Of a stretch of 64,000 nucleotides of DNA, positions 1 through 64,000 are shown one piece after another (within the stretch, counting starts at the first letter, position 1; each line of letters starts with the position of its first letter). The stretch spans positions 7,319 through 71,318 of the forward strand of contig JAOUMY010000010.1 in the NCBI GenBank assembly GCA_029881255.1. The letters are read 5' to 3'. Made by a program: the position numbers and the translations under genes. Source of the stretch: Gammaproteobacteria bacterium. GTDB lineage: Bacteria; Pseudomonadota; Gammaproteobacteria; S012-40. The notes beneath the pieces were generated by a model, which saw nothing but the letters and a program-made list of their open reading frames with translations, did not search any database and had not been told where the DNA came from.

Positions 1-513
<513 letters not shown>

Positions 514-541
514 GCAACGGCGCTTATTGGGAGATTCGACC

Positions 542-3500
542 TTGAAAGATCTATTAAATTTACTGAAACAAGGCCAAGCTGAAGAGTTTGACAGCATACG
601 CATCGGCTTAGCTTCGCCTGAGAAGATTCGTTCCTGGTCTTACGGTGAAGTGCGTAAGCCTGAAACGATTAATTACCGTACCTTCAAGCCAGAGCGTGAT
701 GGTCTTTTCTGCGCCAAGATATTTGGTCCGACCAAAGACTACGAGTGTCTGTGTGGAAAGTACAAGCGTCTCAAGCATCGCGGCGTTATTTGTGAAAAAT
801 GCGGTGTTGAGGTTACGTTGGCCAAAGTTCGTCGCGAGCGCATGGGGCATATCGAACTTGCGAGCCCTGTTGCGCACATCTGGTTCTTGAAGTCATTGCC
901 ATCCCGTATGGGCTTGTTGCTCGACATGACTCTCCGTGATATCGAGCGCATTCTATACTTTGAAGCGTTTGTGGTAATTGAATCGGGCATGACAGATATG
1001 CAAACCGGTCAGTTGCTCTCTGATGAAGCGTATCTTGATGCCATCGAACAGTGGGGCGATGAATTCACTGCCAAGATGGGAGCAGAGGCGATACACGACT
1101 TGCTAAAGACTATCGATACGCCAGTTGAGATTGCCAAGATTCGCGACGAAATCGCAGCGACTAATTCAGAGACCAAGCTCAAGAAGTTATCCAAGCGCCT
1201 GAAGTTACTTGAAGCTTTGGAAGAATCAGGAAATAAAGCTGAGTGGATGGTAATGAGTGTATTGCCAGTGCTTCCACCGGAACTGCGCCCATTAGTACCG
1301 CTAGACGGTGGACGTTTCGCGACTTCGGATTTGAATGATTTGTATCGTCGCGTTATTAACCGTAATAACCGTCTCAAACGTCTACTTGATTTGAACGCGC
1401 CTGACATTATCGTGCGAAATGAAAAACGTATGTTGCAGGAAGCGGTTGATGCCTTGTTGGATAACGGTCGCCGTGGACGTGCCATCACTGGCACTAATAA
1501 GCGCCCGTTGAAATCACTCGCCGATATGATCAAAGGTAAGCAAGGTCGTTTCCGTCAGAACCTGTTGGGTAAGCGTGTCGACTATTCCGGTCGTTCGGTT
1601 ATCGTGGTTGGACCTACGCTGCGTTTACATCAGTGCGGTCTGCCTAAGAAGATGGCGCTTGAATTGTTCAAGCCGTTTATTTTTAGCAAGCTTGAGCGTC
1701 GCGGCCTGGCCACGACGATTAAAGCAGCCAAGAAAATGGTAGAGCGTGAAGGCCCAGAGGTTTGGGACGTACTCTCGGATGTCATCCGCGAGCATCCAGT
1801 TCTTCTGAACCGTGCGCCGACGCTGCACCGTCTTGGTATTCAGGCTTTCGAACCAGTGTTGATCGAAGGTAAAGCAATTCAGTTACACCCCTTGGTGTGT
1901 GCTGCCTATAACGCTGACTTTGACGGTGACCAGATGGCGGTCCACGTACCGTTGTCAATCGAAGCGCAGCTTGAAGCGCGTACCTTGATGATGTCATCTA
2001 ATAATGTTCTTTCGCCTGCTAACGGCGAACCGATCATCGTGCCTTCTCAGGACGTTGTACTAGGTTTGTATTATATGACCCGCGATCGCGTTAATGCGCG
2101 TGGTGAAGGTATGTTGTTCTCCAATCCTACCGAGGTGCATCGTGCCTACCATTCGGGCATGGTTGATCTGCATGCTCGCGTAAAGGTGCGTATCACCGAG
2201 ATCATTGAAGACGAGAACGGTCATAAGCAGGAAGTTAAACGCGTGGCTGACACAACTGTCGGGCGTGCGCTTTTGAACGATGTAATGCCAAAAGAAATGC
2301 CATTTGAACTGGTTAATCGCAGTTTGACGAAAAAGGCAATCTCAGGGTTGATCAATCAGTGCTATCGCCGATTAGGCCTTAAAGCAACGGTATTGTTTGC
2401 GGACAAGCTGATGTATACCGGTTTTGCTTACGCAACTCGCTCTGGCGTGTCTTTTGGCGCCGAGGATATGGTTATTCCTGAAGAAAAGGACAAGATCCTG
2501 GGTAAAGCCGAGGAAGAAGTTAAAGAGATTGAAAATCAATACGCTTCCGGTCTCGTTACCAATGGCGAACGTTATAACAAGGTTGTCGATATCTGGTCGC
2601 ATACCAATGACCAGGTTGCCAAAGCGATGATGGAAAAGTTGGGCTACGAATATGTCCAAGATAAAGAAGGAAAAGCGGCTCGTCAGGAGTCATTTAATTC
2701 CATCTTTATGATGGCCGATTCAGGAGCTCGCGGTAGTGCGGCACAGATTCGACAGCTGGCCGGTATGCGTGGTCTCATGGCCAAGCCAGACGGATCTATT
2801 ATCGAAACGCCAATTACTGCGAACTTCCGTGAGGGGTTAAACGTTCTCCAGTACTTTATCTCTACTCACGGTGCTCGAAAGGGTTTGGCTGATACGGCAT
2901 TGAAGACAGCGAACTCAGGTTATTTGACACGGCGTCTGGTGGATGTTGCCCAGGATTTGGTCGTAACTGATTTTGATTGCGGTACGAACCATGGTCTGTT
3001 AATGGAGCCTTTGATCGAAGGTGGTGACGTAGTTGAACCGCTGAGCGAGCGCGTACTTGGTCGTGTAGTAGCTGCAGATGTATGTAAGCCAGGAACAGAC
3101 GAAGTCGTTGCCCCTGCCGGTACTCTACTCGACGAACATTGGGTTGAGGTGCTGGAAGAAAATAGTATTGACCAGGTTTTTGTACGCTCGCCAATAACGT
3201 GTGAGACTCGATACGGTATCTGTGCAAGTTGTTATGGTCGTGACCTGGCGCGTGGCCACCAGGTAAATGCTGGTGAGGCGATTGGTGTTGTAGCGGCTCA
3301 GTCGATCGGTGAACCAGGTACTCAGCTGACCATGCGTACATTCCATATCGGTGGTGCGGCATCGCGATCTGCTGCTGTTAGCAGTGTCGAGGTTAAGGCG
3401 AAAGGAACGCTTCGCCTGCATAACCTGAAGACAGTAATGAACAAAGATAATCACTTGGTCGCTGTTTCTCGCTCCGGCGAAATCGGTGTCCTAGATGATT

Positions 3501-4723
3501 TTGGTCGTGAGCGTGAACGATACAAAGTTCCCTATGGTGCGATTCTGAAATACGGCGACGGTGAAGTGGTTGGCGCTGGTGAAGTCGTCGCAACATGGGA
3601 TCCACATACACACCCGGTTGTGACCGAGGTTGCAGGTAAGATCAAGCTGCATGACTTCGTCGACGGTGTGACTATCATTCGTCAGACAGACGACATCACC
3701 GGTTTGTCCAGCATGGTCATAACTGATCCTAAACAGCGTGGTACTCATGCAAAGGATCTACGACCTATGGTTAAGCTGGTAGACGAAAAAGGTAGTGACC
3801 TGATGCTCGCGGGTACCAATATTCCTGCGATGTACTTCTTGCCAACTGGCGCGATCGTTTCTTTGAGTGATGGTGCCCAGGTAGGTGTTGGTGACATCGT
3901 TGCACGTATTCCTCAGGAGTCATCAAAAACTCGTGACATCACCGGTGGTTTGCCACGTGTTGCTGACTTGTTTGAGGCACGTAAACCGAAAGAACCCGCT
4001 ATTTTGGCTGAAATTTCAGGGACCATTAGCTTCGGAAAGGAAACGAAAGATAAGCAACGTCTGGTAATCACTCCCAATGATGGTAGCGATCATTATGAAG
4101 AGTTGATACCCAAGTGGAGACACGTAACAGTGTTTGAAGGCGAGCATGTTGAAAAAGGTGAGGTGATCTGTGACGGACCCCCTGCGCCACACGATATTCT
4201 CCGTCTACTGGGTGTAAGTGAGCTTGCGCGTTATATCGTTAACGAAGTTCAGGATGTTTATCGTTTACAGGGTGTAAAGATTAACGATAAGCACATTGAA
4301 GTTATCGTTCGCCAAATGCTACGAAAAGTTGAAGTCGATAATCCTGGCGACACTCGTTTCCTCAAAGGTGAGCAAGTTGAACGAGCTAGATTGTTGGATG
4401 AAAACGATAAAATTGTCGCGGCTGGAAAGATGTCAGCAACATTCAATGAATTGTTGCTGGGTATCACTAAAGCATCATTGGCAACGGAGTCTTTCATTTC
4501 TGCAGCGTCCTTCCAGGAAACTACTCGAGTGCTCACCGAAGCTGCTGTTAGCGGCAAGCGCGATGATCTGAGAGGGCTGAAGGAAAACGTGATTGTTGGG
4601 CGCTTGATCCCGGCTGGAACCGGCTTGGCTTATCATGACCAGCGTCGTGGCCAGTCTGATGCTGGCGCGGGTAAAGTTGCATCCGAAATTCCGCAAGAAG
4701 GAACGGAACAGGTAATTAACTAG
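542..4723 (+). CDS. rpoC: DNA-directed RNA polymerase subunit beta'
   Basis: 1390+ aa ORF aligns with E. coli RpoC from the N-terminus (KDLLNLLK…[62 protein letters not shown] catalytic motif). TTG start at 542 preceded by GGAG at 530-533; the ORF track's longer TTG start at 527 is an alternative. Confidence 0.95.
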
Positions 4724-4742
4724 CGCCTGATCCTTTAAAAAA

Positions 4743-4779
4743 AGGCCGACCTAAGCAGTATCAGGGTCGGCTTTTTTTG
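4743..4779 (+). terminator. Rho-independent terminator after rpoC (A-tract upstream, so possibly bidirectional)
   Basis: GC stem GCCGACC(4745-4751)/GGTCGGC(4765-4771) with 13-nt loop followed by TTTTTTT (4772-4778). Confidence 0.6.
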
Positions 4780-4837
4780 TGTTGATTTTGTTGGTGATTT
4801 CATGCTGGCTGAAAACCCTTCGGGATTGAAGTTGTGC

Positions 4838-4866
4838 TTGACATCAATAGGGGGACTCTCTAAAAT
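4838..4866 (+). promoter_or_regulatory. sigma70-type promoter of the str operon (rpsL-rpsG-fusA-tuf)
   Basis: Consensus -35 TTGACA (4838-4843), exact 17-nt spacer, -10 TAAAAT (4861-4866), ~70 nt upstream of rpsL ATG. Confidence 0.55.
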
Positions 4867-4937
4867 TGCGCCTCCTTTGAATTCGCTGGTGACAGGCGAG
4901 GTTGCTTGTTGCTTATTTTTATGCCTTGGAGTGGTTG

Positions 4938-5312
4938 ATGGCTACAGTTAATCAATTAGTGCGGAGTCCCCGTAAGCGCAAGAGGGAAAAGACAAATGTA
5001 CCTGCGCTTGAAGGTTGTCCTCAGCGTCGTGGCGTGTGTACTCGTGTTTACACAACGACGCCAAAGAAGCCAAATTCGGCTCTGCGCAAGGTCGCGCGTG
5101 TTCGCCTGACTAATGGTATGGAAGTGACTTCCTATATTGGTGGTGAGGGGCATAATCTTCAGGAGCACTCGGTCATCTTGATTCGTGGTGGTCGTGTTAA
5201 AGATTTGCCAGGTGTGCGTTATCACACCGTGCGCGGAACTCTGGATACGTCAGGCGTGCAAAATCGTCGTCAGGGACGTTCCAAGTATGGCGCGAAGCGT
5301 CCTAAGTCGTAA
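4938..5312 (+). CDS. rpsL: 30S ribosomal protein S12
   Basis: [15 protein letters not shown]…[31 protein letters not shown] aligns along its full length with E. coli S12; ATG at 4938 (track ORF begins earlier at 4902). Confidence 0.95.
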
Positions 5313-5804
<492 letters not shown>

Positions 5805-5828
5805 TTTTCCGGCTCTGGAGATTTGGTC

Positions 5829-7928
5829 GTGGCACGCAAAACCCCAATTGAGCGCTACCGAAATATCGGGATTATGGCGCACATTGATGCGGGTAAGACC
5901 ACGACGACAGAGCGAGTTTTGTTTTATACCGGTTTGTCCCATAAGATCGGCGAGGTTCATGATGGCGCTGCCACTATGGACTGGATGGAGCAGGAGCAGG
6001 AAAGAGGTATAACCATAACCTCTGCTGCTACGACTTGTTTCTGGCGAGGGATGGACAAGCAGTTTGAAGAGCACCGTATCAATATAATTGATACGCCAGG
6101 GCACGTAGACTTCACTATTGAAGTCGAACGTTCACTTAGGGTCCTGGATGGAGCGTGCGCCGTTTTTTGTGCGGTAGGTGGTGTAGAGCCTCAGTCAGAG
6201 ACGGTCTGGCGGCAGGCGAACAAGTATCACGTTCCACGTCTGGCATTTGTGAATAAGATGGACCGTGCGGGCGCAAATTTTCTGCGTGTCGTTGGTCAGA
6301 TAAAAGATAGATTGGGGGCGAATCCAGTCCCCGTTCAGTTGCCAATAGGTGCTGAGGAAACGTTTCAAGGTGTTATTGACCTGATACGTATGAAGGCCAT
6401 CTTCTGGAATGAGGCTGATATGGGTCTAACCTATGATGCCCGTGAGATTCCCCAGGAGTTTATGGCTGAGGCTCGAAAGTATCGCGAAAAGATGCTTGAG
6501 TCCGCCGCAGAGGCCTCTGAAGAATTGATGGAGAAGTATCTCGAAGATGGAGATCTCTCCGAAGAGGATGTTGTTAGTGGTTTGCGTGTTCAGGCCCTGG
6601 CAAATGAAATCGTTCCCTGTTTGTGTGGTTCTGCTTTCAAGAACAAAGGCGTGCAGGCGCTGTTGGATGCGGTGGTTAAGTATCTTCCGTCCCCGACAGA
6701 GGTGCCCGCAATTAAAGGCACGCTGGATGACAAGGGCGAGACTGTGGCGGAGCGTCACGCTGATGATAGAGAGCCGTTTTCTGCACTGGCGTTCAAGATT
6801 GCAACAGATCCATTTGTTGGAACGTTGACCTTTTTTCGAGTTTATTCCGGTATGATATCGACCGGCGACGCGGTTTTTAACCCGGTCAAAGGCAAGCGGG
6901 AACGAATCGGGCGTCTGGTACAGATGCACGCTAACAGTCGAGAAGAAATTAAAGAGGTCTGTGCCGGCGATATCGCGGCGGCAATAGGGCTCAAAGATGT
7001 CACAACTGGCGACACTCTGTGTGACATGAATAAAGTTATTACGCTGGAGCGCATGGAATTTCCAGTGCCGGTTATCTCGGTAGCAATAGAACCGAAGACA
7101 ACTGCGGACCAAGAGAAAATGTCAATTGCGCTCGGCAAGCTTGCACAGGAAGATCCGTCTTTTCGAGTGCATACCGACGAAGAGTCGGGGCAGACGATAA
7201 TCTCAGGAATGGGTGAATTGCACCTCGAAATTATCGTTGATCGTATGAAGCGCGAATTCAAGGTAGAAGCCAATGTGGGTGCACCGCAAGTGGCATACCG
7301 GGAAACGATACGCGGTTCGGTCGAACAGGAAGGTAAGTTTGTTCGGCAGTCCGGAGGTCGCGGACAATACGGCCATGTGTGGCTAAAAATTGAGCCTCTG
7401 GAAGCGGGCGCTGGCTACGAATTCGTTAACGCGGTAGTTGGTGGAGTCATCCCGAAGGAATATATTCCGGCGGTAGACAAAGGCATCCAGGAGCAAATGG
7501 AGAACGGGATTCTCGCCGGATATCCGGTTGTTGATGTCAAGGTGACCTTGTTCGATGGTTCATACCATGACGTAGATTCCAATGAGATGGCATTTAAGAT
7601 TGCCGGCTCGATGGGATTTAGGGAAGGTGTCACCAAGGCTAACCCAGCACTGCTTGAGCCGATAATGAAGGTTGAGGTAGTTACCCCGGAAGAATATATG
7701 GGGGACGTTATGGGGGATCTGAATCGGAGACGCGGAATTGTTCAAGGTATGGACGATGCCCCGGCCGGGCGGATTATCAGAGCGGAAGTGCCGTTGGCAG
7801 AGATGTTTGGGTATGCCACCGATTTGAGGTCAGCAACCCAGGGGCGAGCCACGTATTCGATGGAATTCGCTAAGTATGCAGAAGCGCCGAATAATGTCGC
7901 TGATGCAGTGATTAAACGAGCGTCATAA
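5829..7928 (+). CDS. fusA: Elongation factor G
   Basis: GTPase motifs [21 protein letters not shown]; full-length alignment to EF-G. Likely GTG start at 5829 ([15 protein letters not shown]…; GGAG at 5816-5819); track gives TTG at 5823. Confidence 0.95.
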
Positions 7929-7959
7929 TTATTAACCTTTATAGTGATGAGGTAGAGCT

Positions 7960-9150
7960 GTGTCCAAGGAAAAATTTGAGCGTAAGAAGCCGCACGTAAA
8001 CGTCGGAACGATCGGTCACGTTGACCACGGTAAGACAACGCTGACAGCGGCGATTACCAAGGTAATGGCGGAAAAGTACGGTGGCGAGTTTAAAGACTAC
8101 GCAAACATCGACAGTGCACCGGAAGAGCGTGCCCGTGGAATCACGATCGCGACCGCCCACGTTGAGTATGAGTCAGCGGCGCGTCACTATGCGCACGTAG
8201 ACTGCCCTGGACACGCGGACTATGTAAAGAACATGATCACTGGTGCGGCACAGATGGACGGCGCGATCCTGGTATGCTCCGCTGCTGATGGCCCAATGCC
8301 ACAGACGCGTGAACACATTCTGTTGTCGCGTCAGGTAGGCGTACCGTATATCGTGGTGTTCCTGAATAAGGCAGACATGGTAGACGACGAAGAATTGATG
8401 GAACTGGTAGAGATGGAAGTGCGTGAACTGCTGTCTTCTTACGAATTCCCAGGTGATGACATTCCGGTAGTAAAAGGTTCAGCCCTGAAGGCACTGGAAG
8501 GCGACACTTCTGAAATCGGCGTACCGGCTGTAGAGGCGCTGGTAGCGGCAATGGACTCTTACTTCCCAGAGCCGGAGCGTGCGATTGATGGCGCATTCAT
8601 CCTGCCAATCGAAGACGTGTTCTCGATCTCCGGTCGTGGCACAGTGGTCACCGGTCGTATCGAGCGTGGCATCGTGAACGTGGGAGATGAAGTGGAAATC
8701 GTGGGCATCAGAGATACGACCAAGACCACGGTTACCGGTGTTGAGATGTTCCGCAAGTTGCTTGATCAAGGTCAGGCGGGTGATAACGTGGGTGTACTGC
8801 TGCGTGGAACCAAGCGTGAAGACGTTGAGCGTGGACAGGTATTGTGTAAGCCGGGCTCGATCAAGCCGCACACGAAGTTTGAAGCGGAAGTGTACGTGCT
8901 GAGCAAGGAAGAAGGTGGTCGTCACACGCCATTCTTCAAGGGATATCGTCCTCAGTTTTATTTCCGTACCACAGACGTAACCGGTGCGTGTGAGTTGCCA
9001 GACGGCGTAGAAATGGTAATGCCAGGTGACAACGTGAACATGAAGGTCGAGCTAATCGCCCCGATTGCAATGGAAGAAGGTCTGCGCTTTGCGATCCGTG
9101 AAGGCGGTCGTACAGTAGGTGCAGGTGTTGTTGCCAAGATTTTTGAGTGA
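7960..9150 (+). CDS. tuf: Elongation factor Tu
   Basis: 396-aa product with [23 protein letters not shown] motifs, near-identical to proteobacterial EF-Tu; GTG start at 7960 preceded by GAGGTAGAG. Confidence 0.95.
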
Positions 9151-9155
9151 AACAA

Positions 9156-9467
9156 ATGACTAATCAACGTATACGTATTCGTCTTAAAGGGTTTGATCAT
9201 CGTTTGATCGATCAATCTACAAAGGAAATTGTTGAGACTGCAAAGCGCACAGGTGCGCAGGTTCGCGGCCCGATTCCTTTGCCTACTAAGATCGAAAAGT
9301 TCACAATACTGATTTCACCACACGTAAACAAAGACGCGCGTGATCAGTATGAGATCCGTACGCACAAGCGTTTAATGGATATTGTCGATCCAACAGACAA
9401 AACCGTAGACGCGCTCATGAAGCTGGATCTTGCAGCTGGCGTAGACGTACAGATTAAACTTAATTAA
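9156..9467 (+). CDS. rpsJ: 30S ribosomal protein S10
   Basis: [44 protein letters not shown]… matches S10; ATG at 9156 lies only 5 nt after tuf stop (no long S10 leader). Confidence 0.95.
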
Positions 9468-9566
9468 TGTAATCGGTTGGGTAGGCTGGGTTTTGCCGGC
9501 CGCCCGGTTTTTTTAAATACTAGTTCAGTACCGATCAACCGTAATTGGTACGAAGAGGATAGAATA

Positions 9567-10211
9567 ATGGCAATAGGTGTCATCGGCCGCAAATGCGGTA
9601 TGACACGGATTTTTACACCTGAAGGTGTATCCGTGCCTGTAACCGTTATCGAAGTTGAGCCAAATCGTGTCACCCAGGTAAAGACAGTCGAAACTGACGG
9701 CTATAATGCTGTGCAGGTCACTGTGGGGACTCGCCGTGCTAACCGAGTCAACAAAGCGATGGCTGGTCACTTTGCAAAAGGTGGCGTAGAAGCTGGTCGT
9801 GGTCTGTGGGAATTCCGTCTGGATGAGCCCGCTGGTGACGACATGCAAGTTGGCTCTGAAATCAAAGTCGATAAGTTCTCTGAAGGTCAAACTGTAGACG
9901 TAACCGGCACCTCAATAGGTAAAGGTTTCGCAGGTACCATTAAGCGTCACCACTTCGCTGGTAAAGACGCAACTCATGGAAACTCCATATCTCATCGTAC
10001 TCCAGGATCTATCGGACAAAACCAAAGTCCGGGACGTGTCTTCAAAGGGAAGAAAATGTCCGGGCACTTGGGTAATGTGCGTCGCACTGTGCAGAATCTT
10101 GATGTTGTTCGCGTCGATGCGGAACGTAATCTGATTTTGGTCAGAGGCGCTGTACCTGGTTCTAAGGGCGGTGATGTTATTGTGCGCTCTGCTGTGAAAG
10201 CTGGGTCCTGA
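9567..10211 (+). CDS. rplC: 50S ribosomal protein L3
   Basis: [30 protein letters not shown]… aligns with E. coli L3 from residue 1; RBS GAAGAGGA at 9553-9560. Track ORF 9477 start is an upstream in-frame extension. Confidence 0.95.
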
Positions 10212-10222
10212 GGAGATAGACA

Positions 10223-10840
10223 ATGGAGTTAAAAGTAACCGCATACAATGGTGGCGCCGGATCCAATGTAACTGTCTCCGAAACAGTTTTTCAGCGCGAC
10301 TTTAATGAAGGCCTGATTCATCAGGTAGTGACTGCATATCTTGCTGGTGCACGCGCAGGTACAAGAGCACATAAAAGTCGCTCTGATGTAAGTGGCGGTG
10401 GCGCCAAACCATGGCGTCAAAAAGGTACAGGTCGCGCCCGTGCCGGTACCATCCGTAGTCCTATATGGCGCGGGGGCGGTAAGACTTTCGCTGCTCGCCC
10501 AGTTGATTATTCTCAGAAGGTTAATCGCAAGATGCATCGCGCAGCATTGTGTTCCATTCTGTCTGAATTGGTTCGTCAAGATCGTCTGGTTGTTCTGGAT
10601 AACGTATCTATTGATGCACCCAAAACGAAAGAGTTGGCAGCAAAATTAAAGGGTATGGGGATTGATAACGCGCTGATCGTATCCGCGAATTACGATCAAA
10701 ACCTGCATCTTTCTTCTAGAAACCTTCCATACATAGACGCAGTGGATGTCAGTAAAGTTAATCCTGTAAATCTGATTTCCCATGAGAAGGTTTTGATGTC
10801 AGCGGAAGCGATCAAAAAATTCGAGGAGATGTTGGGATGA
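10223..10840 (+). CDS. rplD: 50S ribosomal protein L4
   Basis: [11 protein letters not shown]…[25 protein letters not shown]… full-length match to L4. Confidence 0.95.
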
Positions 10841-11136
10841 AAAACGAAAAATTGATCAAGCTGATTAAAGCGCCCCATGTTTCTGAAAAAGCAACAAATG
10901 CAGCTGAGAGTAATAATCAGATTGTCCTTAAAGTCGAAAAAGATGCGACTAAAAAGGAAATAAAAGAAGCTGTGGAGCTGATGTTTGACACGAAAGTCGA
11001 CAAGGTTCGTGTCTGTAATATGAAGGCTAAGCGCAAAATGCGTGTCCGTGGCCAGGAAGGACGTCGTCCAGGCTGGAAGAAGGCGTATGTATCTCTGGCA
11101 GAAGGTCAGAACATCGACTTCATGAGTGCTGAATAA
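10837..11136 (+). CDS. rplW: 50S ribosomal protein L23
   Basis: 99-aa product (…[10 protein letters not shown]…[15 protein letters not shown]…) matches L23; ATGA start/stop overlap with rplD. Confidence 0.95.
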
Positions 11137-11157
11137 GACGCGAGAAGGTAAAAGACT

Positions 11158-11982
11158 ATGGCGGTTGTAAAGGCAAAACCAACATCGGCGGGACGTCGAT
11201 TCGTCGTTAAAGTTGTTAATCCAGATTTGCACAAGGGCAAGCCTTATGCTGGATTAGTGGAAAAACAAATTCAGAAATCCGGACGTAATAACGCGGGACG
11301 TGTTACCGTTCGTCACCGTGGGGGCGGTCATAAGCAACACTATCGTGTTGTGGATTTCAAGCGTGACAAAACTGGCATTCCTGCGGTTGTTGAGCGTCTG
11401 GAATATGACCCTAACCGTACTGCACATATTGCGCTGCTGAAATATGCAGATGGTGAGCGTCGCTACATAATCGCGCCCAATAATATCAAGACAGGTGACG
11501 CGATTTCGTCAGGCCCAGATTCGCCGATTAAGCCGGGTAATGCAATGCCGTTACGCAACATTCCGGTTGGTACCAATGTACACTGTGTTGAGTTAAAACC
11601 AGGTAAAGGCGCTCAATTCGCCAGAAGTGCAGGTGCTTCGGTGCAGTTAGTAGCGAAAGAAGGTCAGTACGCAATGATTCGTATGCGTTCCGGTGAACTT
11701 CGTAAGGTGCTGATTGATGGTATGGCGACAATTGGTGAAGTTAGCAACACTGAACACAATCTTCGTTCTCTCGGTAAAGCGGGTGCGAAGCGTTGGCGCG
11801 GTATAAGACCTACTGTACGTGGTGTAGCGATGAACCCGGTTGATCACCCACACGGCGGTGGTGAAGGACGTACTTCCGGCGGAAGACATCCTGTAACTCC
11901 TTGGGGTACGCCAACTAAGGGTTATAAGACTCGCACAAATAAGCGTACAAGTAAGTTAATCGTACGCAGACGCGGAAAATAA
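11158..11982 (+). CDS. rplB: 50S ribosomal protein L2
   Basis: [29 protein letters not shown]…[13 protein letters not shown]… classic L2. Confidence 0.95.
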
Positions 11983-11998
11983 GGTAAGAGGATAAGGT

Positions 11999-12271
11999 AT
12001 GCCACGTTCAATTAAGAAAGGTCCTTTTATTGATGCGCACCTGGCGAGTAAAGTACGCCAGGCGATAGAAACGAACAATAAGCGCCCAATCAAGACATGG
12101 TCCCGTCGTTCTATGGTATTTCCAGATATGGTTGGATTTACCATTGCCGTACATAACGGCAAACAGCACGTTCCTGTTCTGGTTACTGAGAACATGGTGG
12201 GTCATAAATTGGGTGAGTTCGCGTTGACACGTACATATCGTGGACATGCGGCGGATAAAAAGTCCAGGTAA
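11999..12271 (+). CDS. rpsS: 30S ribosomal protein S19
   Basis: [15 protein letters not shown]…[10 protein letters not shown]…GHKLGEF… matches S19. Confidence 0.95.
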
Positions 12272-12284
12272 TAGGTAAGGAATT

Positions 12285-12617
12285 ATGCAAGTTCAGGCGA
12301 AATTGAGATACGCACGGATTTCTCCGCAAAAGACCCGACTGGTAGCAGACCAGATTCGCGGAAAAGATGTTGAGAAGGCTCTACAGTTTTTAACTTTCAG
12401 TACTAAAAAAGCTTCAGCTATCGTGAAAAAGGTTTTGGAGTCAGCGATAGCTAATGCCGAGCACAATGAAGGTGCTGACATAGACGAGTTGAAAGTAAAG
12501 GCTATTACAGTAGATGAAGGTCCCGTTTATAAGCGCATACAAGCGCGCGCAAAGGGCCGAGCCAATCGAATTCTCAAGCGCACCAGTCACATCACTGTGA
12601 CCGTAGCAGATCAATAA
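12285..12617 (+). CDS. rplV: 50S ribosomal protein L22
   Basis: 110-aa product with …[10 protein letters not shown]…[22 protein letters not shown]… matches L22. Confidence 0.95.
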
Positions 12618-12629
12618 GAGGACGGTGAA

Positions 12630-13307
12630 ATGGGTCAAAAAGTACATCCAACTGGTATACGCTTAGGAATCGTTACTGATTGGAACTCTAAGTGGTTTGC
12701 TGAAACCAAGGATTATGCTGATAACCTGATTAACGATATTCAGGTTCGTGAGTTTTTGAAGAACAAACTCAAGCATGCTTCTGTAAGCAAAATCATAATC
12801 GAACGTCCTGCCAAGAACGCGCGTATCACAATACACAGTGCTCGCCCAGGTATCGTAATTGGCAAGAAAGGTGAAGATATCGAGAAGCTGAGAGCCGAAG
12901 TATCCAAAATGATGGGTATTCCGGTCCACATTAATATCGAAGAAGTGCGTAAACCTGAACTTGATGCGCAACTGGTTGCTGAAAGTGTCGCTCAGCAATT
13001 GGAAAAACGTATTATGTTTCGCCGTGCCATGAAGCGTGCTGTTACCAATGCGATGCGATTGGGTGCACAAGGTGTTCGAATTAATGTTTCAGGTCGATTG
13101 AACGGAGCTGAAATCGCACGTGCGGAATGGTATCGCGAAGGCCGCGTTCCTTTGCACACACTGCGCGCCGATATCGATTACGGCTTTGCCGAAGCTTTGA
13201 CGACATATGGCATCATCGGTGTCAAAGTCTGGATCTTCAAAGGTGAAGTTTTCGGCAAGGGCGCAGAAGAAGAAGCGCCTAGCTCCAAAAAGACGGCTAA
13301 CGCCTAA
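12630..13307 (+). CDS. rpsC: 30S ribosomal protein S3
   Basis: [24 protein letters not shown]… KH and S3-C domains, full-length S3. Confidence 0.95.
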
Positions 13308-13324
13308 GTAGGAAGGAGTTAGAG

Positions 13325-13738
13325 ATGTTACAGCCAAAACGTACAAAATTCCGTAAAGTCCACAAAGGTAGAAACCGTGGTTGGGCTCAAAATGGTAACA
13401 AGGTGAGTTTCGGAGAATATGGATTAAAAGCCACAGAGCGTGGGCGTTTAACTGCTCGTCAAATCGAAGCAGCGCGTCGTGCCATGACTCGTCACATCAA
13501 ACGTGGTGGTAAAATCTGGATTCGTGTTTTCCCAGATAAGCCGATTACAGAAAAGCCACTCGAAGTTCGTATGGGTAGTGGTAAGGGAAATGTTGAATAC
13601 TGGGTTTCACAGGTTCAGCCTGGTTCAATGCTCTATGAAATGGAAGGTGTGACTGAAGAGATCGCACGTGAAGCCTTCCGTTTGGCAGCAGCCAAGCTTC
13701 CAGTAAAAACCACATTCGTAACGCGTACGGTGATGTGA
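13325..13738 (+). CDS. rplP: 50S ribosomal protein L16
   Basis: [19 protein letters not shown]… matches L16. Confidence 0.95.
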
Positions 13739-13938
13739 TGAAAGCGAGTGAACTTCAATCAAAAGATACAAATGCGCTGAAGCAAGAGCTTGAAGGCTTG
13801 CTCAAGGAGCATTTTAATCTCCGGATGCAAAAAGCAACGGGGCAGCTAGGGCAGTCACATCTGCTCGGCACGGTAAAGCGAGATATAGCTCGAGTAAAAA
13901 CAGTACTTAACCAGAAAGCTAGGGGCGGTAAGAAATGA
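13738..13938 (+). CDS. rpmC: 50S ribosomal protein L29
   Basis: [37 protein letters not shown]…; ATG overlaps rplP TGA stop (ATGA). Track lists GTG at 13735. Confidence 0.9.
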
Positions 13939-14195
13939 GTGAACAGCATGATACCCAGCGCACATTAGTTGGTCGCGTCGTCAGCGATAAGATGGATAAA
14001 ACCATCACGGTATTAATTGAGCGCAAGGTTCCTCACCCTATTTATGGGAAGTATGTAAAACGCTCCACGAAGCTGAAGGCTCACGACGAGACAAATTCGG
14101 CAGGTCCCGGAGATACAGTTTCTATTATTCAGTGTCGTCCTCTTTCCAAGACCAAGACATGGCGTTTGGTTGAGGTGATTGAGAAGGCTAAGTAA
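13935..14195 (+). CDS. rpsQ: 30S ribosomal protein S17
   Basis: …[43 protein letters not shown]… matches S17; ATGA overlap with rpmC stop. Confidence 0.95.
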
Positions 14196-14316
14196 CTAGC
14201 TGATATTAAAGAAAATACTGGCTTGCTAGTATTAATATTGGGAAACTAGTTGTTTTGTGTTAGACTACGCCACCTTTTTTTTGGGTGTGTTGGTATAAGG
14301 ATCGGAGAAACCGACC

Positions 14317-14685
14317 ATGATTCAGATGCAGTCTGTTTTGGATATCGCGGACAACAGTGGCGCTCGACGCGTCATGTGTATAAAAGTGCTGGGAGGTTCC
14401 CGCCGCCGCTATGCCCATATTGGTGACATAATTAAAGTTAGCGTGAAAGAAGCAATTCCGCGCGGTAAGGTCAAAAAAGGCGATGTTTACAACGCCGTAG
14501 TTGTCCGTACTCGTAAAGGTGTTCGTCGTCAGGATGGATCTATCATCCGCTTCGATGGGAATGCTGCAGTTTTGCTGAACAACCAATTGCAACCAATTGG
14601 CACGCGTATATTTGGGCCGGTTACAAGAGAACTGCGCACCGAGAATTTTATGAAAATTATTTCTCTGGCACCTGAGGTGCTGTAG
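14317..14685 (+). CDS. rplN: 50S ribosomal protein L14
   Basis: [28 protein letters not shown]… matches L14; preceded by 120-nt intergenic region (expected location of spc operon promoter). Confidence 0.95.
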
Positions 14686-14707
14686 GTTTTTCGAGAGAGC
14701 TGAGAAA

Positions 14708-15025
14708 ATGCGTAAAATCAGAAAAGGCGATGACGTCATTGTTATTGCAGGTAAAGATAAAGGGAAGCGCGGAAGTGTGATGCGCGTTACCTCCGACAAT
14801 CGCGTATTTGTTGGTGGTGTCAATTTGGTTAAGCGCCACACCAAAGCGAATCCTAATATGGGAATTGCCGGCGGTATTATTGAAAAAGAAGCGTCGGTCG
14901 CTGCTTCTAATGTCATGCTTTTCAACCCGAAGACAAGCAAGGGCGAAAGAGTTGGTTTTAAAATGCTCGACGATGGCCGCAAAGTGCGCATTTTTAAATC
15001 TAGTGGCGACATCGTAGATGTGTAA
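14708..15025 (+). CDS. rplX: 50S ribosomal protein L24
   Basis: [24 protein letters not shown]… KOW motif, matches L24. Confidence 0.95.
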
Positions 15026-15037
15026 TGGTGAAAACTG

Positions 15038-15577
15038 ATGGCTAGGCTGAACGAATTTTATAAAGAAAGTGTAGTAAAGAAGCTCCAAGAGCAATTTAAC
15101 TACAAAAGTGCAATGGAAGTACCTCGCATAACCAAGATCACCCTGAATATGGGTGTTGGCGAAGCTGTTGGGGATAAAAAGGTTCTCGAAAGTGCGGTTA
15201 GCGATATGGTAGCGATCGCGGGTCAAAAGCCTGTTATTACCAAGGCTCGCAAATCTGAAGCGGGATTCAAGATTCGTGAAGGCTGGCCAATCGGCTGCAA
15301 GGTCACTCTTAGACGTGAACGTATGTTTGAATTTCTTGATCGTCTGATCAATATCTCTATTCCGCGTATTCGTGACTTCCGTGGTTTAAACCCAAAGTCT
15401 TTTGATGGTCGTGGTAACTACAGTATGGGTGTCAAGGAACAGATTATCTTTCCAGAAATAGATTACGACAGAATAGACAAGCTGCGTGGTATGGATATCA
15501 CTATAACCACTACGGCTAAAACTGACGAGGAAGGTCGCGCCCTGCTGGCGGCTTTCAACTTCCCGTTTAAGAATTGA
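15038..15577 (+). CDS. rplE: 50S ribosomal protein L5
   Basis: [43 protein letters not shown]… matches L5. Confidence 0.95.
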
Positions 15578-15590
15578 TCAGGATACCGTT

Positions 15591-15896
15591 ATGGCTAAAA
15601 AATCTATGATTAACAGAGAGTTAAAGCGCGCAAAAATGGTAAAGCAATATGCAGCCAAACGTGCAGCCCTTAAAGCTCAAATGACCAATGTCAATTTGTC
15701 AGATGAAGAAAGAGATGCAGCGGCGAAGAAATTTCATGCCTTGCCTCGTGACGCGAGCCCAGTACGTGCTCAGAATCGTTGTCGCGTAACAGGTCGCCCG
15801 CATGGTTTTTATCGTAAATTTGGTCTGGGCCGTAACAAGTTGCGTGAATATGCAATGCGTGGAGATGTTCCAGGTCTTGTGAAGTCCAGTTGGTAA
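15591..15896 (+). CDS. rpsN: 30S ribosomal protein S14 (long, non-zinc form)
   Basis: 101-aa product [29 protein letters not shown]… ending …[12 protein letters not shown], matches S14. Confidence 0.95.
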
Positions 15897-15914
15897 AGAA
15901 TTAGGAGAAGCACC

Positions 15915-16310
15915 GTGTCGATGTCAGATCCAATTGCGGATATGTTAACCAGAATTCGCAATGCACAGGCGGCAAATAAGTCCGAAGTCAGCATGCCGAA
16001 CTCTAAAGCGAAGCTTGCGATTGCAAACGTCCTGAAACAGGAAGGTTACATAAGTGATGTTCGGGCTCAAGAAGAGGATGGTAAGGCCTTAATGGTTGTT
16101 ACTCTCAAGTATTTCGAAGGAAAGCCTGTCATCGATATGGTTAAACGCGTTAGCCGACCAGGTCTTCGTATATATAAAGCGTCAGAAGAGTTGCCTAAGG
16201 TACAGGGCGGTCTTGGTGTCGCAGTTATATCAACTTCTAAAGGAATCATGACTGACCGTGCAGCGCGTAAAGCCGGAGTCGGTGGTGAAGTCCTTTGTGT
16301 TGTCGCGTAA
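15915..16310 (+). CDS. rpsH: 30S ribosomal protein S8
   Basis: GTG-initiated [22 protein letters not shown]… matches E. coli S8 ([16 protein letters not shown]…); AGGAG at 15903-15907. Confidence 0.95.
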
Positions 16311-16323
16311 CAGGTGAATTGAC

Positions 16324-16851
16324 ATGTCTCGTGTAGCAAAGAATCCAATTAACATTCCCAAAGGCGTAGATGTCTCGATTAGCGGACAGAATTTGTCTGT
16401 AAAGGGTCCTAAAGGCTCAATGGGTATGGAAGTTCATCAAGCCGTTAGTGTGTCTGTTGAAGAAAACCAAATTAGGTTTTCGGCTAATGAAGATAGCGGT
16501 CGTGCAATGGCCGGAACTATGCGTTCATTGGCGAACAACATCGTAACTGGCGTAGCAAATGGATTTGAAAAGAAATTGCAGCTTGTTGGTGTTGGTTATC
16601 GTGCACAAGCTCAAGGTAAGAATTTGAATCTCACTCTGGGTTTTTCTCATCCTGTGGTCTATGAAGCACCAGAAGGAATAACGATAGAAACACCCAGTCA
16701 GACTGAGATCCTTGTAAAGGGTGTAGATAAGCAAGCGGTAGGTCAGGTAGCGGCCAATATTAGGGCATACAGACCACCAGAGCCTTACAAGGGTAAGGGT
16801 GTCCGTTATGCGGATGAACAGATTAGCTTGAAAGAAGCGAAGAAGAAGTAG
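16324..16851 (+). CDS. rplF: 50S ribosomal protein L6
   Basis: [31 protein letters not shown]… matches L6. Confidence 0.95.
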
Positions 16852-16864
16852 GGGCGTACGACAT

Positions 16865-17218
16865 ATGGATAAGAAAACTGCACGTTTACGTAGAGCGAAA
16901 AAAGCTCGTGCGCGTATCCAGCAACTTGGCGTCACACGTCTTTGCGTTTATCGCACTCCTAAGCACATATATGCGCAAGTCATTGATGAAACCGGTAGCG
17001 TAGTCATAGCTGCAGCATCCACCACTGAAAAGGATGTTAAAGGCAACATCAAATACACCGGCAATGTCGATGCAGCGAAAGCAGTAGGAAAATTGATCGC
17101 AGAACGCGCCTCGCAAAAAGGTATTAAGAGCGTTGCATTCGATCGTTCTGGATTTAAGTATCATGGTCGTGTTAAAGCGTTGGCTGATGCTGCGCGTGAA
17201 GGCGGTCTGGAGTTCTAA
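16865..17218 (+). CDS. rplR: 50S ribosomal protein L18
   Basis: [39 protein letters not shown]… matches L18. Confidence 0.95.
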
Positions 17219-17229
17219 AAGGTTGGGAT

Positions 17230-17736
17230 ATGGCAAATCAAGACGTACAAACATCTGTTGATGATCTTCAGGAAAAGCTGGTAGCCGTAAATCGCGTTGC
17301 TAAGGTCGTAAAGGGCGGTCGCGTATTTAGTTTTTCAGCTCTAACGGTAATTGGTGATGGCAAAGGCCGCGTAGGTTTCGGTAGCGGAAAGGCAAGAGAA
17401 GTGCCCGTAGCTATTCAGAAAGCCCTGGAAAAGGCAAAAAAGAATATGGTGGATGTCGATCTTGATCGTAAGACGCTCCAGTATCCGGTAGTCGGACGTC
17501 ATGGGGCTGCTAAAGTCTATATGCAACCTGCATCGGATGGTACCGGTATTATTGCCGGCGGCGCCATGCGCGCGGTTTTGGAAGTGGTAGGCGTTCATGA
17601 TGTTTTAGCGAAATGTATCGGTACCAATAATCCATACAATGTTGTCCGAGCAACTATTCAAGGGTTGGCGTCGATGAATTCTCCGACACGGGTCGCGGCT
17701 AAGCGCGGAAAAACAGTAAAAGAGATTCTGGAATAA
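17230..17736 (+). CDS. rpsE: 30S ribosomal protein S5
   Basis: …[47 protein letters not shown]… matches S5. Confidence 0.95.
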
Positions 17737-17739
17737 GTT

Positions 17740-17925
17740 ATGAGTACCAAAAAACTTAGAGTGAAACTGATTCGTAGCGTACACGGCCGACTCGAAGCGC
17801 ATAAAGCATGTGTTAGAGGTCTAGGGCTGCGTCGTATGCACCACACAGTTGAAGTAATCGATACTCCTGAAAATCGCGGCATGATAAATAAAGTTTCTTA
17901 CATGCTGCAGGTAGAGGAAGCCTAA
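17740..17925 (+). CDS. rpmD: 50S ribosomal protein L30
   Basis: 61-aa product [39 protein letters not shown]… matches L30. Confidence 0.9.
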
Positions 17926-17926
17926 T

Positions 17927-18361
17927 ATGTACTTGAATTCTATTAAACCTCAGGAAGGCTCCAAGAAAGAAGGTAAGCGCGTAGGTCGCGGAATTGGTTC
18001 TGGCCTGGGTAAGACTTGCGGCCGTGGCCACAAAGGTGTCACGTCTCGTTCCGGTGGACGTGTTAGACGCGGTTTTGAGGGTGGTCAACAGCCTTTGCAT
18101 CGTCGTTTGCCAAAAGTTGGATTTAGCTCCAGGGTAGAGCGTATTACAGATGAAGTACGTTTGAACGAGCTATCCAAAGTCGATGGAGATACTATTGATC
18201 TGGCCGCGTTGAAAAAAGCAGGTGTTTTAAATAACAGCATACTGCGTGCAAAAATTATTTTGTCTGGAAAAATTGAAAAGGCTGTAACTGTGCGTGGCCT
18301 GGGAGTAACGCCTGGCGCCAAAGCAGCCATTGAAGCCGCTGGTGGAAAGGTAGAAGGATAA
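17927..18361 (+). CDS. rplO: 50S ribosomal protein L15
   Basis: [37 protein letters not shown]… matches L15. Confidence 0.95.
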
Positions 18362-18363
18362 GC

Positions 18364-19716
18364 GTGGCAGATTCCCGTTCAGCAATTGCAGCGAGTATGG
18401 CCGGAGGTAATCTGGTCGAGTTAAGACAGCGACTTTTCTTTGTCATTGGCGCATTAATCGTATTTCGAATTGGCGCCCATATTCCAGTTCCCGGAATAGA
18501 TCCTGTCGCACTCGCGCAATTGTTTGAACAGCAAAAAGGCACAATTCTGGACATGTTTAACATGTTTTCCGGGGGGGCGCTGGGGCGTTTGTCGGTGTTT
18601 GCTCTGGGTGTAATGCCGTATATCTCGGCATCAATTATCGTTCAGTTGCTTTCATCAGTTTGGCCAAAACTTGAACAGATAAAGAAAGAAGGTGAGTCGG
18701 GACGTCGCAAAATTACACAGTATACGCGGTATCTCACCGTGGTTCTGGCGACGTTTCAATCTATTGGGGTTTCGATTGCCCTACAAAGTCAGCGCATTGG
18801 CAATGTGTCTGTGGTAATCGAGCCAGGCCCATTGTTTGTGTTTACGGCAGTGGTCACGCTAGTCTGTGGCACTATCTTCTTAATGTGGCTGGGTGAGCAA
18901 GTTACAGAGAGAGGAATTGGAAACGGTATATCGCTGATAATTTTTGCCGGGATCGTAGCCGGATTGCCATCTGCCATCGGTGGCACTATGGAACTAGGGC
19001 GTACCGGGGAGCTTAACTGGTTTACCATTTTGTTCCTGTTCTTGATTGCTGCAGCGGTAACGTTCTTCGTAGTCTTTGTGGAAAGAGGGCAGCGTCGTAT
19101 TACCGTTAACTACGCCAAACGCCAGGTAGGCAACAAATTGTATTCGGGCGGAACGAGCTATTTTCCGCTCAAAGTAAATATGGCTGGTGTTATACCGCCG
19201 ATATTTGCTTCCAGTGTGATTTTATTTCCGGCAACAATGGCTGGATGGTTCGGAAGCGGTTCAGAATCGTTGGAGTGGTTAAAAGACCTAGCTCAGGCGA
19301 TTTCGCCGGGCCAGCCACTTTATGTAATGTTATACGCATTTGCGATTATATTTTTCTGCTTTTTCTATACGGCATTGGTGTTCAATCCGAAAGAAACTGC
19401 AGACAACTTAAAGCGCTCCGGCGCCTTTATACCGGGTGTTCGTCCAGGCGAGCATACCGCAAAACACATAGACAACATCATGTCGCGGCTCACGCTAGCT
19501 GGCGCGATCTACATCACCGCGGTGTGTCTATTGCCTGAATTTTTGATTTTGTATTGGAATGTACCATTCTATTTTGGCGGAACGTCATTGCTCATCGTTG
19601 TGGTGGTTGTTATGGATTTTATGTCACAAATTCAAGCACATATGATGTCTCACCAATATGAGGGTTTAATGAAGAAGGCCAACCTTAAAAGCCATGGACG
19701 TAGTGGCTTACGTTAG
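18364..19716 (+). CDS. secY: Preprotein translocase subunit SecY
   Basis: 450-aa, 10-TM protein aligning with E. coli SecY throughout (…[28 protein letters not shown]…[20 protein letters not shown]…); GTG start. Confidence 0.95.
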
Positions 19717-19747
19717 GTGAACCAGTTGTATTGATGAGGATATAGCG

Positions 19748-19861
19748 ATGAAGGTAAGAACGTCCGTTAAGAAATTGTGCCGCCACTGTCACGTGGTGAA
19801 ACGTAAAGGCGTAGTGCGAGTAATCTGCAAAGATGCGCGCCATAAGCAACGTCAGGGCTAA
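19748..19861 (+). CDS. rpmJ: 50S ribosomal protein L36
   Basis: Not in ORF track (37 aa). ATG at 19748 encodes [37 protein letters not shown], the conserved C-x2-C-x12-C-x4-H zinc-ribbon L36; expected position after secY. Confidence 0.9.
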
Positions 19862-19883
19862 TGTCGGATTTCCTATTCCGGCT

Positions 19884-19912
19884 TGATTTAACTATTTGAA
19901 AAGAGTAGAATT
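19884..19912 (+). promoter_or_regulatory. Candidate sigma70 promoter of the alpha operon (rpsM-rpsK-rpsD-rpoA-rplQ)
   Basis: -35 TTGATT (19884-19889), 17-nt spacer, -10 TAGAAT (19907-19912), 35 nt upstream of rpsM ATG. Confidence 0.45.
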
Positions 19913-19947
19913 CGGCGGCTTTAGCCCGTCGAAATGTGGAGATTGAA

Positions 19948-20304
19948 ATGGCGCGTATAGCGGGTATAAATATTCCTACGCAAAAACATACAGTTATCGC
20001 TTTGCGGTCAATTTATGGTATTGGATCGACACGTGCAAAATTAATTTGTAACGCGGCTGGTATTAGTCCGCAGACCAAAGTGCGCGATCTAAATGAAGAT
20101 CAGTTGGAAACGCTTCGCACAGAAGTGGGTAAATTTACTGTCGAAGGTGACTTACGTCGTGAAGTTTCCATGAATATCAAGCGACTCATGGACTTAGGAT
20201 GTTATCGTGGAATTCGTCATCGTCGCGGTCTGCCATTACGCGGCCAACGCACTCGAACTAACGCACGTACCCGTAAAGGGCCACGGCGCGCCATCAAGAA
20301 ATAA
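19948..20304 (+). CDS. rpsM: 30S ribosomal protein S13
   Basis: [31 protein letters not shown]… aligns from residue 1 with E. coli S13; GGAG at 19937-19940. Track ORF starts 12 nt earlier (19936). Confidence 0.95.
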
Positions 20305-20329
20305 CTAAGATTCGGAACCAGGTAAGATT

Positions 20330-20719
20330 ATGGCAAAGGCTTCAGCAAAAACTCGTAAACGCGTCAAAAAGAATGTATCGGACGCTCTGGCACATATCCA
20401 TGCGTCGTTTAACAACACTATCGTTACCATAACCGATCGCCAGGGCAATACTTTGTCTTGGGCGACATCAGGTGGTTCTGGATTTCGTGGATCGCGTAAA
20501 AGTACACCGTTTGCTGCACAGGTAGCATCCGAACGTGCGGCACGTGCAGCACAGGAATTTGGTGTAAAGAATGTTGATGTCTTTGTCAAAGGACCGGGAC
20601 CAGGTAGAGAGTCAGCGGTACGCGCATTGAATCTCGTTGGTTTCAAAATTAACAATATTACGGACGTAACGCCTATTCCTCATAACGGCTGTCGTCCTCC
20701 TAAGAAACGTAGAGTATAG
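20330..20719 (+). CDS. rpsK: 30S ribosomal protein S11
   Basis: [40 protein letters not shown]… matches S11. Confidence 0.95.
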
Positions 20720-20733
20720 GCAGGAGTTAAGCT

Positions 20734-21360
20734 GTGGCTAGATATATCGGTGCAAAGTGTCGTCAATGCCGTAGGGAAGGCACAAAGCTTTTCTTGAAGG
20801 GCGACAAATGTTTTAGCGATAAGTGTCCTATGGAAAATCGACCTTTCCCACCGGGGCAGCATGGACAGCGACGCGCCAGATTGTCGGACTATGCAACTCA
20901 GTTGCGTGAAAAGCAGAAAGTTCGGCGAATTTATGGCGTTTTGGAAAGCCAATTTCGCCTTTATTATAAAGAGGCGGACCGCCGTAAAGGTTCAACAGGT
21001 GAGAATTTGTTGCAGCTGCTTGAATGCCGTTTGGACAATGTAGCGTTCAGAATGGGCTTTGGAGCATCGCGCACAGAAGCAAGACAATTGGTGCGCCATA
21101 ACGGTGTTACTGTTAATGGTAAAAAGGTCAATATCCCCTCATACCAGGTAAAACCAAACGATGTTGTAGCCATAGCAGATGGTGCGAAAAATCAGTTACG
21201 CGTCAAAGCTTCGCTTGAAAGTGCAGAGCAACGTGGATTTTCTGATTGGGTAAGTGTAGACGCCAAAAAGATGGAAGGAACATTTAGAAGTATTCCTGAG
21301 CGATCGGAATTACCCACGGATATCAATGAGCAACTGATTGTTGAATTGTACTCCAAGTAA
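20734..21360 (+). CDS. rpsD: 30S ribosomal protein S4 (Cys4 zinc-ribbon form)
   Basis: [34 protein letters not shown]… full-length S4 with N-terminal C-x2-C…C-x4-C motif (absent from E. coli S4). Confidence 0.95.
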
Positions 21361-21380
21361 TAATTGAGAGAGGAACTTGC

Positions 21381-22376
21381 ATGCAAGGCGGACTAGGAGA
21401 CTTACTTAAACCCCGTTTGGTTGAAGTGCAGAAGGCGTCTGATACCAGAGCAAAAATTACGCTAGAGCCTCTCGAGCGTGGTTTCGGGCATACGTTAGGC
21501 AATGCGTTGAGACGTATTTTATTGTCTTCTATGCCGGGCTGTTCGGTCACCGAAGTAGAAATCGATGGCGTTTTGCATGAGTACAGCACAATCGAAGGCG
21601 TGCAGGAAGACGTTATCGAGATAATGCTTAATCTAAAAGAATTGGCCATAATTCTGCACACGCGTGACGAAGCTACTTTGACATTAAGCAAGAAAGGTCC
21701 CGGTCCTGTTACAGCCGGTGATATTACACTTGATCACGATGTAGAAGTAATTAAGCCGGATCAGGTTATCGCGAACCTGACTAAGTCAGGCGAATTGAAT
21801 ATGTCTATCAAGATTGCACGTGGACGTGGCTACCAGCCCGCGAGCTCACGTGGTGGGGATGAGGATCGTCCTATCGGAAGATTGCAATTGGACGCATCTT
21901 TTAGCCCAGTCAGAAAAGTAGCCTATGTGGTCGATAGTGCCCGCGTTGATCAAAGAACTGACCTCGATAAATTGATTATAGAGTTAGAGACCAACGGAAC
22001 AATTGATCCGGAAGAAGCAATTCGTCATGCAGCAACCATACTGCAAGACCAGTTGACGCACTTTATTGATCTAAAAGGAACAACTGAAGAGCGTCCGCGT
22101 CAGGAAGAGCCAGAAGTTGATCCAATACTGTTGCGGCCTGTTGATGATCTCGAACTTACAGTTAGATCAGCGAATTGCCTAAAAGCAGAGAATATCTATT
22201 ACATCGGTGATTTGATTCAGCGTACAGAAGTAGAGCTGTTAAAAACGCCAAATCTTGGTAAGAAGTCTTTGACAGAAATAAAAGACGTTCTTGCCTCAAA
22301 AGGGTTGTCATTGGGTATGCGTCTTGAAAATTGGCCTCCGGCGCAAATCAAGGATCGCTCAAAAGAAACAGCCTAA
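21381..22376 (+). CDS. rpoA: DNA-directed RNA polymerase subunit alpha
   Basis: 331-aa product near-colinear with E. coli RpoA (…[27 protein letters not shown]…, C-terminal …[59 protein letters not shown]). Confidence 0.95.
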
Positions 22377-22408
22377 AGCACACAATACGTTTTTATAGGT
22401 AAGAGACA

Positions 22409-22795
22409 ATGCGTCATAGAAATATAGGAAGACAGTTAGGCCGTACCAGTTCTCATCGTAAAGCGATGTTACAGAACATGGCGGTATCGCTGTTCAAGCA
22501 CGAAACAATCAAAACTACGGTCGCCAAGGCGAAAGAATTGCGAAGCGTAGTAGAGCCGTTAATCACACGCGCAAAGACGGACAGTGTAGCCAATCGACGT
22601 GTTGTTTTTTCCCGAATTCGCGACAAAGCAATGACTGGTAAGTTGTTTACCGATCTCGGTCCGCGCTTCAAGAGCCGTCCAGGTGGTTATATACGAATCG
22701 TACGCTGTGGTTTCCGCGCAGGTGACTCTGCTCCCATGGCAATAGTGCAATTAGTTGATCAAGCAGATAGTGCAGCCGAAACAACTTCTGCTTAG
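22409..22795 (+). CDS. rplQ: 50S ribosomal protein L17
   Basis: [45 protein letters not shown]… matches L17. Confidence 0.95.
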
Positions 22796-22821
22796 AATAT
22801 TTAAAAATTCGATTAAAAGAA

Positions 22822-22855
22822 ACGGCGCGTGTTCTACACGCGCCGTTTTTTTTTA
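22822..22855 (+). terminator. Rho-independent terminator closing the alpha operon
   Basis: Perfect 10-bp stem ACGGCGCGTG/CACGCGCCGT with 5-nt loop (22822-22846) followed by T9 (22847-22855). Confidence 0.8.
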
Positions 22856-22880
22856 ACTAAAAAAGTTCAAGGAGCAGAAG

Positions 22881-23603
22881 ATGATCGTGACTTTCACTGA
22901 TTTTGGCTGGCGTGGACCCTATATCGGAGAGTTAGAGTTATGCCTGAGTCGTGCTAAAGTACCAGTCATCCATCTTTTTAGAGATGCCCCTCGTTTTAAT
23001 CCAGGTCTTTCAGCGCATCTGATAGCGCCTTTTGTGTCAAGGTTTCCAAAACACACAGTTTTTCTTGGTGTGGTTGACCCAGGTGTTGGTACTGATTCGC
23101 GCAATCCGGTTGTTTTGTTTGCGGATGATCAATGGTTCGTTGGTCCGGGAAATGGTTTGTTTGATGTGATTGCGGCGCGTGCGACAAGTCAGGTTTGGTT
23201 TGATATACACTGGCGTCCAGAGCAGCTATCAAGTACTTTTCATGGCCGGGATCTGTTCGCGCCAATTGCCGTACATATTGCGCAAAAACATAATGTCGAC
23301 ACGGTTTGCAAAGAAAACAGTCTGCGCTTAGACGCGTCTTTTGGAAAAGGGATTAATCGCATTATTTACATAGACTCGTTTGGAAACTGCATCACAGGCG
23401 TAAGAGCGGAAGATCTGACCTCAGGTAGTACTATATCTGTGAATGGGCGACAAATTCGAATGATGGCAACATTTGGCGATGTTGCACAAGGTGAGGCACT
23501 TTGTTTTTTTAATTCAAGTGGACTCTTAGAGATAGCAGTAAACCAAGGTAGTGCGGAAGAAAAATTGGGATTGCGCGTTGGGTCAGATATTGAATTTATA
23601 TAG
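22881..23603 (+). CDS. SAM hydroxide adenosyltransferase family protein (DUF62; chlorinase/fluorinase-like fold)
   Basis: 240-aa product beginning MIVTFTDFGWRGPYIGELE… (the N-terminal TDFG…Y SAM-binding signature of DUF62), with …GVVDPGVGTDSR… downstream; RBS AAGGAG 8 nt upstream. Confidence 0.6.
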   Translation: MIVTFTDFGWRGPYIGELELCLSRAKVPVIHLFRDAPRFNPGLSAHLIAPFVSRFPKHTVFLGVVDPGVGTDSRNPVVLFADDQWFVGPGNGLFDVIAARATSQVWFDIHWRPEQLSSTFHGRDLFAPIAVHIAQKHNVDTVCKENSLRLDASFGKGINRIIYIDSFGNCITGVRAEDLTSGSTISVNGRQIRMMATFGDVAQGEALCFFNSSGLLEIAVNQGSAEEKLGLRVGSDIEFI

Positions 23604-23614
23604 ACTACGTCGGA

Positions 23615-25156
23615 CTACGCCAGCCACACTTTGTAAGTTTTACTTCCGTGTGAATATTCGAATACATTTTGCGGTGCTATACCGCTCTTTTTTACCCGGT
23701 CGAGAATTTGTTTCAAATTTATATCAGTGCTTGCATTTAGCTGCTCCAAAACTTCTTGGGGCATGATGTCCTCAATCTCTAGAATAGCGTTCGCAGGCAA
23801 GTGTACGCCGACTGTTTGTCGAGTGTTTTCCCATACTTCCACCTCTAGCGTCTTAGCCAGCGCACGCGTTGAAGTGGCGAGTATTTGAAGGTCATCAGAA
23901 ATAGGGGGGAGTTGAAAATTTCGCGCTGTGTGTGCTAAATCGGCACCTACAGCTTCGATTAATAGAGAGTACCAATCTGAAAATGCTTTTATAGTTACTA
24001 GATTTTGGCAAAGTCCCTGAAATGCACGAATGAGCAAAAACAGTTCAGCGGGCCCTGAGGACCTAAACCACCATTTTTCCTCTCCTAAAAGACTATCAAG
24101 CCCCTTTTGAACATGCCAGTCCACCACTCGGAAACGTCCATCTGCGAGAAAAGGGCGAAAAAGAACCTGGCACATCATCGGTAAAGCGTGATGTATATAG
24201 GAAAGCTTTTTACCGTCGAAACCCATTGCAACAAAGCATTGCATAGGCGAGATAGGCGTTTCTTCCTTTAGTGCGATTAAAAGTTTCAGTAGGGCAAGAC
24301 GCGCTGTCCGCGGTATGGGCACGGTACAACCATAATCGAGCAATATGACTTCGGGGTTATTTTGTGATCGCTTTCTGTAAAAGCTATTTCCAATATGGGG
24401 ATCACCATGAATCTCGCCGTGCACAAAAAGACTTTTAAATAACGTTTTTATTAGTATGCGCGCCACCGACTGTCGTTCTTCACTTGGCCAGTTTTCGATT
24501 TCTGTAATATTTTGCCCCTGTTCCCAGCTCTGTACCAAAACCTTTTCTGAACACAGCTCCTCGTATATTTTGGGCACAACAAGTCCGTCAACGCGTACTC
24601 CCTCGCAGAACTCTTTTTGCCTCTTAGCCTCCGAGCGATAGTCTAATTCTTTCGCCATATTTTTCCGGAGTTCAAGTTTATAGTTCTCGAGATTGAATCC
24701 CCATTTACGAACTGGCCCCATGCCTGGTAAGAGACCGGCTATCTTCAATTCACCTTCAACGGCGTCTTGTATGTTGGGGTATTGTATTTTTACAGCCACT
24801 TGTTCGCCGGTCTTCAATATTGCTTGATGAACCTGACCGAGTGAAGCGGCTGCATTCGCTTCCTCAATAGACTGAAATACATTTTCCACAGGTTGCCCCA
24901 GCGATTTCTGCAGGATGGGAAGCATGGTTTCGAGTGGATAGGGCTCTATATTGTCGAGGAGTTGGCGATAGGGTGAGCCCTCTGAATCGACCAGAAGTTG
25001 TCCGACCTTCATCATAATGCCACGGGCATTGGCAAATAGATTTGCCAATGCTTTGCGCGCGATTTCCTTTTTACGGTCATCGTCAGAGAGGCGTATTTGA
25101 GCGGCAGCCAGCCCAGCCTTGCCCAAGATGACGCCGCGTTTAAAGCCTTCTAACAT
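23615..25156 (-). CDS. ABC1/UbiB-family atypical protein kinase
   Basis: 513-aa product with ABC1 hallmarks (…MMKVGQLLV…, …AASLGQVHQAILKTGEQVAVKIQYPNI…, HGDPHIGN). Convergent with the DUF62 gene (11-nt gap). Confidence 0.7.
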   Translation of the reverse strand: MLEGFKRGVILGKAGLAAAQIRLSDDDRKKEIARKALANLFANARGIMMKVGQLLVDSEGSPYRQLLDNIEPYPLETMLPILQKSLGQPVENVFQSIEEANAAASLGQVHQAILKTGEQVAVKIQYPNIQDAVEGELKIAGLLPGMGPVRKWGFNLENYKLELRKNMAKELDYRSEAKRQKEFCEGVRVDGLVVPKIYEELCSEKVLVQSWEQGQNITEIENWPSEERQSVARILIKTLFKSLFVHGEIHGDPHIGNSFYRKRSQNNPEVILLDYGCTVPIPRTARLALLKLLIALKEETPISPMQCFVAMGFDGKKLSYIHHALPMMCQVLFRPFLADGRFRVVDWHVQKGLDSLLGEEKWWFRSSGPAELFLLIRAFQGLCQNLVTIKAFSDWYSLLIEAVGADLAHTARNFQLPPISDDLQILATSTRALAKTLEVEVWENTRQTVGVHLPANAILEIEDIMPQEVLEQLNASTDINLKQILDRVKKSGIAPQNVFEYSHGSKTYKVWLA

Positions 25157-25941
25157 GCCTGGCTTATCCTGTCTTCATCTGCCCAGAGTGGTAACAGAGT
25201 CGGGATTCTAGATTCAGGCTTCTCGGGATGAAATAGGAAGCACCTATTTAGCGGCCACTGTCTTTCTCCAAAATAGTCGATATAACGTGAAGTCCAGTGG
25301 CTCCAAACGCGCTCCCTTTTGTTGGCCCAGGCCCACGTTACTGCGGACAACGCTTCAAATGTATGTTGTGTATGTTTGCTATGTATAGCGTTGCTCTCAA
25401 AGGTCCACAAAGGCTCCTTTCTGCCTTCGTCATACGGGTCGACAAAGACGCGTATGCGTTGCAAGCCTGTGCTCTTGTTATCCACCACAGGTGACTCTAG
25501 GATTATATCCAGGCGATCTCGATAGCGTTTTTGTTGTACTCTTCCCAGGCTGATGGTCAGGGCTTCAAACGACGATCCGTCACTATCTGTAATTTCCTGT
25601 ACAAAGAGAAAGCCCATCAAATGGTTTTGATCGAGTAGCAGTTCATGGACCACGGAAATGACTTCTTCTGGAATGCCTATGCATTCATTTTCCAAAATAC
25701 GGATTGACTCGGATATCAGTTCTAGATCCTCACATGGCCGCACTCTTAGACTTAACGTGTTTAGAACGCCGTCCTTGTTCCACGGGCGAGACCAACCATA
25801 TTTCCTGGTGCTACGGTATCTTTCCATTGCCCGCATGAGCAATCGTAAGACCCCGGGCCTCTGCGTCTGTTTACTCAGGATGTCTCTGATTCCGTTGTAC
25901 TGTGACTCACTGTCTATTGTGTATTCGTCTTTGGGGGCCAT
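25150..25941 (-). CDS. Hypothetical protein, co-operonic with ABC1 kinase (stop overlaps kinase start by 7 nt)
   Basis: 263-aa ORF with no signal peptide or TM segment and no motif I can assign; 4-base-type overlap with downstream kinase gene suggests translational coupling. Confidence 0.45.
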   Translation of the reverse strand: MAPKDEYTIDSESQYNGIRDILSKQTQRPGVLRLLMRAMERYRSTRKYGWSRPWNKDGVLNTLSLRVRPCEDLELISESIRILENECIGIPEEVISVVHELLLDQNHLMGFLFVQEITDSDGSSFEALTISLGRVQQKRYRDRLDIILESPVVDNKSTGLQRIRVFVDPYDEGRKEPLWTFESNAIHSKHTQHTFEALSAVTWAWANKRERVWSHWTSRYIDYFGERQWPLNRCFLFHPEKPESRIPTLLPLWADEDRISQAC

Positions 25942-26319
25942 TACTGGTTTTGCCTTTGCTATTTATAGTCAGGAGAACGTTTTTGCGAATGTTGCAATGA
26001 CGGTGCCGTATAGCGACTTTTGTCAACAAAGCGAGGGGGAATAGGTTTGCGGAGGCATTTATTACGAGATGGTAATAGCGAAAAAAATACGGAAATTAGC
26101 AGGGTGGAATTGAGCGATAGCGTTATTTTTCAATCAATTAGCTTTTGTAAAATGAATTGAAAATGAAAAACCTTATTTGAATATTAAGCCCTTCGTAAGA
26201 CTGTGCTGTCTTACTTATGCCAAGTCAGTTTTTATGCAGAATTAGCTGTTGACAGGTTCTTTGGCGCTGCCTTACCCTGACCCAACAAATATTAAAAAAT
26301 TCTCCACGGGGAGGGAGAT

Positions 26320-29300
26320 ATGTTTAATCCGACACAATTGGGTGCGCGTACGCGTGCACCAATCAAGGCATTTTTGTTTTTAACTCTTGGCGCAAGCTTG
26401 GCGTCTTGTTCCTATCTTGGTTATGAAGAAGCCGGTTTGAGTGAACAAGATTTGCTAATCCAGGAACTCGATAATAACCAAATGGTGTGGGCGCAATCGG
26501 GTGTATCGGCATACAGCTTTGATATCGAAAAAGACTGTGACTGTCCTGATGAAATAAAGTCATCGCAGAAAATGACTATCCAGAGCGACGAGGCTCTGGA
26601 AGATAAAGAAGAGTTAGAAGCGGAGATTGATGCGGCGGCAGAAAAGGTTCGTGGCAAGATTGTAGCGCGTGAAGGCAGCGACAATAATCGTGCGCAGGCA
26701 AATCAATCTGTGCGTATGGAAACGGTTTTCTCTGATTTACGTCAAGCCATTCAGCAAGGATCAGTAAGAAGCGTTAATTACGATTCGCGATATGGATACC
26801 CCCAGACAGTTGTCTTGAATAACCAGTTCAGACAGTCTGGCGACGATAATGGCTCTTTTAGAGTTAATGGTTCGAACAACGGCGACAATCGCTCTTTCAA
26901 TACGTCTGCTGACGATGATGGCCGTGGTTTTAACAATGGCTTTACTGTCCGCACCAATAATTTTCAGGTTCGTCGCAGCGATGATGGCCGTCAAAACATT
27001 CCTCTTAGCGGGCAACTGATTCGCCAGGATAGTGATGATGCTAACCGCGTTGCTAACCCTTACTGGCTTGTTAGTAATGATGGACGCTGGAATCAATTGA
27101 ATGTTTCAGGCGATTTGGACAATCAATTCAGAGGCCTGCAAAATCGCTCATTCGTTCAACTAAATGGCCAATGGTTTCCTGGCGGAGCTAGTGGTCAAGG
27201 TGTATACATTCCGAACCAATTTCAAGTGCGGACAGACAGCGATGATAATCCCTTCCGTAATAACTTGAATGGAACCTTGTATTACTCAGTTGCCAACAAC
27301 ACATCTTACGATCTTGATGATTTTTATGTTAGCGACGATAGAGGCCGTAATGTCTTTTTGAACGTCCCTGCGAACCTGCGCAATCAAGCACTCGCCCTTT
27401 CAGGCCAACGAGTTAATCTTCAAGGTAACTGGTCGACAAACTATCTCGATCAAAATGCGCGTTTTAGTCCTAATGCATTCAATTCATTTGTCGCCAATGT
27501 ACGTTCCTTTCGCGGTATTCTGAATCGACCAAATACCTATCCCGTCCCCGGTGTTTTGCAAAATAACTACCTGCTTGTAGATGACTTCGGTGGAGTTCAG
27601 GAAGTTGAGATTCCTGCGAACCTGATCAACAATCTGGCTTATCTGATCGGTCAGCGTGTTGAAATACAGGGTTCGAATATCTATTCCGGATATTATGGAC
27701 AGCAGCGTGTTTATGCGCAGTCGGTTAGGCCGCTTCAGAATATTTTCACCAACAGCGTGGTGACTGGCGTCATCAGTACCATGTTGAGCTCTGGCGGGTA
27801 TAGCAATATAGATCAGGTATTATTGCAAACCGATCAGGGAACCTCGATTACCGTGCAGATTCCTTCGATCTATCGTAATCCATACAATACTTTGAGTGCA
27901 GGTATGCGCGTTCAAGTAAATGGGGCGTGGATTTCATCCGCATCGTATGGCAGCCAGGGTATTTTTGAGGCGCGGTCCCCAGTTCAGATTGTGAACTACG
28001 GATACAGCACAGCTACAACATATAGTGGTTACATCAATAATCTCGGGGCGTCCTTTGGTGGCGGCGTGAGTTGTACTGGTGCGCAAAACAACTACAGCTT
28101 CACCACTGACAACGGCCAGGTTTTGCAGTTGTACGTCAGTAATACGACACGCGTAAATGGACTCGCAAATGGACTGGTAAATATTCCTTATCAGTCACGC
28201 GTTCAGGTGTCTGGCACTATGCTCTCTCCCGGTGTATTGCAGGCCAATACGATCGATGTATACCAGCAAAACAACACAACAATTGTTGGTACCATTATTG
28301 AGATTGGTGCGCCTAGTGGAACATTTACCTGTACAGGCCAGTTGTTGAGCTATCGCTTGCTCGATCAATACGGCAATGCCTATTCGATTACTGTTTCACC
28401 TAGTAGCCAGGTGCAAGGTAGCCAGGGCACTAGCTTCCTGCGTATCGGTGACTATGTTCGTGTAACGGGTTCTTCAACCAATAACGGATATGGGTCAACT
28501 TTCTATGCGCGTCAGATCACTGCGATTTCAGTGGCGACGCCGGGAAGTGCGCTTCCGTTTCCCGGAACTATACCTGTGACCTATCCTAATCCTTTCACTG
28601 GTTCTCTGACTTCTTTCATGGGAACCGTGACTGGCTTGGATTGTTCCACTGGCCTGGATGAAACCTACATCTTTATAGATCAGTCAGGCGCGTTGTATAA
28701 GTTGCGCGTGAATATGAATCTGCTCGCAACAGGTATGCTGATCGATGTAGGTACTCAATTGTCGGTTACTGGCTCACTGGTTAATAACGAAATTGTTGCA
28801 CAACAAATCAACCCAATTGCAACATTTGCCGACCCGGTCAACCGCGTTCCACTATATGGAACTATTATGTCTCTGACTAATAGCGTCCAAACAACGTGTG
28901 GATTCCCGGTCAACACCTACCAGTTCCGAACTGACAATGGTCAGATCATGCAACTACGTATAACTAACGAAGCCGCTATGCATCAGCCAACGCAATTCGA
29001 CAATGGTACACGTCTCGTTGTCGTGCGTCGCGTGAGTGGTGCTAACCCACAAATCGTGGATGCGCTCGAAGTTCAATACTCCCCGATCGTCGGTGCTGGT
29101 CTGCCGGTGAACTTTGGAGTTGGTGGTCAACCGATTTCGGTCACTGGTACGATCACTTCGGTTGGTTGTACTAACGAATACTACTTCGTCGATCAAAATG
29201 GTACTGGCTATCAGTTACAGATGAACAACTCTTCGTTGCCGTCTACCGCCTTACTATCTGTTGGTACGAAGTTGAGTGTTACCGGGCAGATTCTCGGTAA

Positions 29301-29610
29301 TCGTTTGGTGGCAACCAGCGTTTATCCGAACACTTTGCCTGTGTATACGCCACCACCACCACCGGTTTCCGGAACGATCACAAATTTGATCAATACGGTA
29401 ACGCTTAGCTGTGGGGTCACAATCAATACATATAACTTCCAGAATGACAACGGTCGCGTACAACGTCTTCGCATCGGAAGTTCAGTCGGTGGATTGTTAC
29501 CAGGACAAACAGCTACAGGTTCAAGGCTCTATATCTCCAACCGCATAGAGTCATTTGATGGGCAGGTGATAGACGCGCTCAGCGTTAGCCAACAGAGCTA
29601 CTTTTACTGA
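26320..29610 (+). CDS. Large repetitive Asn/Gln/Gly/Ser/Thr-rich lipoprotein (1096 aa) with six C-terminal Cys-containing ~88-aa tandem repeats
   Basis: Strong RBS GGGAGGGAG before ATG; lipoprotein signal MFNPTQLGARTRAPIKAFLFLTLGASLAS|C. Six repeats at ~28070, 28330, 28640, 28900, 29165, 29410 nt share C…(Y/F)xFxxDNGQxxQLxxxN… then GxxVxVxGxL. The N-terminal half has degenerate N-F-x-V-R-x-D-S-D-D-N-type repeats, a PPPPP tract, and ends …QSYFY. Confidence 0.75.
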   Translation: MFNPTQLGARTRAPIKAFLFLTLGASLASCSYLGYEEAGLSEQDLLIQELDNNQMVWAQSGVSAYSFDIEKDCDCPDEIKSSQKMTIQSDEALEDKEELEAEIDAAAEKVRGKIVAREGSDNNRAQANQSVRMETVFSDLRQAIQQGSVRSVNYDSRYGYPQTVVLNNQFRQSGDDNGSFRVNGSNNGDNRSFNTSADDDGRGFNNGFTVRTNNFQVRRSDDGRQNIPLSGQLIRQDSDDANRVANPYWLVSNDGRWNQLNVSGDLDNQFRGLQNRSFVQLNGQWFPGGASGQGVYIPNQFQVRTDSDDNPFRNNLNGTLYYSVANNTSYDLDDFYVSDDRGRNVFLNVPANLRNQALALSGQRVNLQGNWSTNYLDQNARFSPNAFNSFVANVRSFRGILNRPNTYPVPGVLQNNYLLVDDFGGVQEVEIPANLINNLAYLIGQRVEIQGSNIYSGYYGQQRVYAQSVRPLQNIFTNSVVTGVISTMLSSGGYSNIDQVLLQTDQGTSITVQIPSIYRNPYNTLSAGMRVQVNGAWISSASYGSQGIFEARSPVQIVNYGYSTATTYSGYINNLGASFGGGVSCTGAQNNYSFTTDNGQVLQLYVSNTTRVNGLANGLVNIPYQSRVQVSGTMLSPGVLQANTIDVYQQNNTTIVGTIIEIGAPSGTFTCTGQLLSYRLLDQYGNAYSITVSPSSQVQGSQGTSFLRIGDYVRVTGSSTNNGYGSTFYARQITAISVATPGSALPFPGTIPVTYPNPFTGSLTSFMGTVTGLDCSTGLDETYIFIDQSGALYKLRVNMNLLATGMLIDVGTQLSVTGSLVNNEIVAQQINPIATFADPVNRVPLYGTIMSLTNSVQTTCGFPVNTYQFRTDNGQIMQLRITNEAAMHQPTQFDNGTRLVVVRRVSGANPQIVDALEVQYSPIVGAGLPVNFGVGGQPISVTGTITSVGCTNEYYFVDQNGTGYQLQMNNSSLPSTALLSVGTKLSVTGQILGNRLVATSVYPNTLPVYTPPPPPVSGTITNLINTVTLSCGVTINTYNFQNDNGRVQRLRIGSSVGGLLPGQTATGSRLYISNRIESFDGQVIDALSVSQQSYFY

Positions 29611-29683
29611 TTTGACCCCGGATGCGCTGGAGAAACTCACAGTTACTTCAGCGCGTCCACTTAGAGGTTAAATCGAATTAAGT

Positions 29684-32503
29684 CTACAAATATTGTCTAA
29701 GAAATCGCCCGGTATGAGAATGATCGTACCTGGCGATTTCTTCTGGCGTTCCTGCAGCGATAATCTTGCCGCCTTCGTTTCCACCCTCAGGGCCTAAGTC
29801 GATAACCCAGTCAGCTGTTTTAATGACATCAAGATTGTGCTCAATAATCACAACCGTATTTCCCTGGTCTCGAAGTCGGTGTAAGACTTCCAGTAATTGC
29901 TGTACATCATGAAAATGTAGACCGGTTGTTGGTTCGTCAAGAATGTAAAGCGTATTGCCGGTATCACGCTTGGACAGTTCTTTTGCAAGTTTTACGCGTT
30001 GCGCCTCTCCCCCGGAGAGTGTGGTAGCGCTTTGACCCAGACGGATATAGGAAAGCCCTACCTCGATCAGTGTTTGTAGCTTGCGTGCAATCACCGGTAT
30101 GTTCTCAAAGAACTTCAGCGCGTCTTCCACCGTTAACTCCAGTGCCTGGTTGATACTCAGTCCCTTGTATTTAATTTCCAGGGTCTCCCGGTTATAACGT
30201 TTTCCTTTGCACACGTCGCATTGCACATAGACATCGGGAAGAAAATGCATCTCAACCTTGATTAATCCGTCGCCCTGGCATGCCTCACACCGGCCCCCTT
30301 TTACATTAAAGCTATATCTGCCGGGACCATAACCTCTTGCACGCGACTCGGGTGTGTTGGAGAATAATTCTCGTAAGGGCGTGAATAGTCCAGTGTAAGT
30401 TGCAGGATTAGATCGGGGTGTGCGTCCTATCGGACTTTGATCGATATCAATTACTTTGTCGAAATGACTCAATCCCTCGATACGTTCAAAAGGAGATGGG
30501 TCGAGACTAGCCCTGTTTATCGCTTGTGCTGCATAGGGATAAAGTGTGTCATTGATCAAAGTGGATTTGCCCGAGCCGGAAACACCAGTGACGCAGGTGA
30601 GCAAGCCAATAGGAATTTCGGTCGTCACATGACAAAGATTATTTCCACTTGCACCGATAATGCGTAGCATGCGATGTTTGTTTGGTGTCATTCGTTTTCG
30701 AGGAATAGCAATTTTCAAAGTTCCATTCAGGTACTGTCCAGTCAACGAGTTTTTGTTTGCTGCAACGGCATCAGGAGTACCTTGCGCAACGACTTCTCCG
30801 CCGTGCACGCCAGCTCCTGGGCCAATGTCAATTACATAATCGGCACACCGTATAGCGTCTTCATCATGTTCTACGACGATTACCGTATTACCAAGATCTC
30901 GCAAATACTTGAGTGTTGTCAACAAACGCTCATTGTCCCTTTGGTGTAAACCGATTGATGGTTCGTCGAGCACATACATTACACCAACTAATCCGGCGCC
31001 AATCTGGCTAGCAAGGCGGATTCGTTGCGCTTCGCCGCCTGATAAGGTATCAGCTCGTCTGTCCAGACTGAGATAATTTAAACCAACATTGACTAGAAAC
31101 TGGAGTCGCTGCTTTATTTCTTTGATAATTTTTTCGGCTATTTTTGCGCGAGCACCTTCAAACTGTAGTTGTTGAAAAAAATCGTGTGCAACGCCGATAG
31201 GCATATGGGTGACCTGTGGGAGGGCATGATTGTCAATGAAGACATTGCGTGCCTCACGGTTCAGTCGAGTGCCTTCACAGTCTGGGCAAGGGTGAGTGCT
31301 AAGATATTTGCTCATTTCCTCGCGCACTGCACTGGAGTCTGTTTCGCGAAAACGTCTTTCCATATTTGGGATAATGCCCTCGAAAGGATGTTTTCTTTCG
31401 ATTTTCTTGTTGCGTTCGCTTTGATAAGAAAAGCTAATTTCTTCGCTTCCGCTACCAAAAAGTACAATTTGACGTATCTCGTCGGGCAGTTCACCAAATG
31501 GTGTGTCGAGATCGAATTTAAAATGCGTTGCCAATGCATCCAGCAATGCGGAATAGAAACCGTTGCGTCTGTCCCAGTTTCGAATCGCGCCTTCGCTGAG
31601 ACTTAATTCCGGGTGGGATACTACCCGCTTGGGATCGAAAAACTGTGTAACTCCCAGGCCGTCACAACTAGTACACGCTCCCGATGGATTGTTGAAAGAA
31701 AAAATTTTAGGTTCGAGTTCTTTCAGGCTGAATCCGCAGTGAGAACAGGCAAACTTCGCCGAGAAAGCTAGTTCCTTCTCTTTTTCATCGTCCAGTGATT
31801 GGATAATTGCTATTCCGTCGCTGAGTTGTAATGCCATCTCAAAAGACTCGGCGAGACGCTGTTTTATATCGTCGCGAATCTTGAAGCGATCAACAACAAC
31901 TTCAATATTGTGTTTCTGATTCTTATCCAGCTCAGGGATGACATCGAGTTCGAAAACTTCGCCATCAATGCGTGCTCGCACAAAACCCTGGGAGCGCAAT
32001 TCGCCCAGCAATTGAAGATGTTCGCCTTTTCGGTCGCGAACAATCGGCGCAAGCAACATATATCTGCCGCCTTCGGGGAGTTCAAGCGTATGATCGACCA
32101 TCTGGCTTACGGTTTGTGCCTGTAGCACTGTGTTGTGGTCAGGGCAGCGCGGTTCACCGGCTCGTGCAAACAGTAAACGCAGGTAATCATATATTTCCGT
32201 GATCGTACCGACTGTCGAGCGAGGGTTATGCGACGTCGATTTTTGCTCAATAGATATCGCCGGCGATAGACCTTCAATATGATCTATATCGGGCTTCTCC
32301 ATGACCGACAAAAATTGCCGAGCATAGCTGGACAGCGATTCAACATAACGGCGCTGTCCTTCCGCATAAATCGTGTCGAATGCAAGTGACGACTTGCCCG
32401 AACCGGACAGTCCGGTTAGTACCACAAGTTTGTCGCGAGGTATTTCGAGGTCGATATTCTTGAGATTGTGTGTTCGGGCACCGCGTAGGGTGATCTTGTC
32501 CAT
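29684..32503 (-). CDS. uvrA: Excinuclease ABC subunit A
   Basis: 939-aa product [64 protein letters not shown]… with two ABC ATPase modules and zinc fingers; full-length UvrA. Confidence 0.95.
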
Positions 32504-32552
32504 TGGAATTCCTGAGTCGAACCGAACCTGCTAATATACGGCGTTTCGCCGA

Positions 32553-34031
32553 ATGATGCCAAAACGAATTATGCCGGCTTTGTTACAGGGCGCACATCAG
32601 GCATCAATAGCAAGTCAAGTTATAGGTATATTAGTGAAACAAGAACATACACAAAATGAGGATTTCGATCCGGATATCATGACCGGAACAGAAAAACGTG
32701 CATCCGTTTCACTGGCGATGATTTATTCCTTGCGTATGCTTGGTCTGTTCATGATATTGCCTGTTTTTGCACTCTATGCGCAGCATCTTGAAGGCACGAC
32801 GCCCCTGTTGATTGGTGTTGCAATTGGGATATACGGTTTAACCCAGGCCTTTTTCCAGATTCCCTTTGGTATGGCGTCCGATCGTTTTGGACGCAAGAAA
32901 GTAATTGCCTTTGGCTTGCTGGTGTTTGCCGCGGGTAGTGTGGTAGCCGCCACAGCGGATAGCATGTGGGGCGTTATTGCGGGTCGGGCTTTGCAAGGTG
33001 CGGGCGCAATAGCCGCTGCGATTATGGCGCTTGCCGCAGATCTAACCCGTGAAGAGCACCGTACCAAAGCCATGGCGATGATCGGAGCCAGTATTGGATT
33101 GTCATTCGCCTTTTCTCTGGTCGCTGGTCCCGTCATCGATGGCTGGGTGGGAGTAAATGGGATCTTTTGGATTACTGCCGGTCTTGCCTTGGGCGGGATT
33201 GCTGTTCTGGCCTTTATTGTACCGACGCCAATAAATAGCCGTTTCCATCGTGACGCTGAACCCATCCCATCCCAATTTCGAACCGTGTTAGGGAATCCGG
33301 AATTGCTCAGGCTAGATGTGGGCATCTTTATATTGCATATGGCGTTGACGGCCAGTTTCGTCGTTTTGCCCCTGGTCTTGCGCGACAATCTGGGATTGGC
33401 GTCTTCTGAACATTGGAAAATCTACCTGCCGGTCTTGTTGTTGGCGTTAGTGGTAATGGTGCCCTTTGTCATCATCGCCGAGAAAAAACGGCGTATGAAA
33501 CAGGTATTCGTCAGCTCGATACTGATGCTTGCGGCTGGTGAGTTTGTCTTTTTGGTGGGTGCTGACTCACTTGCTATTGTTGTACTGGCGCTGCTTACTT
33601 TTTTTATTGGCTTTAACGTGCTGGAAGCGACACTGCCTTCGCTGATCTCGAAAACGGCGCCGCCGGATATTAAGGGGACGGCCATGGGAGTTTATTCGAG
33701 TTCGCAGTTTTTCGGCGCGTTTTGCGGTGGCGGGATAGGCGGCTGGATACATGGCCAATTTGGCATTCAAGGCGTGTTTCTTTTTATTCTGATGGCTTTA
33801 ATGCTGTGGTTTGCAGTGGCCGCGACGATGAAAAATCCCCGTTATCTTGCGAGTTATATGGTGAATATCGGTAAAGTCGATGATGAGACTGCCCGTCGGC
33901 TTGTTGGTGAGCTGACCGCAGTTACTGGGGTTGCCGAGGCCGTGGTGATAGCGGAAGAAGGTATTGCTTATCTGAAAGTAGATATTCACGCCCTGGATAA
34001 ACAACAGTTGAAGCGTTTTAGTCAGGTGTAG
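32553..34031 (+). CDS. MFS transporter with ~65-aa C-terminal cytoplasmic extension
   Basis: 12 predicted TM helices with the MFS loop motif (…GMASDRFGRKKV…). The tail after the last TM (…NIGKVDDETARRLVGELTAVTGVAEAVVIAEEGIAYLKVDIHALDKQQLKRF) looks like a small alpha/beta domain. The true start may be ATG at 32679 (MTGTEKRASVSLAMIYS…), since the 32553 start leaves only 49 nt to divergent uvrA. Sits between uvrA and ssb, as the MFS gene does in Pseudomonas. Confidence 0.75.
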   Translation: MMPKRIMPALLQGAHQASIASQVIGILVKQEHTQNEDFDPDIMTGTEKRASVSLAMIYSLRMLGLFMILPVFALYAQHLEGTTPLLIGVAIGIYGLTQAFFQIPFGMASDRFGRKKVIAFGLLVFAAGSVVAATADSMWGVIAGRALQGAGAIAAAIMALAADLTREEHRTKAMAMIGASIGLSFAFSLVAGPVIDGWVGVNGIFWITAGLALGGIAVLAFIVPTPINSRFHRDAEPIPSQFRTVLGNPELLRLDVGIFILHMALTASFVVLPLVLRDNLGLASSEHWKIYLPVLLLALVVMVPFVIIAEKKRRMKQVFVSSILMLAAGEFVFLVGADSLAIVVLALLTFFIGFNVLEATLPSLISKTAPPDIKGTAMGVYSSSQFFGAFCGGGIGGWIHGQFGIQGVFLFILMALMLWFAVAATMKNPRYLASYMVNIGKVDDETARRLVGELTAVTGVAEAVVIAEEGIAYLKVDIHALDKQQLKRFSQV

Positions 34032-34174
34032 TGGTGACAATCATATCGCCAATATTCGGTGCCGTTTAGACAATAGTGGACCGTCGTTGGCGCCGGTATG
34101 GTATGATGCCCGAATCTCTATTGGGATGAAAATAATAATATAAAAAATTCAATAAGTTATTATGCGAGGTGTAT

Positions 34175-34657
34175 ATGGCGCGAGGAATCAATAAAGTAAT
34201 CATTATCGGAAATCTGGGTAATGATCCGGATATCAGATACATGCCAAGTGGTGGCGCTGTGGCGAATCTGAGTATTGCCACTTCAGAAAGTTGGAAAGAC
34301 AAGAATTCAGGTGAACCCCAGGAGCGGACCGAGTGGCATCGAGTAGTGTTATTTGGACGTCTTGGTGAAATTGCAGGTGAATATCTGCGCAAAGGTTCCA
34401 AGGTCTATGTTGAAGGCCGTTTGCAGACGCGTAAATGGCAGGACCAAAATGGACAGGACCGTTATACAACGGAAATCATCGCTAACGATCTGCAAATGCT
34501 TGATAGTCGTGGTGGTGCAGGTGATCAAGCCTTTAGTGGCAGTGGCATGGCAAATCAACAGCCACGTGGCCAGTCTTCGGCGCCCTCAAACCGTTCTCAG
34601 CCGCAGGCAGCGCCAGCTGGAGACTTTGGCGATTTCGATGACGACATCCCGTTTTAG
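34175..34657 (+). CDS. ssb: Single-stranded DNA-binding protein
   Basis: [63 protein letters not shown]… OB fold; Gly/Gln-rich linker; acidic tail [11 protein letters not shown] at 34175 with GAGG 6 nt upstream (track begins at GTG 34169). Confidence 0.95.
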
Positions 34658-34682
34658 GTCGCGACAATCGTATAACAAAAAA

Positions 34683-34708
34683 GGGACAGCAATACTGTCC
34701 CTTTTTTT
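34683..34708. terminator. Bidirectional rho-independent terminator between ssb (+) and the CULT-domain gene (-)
   Basis: GGGACAG/CTGTCCC stem (34683-34701) flanked by A6 upstream and T7 downstream. Confidence 0.75.
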
Positions 34709-35105
34709 ATTCAGTCGATATTTGCAAACGATTTACGATTAAACCAAAAAAATTATCATTCCCGGAAAACTTCCAGCCTAACTGCAGTCCGCAGTTTTTA
34801 CACACGATAATTTGCCAGTGATAGCCTGGAAACCAGGTGTCTTGTGGTGTGCGTAATCCTTGCGTGCGACAGTTTTCCACCTCCGAAAAACAGGCGATAT
34901 GAAAGGTGATGGCTGCAGGGTTGGTGAAGCTGTGTGTGAAATCGCCTGCTATAACAACGCGAAAATGTGGCGACGTGATTAGTGTGTTGCAAGCAATGCA
35001 GCATAAGTTGTCATTATGTTCGGAATGTAGCGACATATCTGCTGGTGAGAAAAGACGCGTGTTTCTCTCCAATATTTTTTGCTTTAAAAGATGTATTGAA
35101 TTCAT
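34707..35105 (-). CDS. Cereblon-like CULT / Yippee-type zinc-binding beta-tent domain protein (132 aa)
   Basis: Two CxxC pairs (…NLCCIACNTL… and …VCKNCGLQLGWKF…) and the segment TWFPGYHWQIIVCKNCGLQLGWKFSGNDNFFGL, which aligns with human cereblon's thalidomide-binding domain ([24 protein letters not shown]…FWGL) including all three cage tryptophans and the Phe. Also resembles Yippee (TRLFS…CxxC…L…CKNCxxxLGWxY). Confidence 0.7.
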   Translation of the reverse strand: MNSIHLLKQKILERNTRLFSPADMSLHSEHNDNLCCIACNTLITSPHFRVVIAGDFTHSFTNPAAITFHIACFSEVENCRTQGLRTPQDTWFPGYHWQIIVCKNCGLQLGWKFSGNDNFFGLIVNRLQISTE

Positions 35106-35677
35106 GGTGGTAATTGTGAATCAGTTAAATTGATTTAGTATGCGCAAAAAAATATATTTCGCAAGTAACATGTAAAGTGAAAACGTCAGAAATATATACC
35201 TTCATTCATGAATAGTAATTTTTGCATGGGTTTATATTGGTATCTACAAAACTCAACGATGCTCTTTGCGTGTCAGTTGGGATGTTATAACGATGAGGAT
35301 GTAAGCCTAGCAATGCTTACTCTCTCTGCAAGGAGAAGTATGCTTGCTGCGAGTCGTGTGCTAATTCGTTTGTGGATGGTAATTGCCGAGTGTTGGGCAA
35401 GAATCTAATGATGATATGCGTGATTAGAATTGGAGATGCGGAGATAGTTTAGCGATTAAGGCATGACTGTCGTTTTTAGTCGGATTTGGATTTCGTGTAG
35501 GTGACGCGGTTACACTTTCTAACTGCTCGCGGAAAAAATTCAGTTTTCACAACACAAAGGTGCGTAGGTAAAGACTATGCGCAAAATTGGAAATACGACA
35601 GATGGATTGCCAGTAAGAAATTTACGTTCTACACTGCCAAGTATTACAGGAACGTTGTAACAAAAGGAGTTCATGAC

Positions 35678-36301
35678 ATGATGCGGCGTGAAACAACGAC
35701 AATATTTTTTCTTCTCGGTGTCTTCATTACTTTTTTCAGTGCGTGTGGAGGCGGCGCGTCGGGTGATCCCGACAAGAATGAGATCATGCTTTATGTTAGT
35801 CTTGGGCCGAGTAGTCACTACCCAGAAAATGCCACTGACAACCAGGATCGAATTTTTAATTATTGGGGAAGAACCGTTAGGTTTTCTGTGCAAGGATTGG
35901 ATGAAGATCTCAACAGTTCGATCAACCTGATAGCAACCAGCAATTTTGATTGGGAAGGTAGTAGTTACCAGGATGGTACGCTTTACGCAAACACCGTATT
36001 CAAGCTACAGACAAATGGCAAGTATCCTGGTGGTAGTTACAAGTTTAAATTCTATGTGGACTGGAATGACAATGCTGTGTTTGATGCAGGCGATGTGTTT
36101 ATGGGAAGCTACAGTCTTTATGCAGACCAGGATGAAGATCCAAAGACGCCGATAACGAAAGTCGCAGCAGCGGATTGGGGAACACAAATCCGTTATGACG
36201 ATTATGATAACTCCATCGTCGTCAACGACCCCCTGGATTCGACAACTGGCACGCCCTGGATAGTGCACAGTATTGGAGAAGGTGTGCTGCAAGTCTATTG
36301 A
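35678..36301 (+). CDS. Hypothetical lipoprotein
   Basis: RBS AAAAGGAG 8 nt upstream of ATG 35678; signal MMRRETTTIFFLLGVFITFFSA|CGGGASG (lipobox-like), Asp/Tyr/Trp-rich mature part. Track ORF begins further upstream at 35501. Confidence 0.55.
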   Translation: MMRRETTTIFFLLGVFITFFSACGGGASGDPDKNEIMLYVSLGPSSHYPENATDNQDRIFNYWGRTVRFSVQGLDEDLNSSINLIATSNFDWEGSSYQDGTLYANTVFKLQTNGKYPGGSYKFKFYVDWNDNAVFDAGDVFMGSYSLYADQDEDPKTPITKVAAADWGTQIRYDDYDNSIVVNDPLDSTTGTPWIVHSIGEGVLQVY

Positions 36302-36419
36302 ATCTAAGCCGTTTTCTTGCGCTTGGTCTCGGCATGCACAGGGGTTTGGGAATTGGGTGCGCCCAACTTCCTTGTTATAATCCCTGTCAGCTCCGATTCC
36401 TCAAACGCAAGGTAATGTC

Positions 36420-37655
36420 ATGACGAATGCTTATCCGGATTTTTCCCTGGCCTATTATTCCGGCGACCGTAAAACCGGCACACTGGTGCATATTAGAAAT
36501 AGTAATGGTCAAATCGAGGTCACAACACTACCGAGCGGAAAGGACTCCGGTCTCGATAAGGCCCTAAAACCAGTTATGGTAGGAACGACAGGTACTCAAG
36601 CTGTTTTGCTTGATCCGCAAAGCAAAGAGTTGAATGTCGTAAATGAATTTCCTGAAGACGCATTTGCTGCACACGTATACTCCGATCCTTATACAACACT
36701 AGACTGGTTTATGAATGATGGGGACAAGGAGACGGGTAACGATACCTTGAATTGTGGCAGTAACGGATCATCGGTGAGCGTAGTCGAAAACAGTAATTCG
36801 GGTGCGGCAAGATATCTTGGTACCGTCTGCGTAGGTCGAGGACATCATCAGGCGGCTTTTACGTGGCCATCTACAACAGTGCCCAATGCCCCCCGTCGGG
36901 CGGTTATTAGTAATCTCAAAGACGGCACTTTGAGTTTTGTCGGTAGTGACCCAAACGATAGCGCGACATTTTTAAAAGTACTTGCGACCTTGAATCTGTG
37001 TGAGCCAGATAAAGAGCAGGGCTTGCAAGCAGACGCCGTACCTAATAATGCATTCCCGCATGGGCTGGTTTACTCGTCAGTAACGGGGAAGCTTTATAAC
37101 CTCAACAACGGTTACGGTACGGTGGTTGTAATTGACCCCGCGACTGCCAAGATAGAGAAGCGGATTAACTTCAAAGGTCACAGCAATCTATTTATTTCCC
37201 GCGACGGACGCTATGTGATTGGACGCGGTGCCGACAGAAAATCCGACCCGGATCATGTAATTGCAAAATTGTCGGTATTGGATGTCACTGACAATACCGT
37301 AGTAGATAGTATCAATCTGTCCGATATTTATATCAGTAAGTATTTCTTCAACGTTGATGGAAGTCGTTTGTTTTTAACTACGAGCAGTTCCGGCAGCGAA
37401 GATCAACAAAAAAATCTAAAGACCGATGTAGTTGCCTGCTTCGACATGACGGCTTTGCCCAAGTTGAAACAAACCCATGAGCTGAAACTGGGTAGTGTTG
37501 GAACACTAGATTTTCTTTCGGATGGAACGGTGTTCAGTTCCGATGGCCCGAACGGTGAAGTAGTCGTGCTGGATGGGGGAAATCTGGAAATTGTCGAGCG
37601 TATCCGAGTTAATAGTGGTCAGCCGCATTCGCGTTTATGGCTACTGCCTAATTGA
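36420..37655 (+). CDS. Hypothetical protein, probable beta-propeller (YVTN-like) fold, no signal peptide
   Basis: 411-aa ORF rich in repeated …G(K/T)LY…N…V…VID… / …DG(R/S)…(F/Y)… beta-strand units; no N-terminal signal peptide detected. Confidence 0.4.
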   Translation: MTNAYPDFSLAYYSGDRKTGTLVHIRNSNGQIEVTTLPSGKDSGLDKALKPVMVGTTGTQAVLLDPQSKELNVVNEFPEDAFAAHVYSDPYTTLDWFMNDGDKETGNDTLNCGSNGSSVSVVENSNSGAARYLGTVCVGRGHHQAAFTWPSTTVPNAPRRAVISNLKDGTLSFVGSDPNDSATFLKVLATLNLCEPDKEQGLQADAVPNNAFPHGLVYSSVTGKLYNLNNGYGTVVVIDPATAKIEKRINFKGHSNLFISRDGRYVIGRGADRKSDPDHVIAKLSVLDVTDNTVVDSINLSDIYISKYFFNVDGSRLFLTTSSSGSEDQQKNLKTDVVACFDMTALPKLKQTHELKLGSVGTLDFLSDGTVFSSDGPNGEVVVLDGGNLEIVERIRVNSGQPHSRLWLLPN

Positions 37656-37674
37656 CATCGGAGTAATTGAGACA

Positions 37675-38745
37675 TTAATTATTCAATTGCTGAAACAACA
37701 ACATGACGTCCTTATGATTCTCTATTCGAGCAAGATCAATCGGCAGTTCACCTTGTTTGTTGCGTACATTGATATCGATACCAGCGTTGATGAGTTCAAA
37801 GGCAATTTGCCGGCTGCCATGTCTTGCTGCCAGATGTAGAGCTGTATTTCCGAGCCTGTTGCGTGCGTGAATGTCTATTCCTTCTTTGATAAGTATTTTG
37901 GCGGTTTCAATTTGTCGGTTGGCGGCGGCGAGGTGCAAAGCGGTGTTGCCCTGAAGGCTGGTTGACTGGATATCGACTCTTTTGGATAGCAAGGCGCGAA
38001 TGAGTTCGTCACGACCTTTGGCCGCGGCTAGATGAAGCAGGGTTTGACCTTCAATGTCTTTAAGATGGGCGGTTCTGGAGCGGCTTAGCAATAGGTTCGT
38101 TAAGTCTGGATAATTAAAGTGTATGACATGCCACAGAGGAGGGTGTCCCTGGGTGTCTCGGGTGTTGCTGTCAGCGCCACGTATGATTAGCGTTTTCGCC
38201 AGAGCGGTATGACCGTGTTGTAGCGCGGAGACTAATGGGGTGTTGCCCGCCTTGTTCGTTTTGTCAATGTTTGCCCCACGCGCCAACAAAAATAAGGCGG
38301 CCTCTTCGTAGTTGAGCGAGACCAGGTAGAAAAAAGCCGTATTGCCTCGATTGTCTTCGGCATCGACGTTGGCTTTGTGATTTACCAATAGTTTTACCGT
38401 TTCCAGGAATCCACCTTTGGCAGCCCAAATGAGGGGTGTTTTTCCTTCATTATCACGTGCGTGTATATCGGCGCCGTGTTTTAGTAGCATCTGCGCGATA
38501 TCGAGATATCCACCTTTTGCGGCATACATCAGCGGGGTGCGCAAATCCTCGTCCAGGACATCGACTTTTGATCCTTTTTTGAGCAAGGCTTCAATTGCGT
38601 TAGTTTCGCCTTTTGCAGCGGCCATATGCATCTTGTCCCAGCTCTGAAAAGGCGGGGTAGCTGCCGATACAGTAGCGCTAGGCAAATGCAATAAAACCAC
38701 AAAAAACAGGGTGAAATTAGGGATTAGACTACGATTGATCTTCAT
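37675..38745 (-). CDS. Secreted ankyrin-repeat protein (about 10 ANK repeats)
   Basis: Repeated 33-aa units with the ANK signature (…G.TPL..AA..GH…V..LL..GA…). Start placed at ATG 38745 (MKINRSLIPNFTLFFVVLLHLPSATVSA|ATPP, a Sec signal peptide); the track's longer ORF reaches 38880 with an acidic N-extension unlikely to precede a signal peptide. Confidence 0.7.
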   Translation of the reverse strand: MKINRSLIPNFTLFFVVLLHLPSATVSAATPPFQSWDKMHMAAAKGETNAIEALLKKGSKVDVLDEDLRTPLMYAAKGGYLDIAQMLLKHGADIHARDNEGKTPLIWAAKGGFLETVKLLVNHKANVDAEDNRGNTAFFYLVSLNYEEAALFLLARGANIDKTNKAGNTPLVSALQHGHTALAKTLIIRGADSNTRDTQGHPPLWHVIHFNYPDLTNLLLSRSRTAHLKDIEGQTLLHLAAAKGRDELIRALLSKRVDIQSTSLQGNTALHLAAANRQIETAKILIKEGIDIHARNRLGNTALHLAARHGSRQIAFELINAGIDINVRNKQGELPIDLARIENHKDVMLLFQQLNN

Positions 38746-39025
38746 AATACATGTATGAATACTATGGAATAAGCGAGTTCCAAAATTGTCAAAAAACATG
38801 TTTATACCGTATTGTGGTTCTAATTTATTCGAGGAATCTTCCGTCCAATCGGTGCAAGATTCCTGCATGGAATCGGACATTACCTGGCGAAGATGAAATA
38901 AAATTGTAAATACTTGTTTTTATTGAGAGGGGAAGGAAATTTGCCTAAAGCGTGGCAAAATTAGGACGAAATCCTATAAATGGCTGAGAAAGAAGCAAAT
39001 TTGAGCAAAAACCGAAAAGAGTTCT

Positions 39026-41833
39026 ATGCCTGTTATTACTAGACACATCGCAGTTGTCTTATTCCTGTTACTCGCGTCCCCCGTTTTTGCTGACGAGCTG
39101 GGAGATGCGAAGAATGCCTATGGCGCCGGTGAATTTGAAGAAGCGGCGGCGCTACTGCGTCCGCTCGCCCGTGATGGCAACCCGGAGGCGCTGTATCTCC
39201 TCGGTCGTATGTATGAGCAGGGAGACGGCGTAGGCAAAGATGAACAGGAAGCGCGCGATCTGTATCGCCAGGCCGCGGAAAAAGGTCATAACAATGCTGG
39301 CCAGCGGCTGGCGCTGTTTGAAAATTCCAATAGTGGTGACGAGTCCGTCGTGCTTGAGTGGTATCTGCCTTCCGCGGAGGAAGGCGATATGGAGGCACAA
39401 TACAATCTTGGTTTTATGTACGAAACGGGTTGGGGTATCGGAATTGATGAGCGCAAAGCAGTTCGCTGGTACAAAGAGGCGGCGGATCAACAACACGATA
39501 TGGCACAACTGCGCCTTGGCATGATGTATGTCGTCGGAAAAGGCGTGGAAAAAGATCAGGATGCTGGCGTGGAGCTGTTGCGTTTGTCGGCTGAGAATGG
39601 CAACCGTATCGCGGAGATTCTTGTCCAGGAGGTTTTTGATATAGGCGATGCCAAAAAGTTGAATGCCGAAAAACTCATCAGCGGTTTGCGTCGTGTCGTC
39701 GACGAGGGTGAGAAGGAAGCATTACGGACATTGAATGCCAGCCTAGACCGAGCCCGGTCACGCAATAGAAAACAGGAACGAGAGGCCGAGCCTGCGAAAG
39801 AGGACACACGTCGCGATACGCGGGTCTTGAACGAGCGTCAGCCAGTCGAAAGTGATGAGCGCTTGAGCTCGGCACAGCTCAATATTGCACGAGCGCTGGA
39901 CAAGGGGACTGGCGTGCCTGAAAACGAAGCCGAAATGGTGCGCTGGTATATATCCGCCGCTCGCCAGGGTAACGCCGATGCCCAGTTTAACCTGGGTGTG
40001 CTCTATATGCAGGGACGCGGTGTAAATCGAGATACTCAGGAGGGCTTGCGCTGGTTTAATGCCGCAGCCAGTCAGGGACACCAACTGTCAAAAGACTATC
40101 TTCAGCTGTGGAACAATGACCCAGATAATTCCTCCCTGGGTGGATCAATTGCGGTAACATGGCTGAAAGAAAATGCCCGCAACTGGGATCTCGAAAGCCT
40201 GTTTCTACTAGGGCAGATTTACGAGATGGGACGCGGGGTTAATCAAAACTTAAATGAAGCAAAGCTATGGTATCGCCTCGCAGCAGAGGGCGGGCATCGT
40301 GAAGCAAAGCGCCGATTGGACCAGATTGGTCAAGGTGTCGCATCACCGACTACGGCTACAACAGTTATAACGACTCCTGCCGATCGGGGAGTGGGTCAAG
40401 ATTCAACGTTAACGACGGGGAAGGCAGTGGCGTCTCAGTTTGACTGGTTTTGGATGATATTAGGAGTTGCCGGTATCGTCGGCCTGGGCTCAGTCGTATT
40501 TTTTCTTTTTCGCCGCAGCGGCGGTCAAATGCCGAGTTTTCAGCTGCAGCGGCCCGCTCAGAATACTATCGGTGCAAACCAGCTGCGCAGTGAAGATGTC
40601 GATTTCCTCAAGGGGCTTTGGGATGACAAGCCTGAACCCGAGAGGCCTGTCGCAGAAGTCAAAGCCAAACCCGCAGAGCCGGCGAAAGTTGCACCGGAGC
40701 CAGCAACCAATCGAGGTGGCGCGACTGAGGTGTTCAAAGCTGTTACCTGGGGCCCGGGGGGCAAGAAAAAACCGATAATTCCGGAAGACGATATTCAGTT
40801 GCCGGATATTCGCGCCTTAGTCAGTGACGAAGTAGTGCGTGACGAAGATACGGCAGTAGAAAAACCAGTCAGTGATGCTCCTCCACCTAAGGCTGTTTCA
40901 GAGCCCACGCGAGTCAAACATGTTGCACCCCCGGTACAGACGCCTCCGCCGCGACCGCCGTCTCAGCCGACTAAGTCAAGTGAACAGGGTGCTCCGGTAA
41001 AAGCCACTGAAACCAATATATCGGTTGAGCGAGTTAGGGGCGCAGGAGAAATGAGGGTAGAGCCGCCGAGGGTCAAACCGGCAGAATCACCAATTACTGG
41101 AAAACAAACCATTTCCGCCGAGGGAATTGCTGGCACCGCTATCAGTCGCGATGCCCTGGCATCCGGTAGAGTAAAAGCAGATAACTTGTTTGACGACGGT
41201 TTTGGTATTGATCGCGAGGGCAAGGTGTTGCCAAAGCGATCTGAGTCTCAGATAAGCGAAAAGCCTACCGAAGAAGCCAGACCTAGCGGACCAATAGACT
41301 TTGCAGATCTTGATCTCCATGCCATACGCCGCGGTGGAGAGTCTGTTCGGGCGCCGGTGATTAATATTAAATCTGAAGGACCGGTATCAGCTGAGAGATC
41401 ATCAATTCCAAGTATAGAGAAACCTTCAATTGCACGTGGCACTTCTCGTGTTTCCGCCAACAACCTGGGTACAAGCACTACGCCGCCACCGCCGCCTCCT
41501 CCTCTTGAGCCGAGCACTCAGCAAAGCGCCCAGGTAACGGACATATCTTCCGGTGGCGACGAGAGTCGCTCGCTTGCCGAAGTGCATTTCAATATTGGTC
41601 TTATGTTTGCGACAGGCGATGGCGTTCCTAAAAACGATGTGATGGCGGCCAAGTGGTTTCGCAAATCTGCAGATGAAGGCCTGCCCGAAGCGCAGTTTCG
41701 TCTGGGCGAATTCTATTTAAGTGGAACTGGTCTGGAAAAAGACATCGACCAGGGTATGCAATGGATACGTAAAGCGGCGAAACTGGGACATACCGCTGCT
41801 ATTGAGTTGCTAACCAAGCGTAACCAAGCGTAA
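39026..41833 (+). CDS. Sel1-repeat (TPR-like) protein, bipartite: signal peptide, N-terminal Sel1 array, one TM helix, ~350-aa Pro/Glu/Lys-rich disordered segment, C-terminal Sel1 pair
   Basis: Signal MPVITRHIAVVLFLLLASPVFA|DE. About 10 Sel1 units (…A.YNLG.MY..G.GV..D…A..WY.KAA.QG…). TM WFWMILGVAGIVGLGSVVFFLF; PPPPPPP and PRPP tracts; final Sel1 units …AQFRLGEFYLSGTGLEKDIDQGMQWIRKAAKLGH…. Confidence 0.8.
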   Translation: MPVITRHIAVVLFLLLASPVFADELGDAKNAYGAGEFEEAAALLRPLARDGNPEALYLLGRMYEQGDGVGKDEQEARDLYRQAAEKGHNNAGQRLALFENSNSGDESVVLEWYLPSAEEGDMEAQYNLGFMYETGWGIGIDERKAVRWYKEAADQQHDMAQLRLGMMYVVGKGVEKDQDAGVELLRLSAENGNRIAEILVQEVFDIGDAKKLNAEKLISGLRRVVDEGEKEALRTLNASLDRARSRNRKQEREAEPAKEDTRRDTRVLNERQPVESDERLSSAQLNIARALDKGTGVPENEAEMVRWYISAARQGNADAQFNLGVLYMQGRGVNRDTQEGLRWFNAAASQGHQLSKDYLQLWNNDPDNSSLGGSIAVTWLKENARNWDLESLFLLGQIYEMGRGVNQNLNEAKLWYRLAAEGGHREAKRRLDQIGQGVASPTTATTVITTPADRGVGQDSTLTTGKAVASQFDWFWMILGVAGIVGLGSVVFFLFRRSGGQMPSFQLQRPAQNTIGANQLRSEDVDFLKGLWDDKPEPERPVAEVKAKPAEPAKVAPEPATNRGGATEVFKAVTWGPGGKKKPIIPEDDIQLPDIRALVSDEVVRDEDTAVEKPVSDAPPPKAVSEPTRVKHVAPPVQTPPPRPPSQPTKSSEQGAPVKATETNISVERVRGAGEMRVEPPRVKPAESPITGKQTISAEGIAGTAISRDALASGRVKADNLFDDGFGIDREGKVLPKRSESQISEKPTEEARPSGPIDFADLDLHAIRRGGESVRAPVINIKSEGPVSAERSSIPSIEKPSIARGTSRVSANNLGTSTTPPPPPPPLEPSTQQSAQVTDISSGGDESRSLAEVHFNIGLMFATGDGVPKNDVMAAKWFRKSADEGLPEAQFRLGEFYLSGTGLEKDIDQGMQWIRKAAKLGHTAAIELLTKRNQA

Positions 41834-41844
41834 CCAAGCGTAAC
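41811..41844 (+). repeat. Perfect 10-bp tandem repeat (TAACCAAGCG x3 + TAAC) spanning the Sel1 gene stop codon
   Basis: taaccaagcg at 41811-41820, 41821-41830, 41831-41840, then taac; stop codon TAA is the first triplet of the third copy. Confidence 0.8.
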
Positions 41845-41957
41845 TACACACTTTTTCTTTCTCTTACTTTCCCATCCGCAACAAGCTCAAACCTCAACCT
41901 ACACCTGCTGCGTAAGAACTGACTAAGCACGATTTTGTAGTATGCTCGGATTTTCGA

Positions 41958-41988
41958 GGAACCTTTTTCAAGGTTGTGACGTGTCTAA
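41958..41988 (+). promoter_or_regulatory. Candidate ECF-type (sigmaE-like) autoregulated promoter upstream of the ECF sigma gene
   Basis: GGAACC (41958-41963) … GTCTAA (41983-41988) resembles the RpoE/AlgU GGAACTT-N16-TCTAA consensus, but the spacer here is 19 nt, longer than canonical. Confidence 0.25.
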
Positions 41989-42022
41989 CTAATTGACGGT
42001 CGCAAACTCTCAGCCACTAAGC

Positions 42023-42595
42023 ATGAGTCTATTTAACAAGCCCAGCACAAACAAACAGTTCGAAACACACATCAGACCGCATTTGGCTGATCTGTATCGG
42101 CTGGCCTTTCGTTTGACCGGTACGCGAGAGGATGCAGAAGACCTGGTGCAGGAGATGGTGCTCAAAGTCCATAAAGGACGTCACAAGCTACAAGAGCTTG
42201 ATAATCCCCGTACCTGGTTGGCGAAAGTAATGTATCGCATGTTTGTTGATGAATATCGCCGCGCGCAACGGCAGCCCGTACACAGTCTTGAGCAAGATGT
42301 AGAAGAATCAGAAATCCAATCAGTTTCGGTAGTTGATGCCGAGGAGTTAATCCAGCAACGACAACTTGTCGAACTGGTTGGCCGAGCTATTCAAATGTTG
42401 AGCGACGAGCATCGCATATTGATACTGATGTTCGAAGTAGAAGGGTATTCGCTTGCTGAAATGCAAGAGATTCTTGAGCTACCTCTGGGTACGTTGAAAT
42501 CCAGATTACATCGCGCGCGTCATCGGTTGCGCGAAATATTAGAAATTCACGGAACCTTTTCTGAAGCGTCCACGTGTAAGGAGCAGAGGGTTTAA
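42023..42595 (+). CDS. ECF (group IV) RNA polymerase sigma factor
   Basis: Region 2 (…LADLYRLAFRLTGTREDAEDLVQEMVLKV…) and region 4 HTH (…LSDEHRILILMFEVEGYSLAEMQEILELPLGTLKSRLHRARHRLR…). ATG at 42023; track ORF starts at an upstream TTG (41993). Confidence 0.8.
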   Translation: MSLFNKPSTNKQFETHIRPHLADLYRLAFRLTGTREDAEDLVQEMVLKVHKGRHKLQELDNPRTWLAKVMYRMFVDEYRRAQRQPVHSLEQDVEESEIQSVSVVDAEELIQQRQLVELVGRAIQMLSDEHRILILMFEVEGYSLAEMQEILELPLGTLKSRLHRARHRLREILEIHGTFSEASTCKEQRV

Positions 42596-42597
42596 AA

Positions 42598-43281
42598 ATG
42601 AGCTGCGATTCAATCAAAGATGTGATTATCGACTATGTTGGCGGACAACTGGACAGCGATAACATGGTACGGATTGAAAATCATATTAGTGATTGTGCTC
42701 AGTGTCAGCAAAGGGTTTTGAGGGAACGCGAAATTCGTAGAGCCTTGAGTGAACAGCCGACCGATGCTCCAGATAGTGAGTTTTTCGACAGGATAATGGA
42801 TGACATTGTCCGCAGTTCTGGAGGGCACAAGCATTTTGGGTTTTGGAACGGATTTGCTACAGCAATAGCGGCAGCACTATTCGCCTGGACCGTATTTACA
42901 CCGGCAACCTTAGTCAATACGGAGAACAGCGAATTAACTCAAGCTGTTGTGACACTGAACGCGCAAGTCGATCAGTTGAAAAATGTTCGGATATCATTCG
43001 ACTCTCCAGCGGATTTTGAACAAGTCAGTATGTCCTTATCTCTACCAGATCATGTGGAACTGGTTGGGTATGCTGGCGAACGAGAACTAACGTGGACAAC
43101 GACAATAAGCAAAGGAATAAATATATTAACTTTACCTATTATGGTTAAACATGAAGGAAAAGGGGTGCTGTACGCCACTGTGAGTCGCGCAGGTAAAACA
43201 AAAGTGTTTACCATCAATCTCGATGCGACTGCCAGACAGGAGACATTAATCGATGTCTCGATTAAAAACTTCAGTGTTTGA
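42598..43281 (+). CDS. Zinc-binding (ZAS-type) anti-sigma factor, single-pass membrane protein
   Basis: Starts 3 nt after the sigma gene; HxxxCxxC motif (ENHISDCAQCQ); TM helix FATAIAAALFAWTVFTPA; ~130-aa periplasmic domain. Confidence 0.7.
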   Translation: MSCDSIKDVIIDYVGGQLDSDNMVRIENHISDCAQCQQRVLREREIRRALSEQPTDAPDSEFFDRIMDDIVRSSGGHKHFGFWNGFATAIAAALFAWTVFTPATLVNTENSELTQAVVTLNAQVDQLKNVRISFDSPADFEQVSMSLSLPDHVELVGYAGERELTWTTTISKGINILTLPIMVKHEGKGVLYATVSRAGKTKVFTINLDATARQETLIDVSIKNFSV

Positions 43282-43300
43282 AAGTTACAGGGGAAGACAC

Positions 43301-44218
43301 ATGATGAAGCACACTAATTTAAATACTTTTTTCTTTGCGATGATAGGCGCGTTTTTTCTGAGTCCGGTTTCGGCGCTGGAGACGGCAGATGTCGAAGAGA
43401 TCAGCGTAAGCGTAATCGAAAGCGCTCAAGATGGAATTAAAGAATTCCGTGAACTTGCATTGCCTGCACGAGCATCGACTAGTGCTACTGAACATGCCAA
43501 AGGTTTGGAAAAAGCCAATGATGTGCGCACACGCAATGCGGAAAGATTCAACAGTCGAACAGACGACATGGAAGATGGTGTTGATACTGCGGCGACTCAG
43601 GCTGAAGAACGTAAAGAGGCGGCTATGGCAAAAGCCGCAGCAGCAAAAGCTGCCGGATTGGCAAAGGCTGAAGCAGCAAAAAATCGTGCTGAAGAACAAC
43701 GTGTCCGCGGTCAGGAGCGTGCTGAATTGGCGAAGGAACAGGCAGCTGAAGGTAGAGAGCTTGGTCAGGCCCGCGCCGAAGAGGCTCGACAGAAGCGTGA
43801 GGATGCTGAGGAGATCGCTACAGTCGTGAAGGAACAAGCAGAAACTGCCAAGGCGGCTGCACAGGATCATAAAGCTGCGGCGATGGAAATCGCAGAAACG
43901 GCCAAGGAGCAGGCTGGTGCGAACGCTGATGCAGCGAAGGACGCAGCAGAAGAGCATCGCGCAATAGCCAGTGAAGTTGCCGACCAGGCTCAAGCAATGG
44001 CAGACGATGCGAAAACCAATGCGGATGCTGCCAACGCAATTGCGGAAGAGGCCAAAGGAAATGCAGATGCGGCTAAAGCAAATGCTGACGCAGCCAAAGC
44101 CGCCGCTGGAGACGCACAGGCAAACGCAGATGCAGCCAAGGCCGCTGCGCAAGAAAAGAAAGAACAGGCTCAGACGCGCGCAGACAACGCAAAGAACAAT
44201 CGATTTTCGGCCAACTAG
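43301..44218 (+). CDS. Periplasmic Ala/Glu/Lys-rich low-complexity repeat protein (LEA-/apolipoprotein-like amphipathic helices)
   Basis: RBS AGGGGAAG then ATG 43301; signal MMKHTNLNTFFFAMIGAFFLSPVSA|LE; the rest is (A/K/E/D)-rich with degenerate repeats (…AKAAAAKAAGLAKAEAAKNRAEEQ…, …NADAAKANADAAKAAAGDAQANADAAKAAAQEKKEQ…). The long antisense ORF 43319-44152 is a repeat shadow. Confidence 0.65.
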   Translation: MMKHTNLNTFFFAMIGAFFLSPVSALETADVEEISVSVIESAQDGIKEFRELALPARASTSATEHAKGLEKANDVRTRNAERFNSRTDDMEDGVDTAATQAEERKEAAMAKAAAAKAAGLAKAEAAKNRAEEQRVRGQERAELAKEQAAEGRELGQARAEEARQKREDAEEIATVVKEQAETAKAAAQDHKAAAMEIAETAKEQAGANADAAKDAAEEHRAIASEVADQAQAMADDAKTNADAANAIAEEAKGNADAAKANADAAKAAAGDAQANADAAKAAAQEKKEQAQTRADNAKNNRFSAN

Positions 44219-44244
44219 TACAGCAGCCCTATTTTGGCCACCGA

Positions 44245-44270
44245 CCCTTCCCTCTGGGAAGGGTTTTTTT
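44245..44270 (+). terminator. Rho-independent terminator
   Basis: CCCTTCCC/GGGAAGGG stem with 4-nt loop (44245-44263) followed by T7. Confidence 0.7.
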
Positions 44271-44325
44271 ATGTCGAAAGAAAAGCGCTACAATAACGTC
44301 CGTCATTTAACGGAAGTATAAAAAG

Positions 44326-45606
44326 ATGTATTTTAGGGCTAGCATGCTCGCCATGATGCTAACAGGGATGTTTGGGTTTGCCAGTGCCCAGGGGTCAGAA
44401 GACCCGGATTACTTCCGCCTGGGCATAGACGCGTTCAAAAACAAGCAATATGCGCAGGCGATCGAACTGATGCGACTTGCGCGTGAATCAGGTGTTGATG
44501 ACGAAATCTTGGCCTTCAATCTCGGCTCCGCCTTATACCGTTTGCAGGACTATCCGTCTGCGCTCGACGAATTCTCACGTATTTCGACAAACTCCCCTCT
44601 ATTTCCTCGCGTTGAATTCAATCTGGCGTTGATCGCTGTAAAACGTGACAAACTGGATGAGGCGCGTGAGATATTTGTGCGCCTTGAGTCGCAAAACTTA
44701 CCGACACTTTCAGCGATGGCGAGAGAAATGATAATGCGTATTGACGGGGAGCAGAGTCAGTCTGTAGGAACGCATTATCTTTATGTTAGCGTCAGTGGCG
44801 GTATTGAAGATAAGACGCTAGAACCGGAAACAGGCACGCCGGGAGAAGAGACTAATGTGTTCTCCAATATATTGCTACTCGGGTCGACATCCATACTGCC
44901 ATCCCTTATTCGTCACGCCAGTGCCGAAGTCACGATGTTTGGTTTGGTGAACATGCGGCATCAAGAATACGATATCGATATGTTAAATGTGGATCTGGAG
45001 AAGTCCTTTCGCTTTTCAAACGTGTCATTAAAAATTGCACCAGGCGTTGGCGCTATGGGGATGGGCTACAAGCCGTATAGTGGAGACTTGCATATTGGAA
45101 CGGAAGCGAAAATTTCGATCGCAGATATCCTTGATATAAAACCAAGGTATAGTTTTTCGCGTATACAGCACATGTCGGACAATTCTGCGGTTTCCGGGAC
45201 TCAACAAAAAGTCGGTATTCAAACACAATCCGATTTGGAAGAAATACGGCTGCAAGCAGATGTCGTACTTGAGTCCAATAATCGTAATGATACTTCAGAC
45301 ACAACATATCGTATCTATTCACCGAAACGTATTACGGCCCAAGTTGATATTCAATTATTTCGCGAAAGACGGGCATCGCCGAAGTTTATGTTGGAATGGC
45401 GCATAAGTGACTATCCAGCAGTCTCTCACGAGAATCAGCGCAGAGACCAGCGAATCAGGTTCAGGAATGTATCAAATATAAAAATAAATCAGTGGTTAAC
45501 TGCAGTTGCCGATGTCTCGTACACAGAGAATAGCTCATCTCCAAAGACTTCTTTCTCATATAATAGATGGGAGTTTGTTCTCGGGCTCGAGGGAATGTAT
45601 TACTGA
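44326..45606 (+). CDS. Outer-membrane protein: N-terminal periplasmic TPR region + C-terminal beta-barrel (architecture like Slam/DUF560 surface-lipoprotein translocators)
   Basis: Signal MYFRASMLAMMLTGMFGFASA|QGS; ~130 aa of TPR-like helices (…YAQAIELMRLARESG…LGSALYRLQDYPSALDEF…); then ~290 aa of alternating-hydrophobic beta pattern ending …WEFVLGLEGMYY (terminal aromatic). Confidence 0.45.
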   Translation: MYFRASMLAMMLTGMFGFASAQGSEDPDYFRLGIDAFKNKQYAQAIELMRLARESGVDDEILAFNLGSALYRLQDYPSALDEFSRISTNSPLFPRVEFNLALIAVKRDKLDEAREIFVRLESQNLPTLSAMAREMIMRIDGEQSQSVGTHYLYVSVSGGIEDKTLEPETGTPGEETNVFSNILLLGSTSILPSLIRHASAEVTMFGLVNMRHQEYDIDMLNVDLEKSFRFSNVSLKIAPGVGAMGMGYKPYSGDLHIGTEAKISIADILDIKPRYSFSRIQHMSDNSAVSGTQQKVGIQTQSDLEEIRLQADVVLESNNRNDTSDTTYRIYSPKRITAQVDIQLFRERRASPKFMLEWRISDYPAVSHENQRRDQRIRFRNVSNIKINQWLTAVADVSYTENSSSPKTSFSYNRWEFVLGLEGMYY

Positions 45607-45611
45607 TTATT

Positions 45612-46964
45612 CTATGGTTCGCCGTGTTTGGTTTCCACCTGGATACCTATTTTTTTCAGGAAAGGTGTCGGTAATATACCCCCAGCGCTGACGATAACGG
45701 CTTGGTTTGGAATTTCCATGACTTCGCCTTCCTGTTCGATAACAACAGAGTCTTCTTTTATTTCTTTCACATTGGAATTGAGAAGTACGCTTAACCGTCC
45801 TTCGGCTTCCTGGGCAGCGACTTTTTCACGATTTTTTTCTGCCGCGCGACTAAAGGCATTGCTACGATAGGAGAGGGTGACGGTGCTTCCCTGTTCTTCT
45901 GCGATACTCGTTGCGGCTTCCAGCGCACTGTTACCACCACCCACCACCAGCACATGCATTCCCTTGTACTGTTCCGGGTCAATGAGGTTATATACGACTT
46001 TCGATTGTTGTTCTCCCGCGACGCCGAGCTTCCGTGGTGAGCCGCGTCGACCAATGGCAAGTAGTACCGCCTTAGTTTCGTATTCACCGTTGGTGCTTTT
46101 TACCAAATAGCCGCCACCGGGCAGAGGTGTAATATTTTCCATGCGCTCCTGGTAGTGGATCTGGACACCGGTTCTTTGCTCTACAGCGTTCCAAAACTCG
46201 AGCAAGGCTTCTTTGTGAGTCTGGTTTATTTTAATCTTTCCGACAATGGGTAACTCCATCGGCTGAGTCATAACCAGTTTACCGCGAGGAAAGTTAAAAA
46301 CGGTTCCGCCAAGAGAGTCCTGCTCGATCGTCACGTAGCGTAAGCCAGATTCGAGTGCGCCCAGGCTTGCAGAAAATCCCGCTGGACCTGCCCCCACGAT
46401 GACGACATCAATTTCCGGTCCGCTAACCGAAGGTAAATATTGCTTGATGTAATCCATTGCTTCTCGCCCCTGAGTCACGGCATTACGTATTAGTCCCATG
46501 CCGCCAAGTTCTCCCGCGATAAACAGGCCTTGCATATTGGTTTCGAAATTGGGCTTGAGTGTTGGGATCTCTACACCGCGTTTTTCTGTGCCAAAAACCA
46601 GAGTGATTGCATCAAGAGGACAGGCAGCTTTACACGCGCCGTGCCCTATGCAATGTGTGGGATTAATTAGTTTCGCTTTTTCTTCGATTAGCCCTAGCAC
46701 GCCACCTTCAGGGCAGGCGGTAACACAGGCTCCACAGCCTATGCATACATTGGGATCAATTATGGGATGTAGAGATGCGGGTTCCGTCAAACCGGCTTCT
46801 TGAACCTTGATATAGGTTTCCAGGCTTTGCTCACTGACGGTGTCACGGCCACGTTTATAGATATAAAAGATGATCGCGATGGGAACGCCGTAAATAAGCG
46901 CATCAACAACATAGGTAGTGAAGGTGGTCCAGATTATGGTGATGAAATCGAAAATTATCTGCAT
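45612..46964 (-). CDS. Membrane-anchored 2x[4Fe-4S] ferredoxin domain fused to FAD/NAD(P)-binding oxidoreductase (thioredoxin-reductase-like fold)
   Basis: N-terminal TM segment (MQIIFDFITIIWTTFTTYVVDALIYGVPIAIIFYIY). Two CxxCxxCxxxCP motifs (CIGCGACVTACP, CIGHGACKAACP). Dinucleotide-binding motifs VVIVGAGPAGFSASL and VLVVGGGNSALEAATSIA. ATG at 46964; track's TTG start at 47018 has no RBS. Confidence 0.65.
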   Translation of the reverse strand: MQIIFDFITIIWTTFTTYVVDALIYGVPIAIIFYIYKRGRDTVSEQSLETYIKVQEAGLTEPASLHPIIDPNVCIGCGACVTACPEGGVLGLIEEKAKLINPTHCIGHGACKAACPLDAITLVFGTEKRGVEIPTLKPNFETNMQGLFIAGELGGMGLIRNAVTQGREAMDYIKQYLPSVSGPEIDVVIVGAGPAGFSASLGALESGLRYVTIEQDSLGGTVFNFPRGKLVMTQPMELPIVGKIKINQTHKEALLEFWNAVEQRTGVQIHYQERMENITPLPGGGYLVKSTNGEYETKAVLLAIGRRGSPRKLGVAGEQQSKVVYNLIDPEQYKGMHVLVVGGGNSALEAATSIAEEQGSTVTLSYRSNAFSRAAEKNREKVAAQEAEGRLSVLLNSNVKEIKEDSVVIEQEGEVMEIPNQAVIVSAGGILPTPFLKKIGIQVETKHGEP

Positions 46965-47043
46965 ATAGGGATCAATATATAACCATTTGGCTTGGACATG
47001 GCGGACAAAGAAGTCCAAATGGAGTAATAACTGGTGCGACCTT

Positions 47044-47060
47044 GCAAATCATATATTTGC
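47044..47060. promoter_or_regulatory. Perfect palindrome GCAAAT-CATAT-ATTTGC in the divergent promoter region of the cytochrome locus (candidate operator)
   Basis: 6-bp arms with 5-bp spacer at 47044-47060, inside a 360-bp AT-rich intergenic region between the divergent oxidoreductase gene and the membrane-protein/cytochrome genes. Confidence 0.3.
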
Positions 47061-47382
47061 GTATCCGAAAAATTCCTTATGTCATGCCCGTTGTAAATTG
47101 TATCGGCTTTTTTCATCATAGAATCAAATAAAAAAACAATAATCTGCGTTTGTGGGGAGTCACTAACCTGCGTTGCCATTGGATATTCAATCCAGTCTAA
47201 ATCGATTCAATGCAACGTGTTACCTGCTGGCTCATCTAACTCATTGTTTTTAGTGTTCTTAATAATAAAGACTGTTGGACTGCTTTTTCAATCGAAAAAC
47301 GGATTCAAATTATTTACCGGGGGACCGATAAGAATATTAACCTCCTAATAATAATGAAAAAATACGCGGGAAGGGGACAGAC

Positions 47383-48378
47383 ATGGGAATACTTACAGAC
47401 TTGCCTGAAGCAGGCAAGATTTTGGCGCGTCTGAAATTTATAAGACGTAACGCAGGCAAGTCCGGATCGGGGGAAGGGCGAGCGAGTAGTGTTAAAGAGG
47501 ATGCGATACCTGAAACCGTGATACAGGAAGACAACAAAAAGTTTGGCCGTGAGGCGAAAATCGTTACCACAATATTTGCGGTGCTTGTCGCCGTACTATT
47601 GGTAACGTGGTATAGCTGGCGGGATGAGTATCTGATGAATGCTGAGGATCTGATCTATAACATGGGTCTGATCGGTGGCATCATGATGCTGTTGCAATTC
47701 GTCTATTCCATGCGCAAGCGTGTCGACAAGATGCGCCGTTGGGGCAATCTCCGTTTTTGGTTTCTGTTTCATACCTTCATTGGTTTGTCAGCGCCAACCA
47801 TCATTGTTATCCACAGCCGATTTAGTATTGAGTCCGTCAATGGAGGCGTCGCGTTTTTCTCGATGTTGCTAGTGGTGATTAGCGGTATCGTTGGGCGCTA
47901 CCTCTACAGCCAGGTCAACTTTGATCTAAAAACGGCGCGTCAGGAATTGAAGGAATTGCATCAAACCGTACATGCGGGCGTGTTACAGCACCATCCTGAT
48001 CAACTTCGCGAAATCGAGAATATGCTGAAGCTGTTTATGCTGCACGCATTCGCTAATTCGCACGGTGTGATTCATGCATTTTCTCGGGCGTTTGGGGTGA
48101 GTATCCGGTCTCGACAGTTGTACTGGGCGCTGATTCAGATGCGCCAGATGTCTGCCCCTGGACGAAACGATGGTGCAACGATGGCAATGGACGGAACGCC
48201 AGTGTTTGACAGGGAAGAGCGACGATTACTCAGGATTTATCTCAAGTCGCTGACAAAACTGGCCCGTTACAATGCTTTTAAACATCTGTTTAGTCTGTGG
48301 CGTATCGGACACGTGCCCGTCATCTATTTACTATTGATTACTGGTTTGGCACATGTATTAGCCGTGCACATGTATTGA
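47383..48378 (+). CDS. Integral membrane protein (5 TM), conserved His residues in TM3 and TM5; candidate b-type cytochrome/quinone-interacting subunit
   Basis: RBS GGGAAGGGGA before ATG. TM helices IVTTIFAVLVAVLLVTWY, LIYNMGLIGGIMMLLQFVY, FWFLFHTFIGLSAPTIIVIH, VAFFSMLLVVISGIVGRYLY, HVPVIYLLLITGLAHVLAVHMY. No Pfam-level assignment possible by eye. Confidence 0.5.
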   Translation: MGILTDLPEAGKILARLKFIRRNAGKSGSGEGRASSVKEDAIPETVIQEDNKKFGREAKIVTTIFAVLVAVLLVTWYSWRDEYLMNAEDLIYNMGLIGGIMMLLQFVYSMRKRVDKMRRWGNLRFWFLFHTFIGLSAPTIIVIHSRFSIESVNGGVAFFSMLLVVISGIVGRYLYSQVNFDLKTARQELKELHQTVHAGVLQHHPDQLREIENMLKLFMLHAFANSHGVIHAFSRAFGVSIRSRQLYWALIQMRQMSAPGRNDGATMAMDGTPVFDREERRLLRIYLKSLTKLARYNAFKHLFSLWRIGHVPVIYLLLITGLAHVLAVHMY

Positions 48379-48391
48379 ACAGGAGACATTA

Positions 48392-49966
48392 TTGGGGCTT
48401 GCGCGTTATTACGGGATTCTGGCGTTAATGTTTACTCTCTTTACATGGCATGGTCAGGCAATGGCCGGTCCAATGGACCGCTTCGAACGCATGGTTATGC
48501 CGGGTAAACTGAGTACGGGGCACGTCAAGTACGAAAAAGACTGCAACAACTGCCATAAACCTTTCGAAAAAGGGGCGCAAAGCGACCTCTGTCTTGATTG
48601 CCACAAGAAGGTCAATAAAGACGTTGTTGATAAAAAGGGTTTTCATGGTCGCGTCCCCAATATCGATACCCGAAAATGTAGTGATTGTCATAAAGAACAT
48701 CGTGGCAGGGATGCCGACATCGTAGCGTTTGATCGCGATACCTTCGATCATGATCGTTCAGACTTTAAGTTAAAAGGTTCTCACACCCGTTTAGGTTGTG
48801 TGAATTGCCATGATCCTAAAACGAAATACCGGGATGCAGGACAGGGATGTGTAGATTGTCATAAGACTGACGATGCCCACGAAAAGCGCTTGGGCGAAAA
48901 ATGCGGCAATTGTCATATTGAAACCGTTTGGGGTGAAGCGCATTACGATCACGACAAAACCAAATTCAAACTGGAGGCAAATCACAAACATGTTGCCTGT
49001 ATCGACTGCCATCCCAACCAGCGATACGAAGAAACACCGAAGGGTTGTTACACATGTCACCAGCTACGCGATGTCCATGAAGGGAATAATGGTAAGAAGT
49101 GTGAGTCCTGCCATAATGCCTATTTCTGGAACGAGATCAAATTTGATCACAATAAAGATACCAAGTATGAACTCGAAGGACGGCATGTTACTGTCGATTG
49201 CCAGTCATGTCATCGCGGCGACGTTTACAAGAAAATTGGCAAGGAGTGTATTAAGTGCCATAAGAAAGAGGATGCCCATCGGGGGTTGTTTGGCGAAAAG
49301 TGCCATGATTGCCATATTTCTCGCTCCTGGTCTAGAGCGACCTTTAATCACAATAAAGACACCAAGTTTGAATTGATTGGTGCACATCGTAAGGTTGATT
49401 GCGTCGCGTGTCATCGTGCGGACGTTTATGCCGATTTGAAAAAAGATTGCTATGCCTGTCACCGTAAGAATGATGTGCACGAAGGGCAGGAAGGAAAGGA
49501 TTGTAAGCATTGTCACAATGAAAAGGGTTGGACTAGTGAAGTGTTTTTCGATCATGATCTGACACGTTTCCCACTGCTAGACAGTCATGCGGTAACTGCA
49601 TGCGAGGAATGTCATTTAACGCCCGCGTTTAAGGATACCGATACCCAATGTTTTTCATGCCACAAAAAGGATGATGAAAAAATACACAAGTTGCGTTTGG
49701 GTGAGAACTGTAGTCTGTGTCATAACTCTAATGACTGGAAGAAATGGTTTTTTGATCACGACAAACAAACAGATTATAAATTGACAGGCGGGCACAAAGG
49801 GCTGGATTGTCATGCCTGTCATACCAAACCTGTAAAGAAAGAAATCAAGCTGAGTGATAAGTGCGTGGATTGTCATGAGCAGGATGACTACCACCACGGA
49901 GCCTTTGGTCGTGAATGCGCCAGATGCCACATAACAGAATCCTTTAAGAAAGTGATTATGAATTGA
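48392..49966 (+). CDS. Periplasmic multiheme cytochrome c, 21 CxxCH motifs arranged as seven tandem c7-type triheme modules
   Basis: Signal MGLARYYGILALMFTLFTWHGQAMA|GP. 21 CxxCH counted. Recurrent module FDH(D/N)K(T/D)xF(K/E)LxGxHxxVxCxxCH … CxxCH…D(A/V)H…G…CxxCH resembles Geobacter PpcA/c7 and the GSU1996-type c7 polymer. Confidence 0.85.
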   Translation: MGLARYYGILALMFTLFTWHGQAMAGPMDRFERMVMPGKLSTGHVKYEKDCNNCHKPFEKGAQSDLCLDCHKKVNKDVVDKKGFHGRVPNIDTRKCSDCHKEHRGRDADIVAFDRDTFDHDRSDFKLKGSHTRLGCVNCHDPKTKYRDAGQGCVDCHKTDDAHEKRLGEKCGNCHIETVWGEAHYDHDKTKFKLEANHKHVACIDCHPNQRYEETPKGCYTCHQLRDVHEGNNGKKCESCHNAYFWNEIKFDHNKDTKYELEGRHVTVDCQSCHRGDVYKKIGKECIKCHKKEDAHRGLFGEKCHDCHISRSWSRATFNHNKDTKFELIGAHRKVDCVACHRADVYADLKKDCYACHRKNDVHEGQEGKDCKHCHNEKGWTSEVFFDHDLTRFPLLDSHAVTACEECHLTPAFKDTDTQCFSCHKKDDEKIHKLRLGENCSLCHNSNDWKKWFFDHDKQTDYKLTGGHKGLDCHACHTKPVKKEIKLSDKCVDCHEQDDYHHGAFGRECARCHITESFKKVIMN

Positions 49967-52242
49967 TGTTGTCGATACGGAAAATTTATATCGTCATGTG
50001 TGTATTGCTTGCTGGACTGGGTCCAGTGCCAGTTTACGCAAGTACGATATTGACATCGGTGGATTACTCAAGTGACGAAAACTCCATCTATATCAAAGCG
50101 AATTTTGGCGACATCGTGAACTATGAAAAACACTTTCCGCGCAGCCGTGGGAAAATAATTCAAATTCAGATCAGCATGCCAGGTAAGGTTTTTACTGAAA
50201 CACAATTAAAGCGTCGAGAAACCATTGAGCCGGATGAAAATGCACCATCGGTGATACGTGACATCATATACGAAGGAAACGTTAGAGGTGGTCCGTATCT
50301 GGTTTTACGGTTTTCCTCTGTGGTGACGTTTAAACTCGACGAAAGCAAGGGCTCCAAGGTATTGACGGTAACAATTGATCGCAAAGAGCTCGAGGCGTTA
50401 CAGACGCCAGCTGTAACACAGCAGCCAAGCACGGATGTTAGTGAAGAAGAAAGTCGTGCAACCAGTCTAATGGATCAGGGGCGCAGAGCCTTAACTATGG
50501 GACAGAACAGTGAAGCCATTCTTTTCTTCAGTGACATACTGGGCATGCCGGAAAGTCGTTTTACGCAGGATGCCCGTGAGTATCTTGGATTGGCGCGTGA
50601 GCGAAATGGGCAATTGGATCTCGCAAAAAAGGAATATGAAGCCTATCTCAAAAGTTACGAAAAGAGTCCAAAGGCTAACACCGTCAGGCAGCGCTTGATG
50701 ACGCTAGAGGCGCGTATCGTACAGATGGAACGCCGGCTGAAGGACGGTAAGCGAACCGGAACCACTTCAGTTGCTGCGGCTAGACCTGCAGATTTATTTG
50801 GCCGCGTGGCTATTCAATCGTATAACGCAGGGCTGCGAAAAGAGGGTGAATCAACACCCGATTACGCTCAAGGGCGTATTCTGGCATTTACCGATCTCAA
50901 TCAGCGTTGGCGTGACAAGGACAAAGATGCGCGACTTAGTTTTAGCGGAACCATGGATTACGATCTAATCCGTTCTCGTTCCTCGTCAACAACATTGCAG
51001 GACACAGAAAAGCCCCGATACGAAGCACGTATACGCTCCCTATTCGGTGAATACAAAGGGCGAACAAATAATATACACGGCAGTTTCGGGCGTCAGTCTG
51101 TTAACAGTGGTGGTGTACTCGGTCGTTTCGACGGCGCGATGTTGGGGTATCAACTCAAGAATAAACTATCCGTTTATGGTGTTGTCGGTTTGCCGGTCGA
51201 CTATGAAGACAATCTCACCCCGCAAACCAATAAGCCCATGTTCGGCGGACGCCTAGACGTCAATGAGATCGCTAAGTATTGGAAGGCGTCGGTCTACGGT
51301 ATTCAGCAACAAGTTGATGGTATTCTCGAAAGACGGGCCGTCGGTGGAGATTTGCGCTATTTCTTCGAGAACAAGGTTTTTTACTCGCTGGTGGATTACG
51401 ATGCTTCATATGGAGTCTGGAATTTTCTCACTGGGCACTATGGCTGGCAGGTGAACAAGCGCCTGAAACTGGATGTGCATGCAGACCGGCGTCGTTCTCC
51501 TGTGATGTTGACAAGCAATGCGTTGCGTCGGCTTTCGGTTTTAACCAGTGCTTCAGATAAGAATAAAGCCATGGGAGAACTAGATATATCCGACGAGGCT
51601 GTATTCAACAGACTGACCAATGAGTCAACAATTAAAGATCTTCTAGACGCCAAAGTTTCCGAAGCGACTATCCGACAACTGGCGCTTGATCAAACCGGAG
51701 AATCGTCGTTATATACGGTAGGCATGAACTACGAACTTCGCAAAGATATCAGCCTTATCGCAAATCTCACTATATCAAGTTATGAGGCTGGTAAAGCGCA
51801 AGATATAGATGCTACTGAGGAAATGCCTGAGGAACCCGATCCTAAAGCGATCATTGAATCCCCGTTTTTAAAGGGCGATGTTGATATGATAGGTTCTGTC
51901 CAATTGGTGCGGCGCAATATGTACCGCGAGCGGGACGTCGTGCTTGCCGGATTGAGTTTTTCCATTAACGAACGCAATAAGCGTTATACCGGTAATGTCG
52001 CATTGCGCACACCTTATAAAGAAAAGTGGTGGTTGGATTTGCGTGGACGGGCGATCTATTCAGACAACATTGAACATGGTACTCAGGCGCTTAAGGTCTC
52101 GCCCACGGCGCGTACAGAATACCGCTATGACCGCCGCCTGACCTTTGAGTTGGAGGTGGGGGCGGACTATACCCGATCTACCGGTGCTAACGAGGATTTG
52201 TTTTGGTTTTTTGGCAATGCCGGCTTTCGCTACATGTTCTAA
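49966..52242 (+). CDS. Large outer-membrane beta-barrel (porin component of a porin-cytochrome conduit, MtrB/PioB-like role) with N-terminal soluble domain and TPR-like segment
   Basis: ATG overlaps cytochrome stop (TGATG). Signal MLSIRKIYIVMCVLLAGLGPVPVYA|ST. An N-terminal ~110-aa domain; an alpha-helical TPR-like stretch (…EAILFFSDILGMPESRFTQDAREYLGLARERNGQLDLAKKEYEAYLKSY…); then >450 aa of amphipathic beta-strand pattern ending …FGNAGFRYMF (C-terminal Phe). Confidence 0.6.
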   Translation: MLSIRKIYIVMCVLLAGLGPVPVYASTILTSVDYSSDENSIYIKANFGDIVNYEKHFPRSRGKIIQIQISMPGKVFTETQLKRRETIEPDENAPSVIRDIIYEGNVRGGPYLVLRFSSVVTFKLDESKGSKVLTVTIDRKELEALQTPAVTQQPSTDVSEEESRATSLMDQGRRALTMGQNSEAILFFSDILGMPESRFTQDAREYLGLARERNGQLDLAKKEYEAYLKSYEKSPKANTVRQRLMTLEARIVQMERRLKDGKRTGTTSVAAARPADLFGRVAIQSYNAGLRKEGESTPDYAQGRILAFTDLNQRWRDKDKDARLSFSGTMDYDLIRSRSSSTTLQDTEKPRYEARIRSLFGEYKGRTNNIHGSFGRQSVNSGGVLGRFDGAMLGYQLKNKLSVYGVVGLPVDYEDNLTPQTNKPMFGGRLDVNEIAKYWKASVYGIQQQVDGILERRAVGGDLRYFFENKVFYSLVDYDASYGVWNFLTGHYGWQVNKRLKLDVHADRRRSPVMLTSNALRRLSVLTSASDKNKAMGELDISDEAVFNRLTNESTIKDLLDAKVSEATIRQLALDQTGESSLYTVGMNYELRKDISLIANLTISSYEAGKAQDIDATEEMPEEPDPKAIIESPFLKGDVDMIGSVQLVRRNMYRERDVVLAGLSFSINERNKRYTGNVALRTPYKEKWWLDLRGRAIYSDNIEHGTQALKVSPTARTEYRYDRRLTFELEVGADYTRSTGANEDLFWFFGNAGFRYMF

Positions 52243-52284
52243 GCAGGACTATAATTTGGCTAAAACAGGTCGATAATTACAGTT

Positions 52285-52734
52285 ATGAATAGCGGATTTC
52301 TTAATTGGAAGAACATCATACTGGGTACGATAGCCATTCTGACTGTCGTGTCCGGTGTAAAAATGATGCAGACTCCGTCCAATATCCTGGCTGATGTGCT
52401 GGTGGCCGAACACCGAGGCAGCCTGGAGTTACAAATCAAGTTTAATATCCCTGTTCGTTATGAGGATCATACGCCCAAAAACTCCGGGCATATTGTCCAG
52501 ATCAAGGTGCGTCCGGTCAGTTTTAGCGATACAGGTAAGAACGAATACTTGGGCAGCGAAACGATTCTGCCTGGCTTTGCGGCACAGGTACCGATTACTG
52601 ATGTCGCCTATGAAGGCGCTGTGCCTGGCGGCCCTCTACTTACCCTGCGTTTTAGCAAGCCTGTGACGTTTACTGTTACAGAAGATGCTGATTTCTCAAG
52701 TATTATCCTTCATCTTCGACGAAGCGACAGCTAA
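52285..52734 (+). CDS. Small membrane-anchored protein paralogous to the N-terminal domain of the upstream beta-barrel
   Basis: N-terminal TM/signal anchor (NIILGTIAILTVVSGV). Residues 35-149 align with barrel residues ~30-140 (shared …I.QI…ETI.P…I.D..YEG.V.GGP.L.LRFS..VTF…E… pattern). Confidence 0.5.
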   Translation: MNSGFLNWKNIILGTIAILTVVSGVKMMQTPSNILADVLVAEHRGSLELQIKFNIPVRYEDHTPKNSGHIVQIKVRPVSFSDTGKNEYLGSETILPGFAAQVPITDVAYEGAVPGGPLLTLRFSKPVTFTVTEDADFSSIILHLRRSDS

Positions 52735-52949
52735 CGCCTTCGGTCTCATTTCTCAGTGTACTACTTGGTTTTAATATGTGATTAACCTCACCTCTCTATC
52801 CTTGTCGGTTGCTGTTCCCTGATTGGTTTTCAACGCTTTGGTGGGTGGGGTGAACAGCAAGACATGTCATCAACTGCGCTTTGGTGGGAGCAGAAAGTGA
52901 TGCCACGATTCGAAAACCATAGGCCTGTATACAAGACTGAAGTGAAGAC

Positions 52950-55900
52950 ATGGGGAAGGGGACGACTTTGTTCACCGAATTGGTGAAGCGCCCGCATTTC
53001 GGCTTTGCGCTTTACCCGCCTTTAGGCTTTATTTTTCTCCGAAAACTGTTAGTGGCAGTTGCAATGCCTGTTTTTTTGGCCTTGCTTATGTCGCTTGCTC
53101 CAGGCGTTGTATCGGCCGACGAAATCGTTGTTCCTGCGGATTTTGACCACAATGCCACTGGCTTTCCACTACAAGGCCAGCATGAACGCATCCGCTGCGA
53201 ATTTTGCCATAGAAACGAAGTTTTCCGCGGCACGCCAGTCAAATGCGATGCGTGCCATAACGATATCATCGCCCCCGGAAAACACGCCAAGCACATCCCT
53301 ACGCTGGAGCAATGTAGCGACTGCCATGTGCCCTCGGGGTTTGATATCTCCGCGCGCATGGATCACTCCCGTATTACGCGGCCTTGTGGCGCCTGCCACA
53401 ACGGCAATCTTGCCCAAGGTAAAACCGTCAATCATATACCCACCAATGAAACCTGTGATACCTGCCATACCACAGGCATTGCATGGAGCCCAAGTCTGTT
53501 CGATCACGTTGGTATTGTTGATGGGTGTCTGTTATGTCACAACAGCGTAAATGCGCGCGGCAAAGGCATGGGCCACATACTGGTGCAGGATGAATGTCAG
53601 GCCTGTCACACGACGCAGTTGTGGAGTGTGCCGTCCAATAGCGTCAATCATAACTTTGTAATCGGAAGCTGTGAGAGCTGTCATAACGGTGCCGTTGCCT
53701 CAGGAAAACCGGCTACGCATATCCCAACCACAGATTCCTGTGATACTTGCCACAAAGACATCGGCCGTAGTTGGCATAGTCAGGCAGGCTTTACAGAATT
53801 GCATGCGATGTTAACCGAAGGATGTCCCTTGTGTCATACCGGGGTTAGCGCGCGCGGAAAAACTATTGATCACATATTGTCGAGCGAACGCTGTGAGTCG
53901 TGTCATACCCCCACCAGTAGTTCATTTTTGGTGTTGCGTAATCCCAAACCAGACCACGCAGAAATCGTAGGGAGCTGCGTCAACTGTCATAACAACAGTC
54001 GCTCGGTTGGTAAGAATATCACTCACATCAACAGTACGAATCAATGTCAAGCCTGCCACGAAATCGTGACTTTCAGCATTGTTCCGAAAGTGGATCACAA
54101 TGAAGTCCTGGGAGTGTGCGGTGCTTGCCATAATAACGTGATTGCAACCGGTAAGGGGCCGAACCACATAGCGACACAAGAGGCGTGTGATGTATGCCAT
54201 GCAACCACGGCCTGGTTACCTACACAGTTCGATCACTCAAATTTTGATACCAGTAATTGCCAGAGTTGTCACAATGGCTTCCAGGCTACGGGCAAACAAA
54301 CGGGACACATCGCATCGACAGAAAAATGCGATGCCTGCCATACCACAGGTGTGTCGTGGACGGTATTGTTAGTAGATCACACGCAGACGCTTGGTGATAC
54401 CTGCGAGACGTGTCACAACAATGTTCTCGCTCGTGGTAAAGGACCTACGCATATCATTACGCAACAGGACTGCGGAATATGTCACACCCCCAACACTCCC
54501 TGGTTACAGAATGCGTTTGATCACCAGGGCGTAAGTGGTAATTGCGCGACATGTCATAACGGCTTGCTTGCTCGCGGCAAGTCACAGTCACACATATCGT
54601 CAACGGATGTGTGTGAAGCGTGTCATGCAATTGGAAACTGGGCCCCGTTGACGGTGGATCATACAGAAGTTGTAGGTGGGTGTGTCAATTGTCACAACGG
54701 CGCAATATCCACTGGAAAAAATAACGGACATATCAGTACCAGTAATGAATGTGGCGCTTGCCATAGTACGACGCAATGGAAACCTGCCGTACGCGTTGAT
54801 CACAATGAGGTGCAGGGAAAATGCGAAAGCTGTCACAATGGAAAAGTGTCACAGGGTAAAGATCTGCAGCACATCCTTTCCACAGGTGAATGTAACGCGT
54901 GTCACAATACTACGCAGTGGACTCCCGCCATTACTGTTGATCATCATGAGGTGATTGGCGAATGTGCCACGTGTCACAATGGCACGATTGCGCGAGGAAA
55001 GGGGGCGCAACATGTGCCCACGACTGAAAATTGTTCCGCATGTCACTCGACTACATTGTGGCAGCCAGTCACCAAGGTCGACCACTCTGAAATCGCTGAA
55101 AGCACAAGTTGCTTTGAATGTCACAACGGTGTATTGGCTCAAGGTAAATCCACGCTGCATATCGCTTCAACAAATGCTTGCGAAGCGTGTCACCTGGTCG
55201 CCGCGTGGATGCCTGCAAAATTTGTCGATCATAATGAGGTTTTGGGCAATTGTGTTACTTGTCACAACGGTGTTGTGACTAGAGGAAAATCTGCGTACCA
55301 CGTGAAAAGCACTGATGACTGTGACGGATGCCATAGCGTTACGGAGTGGTCGCCTGCAAAATTTGTCGATCATGAATTCATTCTTGGAACATGTGACGTT
55401 TGTCATAATGGCAGCATTGCAAGAGGCAAAGGTACTCTCCACTTTAATACGTCGAATACGTGCGAAGCCTGTCATTCAGTTACGCTTTGGACGCCAGTGA
55501 TTACAGTGGATCATAGTCAGGTGATTGGAAGTTGTTTTTCCTGCCACAACAACAATCCTGTACCTGGCAAAAGCAGACTACATATTGCGACCACTGATCT
55601 TTGCGAGGCCTGTCATAACACCACATCGTGGACGCCGGCAACAACAGTGGATCACAGTGAAGTTATTGGTGAATGCCAGAGCTGTCACGGACAGGGAGGG
55701 CGCGCCGCGGGTAAGAATCCTGGACACATGCAAACGACAGATGTGTGTGGAGCGTGTCATTTCACAACAGCATGGAAGCCAGTAGTGAGTGTCGATCACA
55801 AACAAGTTCTGGGGGAGTGCGAGACTTGCCACAATGGAGATATTGCCATTGGAAAAAATCCTGCGACGCATATTCTATCTTCCGATCAGTGTTCTGCCTG

Positions 55901-56498
55901 TCATATCACCAGTACCTGGATAACCATACGTGTCGATCATACGCAGGTCTTGGGGGCATGTGTTGATTGCCACAATATGCCTGTGCAACATATCAATACC
56001 ACCAATCTGTGCGTTGAATGTCACTCCACGACACGTTGGAGTCCAGTCGTACTAGTGGATCATGCTCAGGTGAATGGCGTGTGTTCCTCCTGCCATAATT
56101 TACCCGCAGGACATATTGCGTCGACCAATGTTTGTGATGCCTGCCATAACACCACGCGCTGGCGGCCAACAGTGGCTGTAGATCATGCCCAGGTATTGGG
56201 ATCGTGTGCCGATTGCCATTTTCTGCCGGCCTTTCACATTACCGCCACGACAGCATGTGATGCTTGTCATAGAACCGAATCCTGGGTTCCTTTTACTGTT
56301 GATCACAATGAAGTATTGGGATCATGTGAAAGCTGTCACCCAGCACCCGGTGACCACCTCGCCGCTGGCGTAACAAACAATTGTCAGAACTGCCATTCAA
56401 CAACGACCTGGACAGGTGCTACTAGTCCACTTCCCGGGGCAGCTGGCGCGAGCGTGTCGGGAGTATCGGCAACTGCGGCTGGTGGTGGTCATATGTAA
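52950..56498 (+). CDS. Giant multiheme cytochrome c with 47 CxxCH motifs, built from ~27-aa tandem repeats (candidate extracellular/outer-surface electron conduit)
   Basis: 1182-aa ORF; signal peptide (alt. start ATG 53064: MPVFLALLMSLAPGVVSA|DE). 47 CxxCH counted by eye. Near-periodic unit C-x-x-C-H-(N/T)-x5-7-W-x-P-x4-(V/F)-D-H-x-(E/Q)-V-x-G-x-C-x-x-C-H-N-G-x2-A-x-G-K-x3-H-I-x-(T/S)-x3-C. No TM segment after the signal. Confidence 0.85.
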   Translation: MGKGTTLFTELVKRPHFGFALYPPLGFIFLRKLLVAVAMPVFLALLMSLAPGVVSADEIVVPADFDHNATGFPLQGQHERIRCEFCHRNEVFRGTPVKCDACHNDIIAPGKHAKHIPTLEQCSDCHVPSGFDISARMDHSRITRPCGACHNGNLAQGKTVNHIPTNETCDTCHTTGIAWSPSLFDHVGIVDGCLLCHNSVNARGKGMGHILVQDECQACHTTQLWSVPSNSVNHNFVIGSCESCHNGAVASGKPATHIPTTDSCDTCHKDIGRSWHSQAGFTELHAMLTEGCPLCHTGVSARGKTIDHILSSERCESCHTPTSSSFLVLRNPKPDHAEIVGSCVNCHNNSRSVGKNITHINSTNQCQACHEIVTFSIVPKVDHNEVLGVCGACHNNVIATGKGPNHIATQEACDVCHATTAWLPTQFDHSNFDTSNCQSCHNGFQATGKQTGHIASTEKCDACHTTGVSWTVLLVDHTQTLGDTCETCHNNVLARGKGPTHIITQQDCGICHTPNTPWLQNAFDHQGVSGNCATCHNGLLARGKSQSHISSTDVCEACHAIGNWAPLTVDHTEVVGGCVNCHNGAISTGKNNGHISTSNECGACHSTTQWKPAVRVDHNEVQGKCESCHNGKVSQGKDLQHILSTGECNACHNTTQWTPAITVDHHEVIGECATCHNGTIARGKGAQHVPTTENCSACHSTTLWQPVTKVDHSEIAESTSCFECHNGVLAQGKSTLHIASTNACEACHLVAAWMPAKFVDHNEVLGNCVTCHNGVVTRGKSAYHVKSTDDCDGCHSVTEWSPAKFVDHEFILGTCDVCHNGSIARGKGTLHFNTSNTCEACHSVTLWTPVITVDHSQVIGSCFSCHNNNPVPGKSRLHIATTDLCEACHNTTSWTPATTVDHSEVIGECQSCHGQGGRAAGKNPGHMQTTDVCGACHFTTAWKPVVSVDHKQVLGECETCHNGDIAIGKNPATHILSSDQCSACHITSTWITIRVDHTQVLGACVDCHNMPVQHINTTNLCVECHSTTRWSPVVLVDHAQVNGVCSSCHNLPAGHIASTNVCDACHNTTRWRPTVAVDHAQVLGSCADCHFLPAFHITATTACDACHRTESWVPFTVDHNEVLGSCESCHPAPGDHLAAGVTNNCQNCHSTTTWTGATSPLPGAAGASVSGVSATAAGGGHM

Positions 56499-56561
56499 CC
56501 GTTATTATGTGCGGTAGTCTTTTTACTGAGAAAAATTTAGTTAAGTTTTAAGAGGGATGGC

Positions 56562-57329
56562 ATGATGAGATCAGTTTGGCCTCAAGCAGTTATTGTGTTG
56601 ATTTTACTGAATGCTTGTGGCGTTGTCATAGATAGTTTGGGCACGGAAAATAAATCGAGTATCAGTGTTGATGAACAGGATATCGATTTGTACAGCCGCG
56701 TGGTAGTGTCAAAACTGGATATTGATCGTGACAGCTTCCTGGTAATTCAGGAAAGTGACGCGTTGGATCTCCCGTCGACTGTATTATTCAGCAAGCGTTA
56801 CCTGGCTGGGCTTTACGATGATGAGATCATCGAATTAGAGAAACCAGTTGAAGCGTCAACATCTGGTGATGGCCTGTTTTTGCTACATGCGAGTGTTTTT
56901 TCGGATACCAATGAAAACGGTGTTTTTGATGAAGGAGTAGACAAAGTAGCTCGTGACGCTTCGGGAAACGCCATAGGCACCAGTTTTCGGATGAAAGAAA
57001 CGGATTTGTCGGCCCATGTTGCTGTGAGTCTTTCTTCCAACGGAAATTCGGATTATGTCTGGACAGAAGTATCAGACGTTCTGGACGCATTTGAAATCAA
57101 CACAGATACGCTAGCGATTACGATGGAGGAAGGGCGTAAGTATCGGATTATAAATACGCAATCCACGAGTCACCCTCTGTCATTTCGAGATGCTAGCGGT
57201 AATATTATCTGGCGGCAAGGAGCTGGAAGTGAATTCGTAGTGGACGTGAGCGAAGAGTTTGCGCAAAATGTAGCGTCTTATCGCTGTGTAACGCATTTCC
57301 TAATGAAGGGCGGCGTAGGAATAAAATAA
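56562..57329 (+). CDS. Hypothetical lipoprotein downstream of the 47-heme cytochrome
   Basis: RBS AAGAGGGATGG; signal MMRSVWPQAVIVLILLNA|CGVV (lipobox LLNAC); acidic, beta-rich mature protein; ends …CVTHFLMKGGVGIK. Confidence 0.55.
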   Translation: MMRSVWPQAVIVLILLNACGVVIDSLGTENKSSISVDEQDIDLYSRVVVSKLDIDRDSFLVIQESDALDLPSTVLFSKRYLAGLYDDEIIELEKPVEASTSGDGLFLLHASVFSDTNENGVFDEGVDKVARDASGNAIGTSFRMKETDLSAHVAVSLSSNGNSDYVWTEVSDVLDAFEINTDTLAITMEEGRKYRIINTQSTSHPLSFRDASGNIIWRQGAGSEFVVDVSEEFAQNVASYRCVTHFLMKGGVGIK

Positions 57330-57343
57330 AAAAGGCTTTATTC

Positions 57344-57472
57344 ATGAATTTCAATTACAACACCTTTATTTTGCTCATATTTCTTTTGGCGGCGTTTACT
57401 TTGGTGTCTGCCCAGGAATCTCCAGGAACAAATCCCGAGGCTGTTACGATGTTCCATTACAGTGGATTATAG
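57344..57472 (+). CDS. Possible small secreted peptide ORF (42 aa)
   Basis: ATG 57344 encodes MNFNYNTFILLIFLLAAFTLVSA|QESPGTNPEAVTMFHYSGL, a signal peptide plus 19-aa mature peptide; only a weak AAAGG RBS. Below the ORF-track size cutoff; speculative. Confidence 0.2.
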   Translation: MNFNYNTFILLIFLLAAFTLVSAQESPGTNPEAVTMFHYSGL

Positions 57473-57532
57473 ATTCACTGAACTAGCTCGACCTTGTTGG
57501 CAGGATAACAACAAAGATTTTTCGGGGAGTGC

Positions 57533-58678
57533 ATGAAGTCTTTTCTTTCTGGGATTCTAGCAGTTTTATCTCTGTCACCGGTCGCCTATGCCCAATCCGT
57601 TTCGATGCGTTATCTGGATCTGTTCATAGAGGGCGGCGCGACCGCTGGGTATTACTTTTCGGGCACAAGCTACGATAAAAATTTCAATACTTTCAGTTCG
57701 TATTCGCAATTTGAATTCAATCGCAATGCGGAAAATATTTTGTTAAATGATGCCTTGCTCGAGCTGCGCACAGGGCCATTACATGTCATGAATACTGAGT
57801 TCAGGATGGGGATGGGGCATTTGTCGAGGCTGACAATCCTGGATGGAAACGGCAATCTTGCGTTAGGGTCGCAGTACATACAGCAAGCACCTGTGAGCTC
57901 CACTTCCAGTCAGGACTTGAATGTCACGCGACGTCAACTCGAAGCGGAACTGATCCAATCTCAACGGGACGATGTCAATATCTATTACGCGCAGATGGCC
58001 ATATCTCCTGCGCCTTATGTGTTGTTGGAAGCGGGACGTTTGGCAACACATCTGGGTTATGAAGTCAGTCCCAGTTACACCAACTGGAATAGTGGTTTTG
58101 GCCTGGTGTGGATGAAGCAGCCGACGTACTACAATGGTTTTCGGTTGTCGTATGAGTTTGAAAAGTTGAATGCCTATCTTGAATTCAATCAGGACGACAG
58201 TTTCGCACGAACACCGGCGGTAGTTGCCGGTCTGTTCGGTAAATCGGCAGATATGCGCTATTCGGCGGCATTTTACTTTTCAGACTATGGGCATAATTTG
58301 TTTGACGCCATGGTGGAATCGGGATTTGATCGGGTAACGATTGCGGCGAATATCGATGTCCATATTGTTCAAGGCTCGGCGCAAGACATAAACAACCGTG
58401 TGAGTCTTGCCGCCGCCGTCTATTTAATCCCGCATATCATGCGATTTGATTTACCACTTCGATTGGAAATAATAAGAGATAGTCAGGCGGGTATGTATGA
58501 TATGAGTCGTGGATACTCTCTTACGTTTACCCCAACCGCACGGCTCGCAGAAAACTTTTTTGTACGTGCCGAGTTCGCTTTCATTTCCTCCTACAATGGT
58601 ATTTTTCGTGGTCTGCAAGACGAGCTCGTTTACTATGAAAAAACCGATTACTCCCTTCAGTTCGGCTACTACTTCTAA
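57533..58678 (+). CDS. Hypothetical outer-membrane beta-barrel protein (381 aa)
   Basis: RBS GGGGAG; signal MKSFLSGILAVLSLSPVAYA|QS; Tyr/Gly/Ser-rich alternating pattern throughout; C-terminus …DYSLQFGYYF (terminal Phe). Confidence 0.55.
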   Translation: MKSFLSGILAVLSLSPVAYAQSVSMRYLDLFIEGGATAGYYFSGTSYDKNFNTFSSYSQFEFNRNAENILLNDALLELRTGPLHVMNTEFRMGMGHLSRLTILDGNGNLALGSQYIQQAPVSSTSSQDLNVTRRQLEAELIQSQRDDVNIYYAQMAISPAPYVLLEAGRLATHLGYEVSPSYTNWNSGFGLVWMKQPTYYNGFRLSYEFEKLNAYLEFNQDDSFARTPAVVAGLFGKSADMRYSAAFYFSDYGHNLFDAMVESGFDRVTIAANIDVHIVQGSAQDINNRVSLAAAVYLIPHIMRFDLPLRLEIIRDSQAGMYDMSRGYSLTFTPTARLAENFFVRAEFAFISSYNGIFRGLQDELVYYEKTDYSLQFGYYF

Positions 58679-58680
58679 GG

Positions 58681-60249
58681 CTATTCCGCTTCGCTGGAAA
58701 CCGCCTCAGGCTTCGACTTGGATTTTGAATCCGTTGGTGTAAGTTGCGCTTTTACCAATTGCGTCGTTGTACGAAAATCTATTTTACCGCTGCCCATTTT
58801 CGGCATTTCTTCCAGCACGACATAGTGTTTAGGAAGTGCAATCGGTGGGAGTTTTTCAGATGCCTGTTTCTTGATCGGTGTAACATCAATTTCCGCATTT
58901 GTCGCTACAGCAATAACGGCGCCTTTGCGTGCATCCGGGATTTCTACAACACAACACTCGACGCCTTCCGGAAGTAATTCCTCAATGACGCTTTCGACAT
59001 GAACGAGTGAAACCATTTCGCCGCCAATTTTTACAAATCGTTTCAGACGGCCTTTGTGCCACAAATAACCTTCATCATCGAGCAATCCCATATCGCCGGT
59101 TTCATACCAGCCGTTCTCGATTTTTAGCGAGGTCTCTTCCACGTCGCCAAAATATCCTTTCATGATATTGTCGCCGCGCGCGAGAATCTTGCCTTCTTTT
59201 CCTGGTGGCAGTGTTTCACCCGTGTCGAGATCGGTAATTTTTACTTCCACGTTATACAGCGGTCTGCCGATACTTCCGCGTTTGCTTTCACCAGGTGGAT
59301 TTACGCTAATAACCGGGCTGGTTTCGGTGGCGCCATAGCCTTCGATTACCTGAATGTTGTGGTTGCGTTGAAAACTGTCAAACAACCACTCGGGCATTTT
59401 ATCTGCACCGGCAACCACTAAACGTAACGATGAAAAATCGCCGGGCTTGGCGAAGCGTTCATAACTCATCAAAAAGAAGGGCGTACCTATCATGATCGTA
59501 GGTTTTTGTTCCTTGATAATTCCCGCAATCGTTTTTGCATCTAGTGGATTGGCATAGGTGACGGCGGTCATACCGAGATACACCGGCAGCCACAGATTGG
59601 TCGTGAATCCGAACACGTGAAAAAACGGCAATATCGACATCATGATGTCGTCTGAAGTCAGCTTGGTTACGTGTACGATGCCGTCCAGATTGGCCGTGAT
59701 GTTTCGATGCGACAGCTCAACGCCTTTCGGCGCTTTTTCACTGCCGCTGGTAAATAGAATTACAGCGGTATCATCCGGGCTAGGGTTGGCTGTGCTGGCG
59801 ATAATCACCGAGGTCGGGAGCTTGGAGCGTAGGGCTGCGCCTATTTTGTCCGTGGTACTGATGCGTTTTAGCAAGTCCTCAACAAAAATCATTCCCGGCA
59901 TCTCCGGGCATCCGACTTTGCTCAATACCGTGCGCGATGTGATTACGGTGTTAAACCCACATTTTTCACGCGCATACTCGACGTTTTGTTCCGCACCGGT
60001 GGAATAATTAATCATCACTGGGATCTTGCCAGCATATTGCGTCGCGAGAACTGAAAGATAGCAACCTGCTGAGGTAGGCAACATAATTCCGATATATTTT
60101 TCATCGAAGTTGCGGACAAAGCGGGAAAGAATAAGCGAGGCGATCAAAGCCTGACTATAGGTCAAATCACGCCCGGTGGTCTTGTCGATAAAAGCCAGCT
60201 TACTTCCCTGATTTTTCGCCGTTTTTATAAACTGATGATGTAGAATCAT
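58681..60249 (-). CDS. AMP-dependent synthetase/ligase (acyl-CoA or acyl-ACP synthetase-like)
   Basis: 522-aa product with AMP-binding signature …ILFTSGSEKAPKGVELSHRNI… and C-terminal …IPDARKGAVIAVAT… adenylate-forming enzyme motifs. Confidence 0.75.
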   Translation of the reverse strand: MILHHQFIKTAKNQGSKLAFIDKTTGRDLTYSQALIASLILSRFVRNFDEKYIGIMLPTSAGCYLSVLATQYAGKIPVMINYSTGAEQNVEYAREKCGFNTVITSRTVLSKVGCPEMPGMIFVEDLLKRISTTDKIGAALRSKLPTSVIIASTANPSPDDTAVILFTSGSEKAPKGVELSHRNITANLDGIVHVTKLTSDDIMMSILPFFHVFGFTTNLWLPVYLGMTAVTYANPLDAKTIAGIIKEQKPTIMIGTPFFLMSYERFAKPGDFSSLRLVVAGADKMPEWLFDSFQRNHNIQVIEGYGATETSPVISVNPPGESKRGSIGRPLYNVEVKITDLDTGETLPPGKEGKILARGDNIMKGYFGDVEETSLKIENGWYETGDMGLLDDEGYLWHKGRLKRFVKIGGEMVSLVHVESVIEELLPEGVECCVVEIPDARKGAVIAVATNAEIDVTPIKKQASEKLPPIALPKHYVVLEEMPKMGSGKIDFRTTTQLVKAQLTPTDSKSKSKPEAVSSEAE

Positions 60250-60342
60250 GAACCGTGTCTCCTTTTTGGGTTACGCGATTTTTTTTCTTATGTGGGCGGA
60301 TACGGTATCATTGCCAGCAAATTCATGCCAAGGATAAATTGA

Positions 60343-61569
60343 ATGAGTGTTTCGGTCCCAGTGCAGCGTCGTAAGTGTGTTCCGGTCAAGATCGGTCAGG
60401 TCGTGGTAGGTGGTGATTCCCCCGTCATTGTGCAGTCTATGACCAATACTGATACGGCAGACGCGGTTGGGACTGCGGTGCAGGTGGCACAATTGGCCAA
60501 AGCCGGTTCGGAACTGGTACGTATTACCGTCAACTCTGAAGAGGCGGCCGCCGCCGTCCCTGAGATACGCGAGCGCCTGGATGCCATGGGAGTGAACGTG
60601 CCGCTGGTCGGCGATTTTCACTTCAATGGCCACAAATTGTTGGAAGGTAATCCGGCCTGCGCAGAGGCGCTGGCAAAGTATCGCATCAATCCCGGTAATG
60701 TCGGCAAGGGTTCAAAGCGAGATGTTCAGTTCGCACGCATGATTGAGTTCGCCTGTCGCTACGATAAGCCTGTACGCATCGGGGTGAACTGGGGCAGCCT
60801 GGATCAAGATCTGTTGGCGCGCTTAATGGACGAAAACGGCAAACTGGCGGAGCCCAGGGAGCCGGAAGAAGTGATGCACGATGCACTCATCCGTTCCGCA
60901 CTGGATTCAGCGGCTCGTGCAGAAGAGCTGGGCCTGGGCCACGACAAGATCATCATCTCCTGCAAAATGAGCCATGTGCAAGACTTGATCAGCGTATACC
61001 GTGACCTGGCTGGCCGTTGTGACTATCCCTTGCATTTGGGCTTGACCGAAGCCGGCATGGGCTCCAAAGGCATTGTGGCTTCAACCGCCGCTCTGTCCGT
61101 ATTATTGCAGGAAGGAATAGGCGACACGATTCGAATTTCACTGACCCCGGAACCGGGCGGTGATCGTAGCAATGAAGTCATCGTAGCGCAGGAGATATTG
61201 CAGTGTATGGGGCTACGTTCCTTTACGCCTATGGTCGTCGCTTGTCCTGGATGTGGTCGCACGACCTCCACGTTTTTCCAGCAGCTAGCCAAGGACATTC
61301 AGTCCTACATCCGACACCAGATGCCAGAGTGGCGCAAAAACCATCCTGGTGTAGAGAACATGAATGTCGCGGTAATGGGCTGTGTGGTTAACGGTCCCGG
61401 CGAAAGCAAGCATGCCAATATCGGCATTAGTCTTCCTGGCACCGGCGAGAAACCAGTCGCACCAGTTTACGAAGATGGTGTTAAAACCGTCACCCTGAAA
61501 GGCGACTCCATCGCGCAGGATTTTCAGCACATTATTGACGCCTATATCGAACGTACCTATCGCGCCTAA
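60343..61569 (+). CDS. ispG: 4-hydroxy-3-methylbut-2-enyl diphosphate synthase (flavodoxin)
   Basis: 408-aa product aligns with E. coli IspG/GcpE (…[32 protein letters not shown]…, …ACPGCGRT…, …GCVVNGPGE… Cys ligands of the 4Fe-4S cluster). Confidence 0.9.
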
Positions 61570-61742
61570 ATACCTGCCGAAAGGCTGTGTGGTATCTCCC
61601 TTGCAATAATTCCCTTAGGAATGCCTGTTTTGTGTAGGAGTCTTAAACAAAACAGTAAGTTACAAGTGAATATGCGATACACACCAGAATAAACGTGCAA
61701 GTGATTGCCGCCATTTGGATTAAGTCAAACAATGGTGAGTTT

Positions 61743-62582
61743 ATGCAAACACAGTCTTTTGATATGGCGACTTTTCAGACCCTGGTCGCCAATGTTTACG
61801 ATATGTCGATGCGCATGGATAACCGCGAAGCCTTTCTCGAAAGGGTGGCGGATCTGTGTGGCGTTTCCACCCAGGCGCTCTTCGATGGAGGAATTGCCGA
61901 ATCCCTGATGCCTAATGCGATGCTCTCGGCCTTGTTGCCGCACATCGAACAGGCCGTCAATATAGGCCAGCGTTTTCGACAGGCCGATCATCTGCAGCAA
62001 ATGTCCATGCAACTCCTGGACAATCTGAGTTGTGGTGTCATTCTGTTTTCAGACGACGGTATACCGCGGGTATACAATCGGATAGCAGAACGACTTTGTG
62101 CGGATGCTGCCCTCGGTATTACGCTTGATGACAAACAGGATTTGAGTACGCTTCCTGCGATGTTAAGTCAGGCAATCCGTAATGCCAGTCCGACATATTC
62201 CAGTGAAAGCAAGGTTAGCGCTTTTCATCTCGGTGAAGGTGATGACCAATTAAGTGTTTTCGTTTCTCCTATGTCGCAACTGGAAGCATTCCGCGGCACT
62301 GATCAGACAATGATTGCGGTATGTATTTCCAAGGCCAATGTCGAAGAAACAGGGATGTCTAGTTCTTTAGTTGCGCTATTCGGTTTGAGTCGCGCAGAAA
62401 CGAGATTGGTGAACGCGCTCTTGGATGGTGACTCGATAGAGCAGGCGGCGGAAAAGTTTTTTGTGAGCAAGAATACTTTACGTGTTCAACTGCGTTCTGT
62501 ATTTCGCAAGACGCAAACCCGCAATCAGGCCGATTTAATGCGGCGAATTTTAAACTTGCCACTCAAAATTAAAGCAGCATAA
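61743..62582 (+). CDS. LuxR-family transcriptional regulator (C-terminal HTH; N-terminal domain of unknown type)
   Basis: C-terminal …LSRAETRLVNALLDGDSIEQAAEKFFVSKNTLRVQLRSVFRKTQTRNQADLMRRIL is a LuxR/GerE-type HTH; the N-terminal ~200 aa lack obvious autoinducer-binding or receiver signatures. ATG 61743; the track lists an upstream GTG at 61695. Confidence 0.65.
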   Translation: MQTQSFDMATFQTLVANVYDMSMRMDNREAFLERVADLCGVSTQALFDGGIAESLMPNAMLSALLPHIEQAVNIGQRFRQADHLQQMSMQLLDNLSCGVILFSDDGIPRVYNRIAERLCADAALGITLDDKQDLSTLPAMLSQAIRNASPTYSSESKVSAFHLGEGDDQLSVFVSPMSQLEAFRGTDQTMIAVCISKANVEETGMSSSLVALFGLSRAETRLVNALLDGDSIEQAAEKFFVSKNTLRVQLRSVFRKTQTRNQADLMRRILNLPLKIKAA

Positions 62583-62590
62583 AAAAAGAT

Positions 62591-62616
62591 AGGCGCACCT
62601 TGGTGCGCCTTATTTT
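62591..62616 (+). terminator. Rho-independent terminator after the LuxR-family gene
   Basis: A7 then AGGCGCACC/GGTGCGCCT 9-bp stem with 2-nt loop (62591-62610) followed by TATTTT. Confidence 0.7.
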
Positions 62617-63063
62617 CGTAGTCCACTCTTATTTTAATTTTGCCGCAGTTTCCATGCTCTGCAGTATTGTAAATACCTGTTGGGAGCCGCTTGTGTTCCG
62701 TCTGTCTCCACTACCAGTATCAGATTGTGTCTAATAGATCGGGCTTGCTCCGTTGTTACTTTAGTAAGTTCATCGGGCACAATTTGGCCCCATCAAAACA
62801 ATATCCCCAGGCGCTAATTGGATGATGTAGGTTTCGCATTTTCAATCAAAGCCAAGTACTGATCGCCGACATTACTTTGTCGAGATGTCTGATATCTATC
62901 CAAGCGTCGTCAAGTTTGTAGCGACGACAACAGGCCGGGACTTAAGTGCTGCGCTGATAAAGTCTGCAGAAAATTAAATGCAAGTAGGAGGGTGGGTTGA
63001 TACTAAAGAGTTTGGTCATTGAAACCGGTTCTAACAATTCCAGCCTTGGAGGCCTCTTTGGCG

Positions 63064-64000
63064 CTATGGCGGAGTCGGCAGTGTGGGATCTGGATGACAT
63101 TCCACGCAACGTGCTTCAGTCTCATTGTGATCGAAGAAATACACCGGCTTGAATGAGATGATGTTGTGGCAGTATTCGCAGCGATTAGACACTGGTTTAT
63201 GTGTCGGTCCCTTCCCTTTTGTGATGTTGCCGTTATGGCAGTAGTAACATTCGTTGAAGAAATCGAGATGATTATTCTGGGTGTTCGGTATCCAGGTCGT
63301 GGTGGTGTGGCAGTTTTCACAACGGTCTCCGAACACGTCGTGGAAATCATGGAAGGCGTTTAGTTTTACATCATGGCAGGATGAGCAAGGTTTAGGTGCA
63401 GATATATGCGCGTTATTGAAAATGGTTCCCCAGGCGGTAATGTCATGACACAGTCCGCAGTCTGCGAAAGTTTGTGGGTGTGTGGGGGGCATGCCGGTAT
63501 TGTGGCAATTTAGGCAACTACCTAGTGCCTTGGAGTGCTCCATCTTCTGTCGAGTCTGCCAGCTAGTAATTGAGTGACAGGCATTGCAACGCGTCGAGGT
63601 AGAAGGGTGTTTGTTGCCCAGTTTCTCATACTTGGTTAAATGACATTCTACGCAGCGAGAGTTTACATCGCTATGCATGCTTGAAGGTTGCGGTACCGGG
63701 CCTAGGCTTCCTTGTGTAACTTTGTCGAACAAACTATTCCCGGGAATCAGTGCGCCGGTCTTCCACGAGGATATTTTATGGCATCTGCCACAATCCCATG
63801 CGAGTTCTCTAACGATGTCTGGGTGATTGAGCGGGCCGGTGGCAATTTCGCCATCATGGCAATCTGCACAATGCAAACCCAGGCGTTTATCAGTAACTGT
63901 GACAGTGTCTCTCGAGCTGAGACCAGCGGAATTCGTTGCTGTCAATTGAAACACATAACTACCTCTGACATCGGCAGTAAAACGAGGTGTGGCTGAGTTT
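63064..64000 (-). CDS. Multiheme cytochrome c (at least 11 CxxCH), C-terminal part; gene continues beyond window end
   Basis: Minus-strand frame is open from 64000 down to stop at 63064. 11 CxxCH motifs (CADCH, CGRCH, CVECH, CNACH, CLNCH, CGLCH, CSSCH, CENCH, CYYCH, CEYCH, CVECH) preceded by a Thr/Ser-rich beta-like segment (…VFQLTATNSAGLSSRDTVTVTDK…); Pro-rich C-terminus PDPTLPTPP. The track's Met is a GTG inside the frame. Confidence 0.8.
   Translation of the reverse strand, partial: NSATPRFTADVRGSYVFQLTATNSAGLSSRDTVTVTDKRLGLHCADCHDGEIATGPLNHPDIVRELAWDCGRCHKISSWKTGALIPGNSLFDKVTQGSLGPVPQPSSMHSDVNSRCVECHLTKYEKLGNKHPSTSTRCNACHSITSWQTRQKMEHSKALGSCLNCHNTGMPPTHPQTFADCGLCHDITAWGTIFNNAHISAPKPCSSCHDVKLNAFHDFHDVFGDRCENCHTTTTWIPNTQNNHLDFFNECYYCHNGNITKGKGPTHKPVSNRCEYCHNIISFKPVYFFDHNETEARCVECHPDPTLPTPP

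Follow-up and report, generated by a model that had tools for sequence, protein, structure and literature searches.

Within the window, i.e., the whole 64,000-nucleotide stretch of DNA that was analysed, an open reading frame for a cytochrome with 47 haem-binding motifs is preceded by genes for an inner-membrane protein (IMP), a "periplasmic" multihaem cytochrome (MHC), an outer-membrane protein (OMP) and a small protein referred to as p149 (Table 1). The IMP, which is 100% identical to the NCBI MAG protein OEZ43_16550, has approximately five hydrophobic helices (Kyte-Doolittle) and carries the motifs WFLFHx13H, SGIVG and WRIGHx13H at residues 126, 167 and 306, respectively. The 21-haem MHC is built from seven trihaem c7-type units of ~67 aa each with a motif spacing of 16/18/33, and the structure model of the OMP is a confident β-barrel. 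No Pfam or PDB match was found for p149; BLASTP against OMP residues 27-127 gave 38% identity (E=5e-16). The FeS-flavoprotein encoded on the opposite strand has a hydrophobic N-terminus and the motifs GAGPAG (209) and GGGNSA (360). No secretion system was found near the 47-haem gene.

Table 1. Genes and sub-regions of the cytochrome locus (positions in the window)
Feature	Position	Strand	Characteristics
FeS-flavoprotein: Fer4 + FAD/NAD(P)-binding oxidoreductase	45612..47018	-	2x[4Fe-4S], membrane-anchored; Pfam Fer4 84-140, Pyr_redox_3/2 204-463
Probable PCC3 IMP	47383..48378	+	331 aa; putative di-haem-b redox protein
Probable PCC3 "periplasmic" MHC	48392..49966	+	524 aa; 21 CxxCH, 42 Cys; Pfam Cytochrome_C7 E=3.7e-25
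OMP ("porin")	49963..52242	+	Signal peptide, β-sandwich N-domain, TPR-like domain, ~22-23-strand β-barrel with helical insert
p149	52285..52734	+	149 aa; free-standing copy of the OMP N-domain behind a hydrophobic N-terminus
47-haem cytochrome ORF	52950..56498	+	1182 aa
N-terminal extension and predicted Sec signal peptide (aa 1-56)	52950..53117	+	Hydrophobic 33-51, then ...GVVSA|DE
N-terminal cap (aa 57-98)	53118..53243	+	FDHxxTGFPLxGxH motif and haem site 1; kept in all five orthologues and the family consensus
Regular array (aa 99-1003)	53244..55958	+	Haem sites 2-39; alternating B (23 aa)/A (24 aa) segments, 47-aa di-haem modules
Shortened C-terminal modules (aa 1004-1144)	55959..56381	+	Haem sites 40-46; B segments 17-19 aa, GxxAxGK loop lost
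Haem site 47 and tail	56382..56498	+	Low-complexity Ala/Gly/Ser/Pro tail ending ...AAGGGHM + stop
Putative lipoprotein, DUF7282 domain	56562..57329	+	255 aa; Pfam DUF7282 E=1.7e-6; LLNAC lipobox-like motif
BBP2 (OmpL-like) β-barrel porin	57533..58678	+	381 aa; Pfam BBP2 E=4.5e-18; NCBI name "porin"

The 47-haem protein has exactly 47 CxxCH motifs, i.e., 25.1 aa per haem, in agreement with the initial annotation, which had counted 47 in 1182 aa or about one haem per 25 residues. All of its Cys residues (94/94) lie inside these motifs and there are no Cx3CH, Cx4CH or CxxCK variants anywhere in the 1182 aa; 2000 shuffles of the residues gave on average 0.62 CxxCH and never more than four. Besides C and H, the commonest residues are T, G, V, A and S. 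Hydrophobic segments are confined to residues 19-51, and the earlier statement that no transmembrane segment follows the signal peptide thus holds. The cleavage site was inferred rather than obtained from a dedicated predictor, alternative start codons exist (the true start is uncertain), and the AlphaFold2 model has a helix at residues 27-47. No lipobox is present, and Pfam revealed no non-cytochrome domain; its matches in the regular array are Cytochrome_C7, in ten stretches, and Paired_CXXCH_1. Tails related to that of the 47-haem protein, ending in (Gly-run-Met)n, are found in L002, L006, P0313, P0314, P0016, P0045 and P0095.

The array was originally described as di-haem modules of 27 aa. 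The self-identity autocorrelation, however, is highest at lag 47 (0.249; median 0.061), its harmonics fall at 94 and 142, and lag 27 gives no peak, so the module is 47 aa long. Eighteen full di-haem modules (46-51 aa) precede four shorter ones at the C-terminus (40-42 aa), and the haem-motif spacing alternates between 23 and 24 with few exceptions. The consensus of the A site is C-x-a-C-H-x-t-T-x-W-x-P-a-x-x-V-D-H-x-e-V-l-G-x (24 aa) and that of the B site C-x-x-C-H-N-G-v-x-A-r-G-K-x-x-x-H-I-x-t-t-e-x (23 aa); together they essentially reproduce the W-x-P, DH, HN-G, GK and HI elements of the consensus first proposed. Towards the C-terminus the spacings become 17/24/17/24/17/23/19. The GxxAxGK loop is full at most C-terminal sites in the orthologues L003, L004 and L006, and the deletions are shared with L002.

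Although the protein is periodic, the DNA is not correspondingly repetitive, contrary to what had been suggested. TRF detected no tandem arrays in the gene, the modules are on average 54% identical at the DNA level (range 45-63%), and the longest exact repeat is 22 bp (a single case, offset by exactly 141 bp); no exact peptide repeat is longer than 8 aa, TGTCACAACGGT occurs twice, and the codons for Cys (TGT 58/TGC 36) and His (CAT 50/CAC 49) are mixed. Four collinear orthologues with 42-50% protein identity have 47, 47, 47 and 43 haems; the three with exactly 47 keep them in identical columns, and the one with 43 has lost a module and two motifs. These data bear on the idea, which goes back to the initial annotation, that this is a contingency-type gene, in which repetitive DNA would expand and contract frequently and haem number would be polymorphic within populations. 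Haem number does vary widely across the family, the 47-haem gene does have its one 22-bp repeat at the 141-bp offset, and very recent block duplications exist in other members, e.g. perfect tandem copies of 743 aa in P0315 and 312 aa in P0339 and a 39-aa copy in P0001; segmental duplication hence operates elsewhere in the large-cytochrome family. At the 47-haem locus, by contrast, ongoing repeat expansion is unsupported because the DNA is non-repetitive and the haem columns are kept at this level of protein identity. We therefore consider the contingency-type reading largely refuted here and highly improbable.

The same observations argue against an array that was collapsed or expanded during assembly, and against a gene in decay. 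The source is a metagenome assembly, genes with repeats are easily mis-assembled, and there are suspicious cases among the relatives (the perfect duplication in P0315 is one). Nevertheless, the frame is open throughout all 1182 codons, the modules differ too much in DNA sequence for mis-assembly, the identical protein is present on two contigs, and orthologues from four other MAGs match the gene collinearly, haem by haem; we regard an artefact or pseudogene as practically excluded. The genes flanking the 47-haem gene are identical to NCBI MAG genes (OEZ43_165xx, MDH55472xx). Outside the source MAG, the closest database protein is only about 47-50% identical.

To place the locus, 80 loci were collected through homology to the IMP, among them loci from Gallionella, Gallionellaceae, Georgfuchsia, Thiobacillus and Novimethylophilus. 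The recurrent parts are the FeS-flavoprotein gene (on the opposite strand), the IMP, a 21/24-haem MHC, a large MHC and the OMP. A complete 21/24-haem MHC is present in 67/80 loci and both OMP and large MHC in 37/80; p149-like ORFs were found in 15/80. The "periplasmic" MHC has 21 (43 loci), 24 (15) or 27 (3) haems in 61 of the 67 loci, and the large MHC has 8-81 in the IMP-anchored loci, with maxima of 129-131 across the wider family. Complete loci usually have the order IMP, MHC21, large MHC, (p149), OMP; the order IMP, MHC21, OMP, p149, large MHC of the 47-haem clade is seen in 4/37. We also note that the gene for the membrane-anchored FeS-flavoprotein adjoins the IMP gene divergently in 59 of the 75 loci with enough upstream DNA and lies elsewhere in the locus in seven more. 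It is still linked, at 53-59% identity, in loci of Rokuibacteriota and Nitrospirota, and is a conserved neighbour of the cluster that falls outside the published PCC3 definition. Whether the two downstream genes belong to the system is uncertain. No equivalent of the DUF7282 lipoprotein was detected in the nearest orthologous loci. P0047, a homologue of the large cytochrome, carries a fused DUF7282 domain; the BBP2 porin is not conserved in related loci.

These features point to a complete PCC3 cluster in the sense of He et al. 2017 (PMC5566968), of which the 47-haem gene would encode the large ("extracellular") cytochrome. The published IMP has five TM helices in ~300 aa; TM4 carries SGxxG, while Wx3Hx13H is found on both TM3 and TM5 (PMC5566968). 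The "periplasmic" MHC has about 21 haems, with 21-27 in Gallionellaceae (PMC5566968, PMC10734462). The large MHC has 22-39 aa per haem (median 26; He et al. 2017, Front Microbiol 8:1584) and is low-complexity and T/S/A/G-rich, with tandem repeats that each hold at least one haem site (PMC5566968). The locus studied here has the same content: its IMP carries SGxxG and, twice, Wx3Hx13H, the smaller MHC has 21 haems, the OM component is a β-barrel, and the large MHC is a T/S/A/G-rich repeat protein with 25 aa per haem. The synteny holds for the IMP-anchored loci from Gallionella, Gallionellaceae, Georgfuchsia, Thiobacillus and Novimethylophilus, which were compared instead of the ES-1 reference proteins (Slit_0867-0870, Slit_1446-1449). 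PCC3 is documented in Gallionellaceae (PMC5566968, PMC10734462), and the haem counts of the Gallionella sp. locus L057 (21-haem and 33-haem MHCs with an OMP) match those reported there; a second such locus, L071, is from a Gallionellaceae bacterium. The repeat is shared as well, with a RADAR diagonal at 47 in Leptothrix cholodnii and an alternating 23/24 spacing in the Riftia symbiont. The differences are the gene order with a free-standing p149, the shortening of the last four modules and an unusually regular array. Published examples of the large MHC are Slit_0868 and Slit_1448 of Sideroxydans lithotrophicus ES-1 (He, Barco, Emerson & Roden 2017) and proteins with 22 (L. cholodnii SP-6), 39 (Riftia symbiont), 63 (Amphritea atlantica) and 85 haems (Agromonas oligotrophica S58; PMC5566968), so 47 haems are unremarkable within the family. 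The "molecular wire" model, the haem density, the composition bias, the 47-residue repeats and haem numbers up to 85 were already published in 2017 (PMC5566968), and the haem-wire reading is thus not new for PCC3. The family was still described as "functionally unverified" in the 2025 literature. Against the model stand the data from ES-1, where both PCC3 clusters are down-regulated on Fe(II), expression gives no link to Fe(II) oxidation, and the large cytochrome Slit_1448 was never detected in proteomes.

With respect to haem ligation, the 47-haem protein has 47 His residues outside the CxxCH motifs at conserved module positions, one per haem. They comprise the "DH" His of each A segment, the "HI" His of each B segment and two in the N-terminal cap (H67 and H78), and are invariant or at least 90% conserved among 46 family members. 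The initial annotation had proposed the "HI" His as distal ligand. The conservation is consistent with this proposal, which however covers only half of the candidates, since the "DH" His is conserved to the same degree. With one such additional His per haem, all 47 haems are likely to be bis-His ligated. No haem has an obvious open coordination site, given a conserved candidate distal His for each, which argues against a catalytic enzyme such as HAO, the octahaem reductases or MccA, where most haems feed an active-site haem. Enzymes with many haems are known, and NCBIfam gave a weak match to HmcA (E=0.0045); however, the protein lacks both a variant haem motif (CxxCK, Cx15CH) for an active site and any additional domain, and its sequence is uniformly periodic. 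We find an enzymatic role very unlikely. As proposed at the outset, the protein is, judging from its sequence, best read as an electron conduit: it appears haem-dense, periodic and non-globular, with 47 conserved His for 47 haems and a stretch in register with MtrA (see below). The AlphaFold2 model of the apo protein is unreliable (mean pLDDT 52.9, pTM 0.26); it has almost no secondary structure apart from four-residue helices at each CxxCH, and Foldseek with this low-confidence model gave no PDB match. AlphaFold models of other PCC3 cytochromes were described as "long and mostly linear" (Hoover et al. 2023, PMC10734462).

Our data suggest the following mechanism, to which, jointly with the PCC3 assignment, we give a probability of roughly 0.7. 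The protein would be exported by Sec, as its signal peptide indicates, and the 47 CxxCH motifs would attach 47 covalent c-haems, each ligated by the His of its motif and one conserved distal His. The polypeptide would act as a thread round the haems, organised in about 22 MtrA-like 47-aa di-haem modules, and by homology to MtrA/MtrC the haems may form one continuous electron-hopping chain. If extended like MtrA, at ~0.8-1 nm per haem, the chain would by extrapolation be ~40 nm long. The putative circuit would run in series from the di-haem-b IMP via the 21-haem periplasm-spanning cytochrome and the TPR/β-barrel OMP to the 47-haem cytochrome as distal segment, an order that does not imply a direction of flow, and its redox partner would be insoluble or extracellular. 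The extracellular site of the large cytochrome is taken from published localisation predictions; the lack of a lipobox and of a nearby secretion system counts against it. The PCC3 family as already described is one of putative bacterial "electron cables".

Alternatively, the 47 haems might serve mainly as an electron store (capacitor), periplasmic or at the surface, that buffers against fluctuations in donors or acceptors, with haem number setting capacity rather than reach. This was raised explicitly by Hoover et al. 2023 (PMC10734462). It would suit the wide range in haem number of the large MHC, set against a periplasmic partner fixed at 21, 24 or 27, and the extracellular location being a prediction. 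However, the conserved number and position of the haems in the 47-haem clade, in spite of >50% divergence, are more easily reconciled with a defined length or geometry than with bulk capacity, and the gene for the large cytochrome always accompanies the barrel and the periplasm-spanning cytochrome. We consider storage as the main role unlikely, albeit less so than the other alternatives; moreover, the two roles are not exclusive because a bis-His haem chain is both store and wire.

Several other systems resemble the proposed conduit in part. The NCBIfam DmsE/MtrA decahaem HMM (TIGR03508) matches the 47-haem protein in ten stretches (E=6.4e-48), and like MtrA/DmsE/MtoA the protein has densely packed haems, little secondary structure and a presumed role as a haem wire together with an OM barrel. 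Membership in that family was rejected on the score (163.5 bits, below the cut-off of 192.2) and on size, i.e., 47 haems in 1182 aa vs ten haems in about 300-350 aa in that family; the OMP partner is not an MtrB/PioB-type barrel. MtrA, in its C-terminal half (PDB 6R2Q_A 156-299, E=2.7e-6), aligns in register with five CxxCH motifs in a row and with the "DH" His of the A segments, while the B-segment distal His is unaligned. In MtrA the distal His lies in a CH-x-P-H turn, whereas the B-site "HI" His lies ~12 residues after CxxCH; therefore, the haem geometry of MtrA may not carry over directly.

The best PDB sequence matches are MtrC/OmcA/MtrF (E=3.4e-7 to 4.3e-9, over 4-5 haem sites), and Pfam PF22113 (MtrC/MtrF domain II/IV) gave E=1.2e-30. 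The match to the pentahaem domain and the proposed cell-surface location are shared with these proteins (e.g. PDB 4LM8), but the 47-haem protein lacks their β-barrel flavin-binding domains I/III and a lipoprotein signal, and is a linear repeat array in sequence rather than a staggered-cross decahaem. GSU1996-type c7 poly-trihaem cytochromes are likewise single-chain tandem arrays of small haem modules and proposed wires; they are better matched by the neighbouring 21-haem protein. Identity with the c7-type trihaem "nanowire" domain (TIGR04257) was rejected, as a single stretch matches (residues 111-174, 57 vs a cut-off of 40 bits) and the repeat is di-haem. Finally, OmcS/OmcE/OmcZ, which are absent among the PDB sequence matches at E<=1e-3, share the concept of a continuous extracellular chain of close, mostly bis-His haems for long-range transfer; these are, however, non-covalent polymers of 4-8-haem subunits, whereas the cytochrome reported here would place 47 sites on one covalent polypeptide.

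The 47-haem protein belongs to a porin-cytochrome cluster of the PCC3 class, which was defined bioinformatically (He et al. 2017, PMC5566968), and it is the neighbourhood that is decisive for this assignment: the motifs of the inner-membrane protein (IMP), a 21-haem multihaem cytochrome (MHC21), the barrel of the outer-membrane protein (OMP) and a large multihaem cytochrome (large MHC) are all present in an uncultured gammaproteobacterial MAG (NCBI locus tags OEZ43_165xx; see the table). As published, the PCC3 IMP is a five-helix protein of ~300 aa that carries SGxxG and a pair of Wx3Hx13H motifs; the further parts are a porin, a periplasmic MHC (median 21 haems) and an "extracellular" MHC (median 34 haems; Amphritea has 63 and Agromonas 85), the latter being T/S/A/G-rich and repeat-built with 22-39 aa per haem (PMC5566968).

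Features of the PCC3 locus and its surroundings (positions in the window)
Feature	Position	Strand	Description
Ankyrin-repeat protein	37675-38880	-	401 aa
Sel1-repeat protein	39026-41833	+	935 aa
ECF sigma factor, zf-HC2 anti-sigma factor, Ala/Glu-rich secreted protein, TPR protein	41993-45606	+	secreted protein 321 aa, TPR protein 426 aa
FeS-flavoprotein	45612-47018	-	hydrophobic N-terminus (membrane-anchored), two [4Fe-4S] motifs, FAD/NAD(P)-binding domain; divergent from IMP
IMP	47383-48378	+	331 aa, polytopic, ~five helices; WFLFH-x13-H (126), SGIVG (167), WRIGH-x13-H (306); upstream of 47-haem gene
MHC21	48392-49966	+	524 aa, 21 CxxCH; seven trihaem units, spacing 16/18/33, ~67 aa each
OMP	49963-52242	+	759 aa, secreted, ends ...FRYMF; AlphaFold2 pLDDT 87.7, barrel of ~22-23 strands
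p149	52285-52734	+	149 aa, between OMP and 47-haem gene
47-haem protein (large MHC)	52950-56498	+	1182 aa
22-bp repeat in 47-haem gene	55211-55232 and 55352-55373		GCCTGCAAAATTTGTCGATCAT, encodes PAKFVDH
Short tail of 47-haem protein	56382-56495		...AAGGGHM
Possible weak hairpin and T-run	56498-56515		straight after the 47-haem stop codon
Putative DUF7282 lipoprotein	56562-57329	+	directly downstream of 47-haem gene
BBP2 (OmpL-like) porin	57533-58678	+	downstream, after DUF7282 gene
Third multihaem cytochrome	63064-64000	-	continues in the longer contig L001, 20115-21929

The AlphaFold2 model of the OMP is confident and comprises an N-terminal β-sandwich, a TPR-like domain and the barrel; it matches outer-membrane barrels and the TPRs of YbgF/BamD, not MtrB in particular. 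More distant OMP homologues carry a SPOR (peptidoglycan-binding) domain in place of the β-sandwich, which suggests that this domain is a periplasmic or cell-wall anchor. The small protein p149 is a free-standing paralogue of the same β-sandwich (38% identity, E=5e-16); similar ORFs are found in 15 of the 80 related loci described below, and a PDB sequence search with p149 returned no matches. Downstream of the 47-haem gene, the DUF7282 and BBP2 genes are conserved in none of the nearest orthologous clusters, and the fusion of a DUF7282 domain to one large-cytochrome homologue (P0047) hints at a functional link. Scanning 46.9-58.9 kb for promoters and terminators was uninformative, with counts at or under the shuffle expectation.

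For the large cytochrome itself, the reading frame and the count of 47 CxxCH motifs in the initial annotation hold. All 94 of its 94 Cys residues lie inside these motifs, a motif scan of the 1182 aa detected no Cx3CH, Cx4CH or CxxCK variants, and the count is far above chance, since residue shuffles of the same Cys/His-rich protein gave a mean of 0.62 and a maximum of 4. The protein is likewise free of transmembrane segments after its N-terminus, with hydrophobic stretches only at residues 19-51; these fit an N-terminal extension followed by a Sec signal peptide, with a predicted cleavage between ...GVVSA and DE and a putative start codon. The regular periodicity noted earlier is real, but its period is 47 aa and not 27: the spacing between haem motifs alternates between 23 and 24 residues, and the self-identity autocorrelation has its top peak at a lag of 47 (0.249 vs a background of 0.061; harmonics at 94 and 142), with no signal at 27. 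The repeat unit is thus a di-haem module of 47 aa, composed of one A segment (consensus CxaCHxtTxWxPaxxVDHxeVlGx) and one B segment (CxxCHNGvxArGKxxxHIxttex). Eighteen modules are full-length; the four C-terminal ones after them lack the GxxAxGK loop of the B segment.

Pfam assigned Cytochrome_C7 (10 stretches), MtrC/MtrF domain II/IV, Cytochrom_c3_2 and Paired_CXXCH_1 to the protein, and the best NCBIfam match was the DmsE/MtrA decahaem family, with a score under the family cut-off. An AlphaFold2 model computed without haems from a 46-sequence alignment was too poor to use (mean pLDDT 52.9, pTM 0.26), an apo prediction being unreliable where 47 haems dictate the fold; it had near-zero secondary structure apart from 4-residue helices at each CxxCH, and Foldseek found no PDB matches for this low-confidence model. 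Several large cytochromes of its subfamily (L002, L006, P0313, P0314, P0016, P0045, P0095) terminate in a linker rich in Pro/Ala and then (Gly-run-Met)n, e.g. ...GGGMGGGGGGMGGGGGGGM; the tail of the 47-haem protein is a short form of this. Such tails have Met as the final residue and lack a hydrophobic anchor; they might direct sorting, bind a metal or a surface, or supply a haem ligand.

With respect to haem ligation, each inter-motif segment has one, rarely two, non-motif His residues. The total is 52, and after subtraction of three redundant residues, one preceding the signal peptide and the penultimate residue exactly 47 remain, all at conserved module positions. In the alignment of 46 family members these candidate distal His residues are either invariant or conserved to at least 90%, the same as the CxxCH residues. 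The "HI" His of the B segment, which had been proposed as distal ligand, is thus a good candidate given its conservation, but the proposal was incomplete: the "DH" His of the A segment is an equally good one. Judged by this conservation, each haem would be supplied with a distal His and none would have an obviously vacant coordination site, which argues for pure electron transfer over catalysis; a catalytic multihaem enzyme was rejected, being contradicted by both the distal-His and the motif results.

The DNA is not repetitive in the manner earlier suggested. Tandem Repeats Finder detected no array in the gene, just a trivial 9-bp match, and the supposedly recurring TGTCACAACGGT is present just twice. 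Modules are on average 54% identical as DNA (peak 63%) and 41% as protein, codon usage at the invariant Cys and His residues is mixed, and no repeated peptide exceeds 8 aa. The sole exact DNA repeat of note, also the longest, is a 22-bp sequence whose two copies are exactly one module (141 bp) apart in flanking modules with just ~59% identity, and a short tract of gene conversion may account for it.

In other MAGs, four orthologues of the window protein (L002, L003, L004 and L006) share only 42-50% identity with it, and a comparison of their haem counts, as the initial annotation had proposed, showed that all 47 haem columns are common in a haem-for-haem alignment; in L002, a deletion removed one module and substitutions abolished two motifs. 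Orthologous modules are barely more alike than non-orthologous ones (0.43-0.49 vs 0.38-0.41), so the array appears old and strongly constrained. Expansion or contraction of the repeat number is unsupported at this locus because the module DNA has diverged and the orthologues are collinear, and a slippage-prone contingency gene was rejected on the same grounds. The concern that the gene is an assembly artefact or a pseudogene is very unlikely to be justified, because the identical protein is present on two contigs and the orthologues are collinear. A capacitor role of the haem chain is a less likely alternative that fits the same chemistry; in its favour, haem number varies hugely between lineages, and against it, haem number is strictly held at 47 within the clade of the window protein.

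Related loci were retrieved by scanning species-representative genomes with an IMP alignment of 16 closer sequences (a 29-sequence alignment, A1, was too diverse). The scan gave 312 relatives, and 80 loci were retrieved, Gallionella and Gallionellaceae among them, where PCC3 has been documented (Hoover et al. 2023, PMC10734462). The recurring parts are a divergent FeS-flavoprotein gene, IMP, a 21/24/27-haem MHC, a large MHC, sometimes p149, and OMP; 67 of the 80 loci have a complete 21/24-haem MHC and 37 both OMP and large MHC. The gene order of the window, IMP, MHC21, OMP, p149, large MHC, occurs in only four of these 37 complete loci. Among the 67 loci the haems of the periplasmic MHC are quantised in threes, i.e. 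21 (43 loci), 24 (15) and 27 (3). By contrast, haem number in the large MHC ranges from 8 to 81 across loci, and from 8 to 70 (median 22) where OMP is also present.

At E<=1e-10 the 47-haem protein has 2,435 homologues in a 90%-clustered database, the best 120 of which have 25-75 haems (median 53.5) and 25-34 aa per haem, and an exhaustive search of 50%-identity representatives identified 3,233 large-cytochrome relatives at E<=1e-3. Together with the IMP relatives, these numbers show PCC3 clusters to be widespread, and to our knowledge they encode the most haem-rich proteins known. The biggest members, P0313 (129 CxxCH, 3,274 aa), P0315 (131, 3592 aa) and P0376 (120, 3949 aa), are well above the record of 85 haems reported for PCC3 in 2017 (PMC5566968), and P0313 has the same N-terminal cap, A/B modules and tail type as the 47-haem protein. 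Block duplication does drive the family outside this locus; the perfect tandem duplications in P0315 (743 aa) and P0339 (312 aa) are either very recent duplications or assembly artefacts.

The FeS-flavoprotein gene is adjacent and divergent to IMP in 59 of the 75 loci with enough upstream sequence and lies elsewhere in the locus in seven more. In Rokuibacteriota (L037) and Nitrospirota (L043) the gene has another orientation but keeps its linkage, with 53-59% identity. Neither He et al. 2017 (PMC5566968) nor a second PCC3 paper mentions it alongside PCC3, and its conserved linkage may be a new observation. The IMP has been likened to the transmembrane domains of ferric reductase/NOX, with two Hx13H motifs (PMC5566968); given these motifs and the linked FeS-flavoprotein, the pair could therefore constitute a split NOX-like module, speculatively NAD(P)H to FAD, FeS, two b-haems, 21 c-haems and 47 c-haems, with the flavoprotein as electron entry or exit module. 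If so, one dedicated ~70-haem circuit would reach from pyridine nucleotides in the cytoplasm to tens of nm beyond the cell, it could run in reverse for electron uptake, and the 47-haem length in the clade of the window protein would be a fixed molecular ruler. Pfam analysis of long IMP homologues (489-541 aa) revealed neither an extra domain nor an IMP-dehydrogenase fusion to back this reading, and we regard it as unlikely that the cluster is connected to pools of NAD(P)H or ferredoxin in the cytoplasm instead of, or besides, the quinone pool.

Just upstream, the genes from the ECF sigma factor to the TPR protein, the latter with a weak Slam-like TPR match (E=6.7e-4), might encode regulators or accessory factors and were found in none of the other loci. 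Further upstream the ankyrin and Sel1 genes are adjacent; such eukaryote-like repeat proteins are common in host-associated bacteria. The third multihaem cytochrome, whole in L001 at 604 aa, joins its 11 CxxCH to PKD/Big_9-type domains, an architecture suggestive of the cell surface; PKD-cytochrome fusions of this kind also occur among the 47-haem homologues, e.g. P0030, P0035 and P0069.

Taken as part of a PCC3 conduit, the 47-haem protein would leave the cytoplasm through Sec and acquire 47 bis-His c-haems forming an MtrA-like continuous chain, which if extended at the ~0.8-1 nm per haem of MtrA would be ~40 nm long. The circuit would comprise, in order, the two b-haems of IMP, the 21-haem cytochrome spanning the periplasm, the barrel and the 47-haem cytochrome as the distal part, with electrons moving in one direction or the other. 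The initial reading of the array as a wire is a reasonable hypothesis given the distal His residues and the local MtrA/MtrC homology, but not a new one, having been published in 2017. AlphaFold models of PCC3 cytochromes have been described as "long and mostly linear" (Hoover et al. 2023, PMC10734462), and PCC3 was still termed "functionally unverified" in the 2025 literature; in Sideroxydans ES-1 its expression is lower on Fe(II) and the large cytochrome is absent from the proteome detections. Besides Sideroxydans lithotrophicus ES-1, culturable carriers of PCC3 include Leptothrix cholodnii SP-6, Ferribacterium limneticum and Novimethylophilus kurashikiensis. A Methylobacter bioanode paper (2026) was rejected as an experimental parallel, since it describes an MtrAB-type complex and not PCC3.

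A PDB sequence search with the 47-haem protein gave weak MtrC and MtrA matches only; in the latter, five consecutive haem motifs and the DH His are in register with 6R2Q_A 156-299 (E=2.7e-6), and the distal His of the B segment does not align. A homologue of MtrCAB or MtoAB was rejected on the family score and the partner barrel. Within PCC3, Supplementary Figure 1 of He et al. already shows a 47-residue repeat diagonal in L. cholodnii, the 23/24 alternation in a 39-haem protein of the Riftia symbiont and 66-residue repeats in the periplasmic MHC (PMC5566968). The window protein is therefore a new, rather regular member of this described family, with gene order, the shortened last four modules and the conservation of 47 haems in its clade as local peculiarities. 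With a 47-aa period and a distal His for every haem, its array stands out for its regularity; it lacks recent duplications, has four collinear orthologues and might be well suited to expression, spectroscopy, cryo-EM or haem-aware modelling; the locus leaves the PCC3 concept unchanged and adds a clean example to it.
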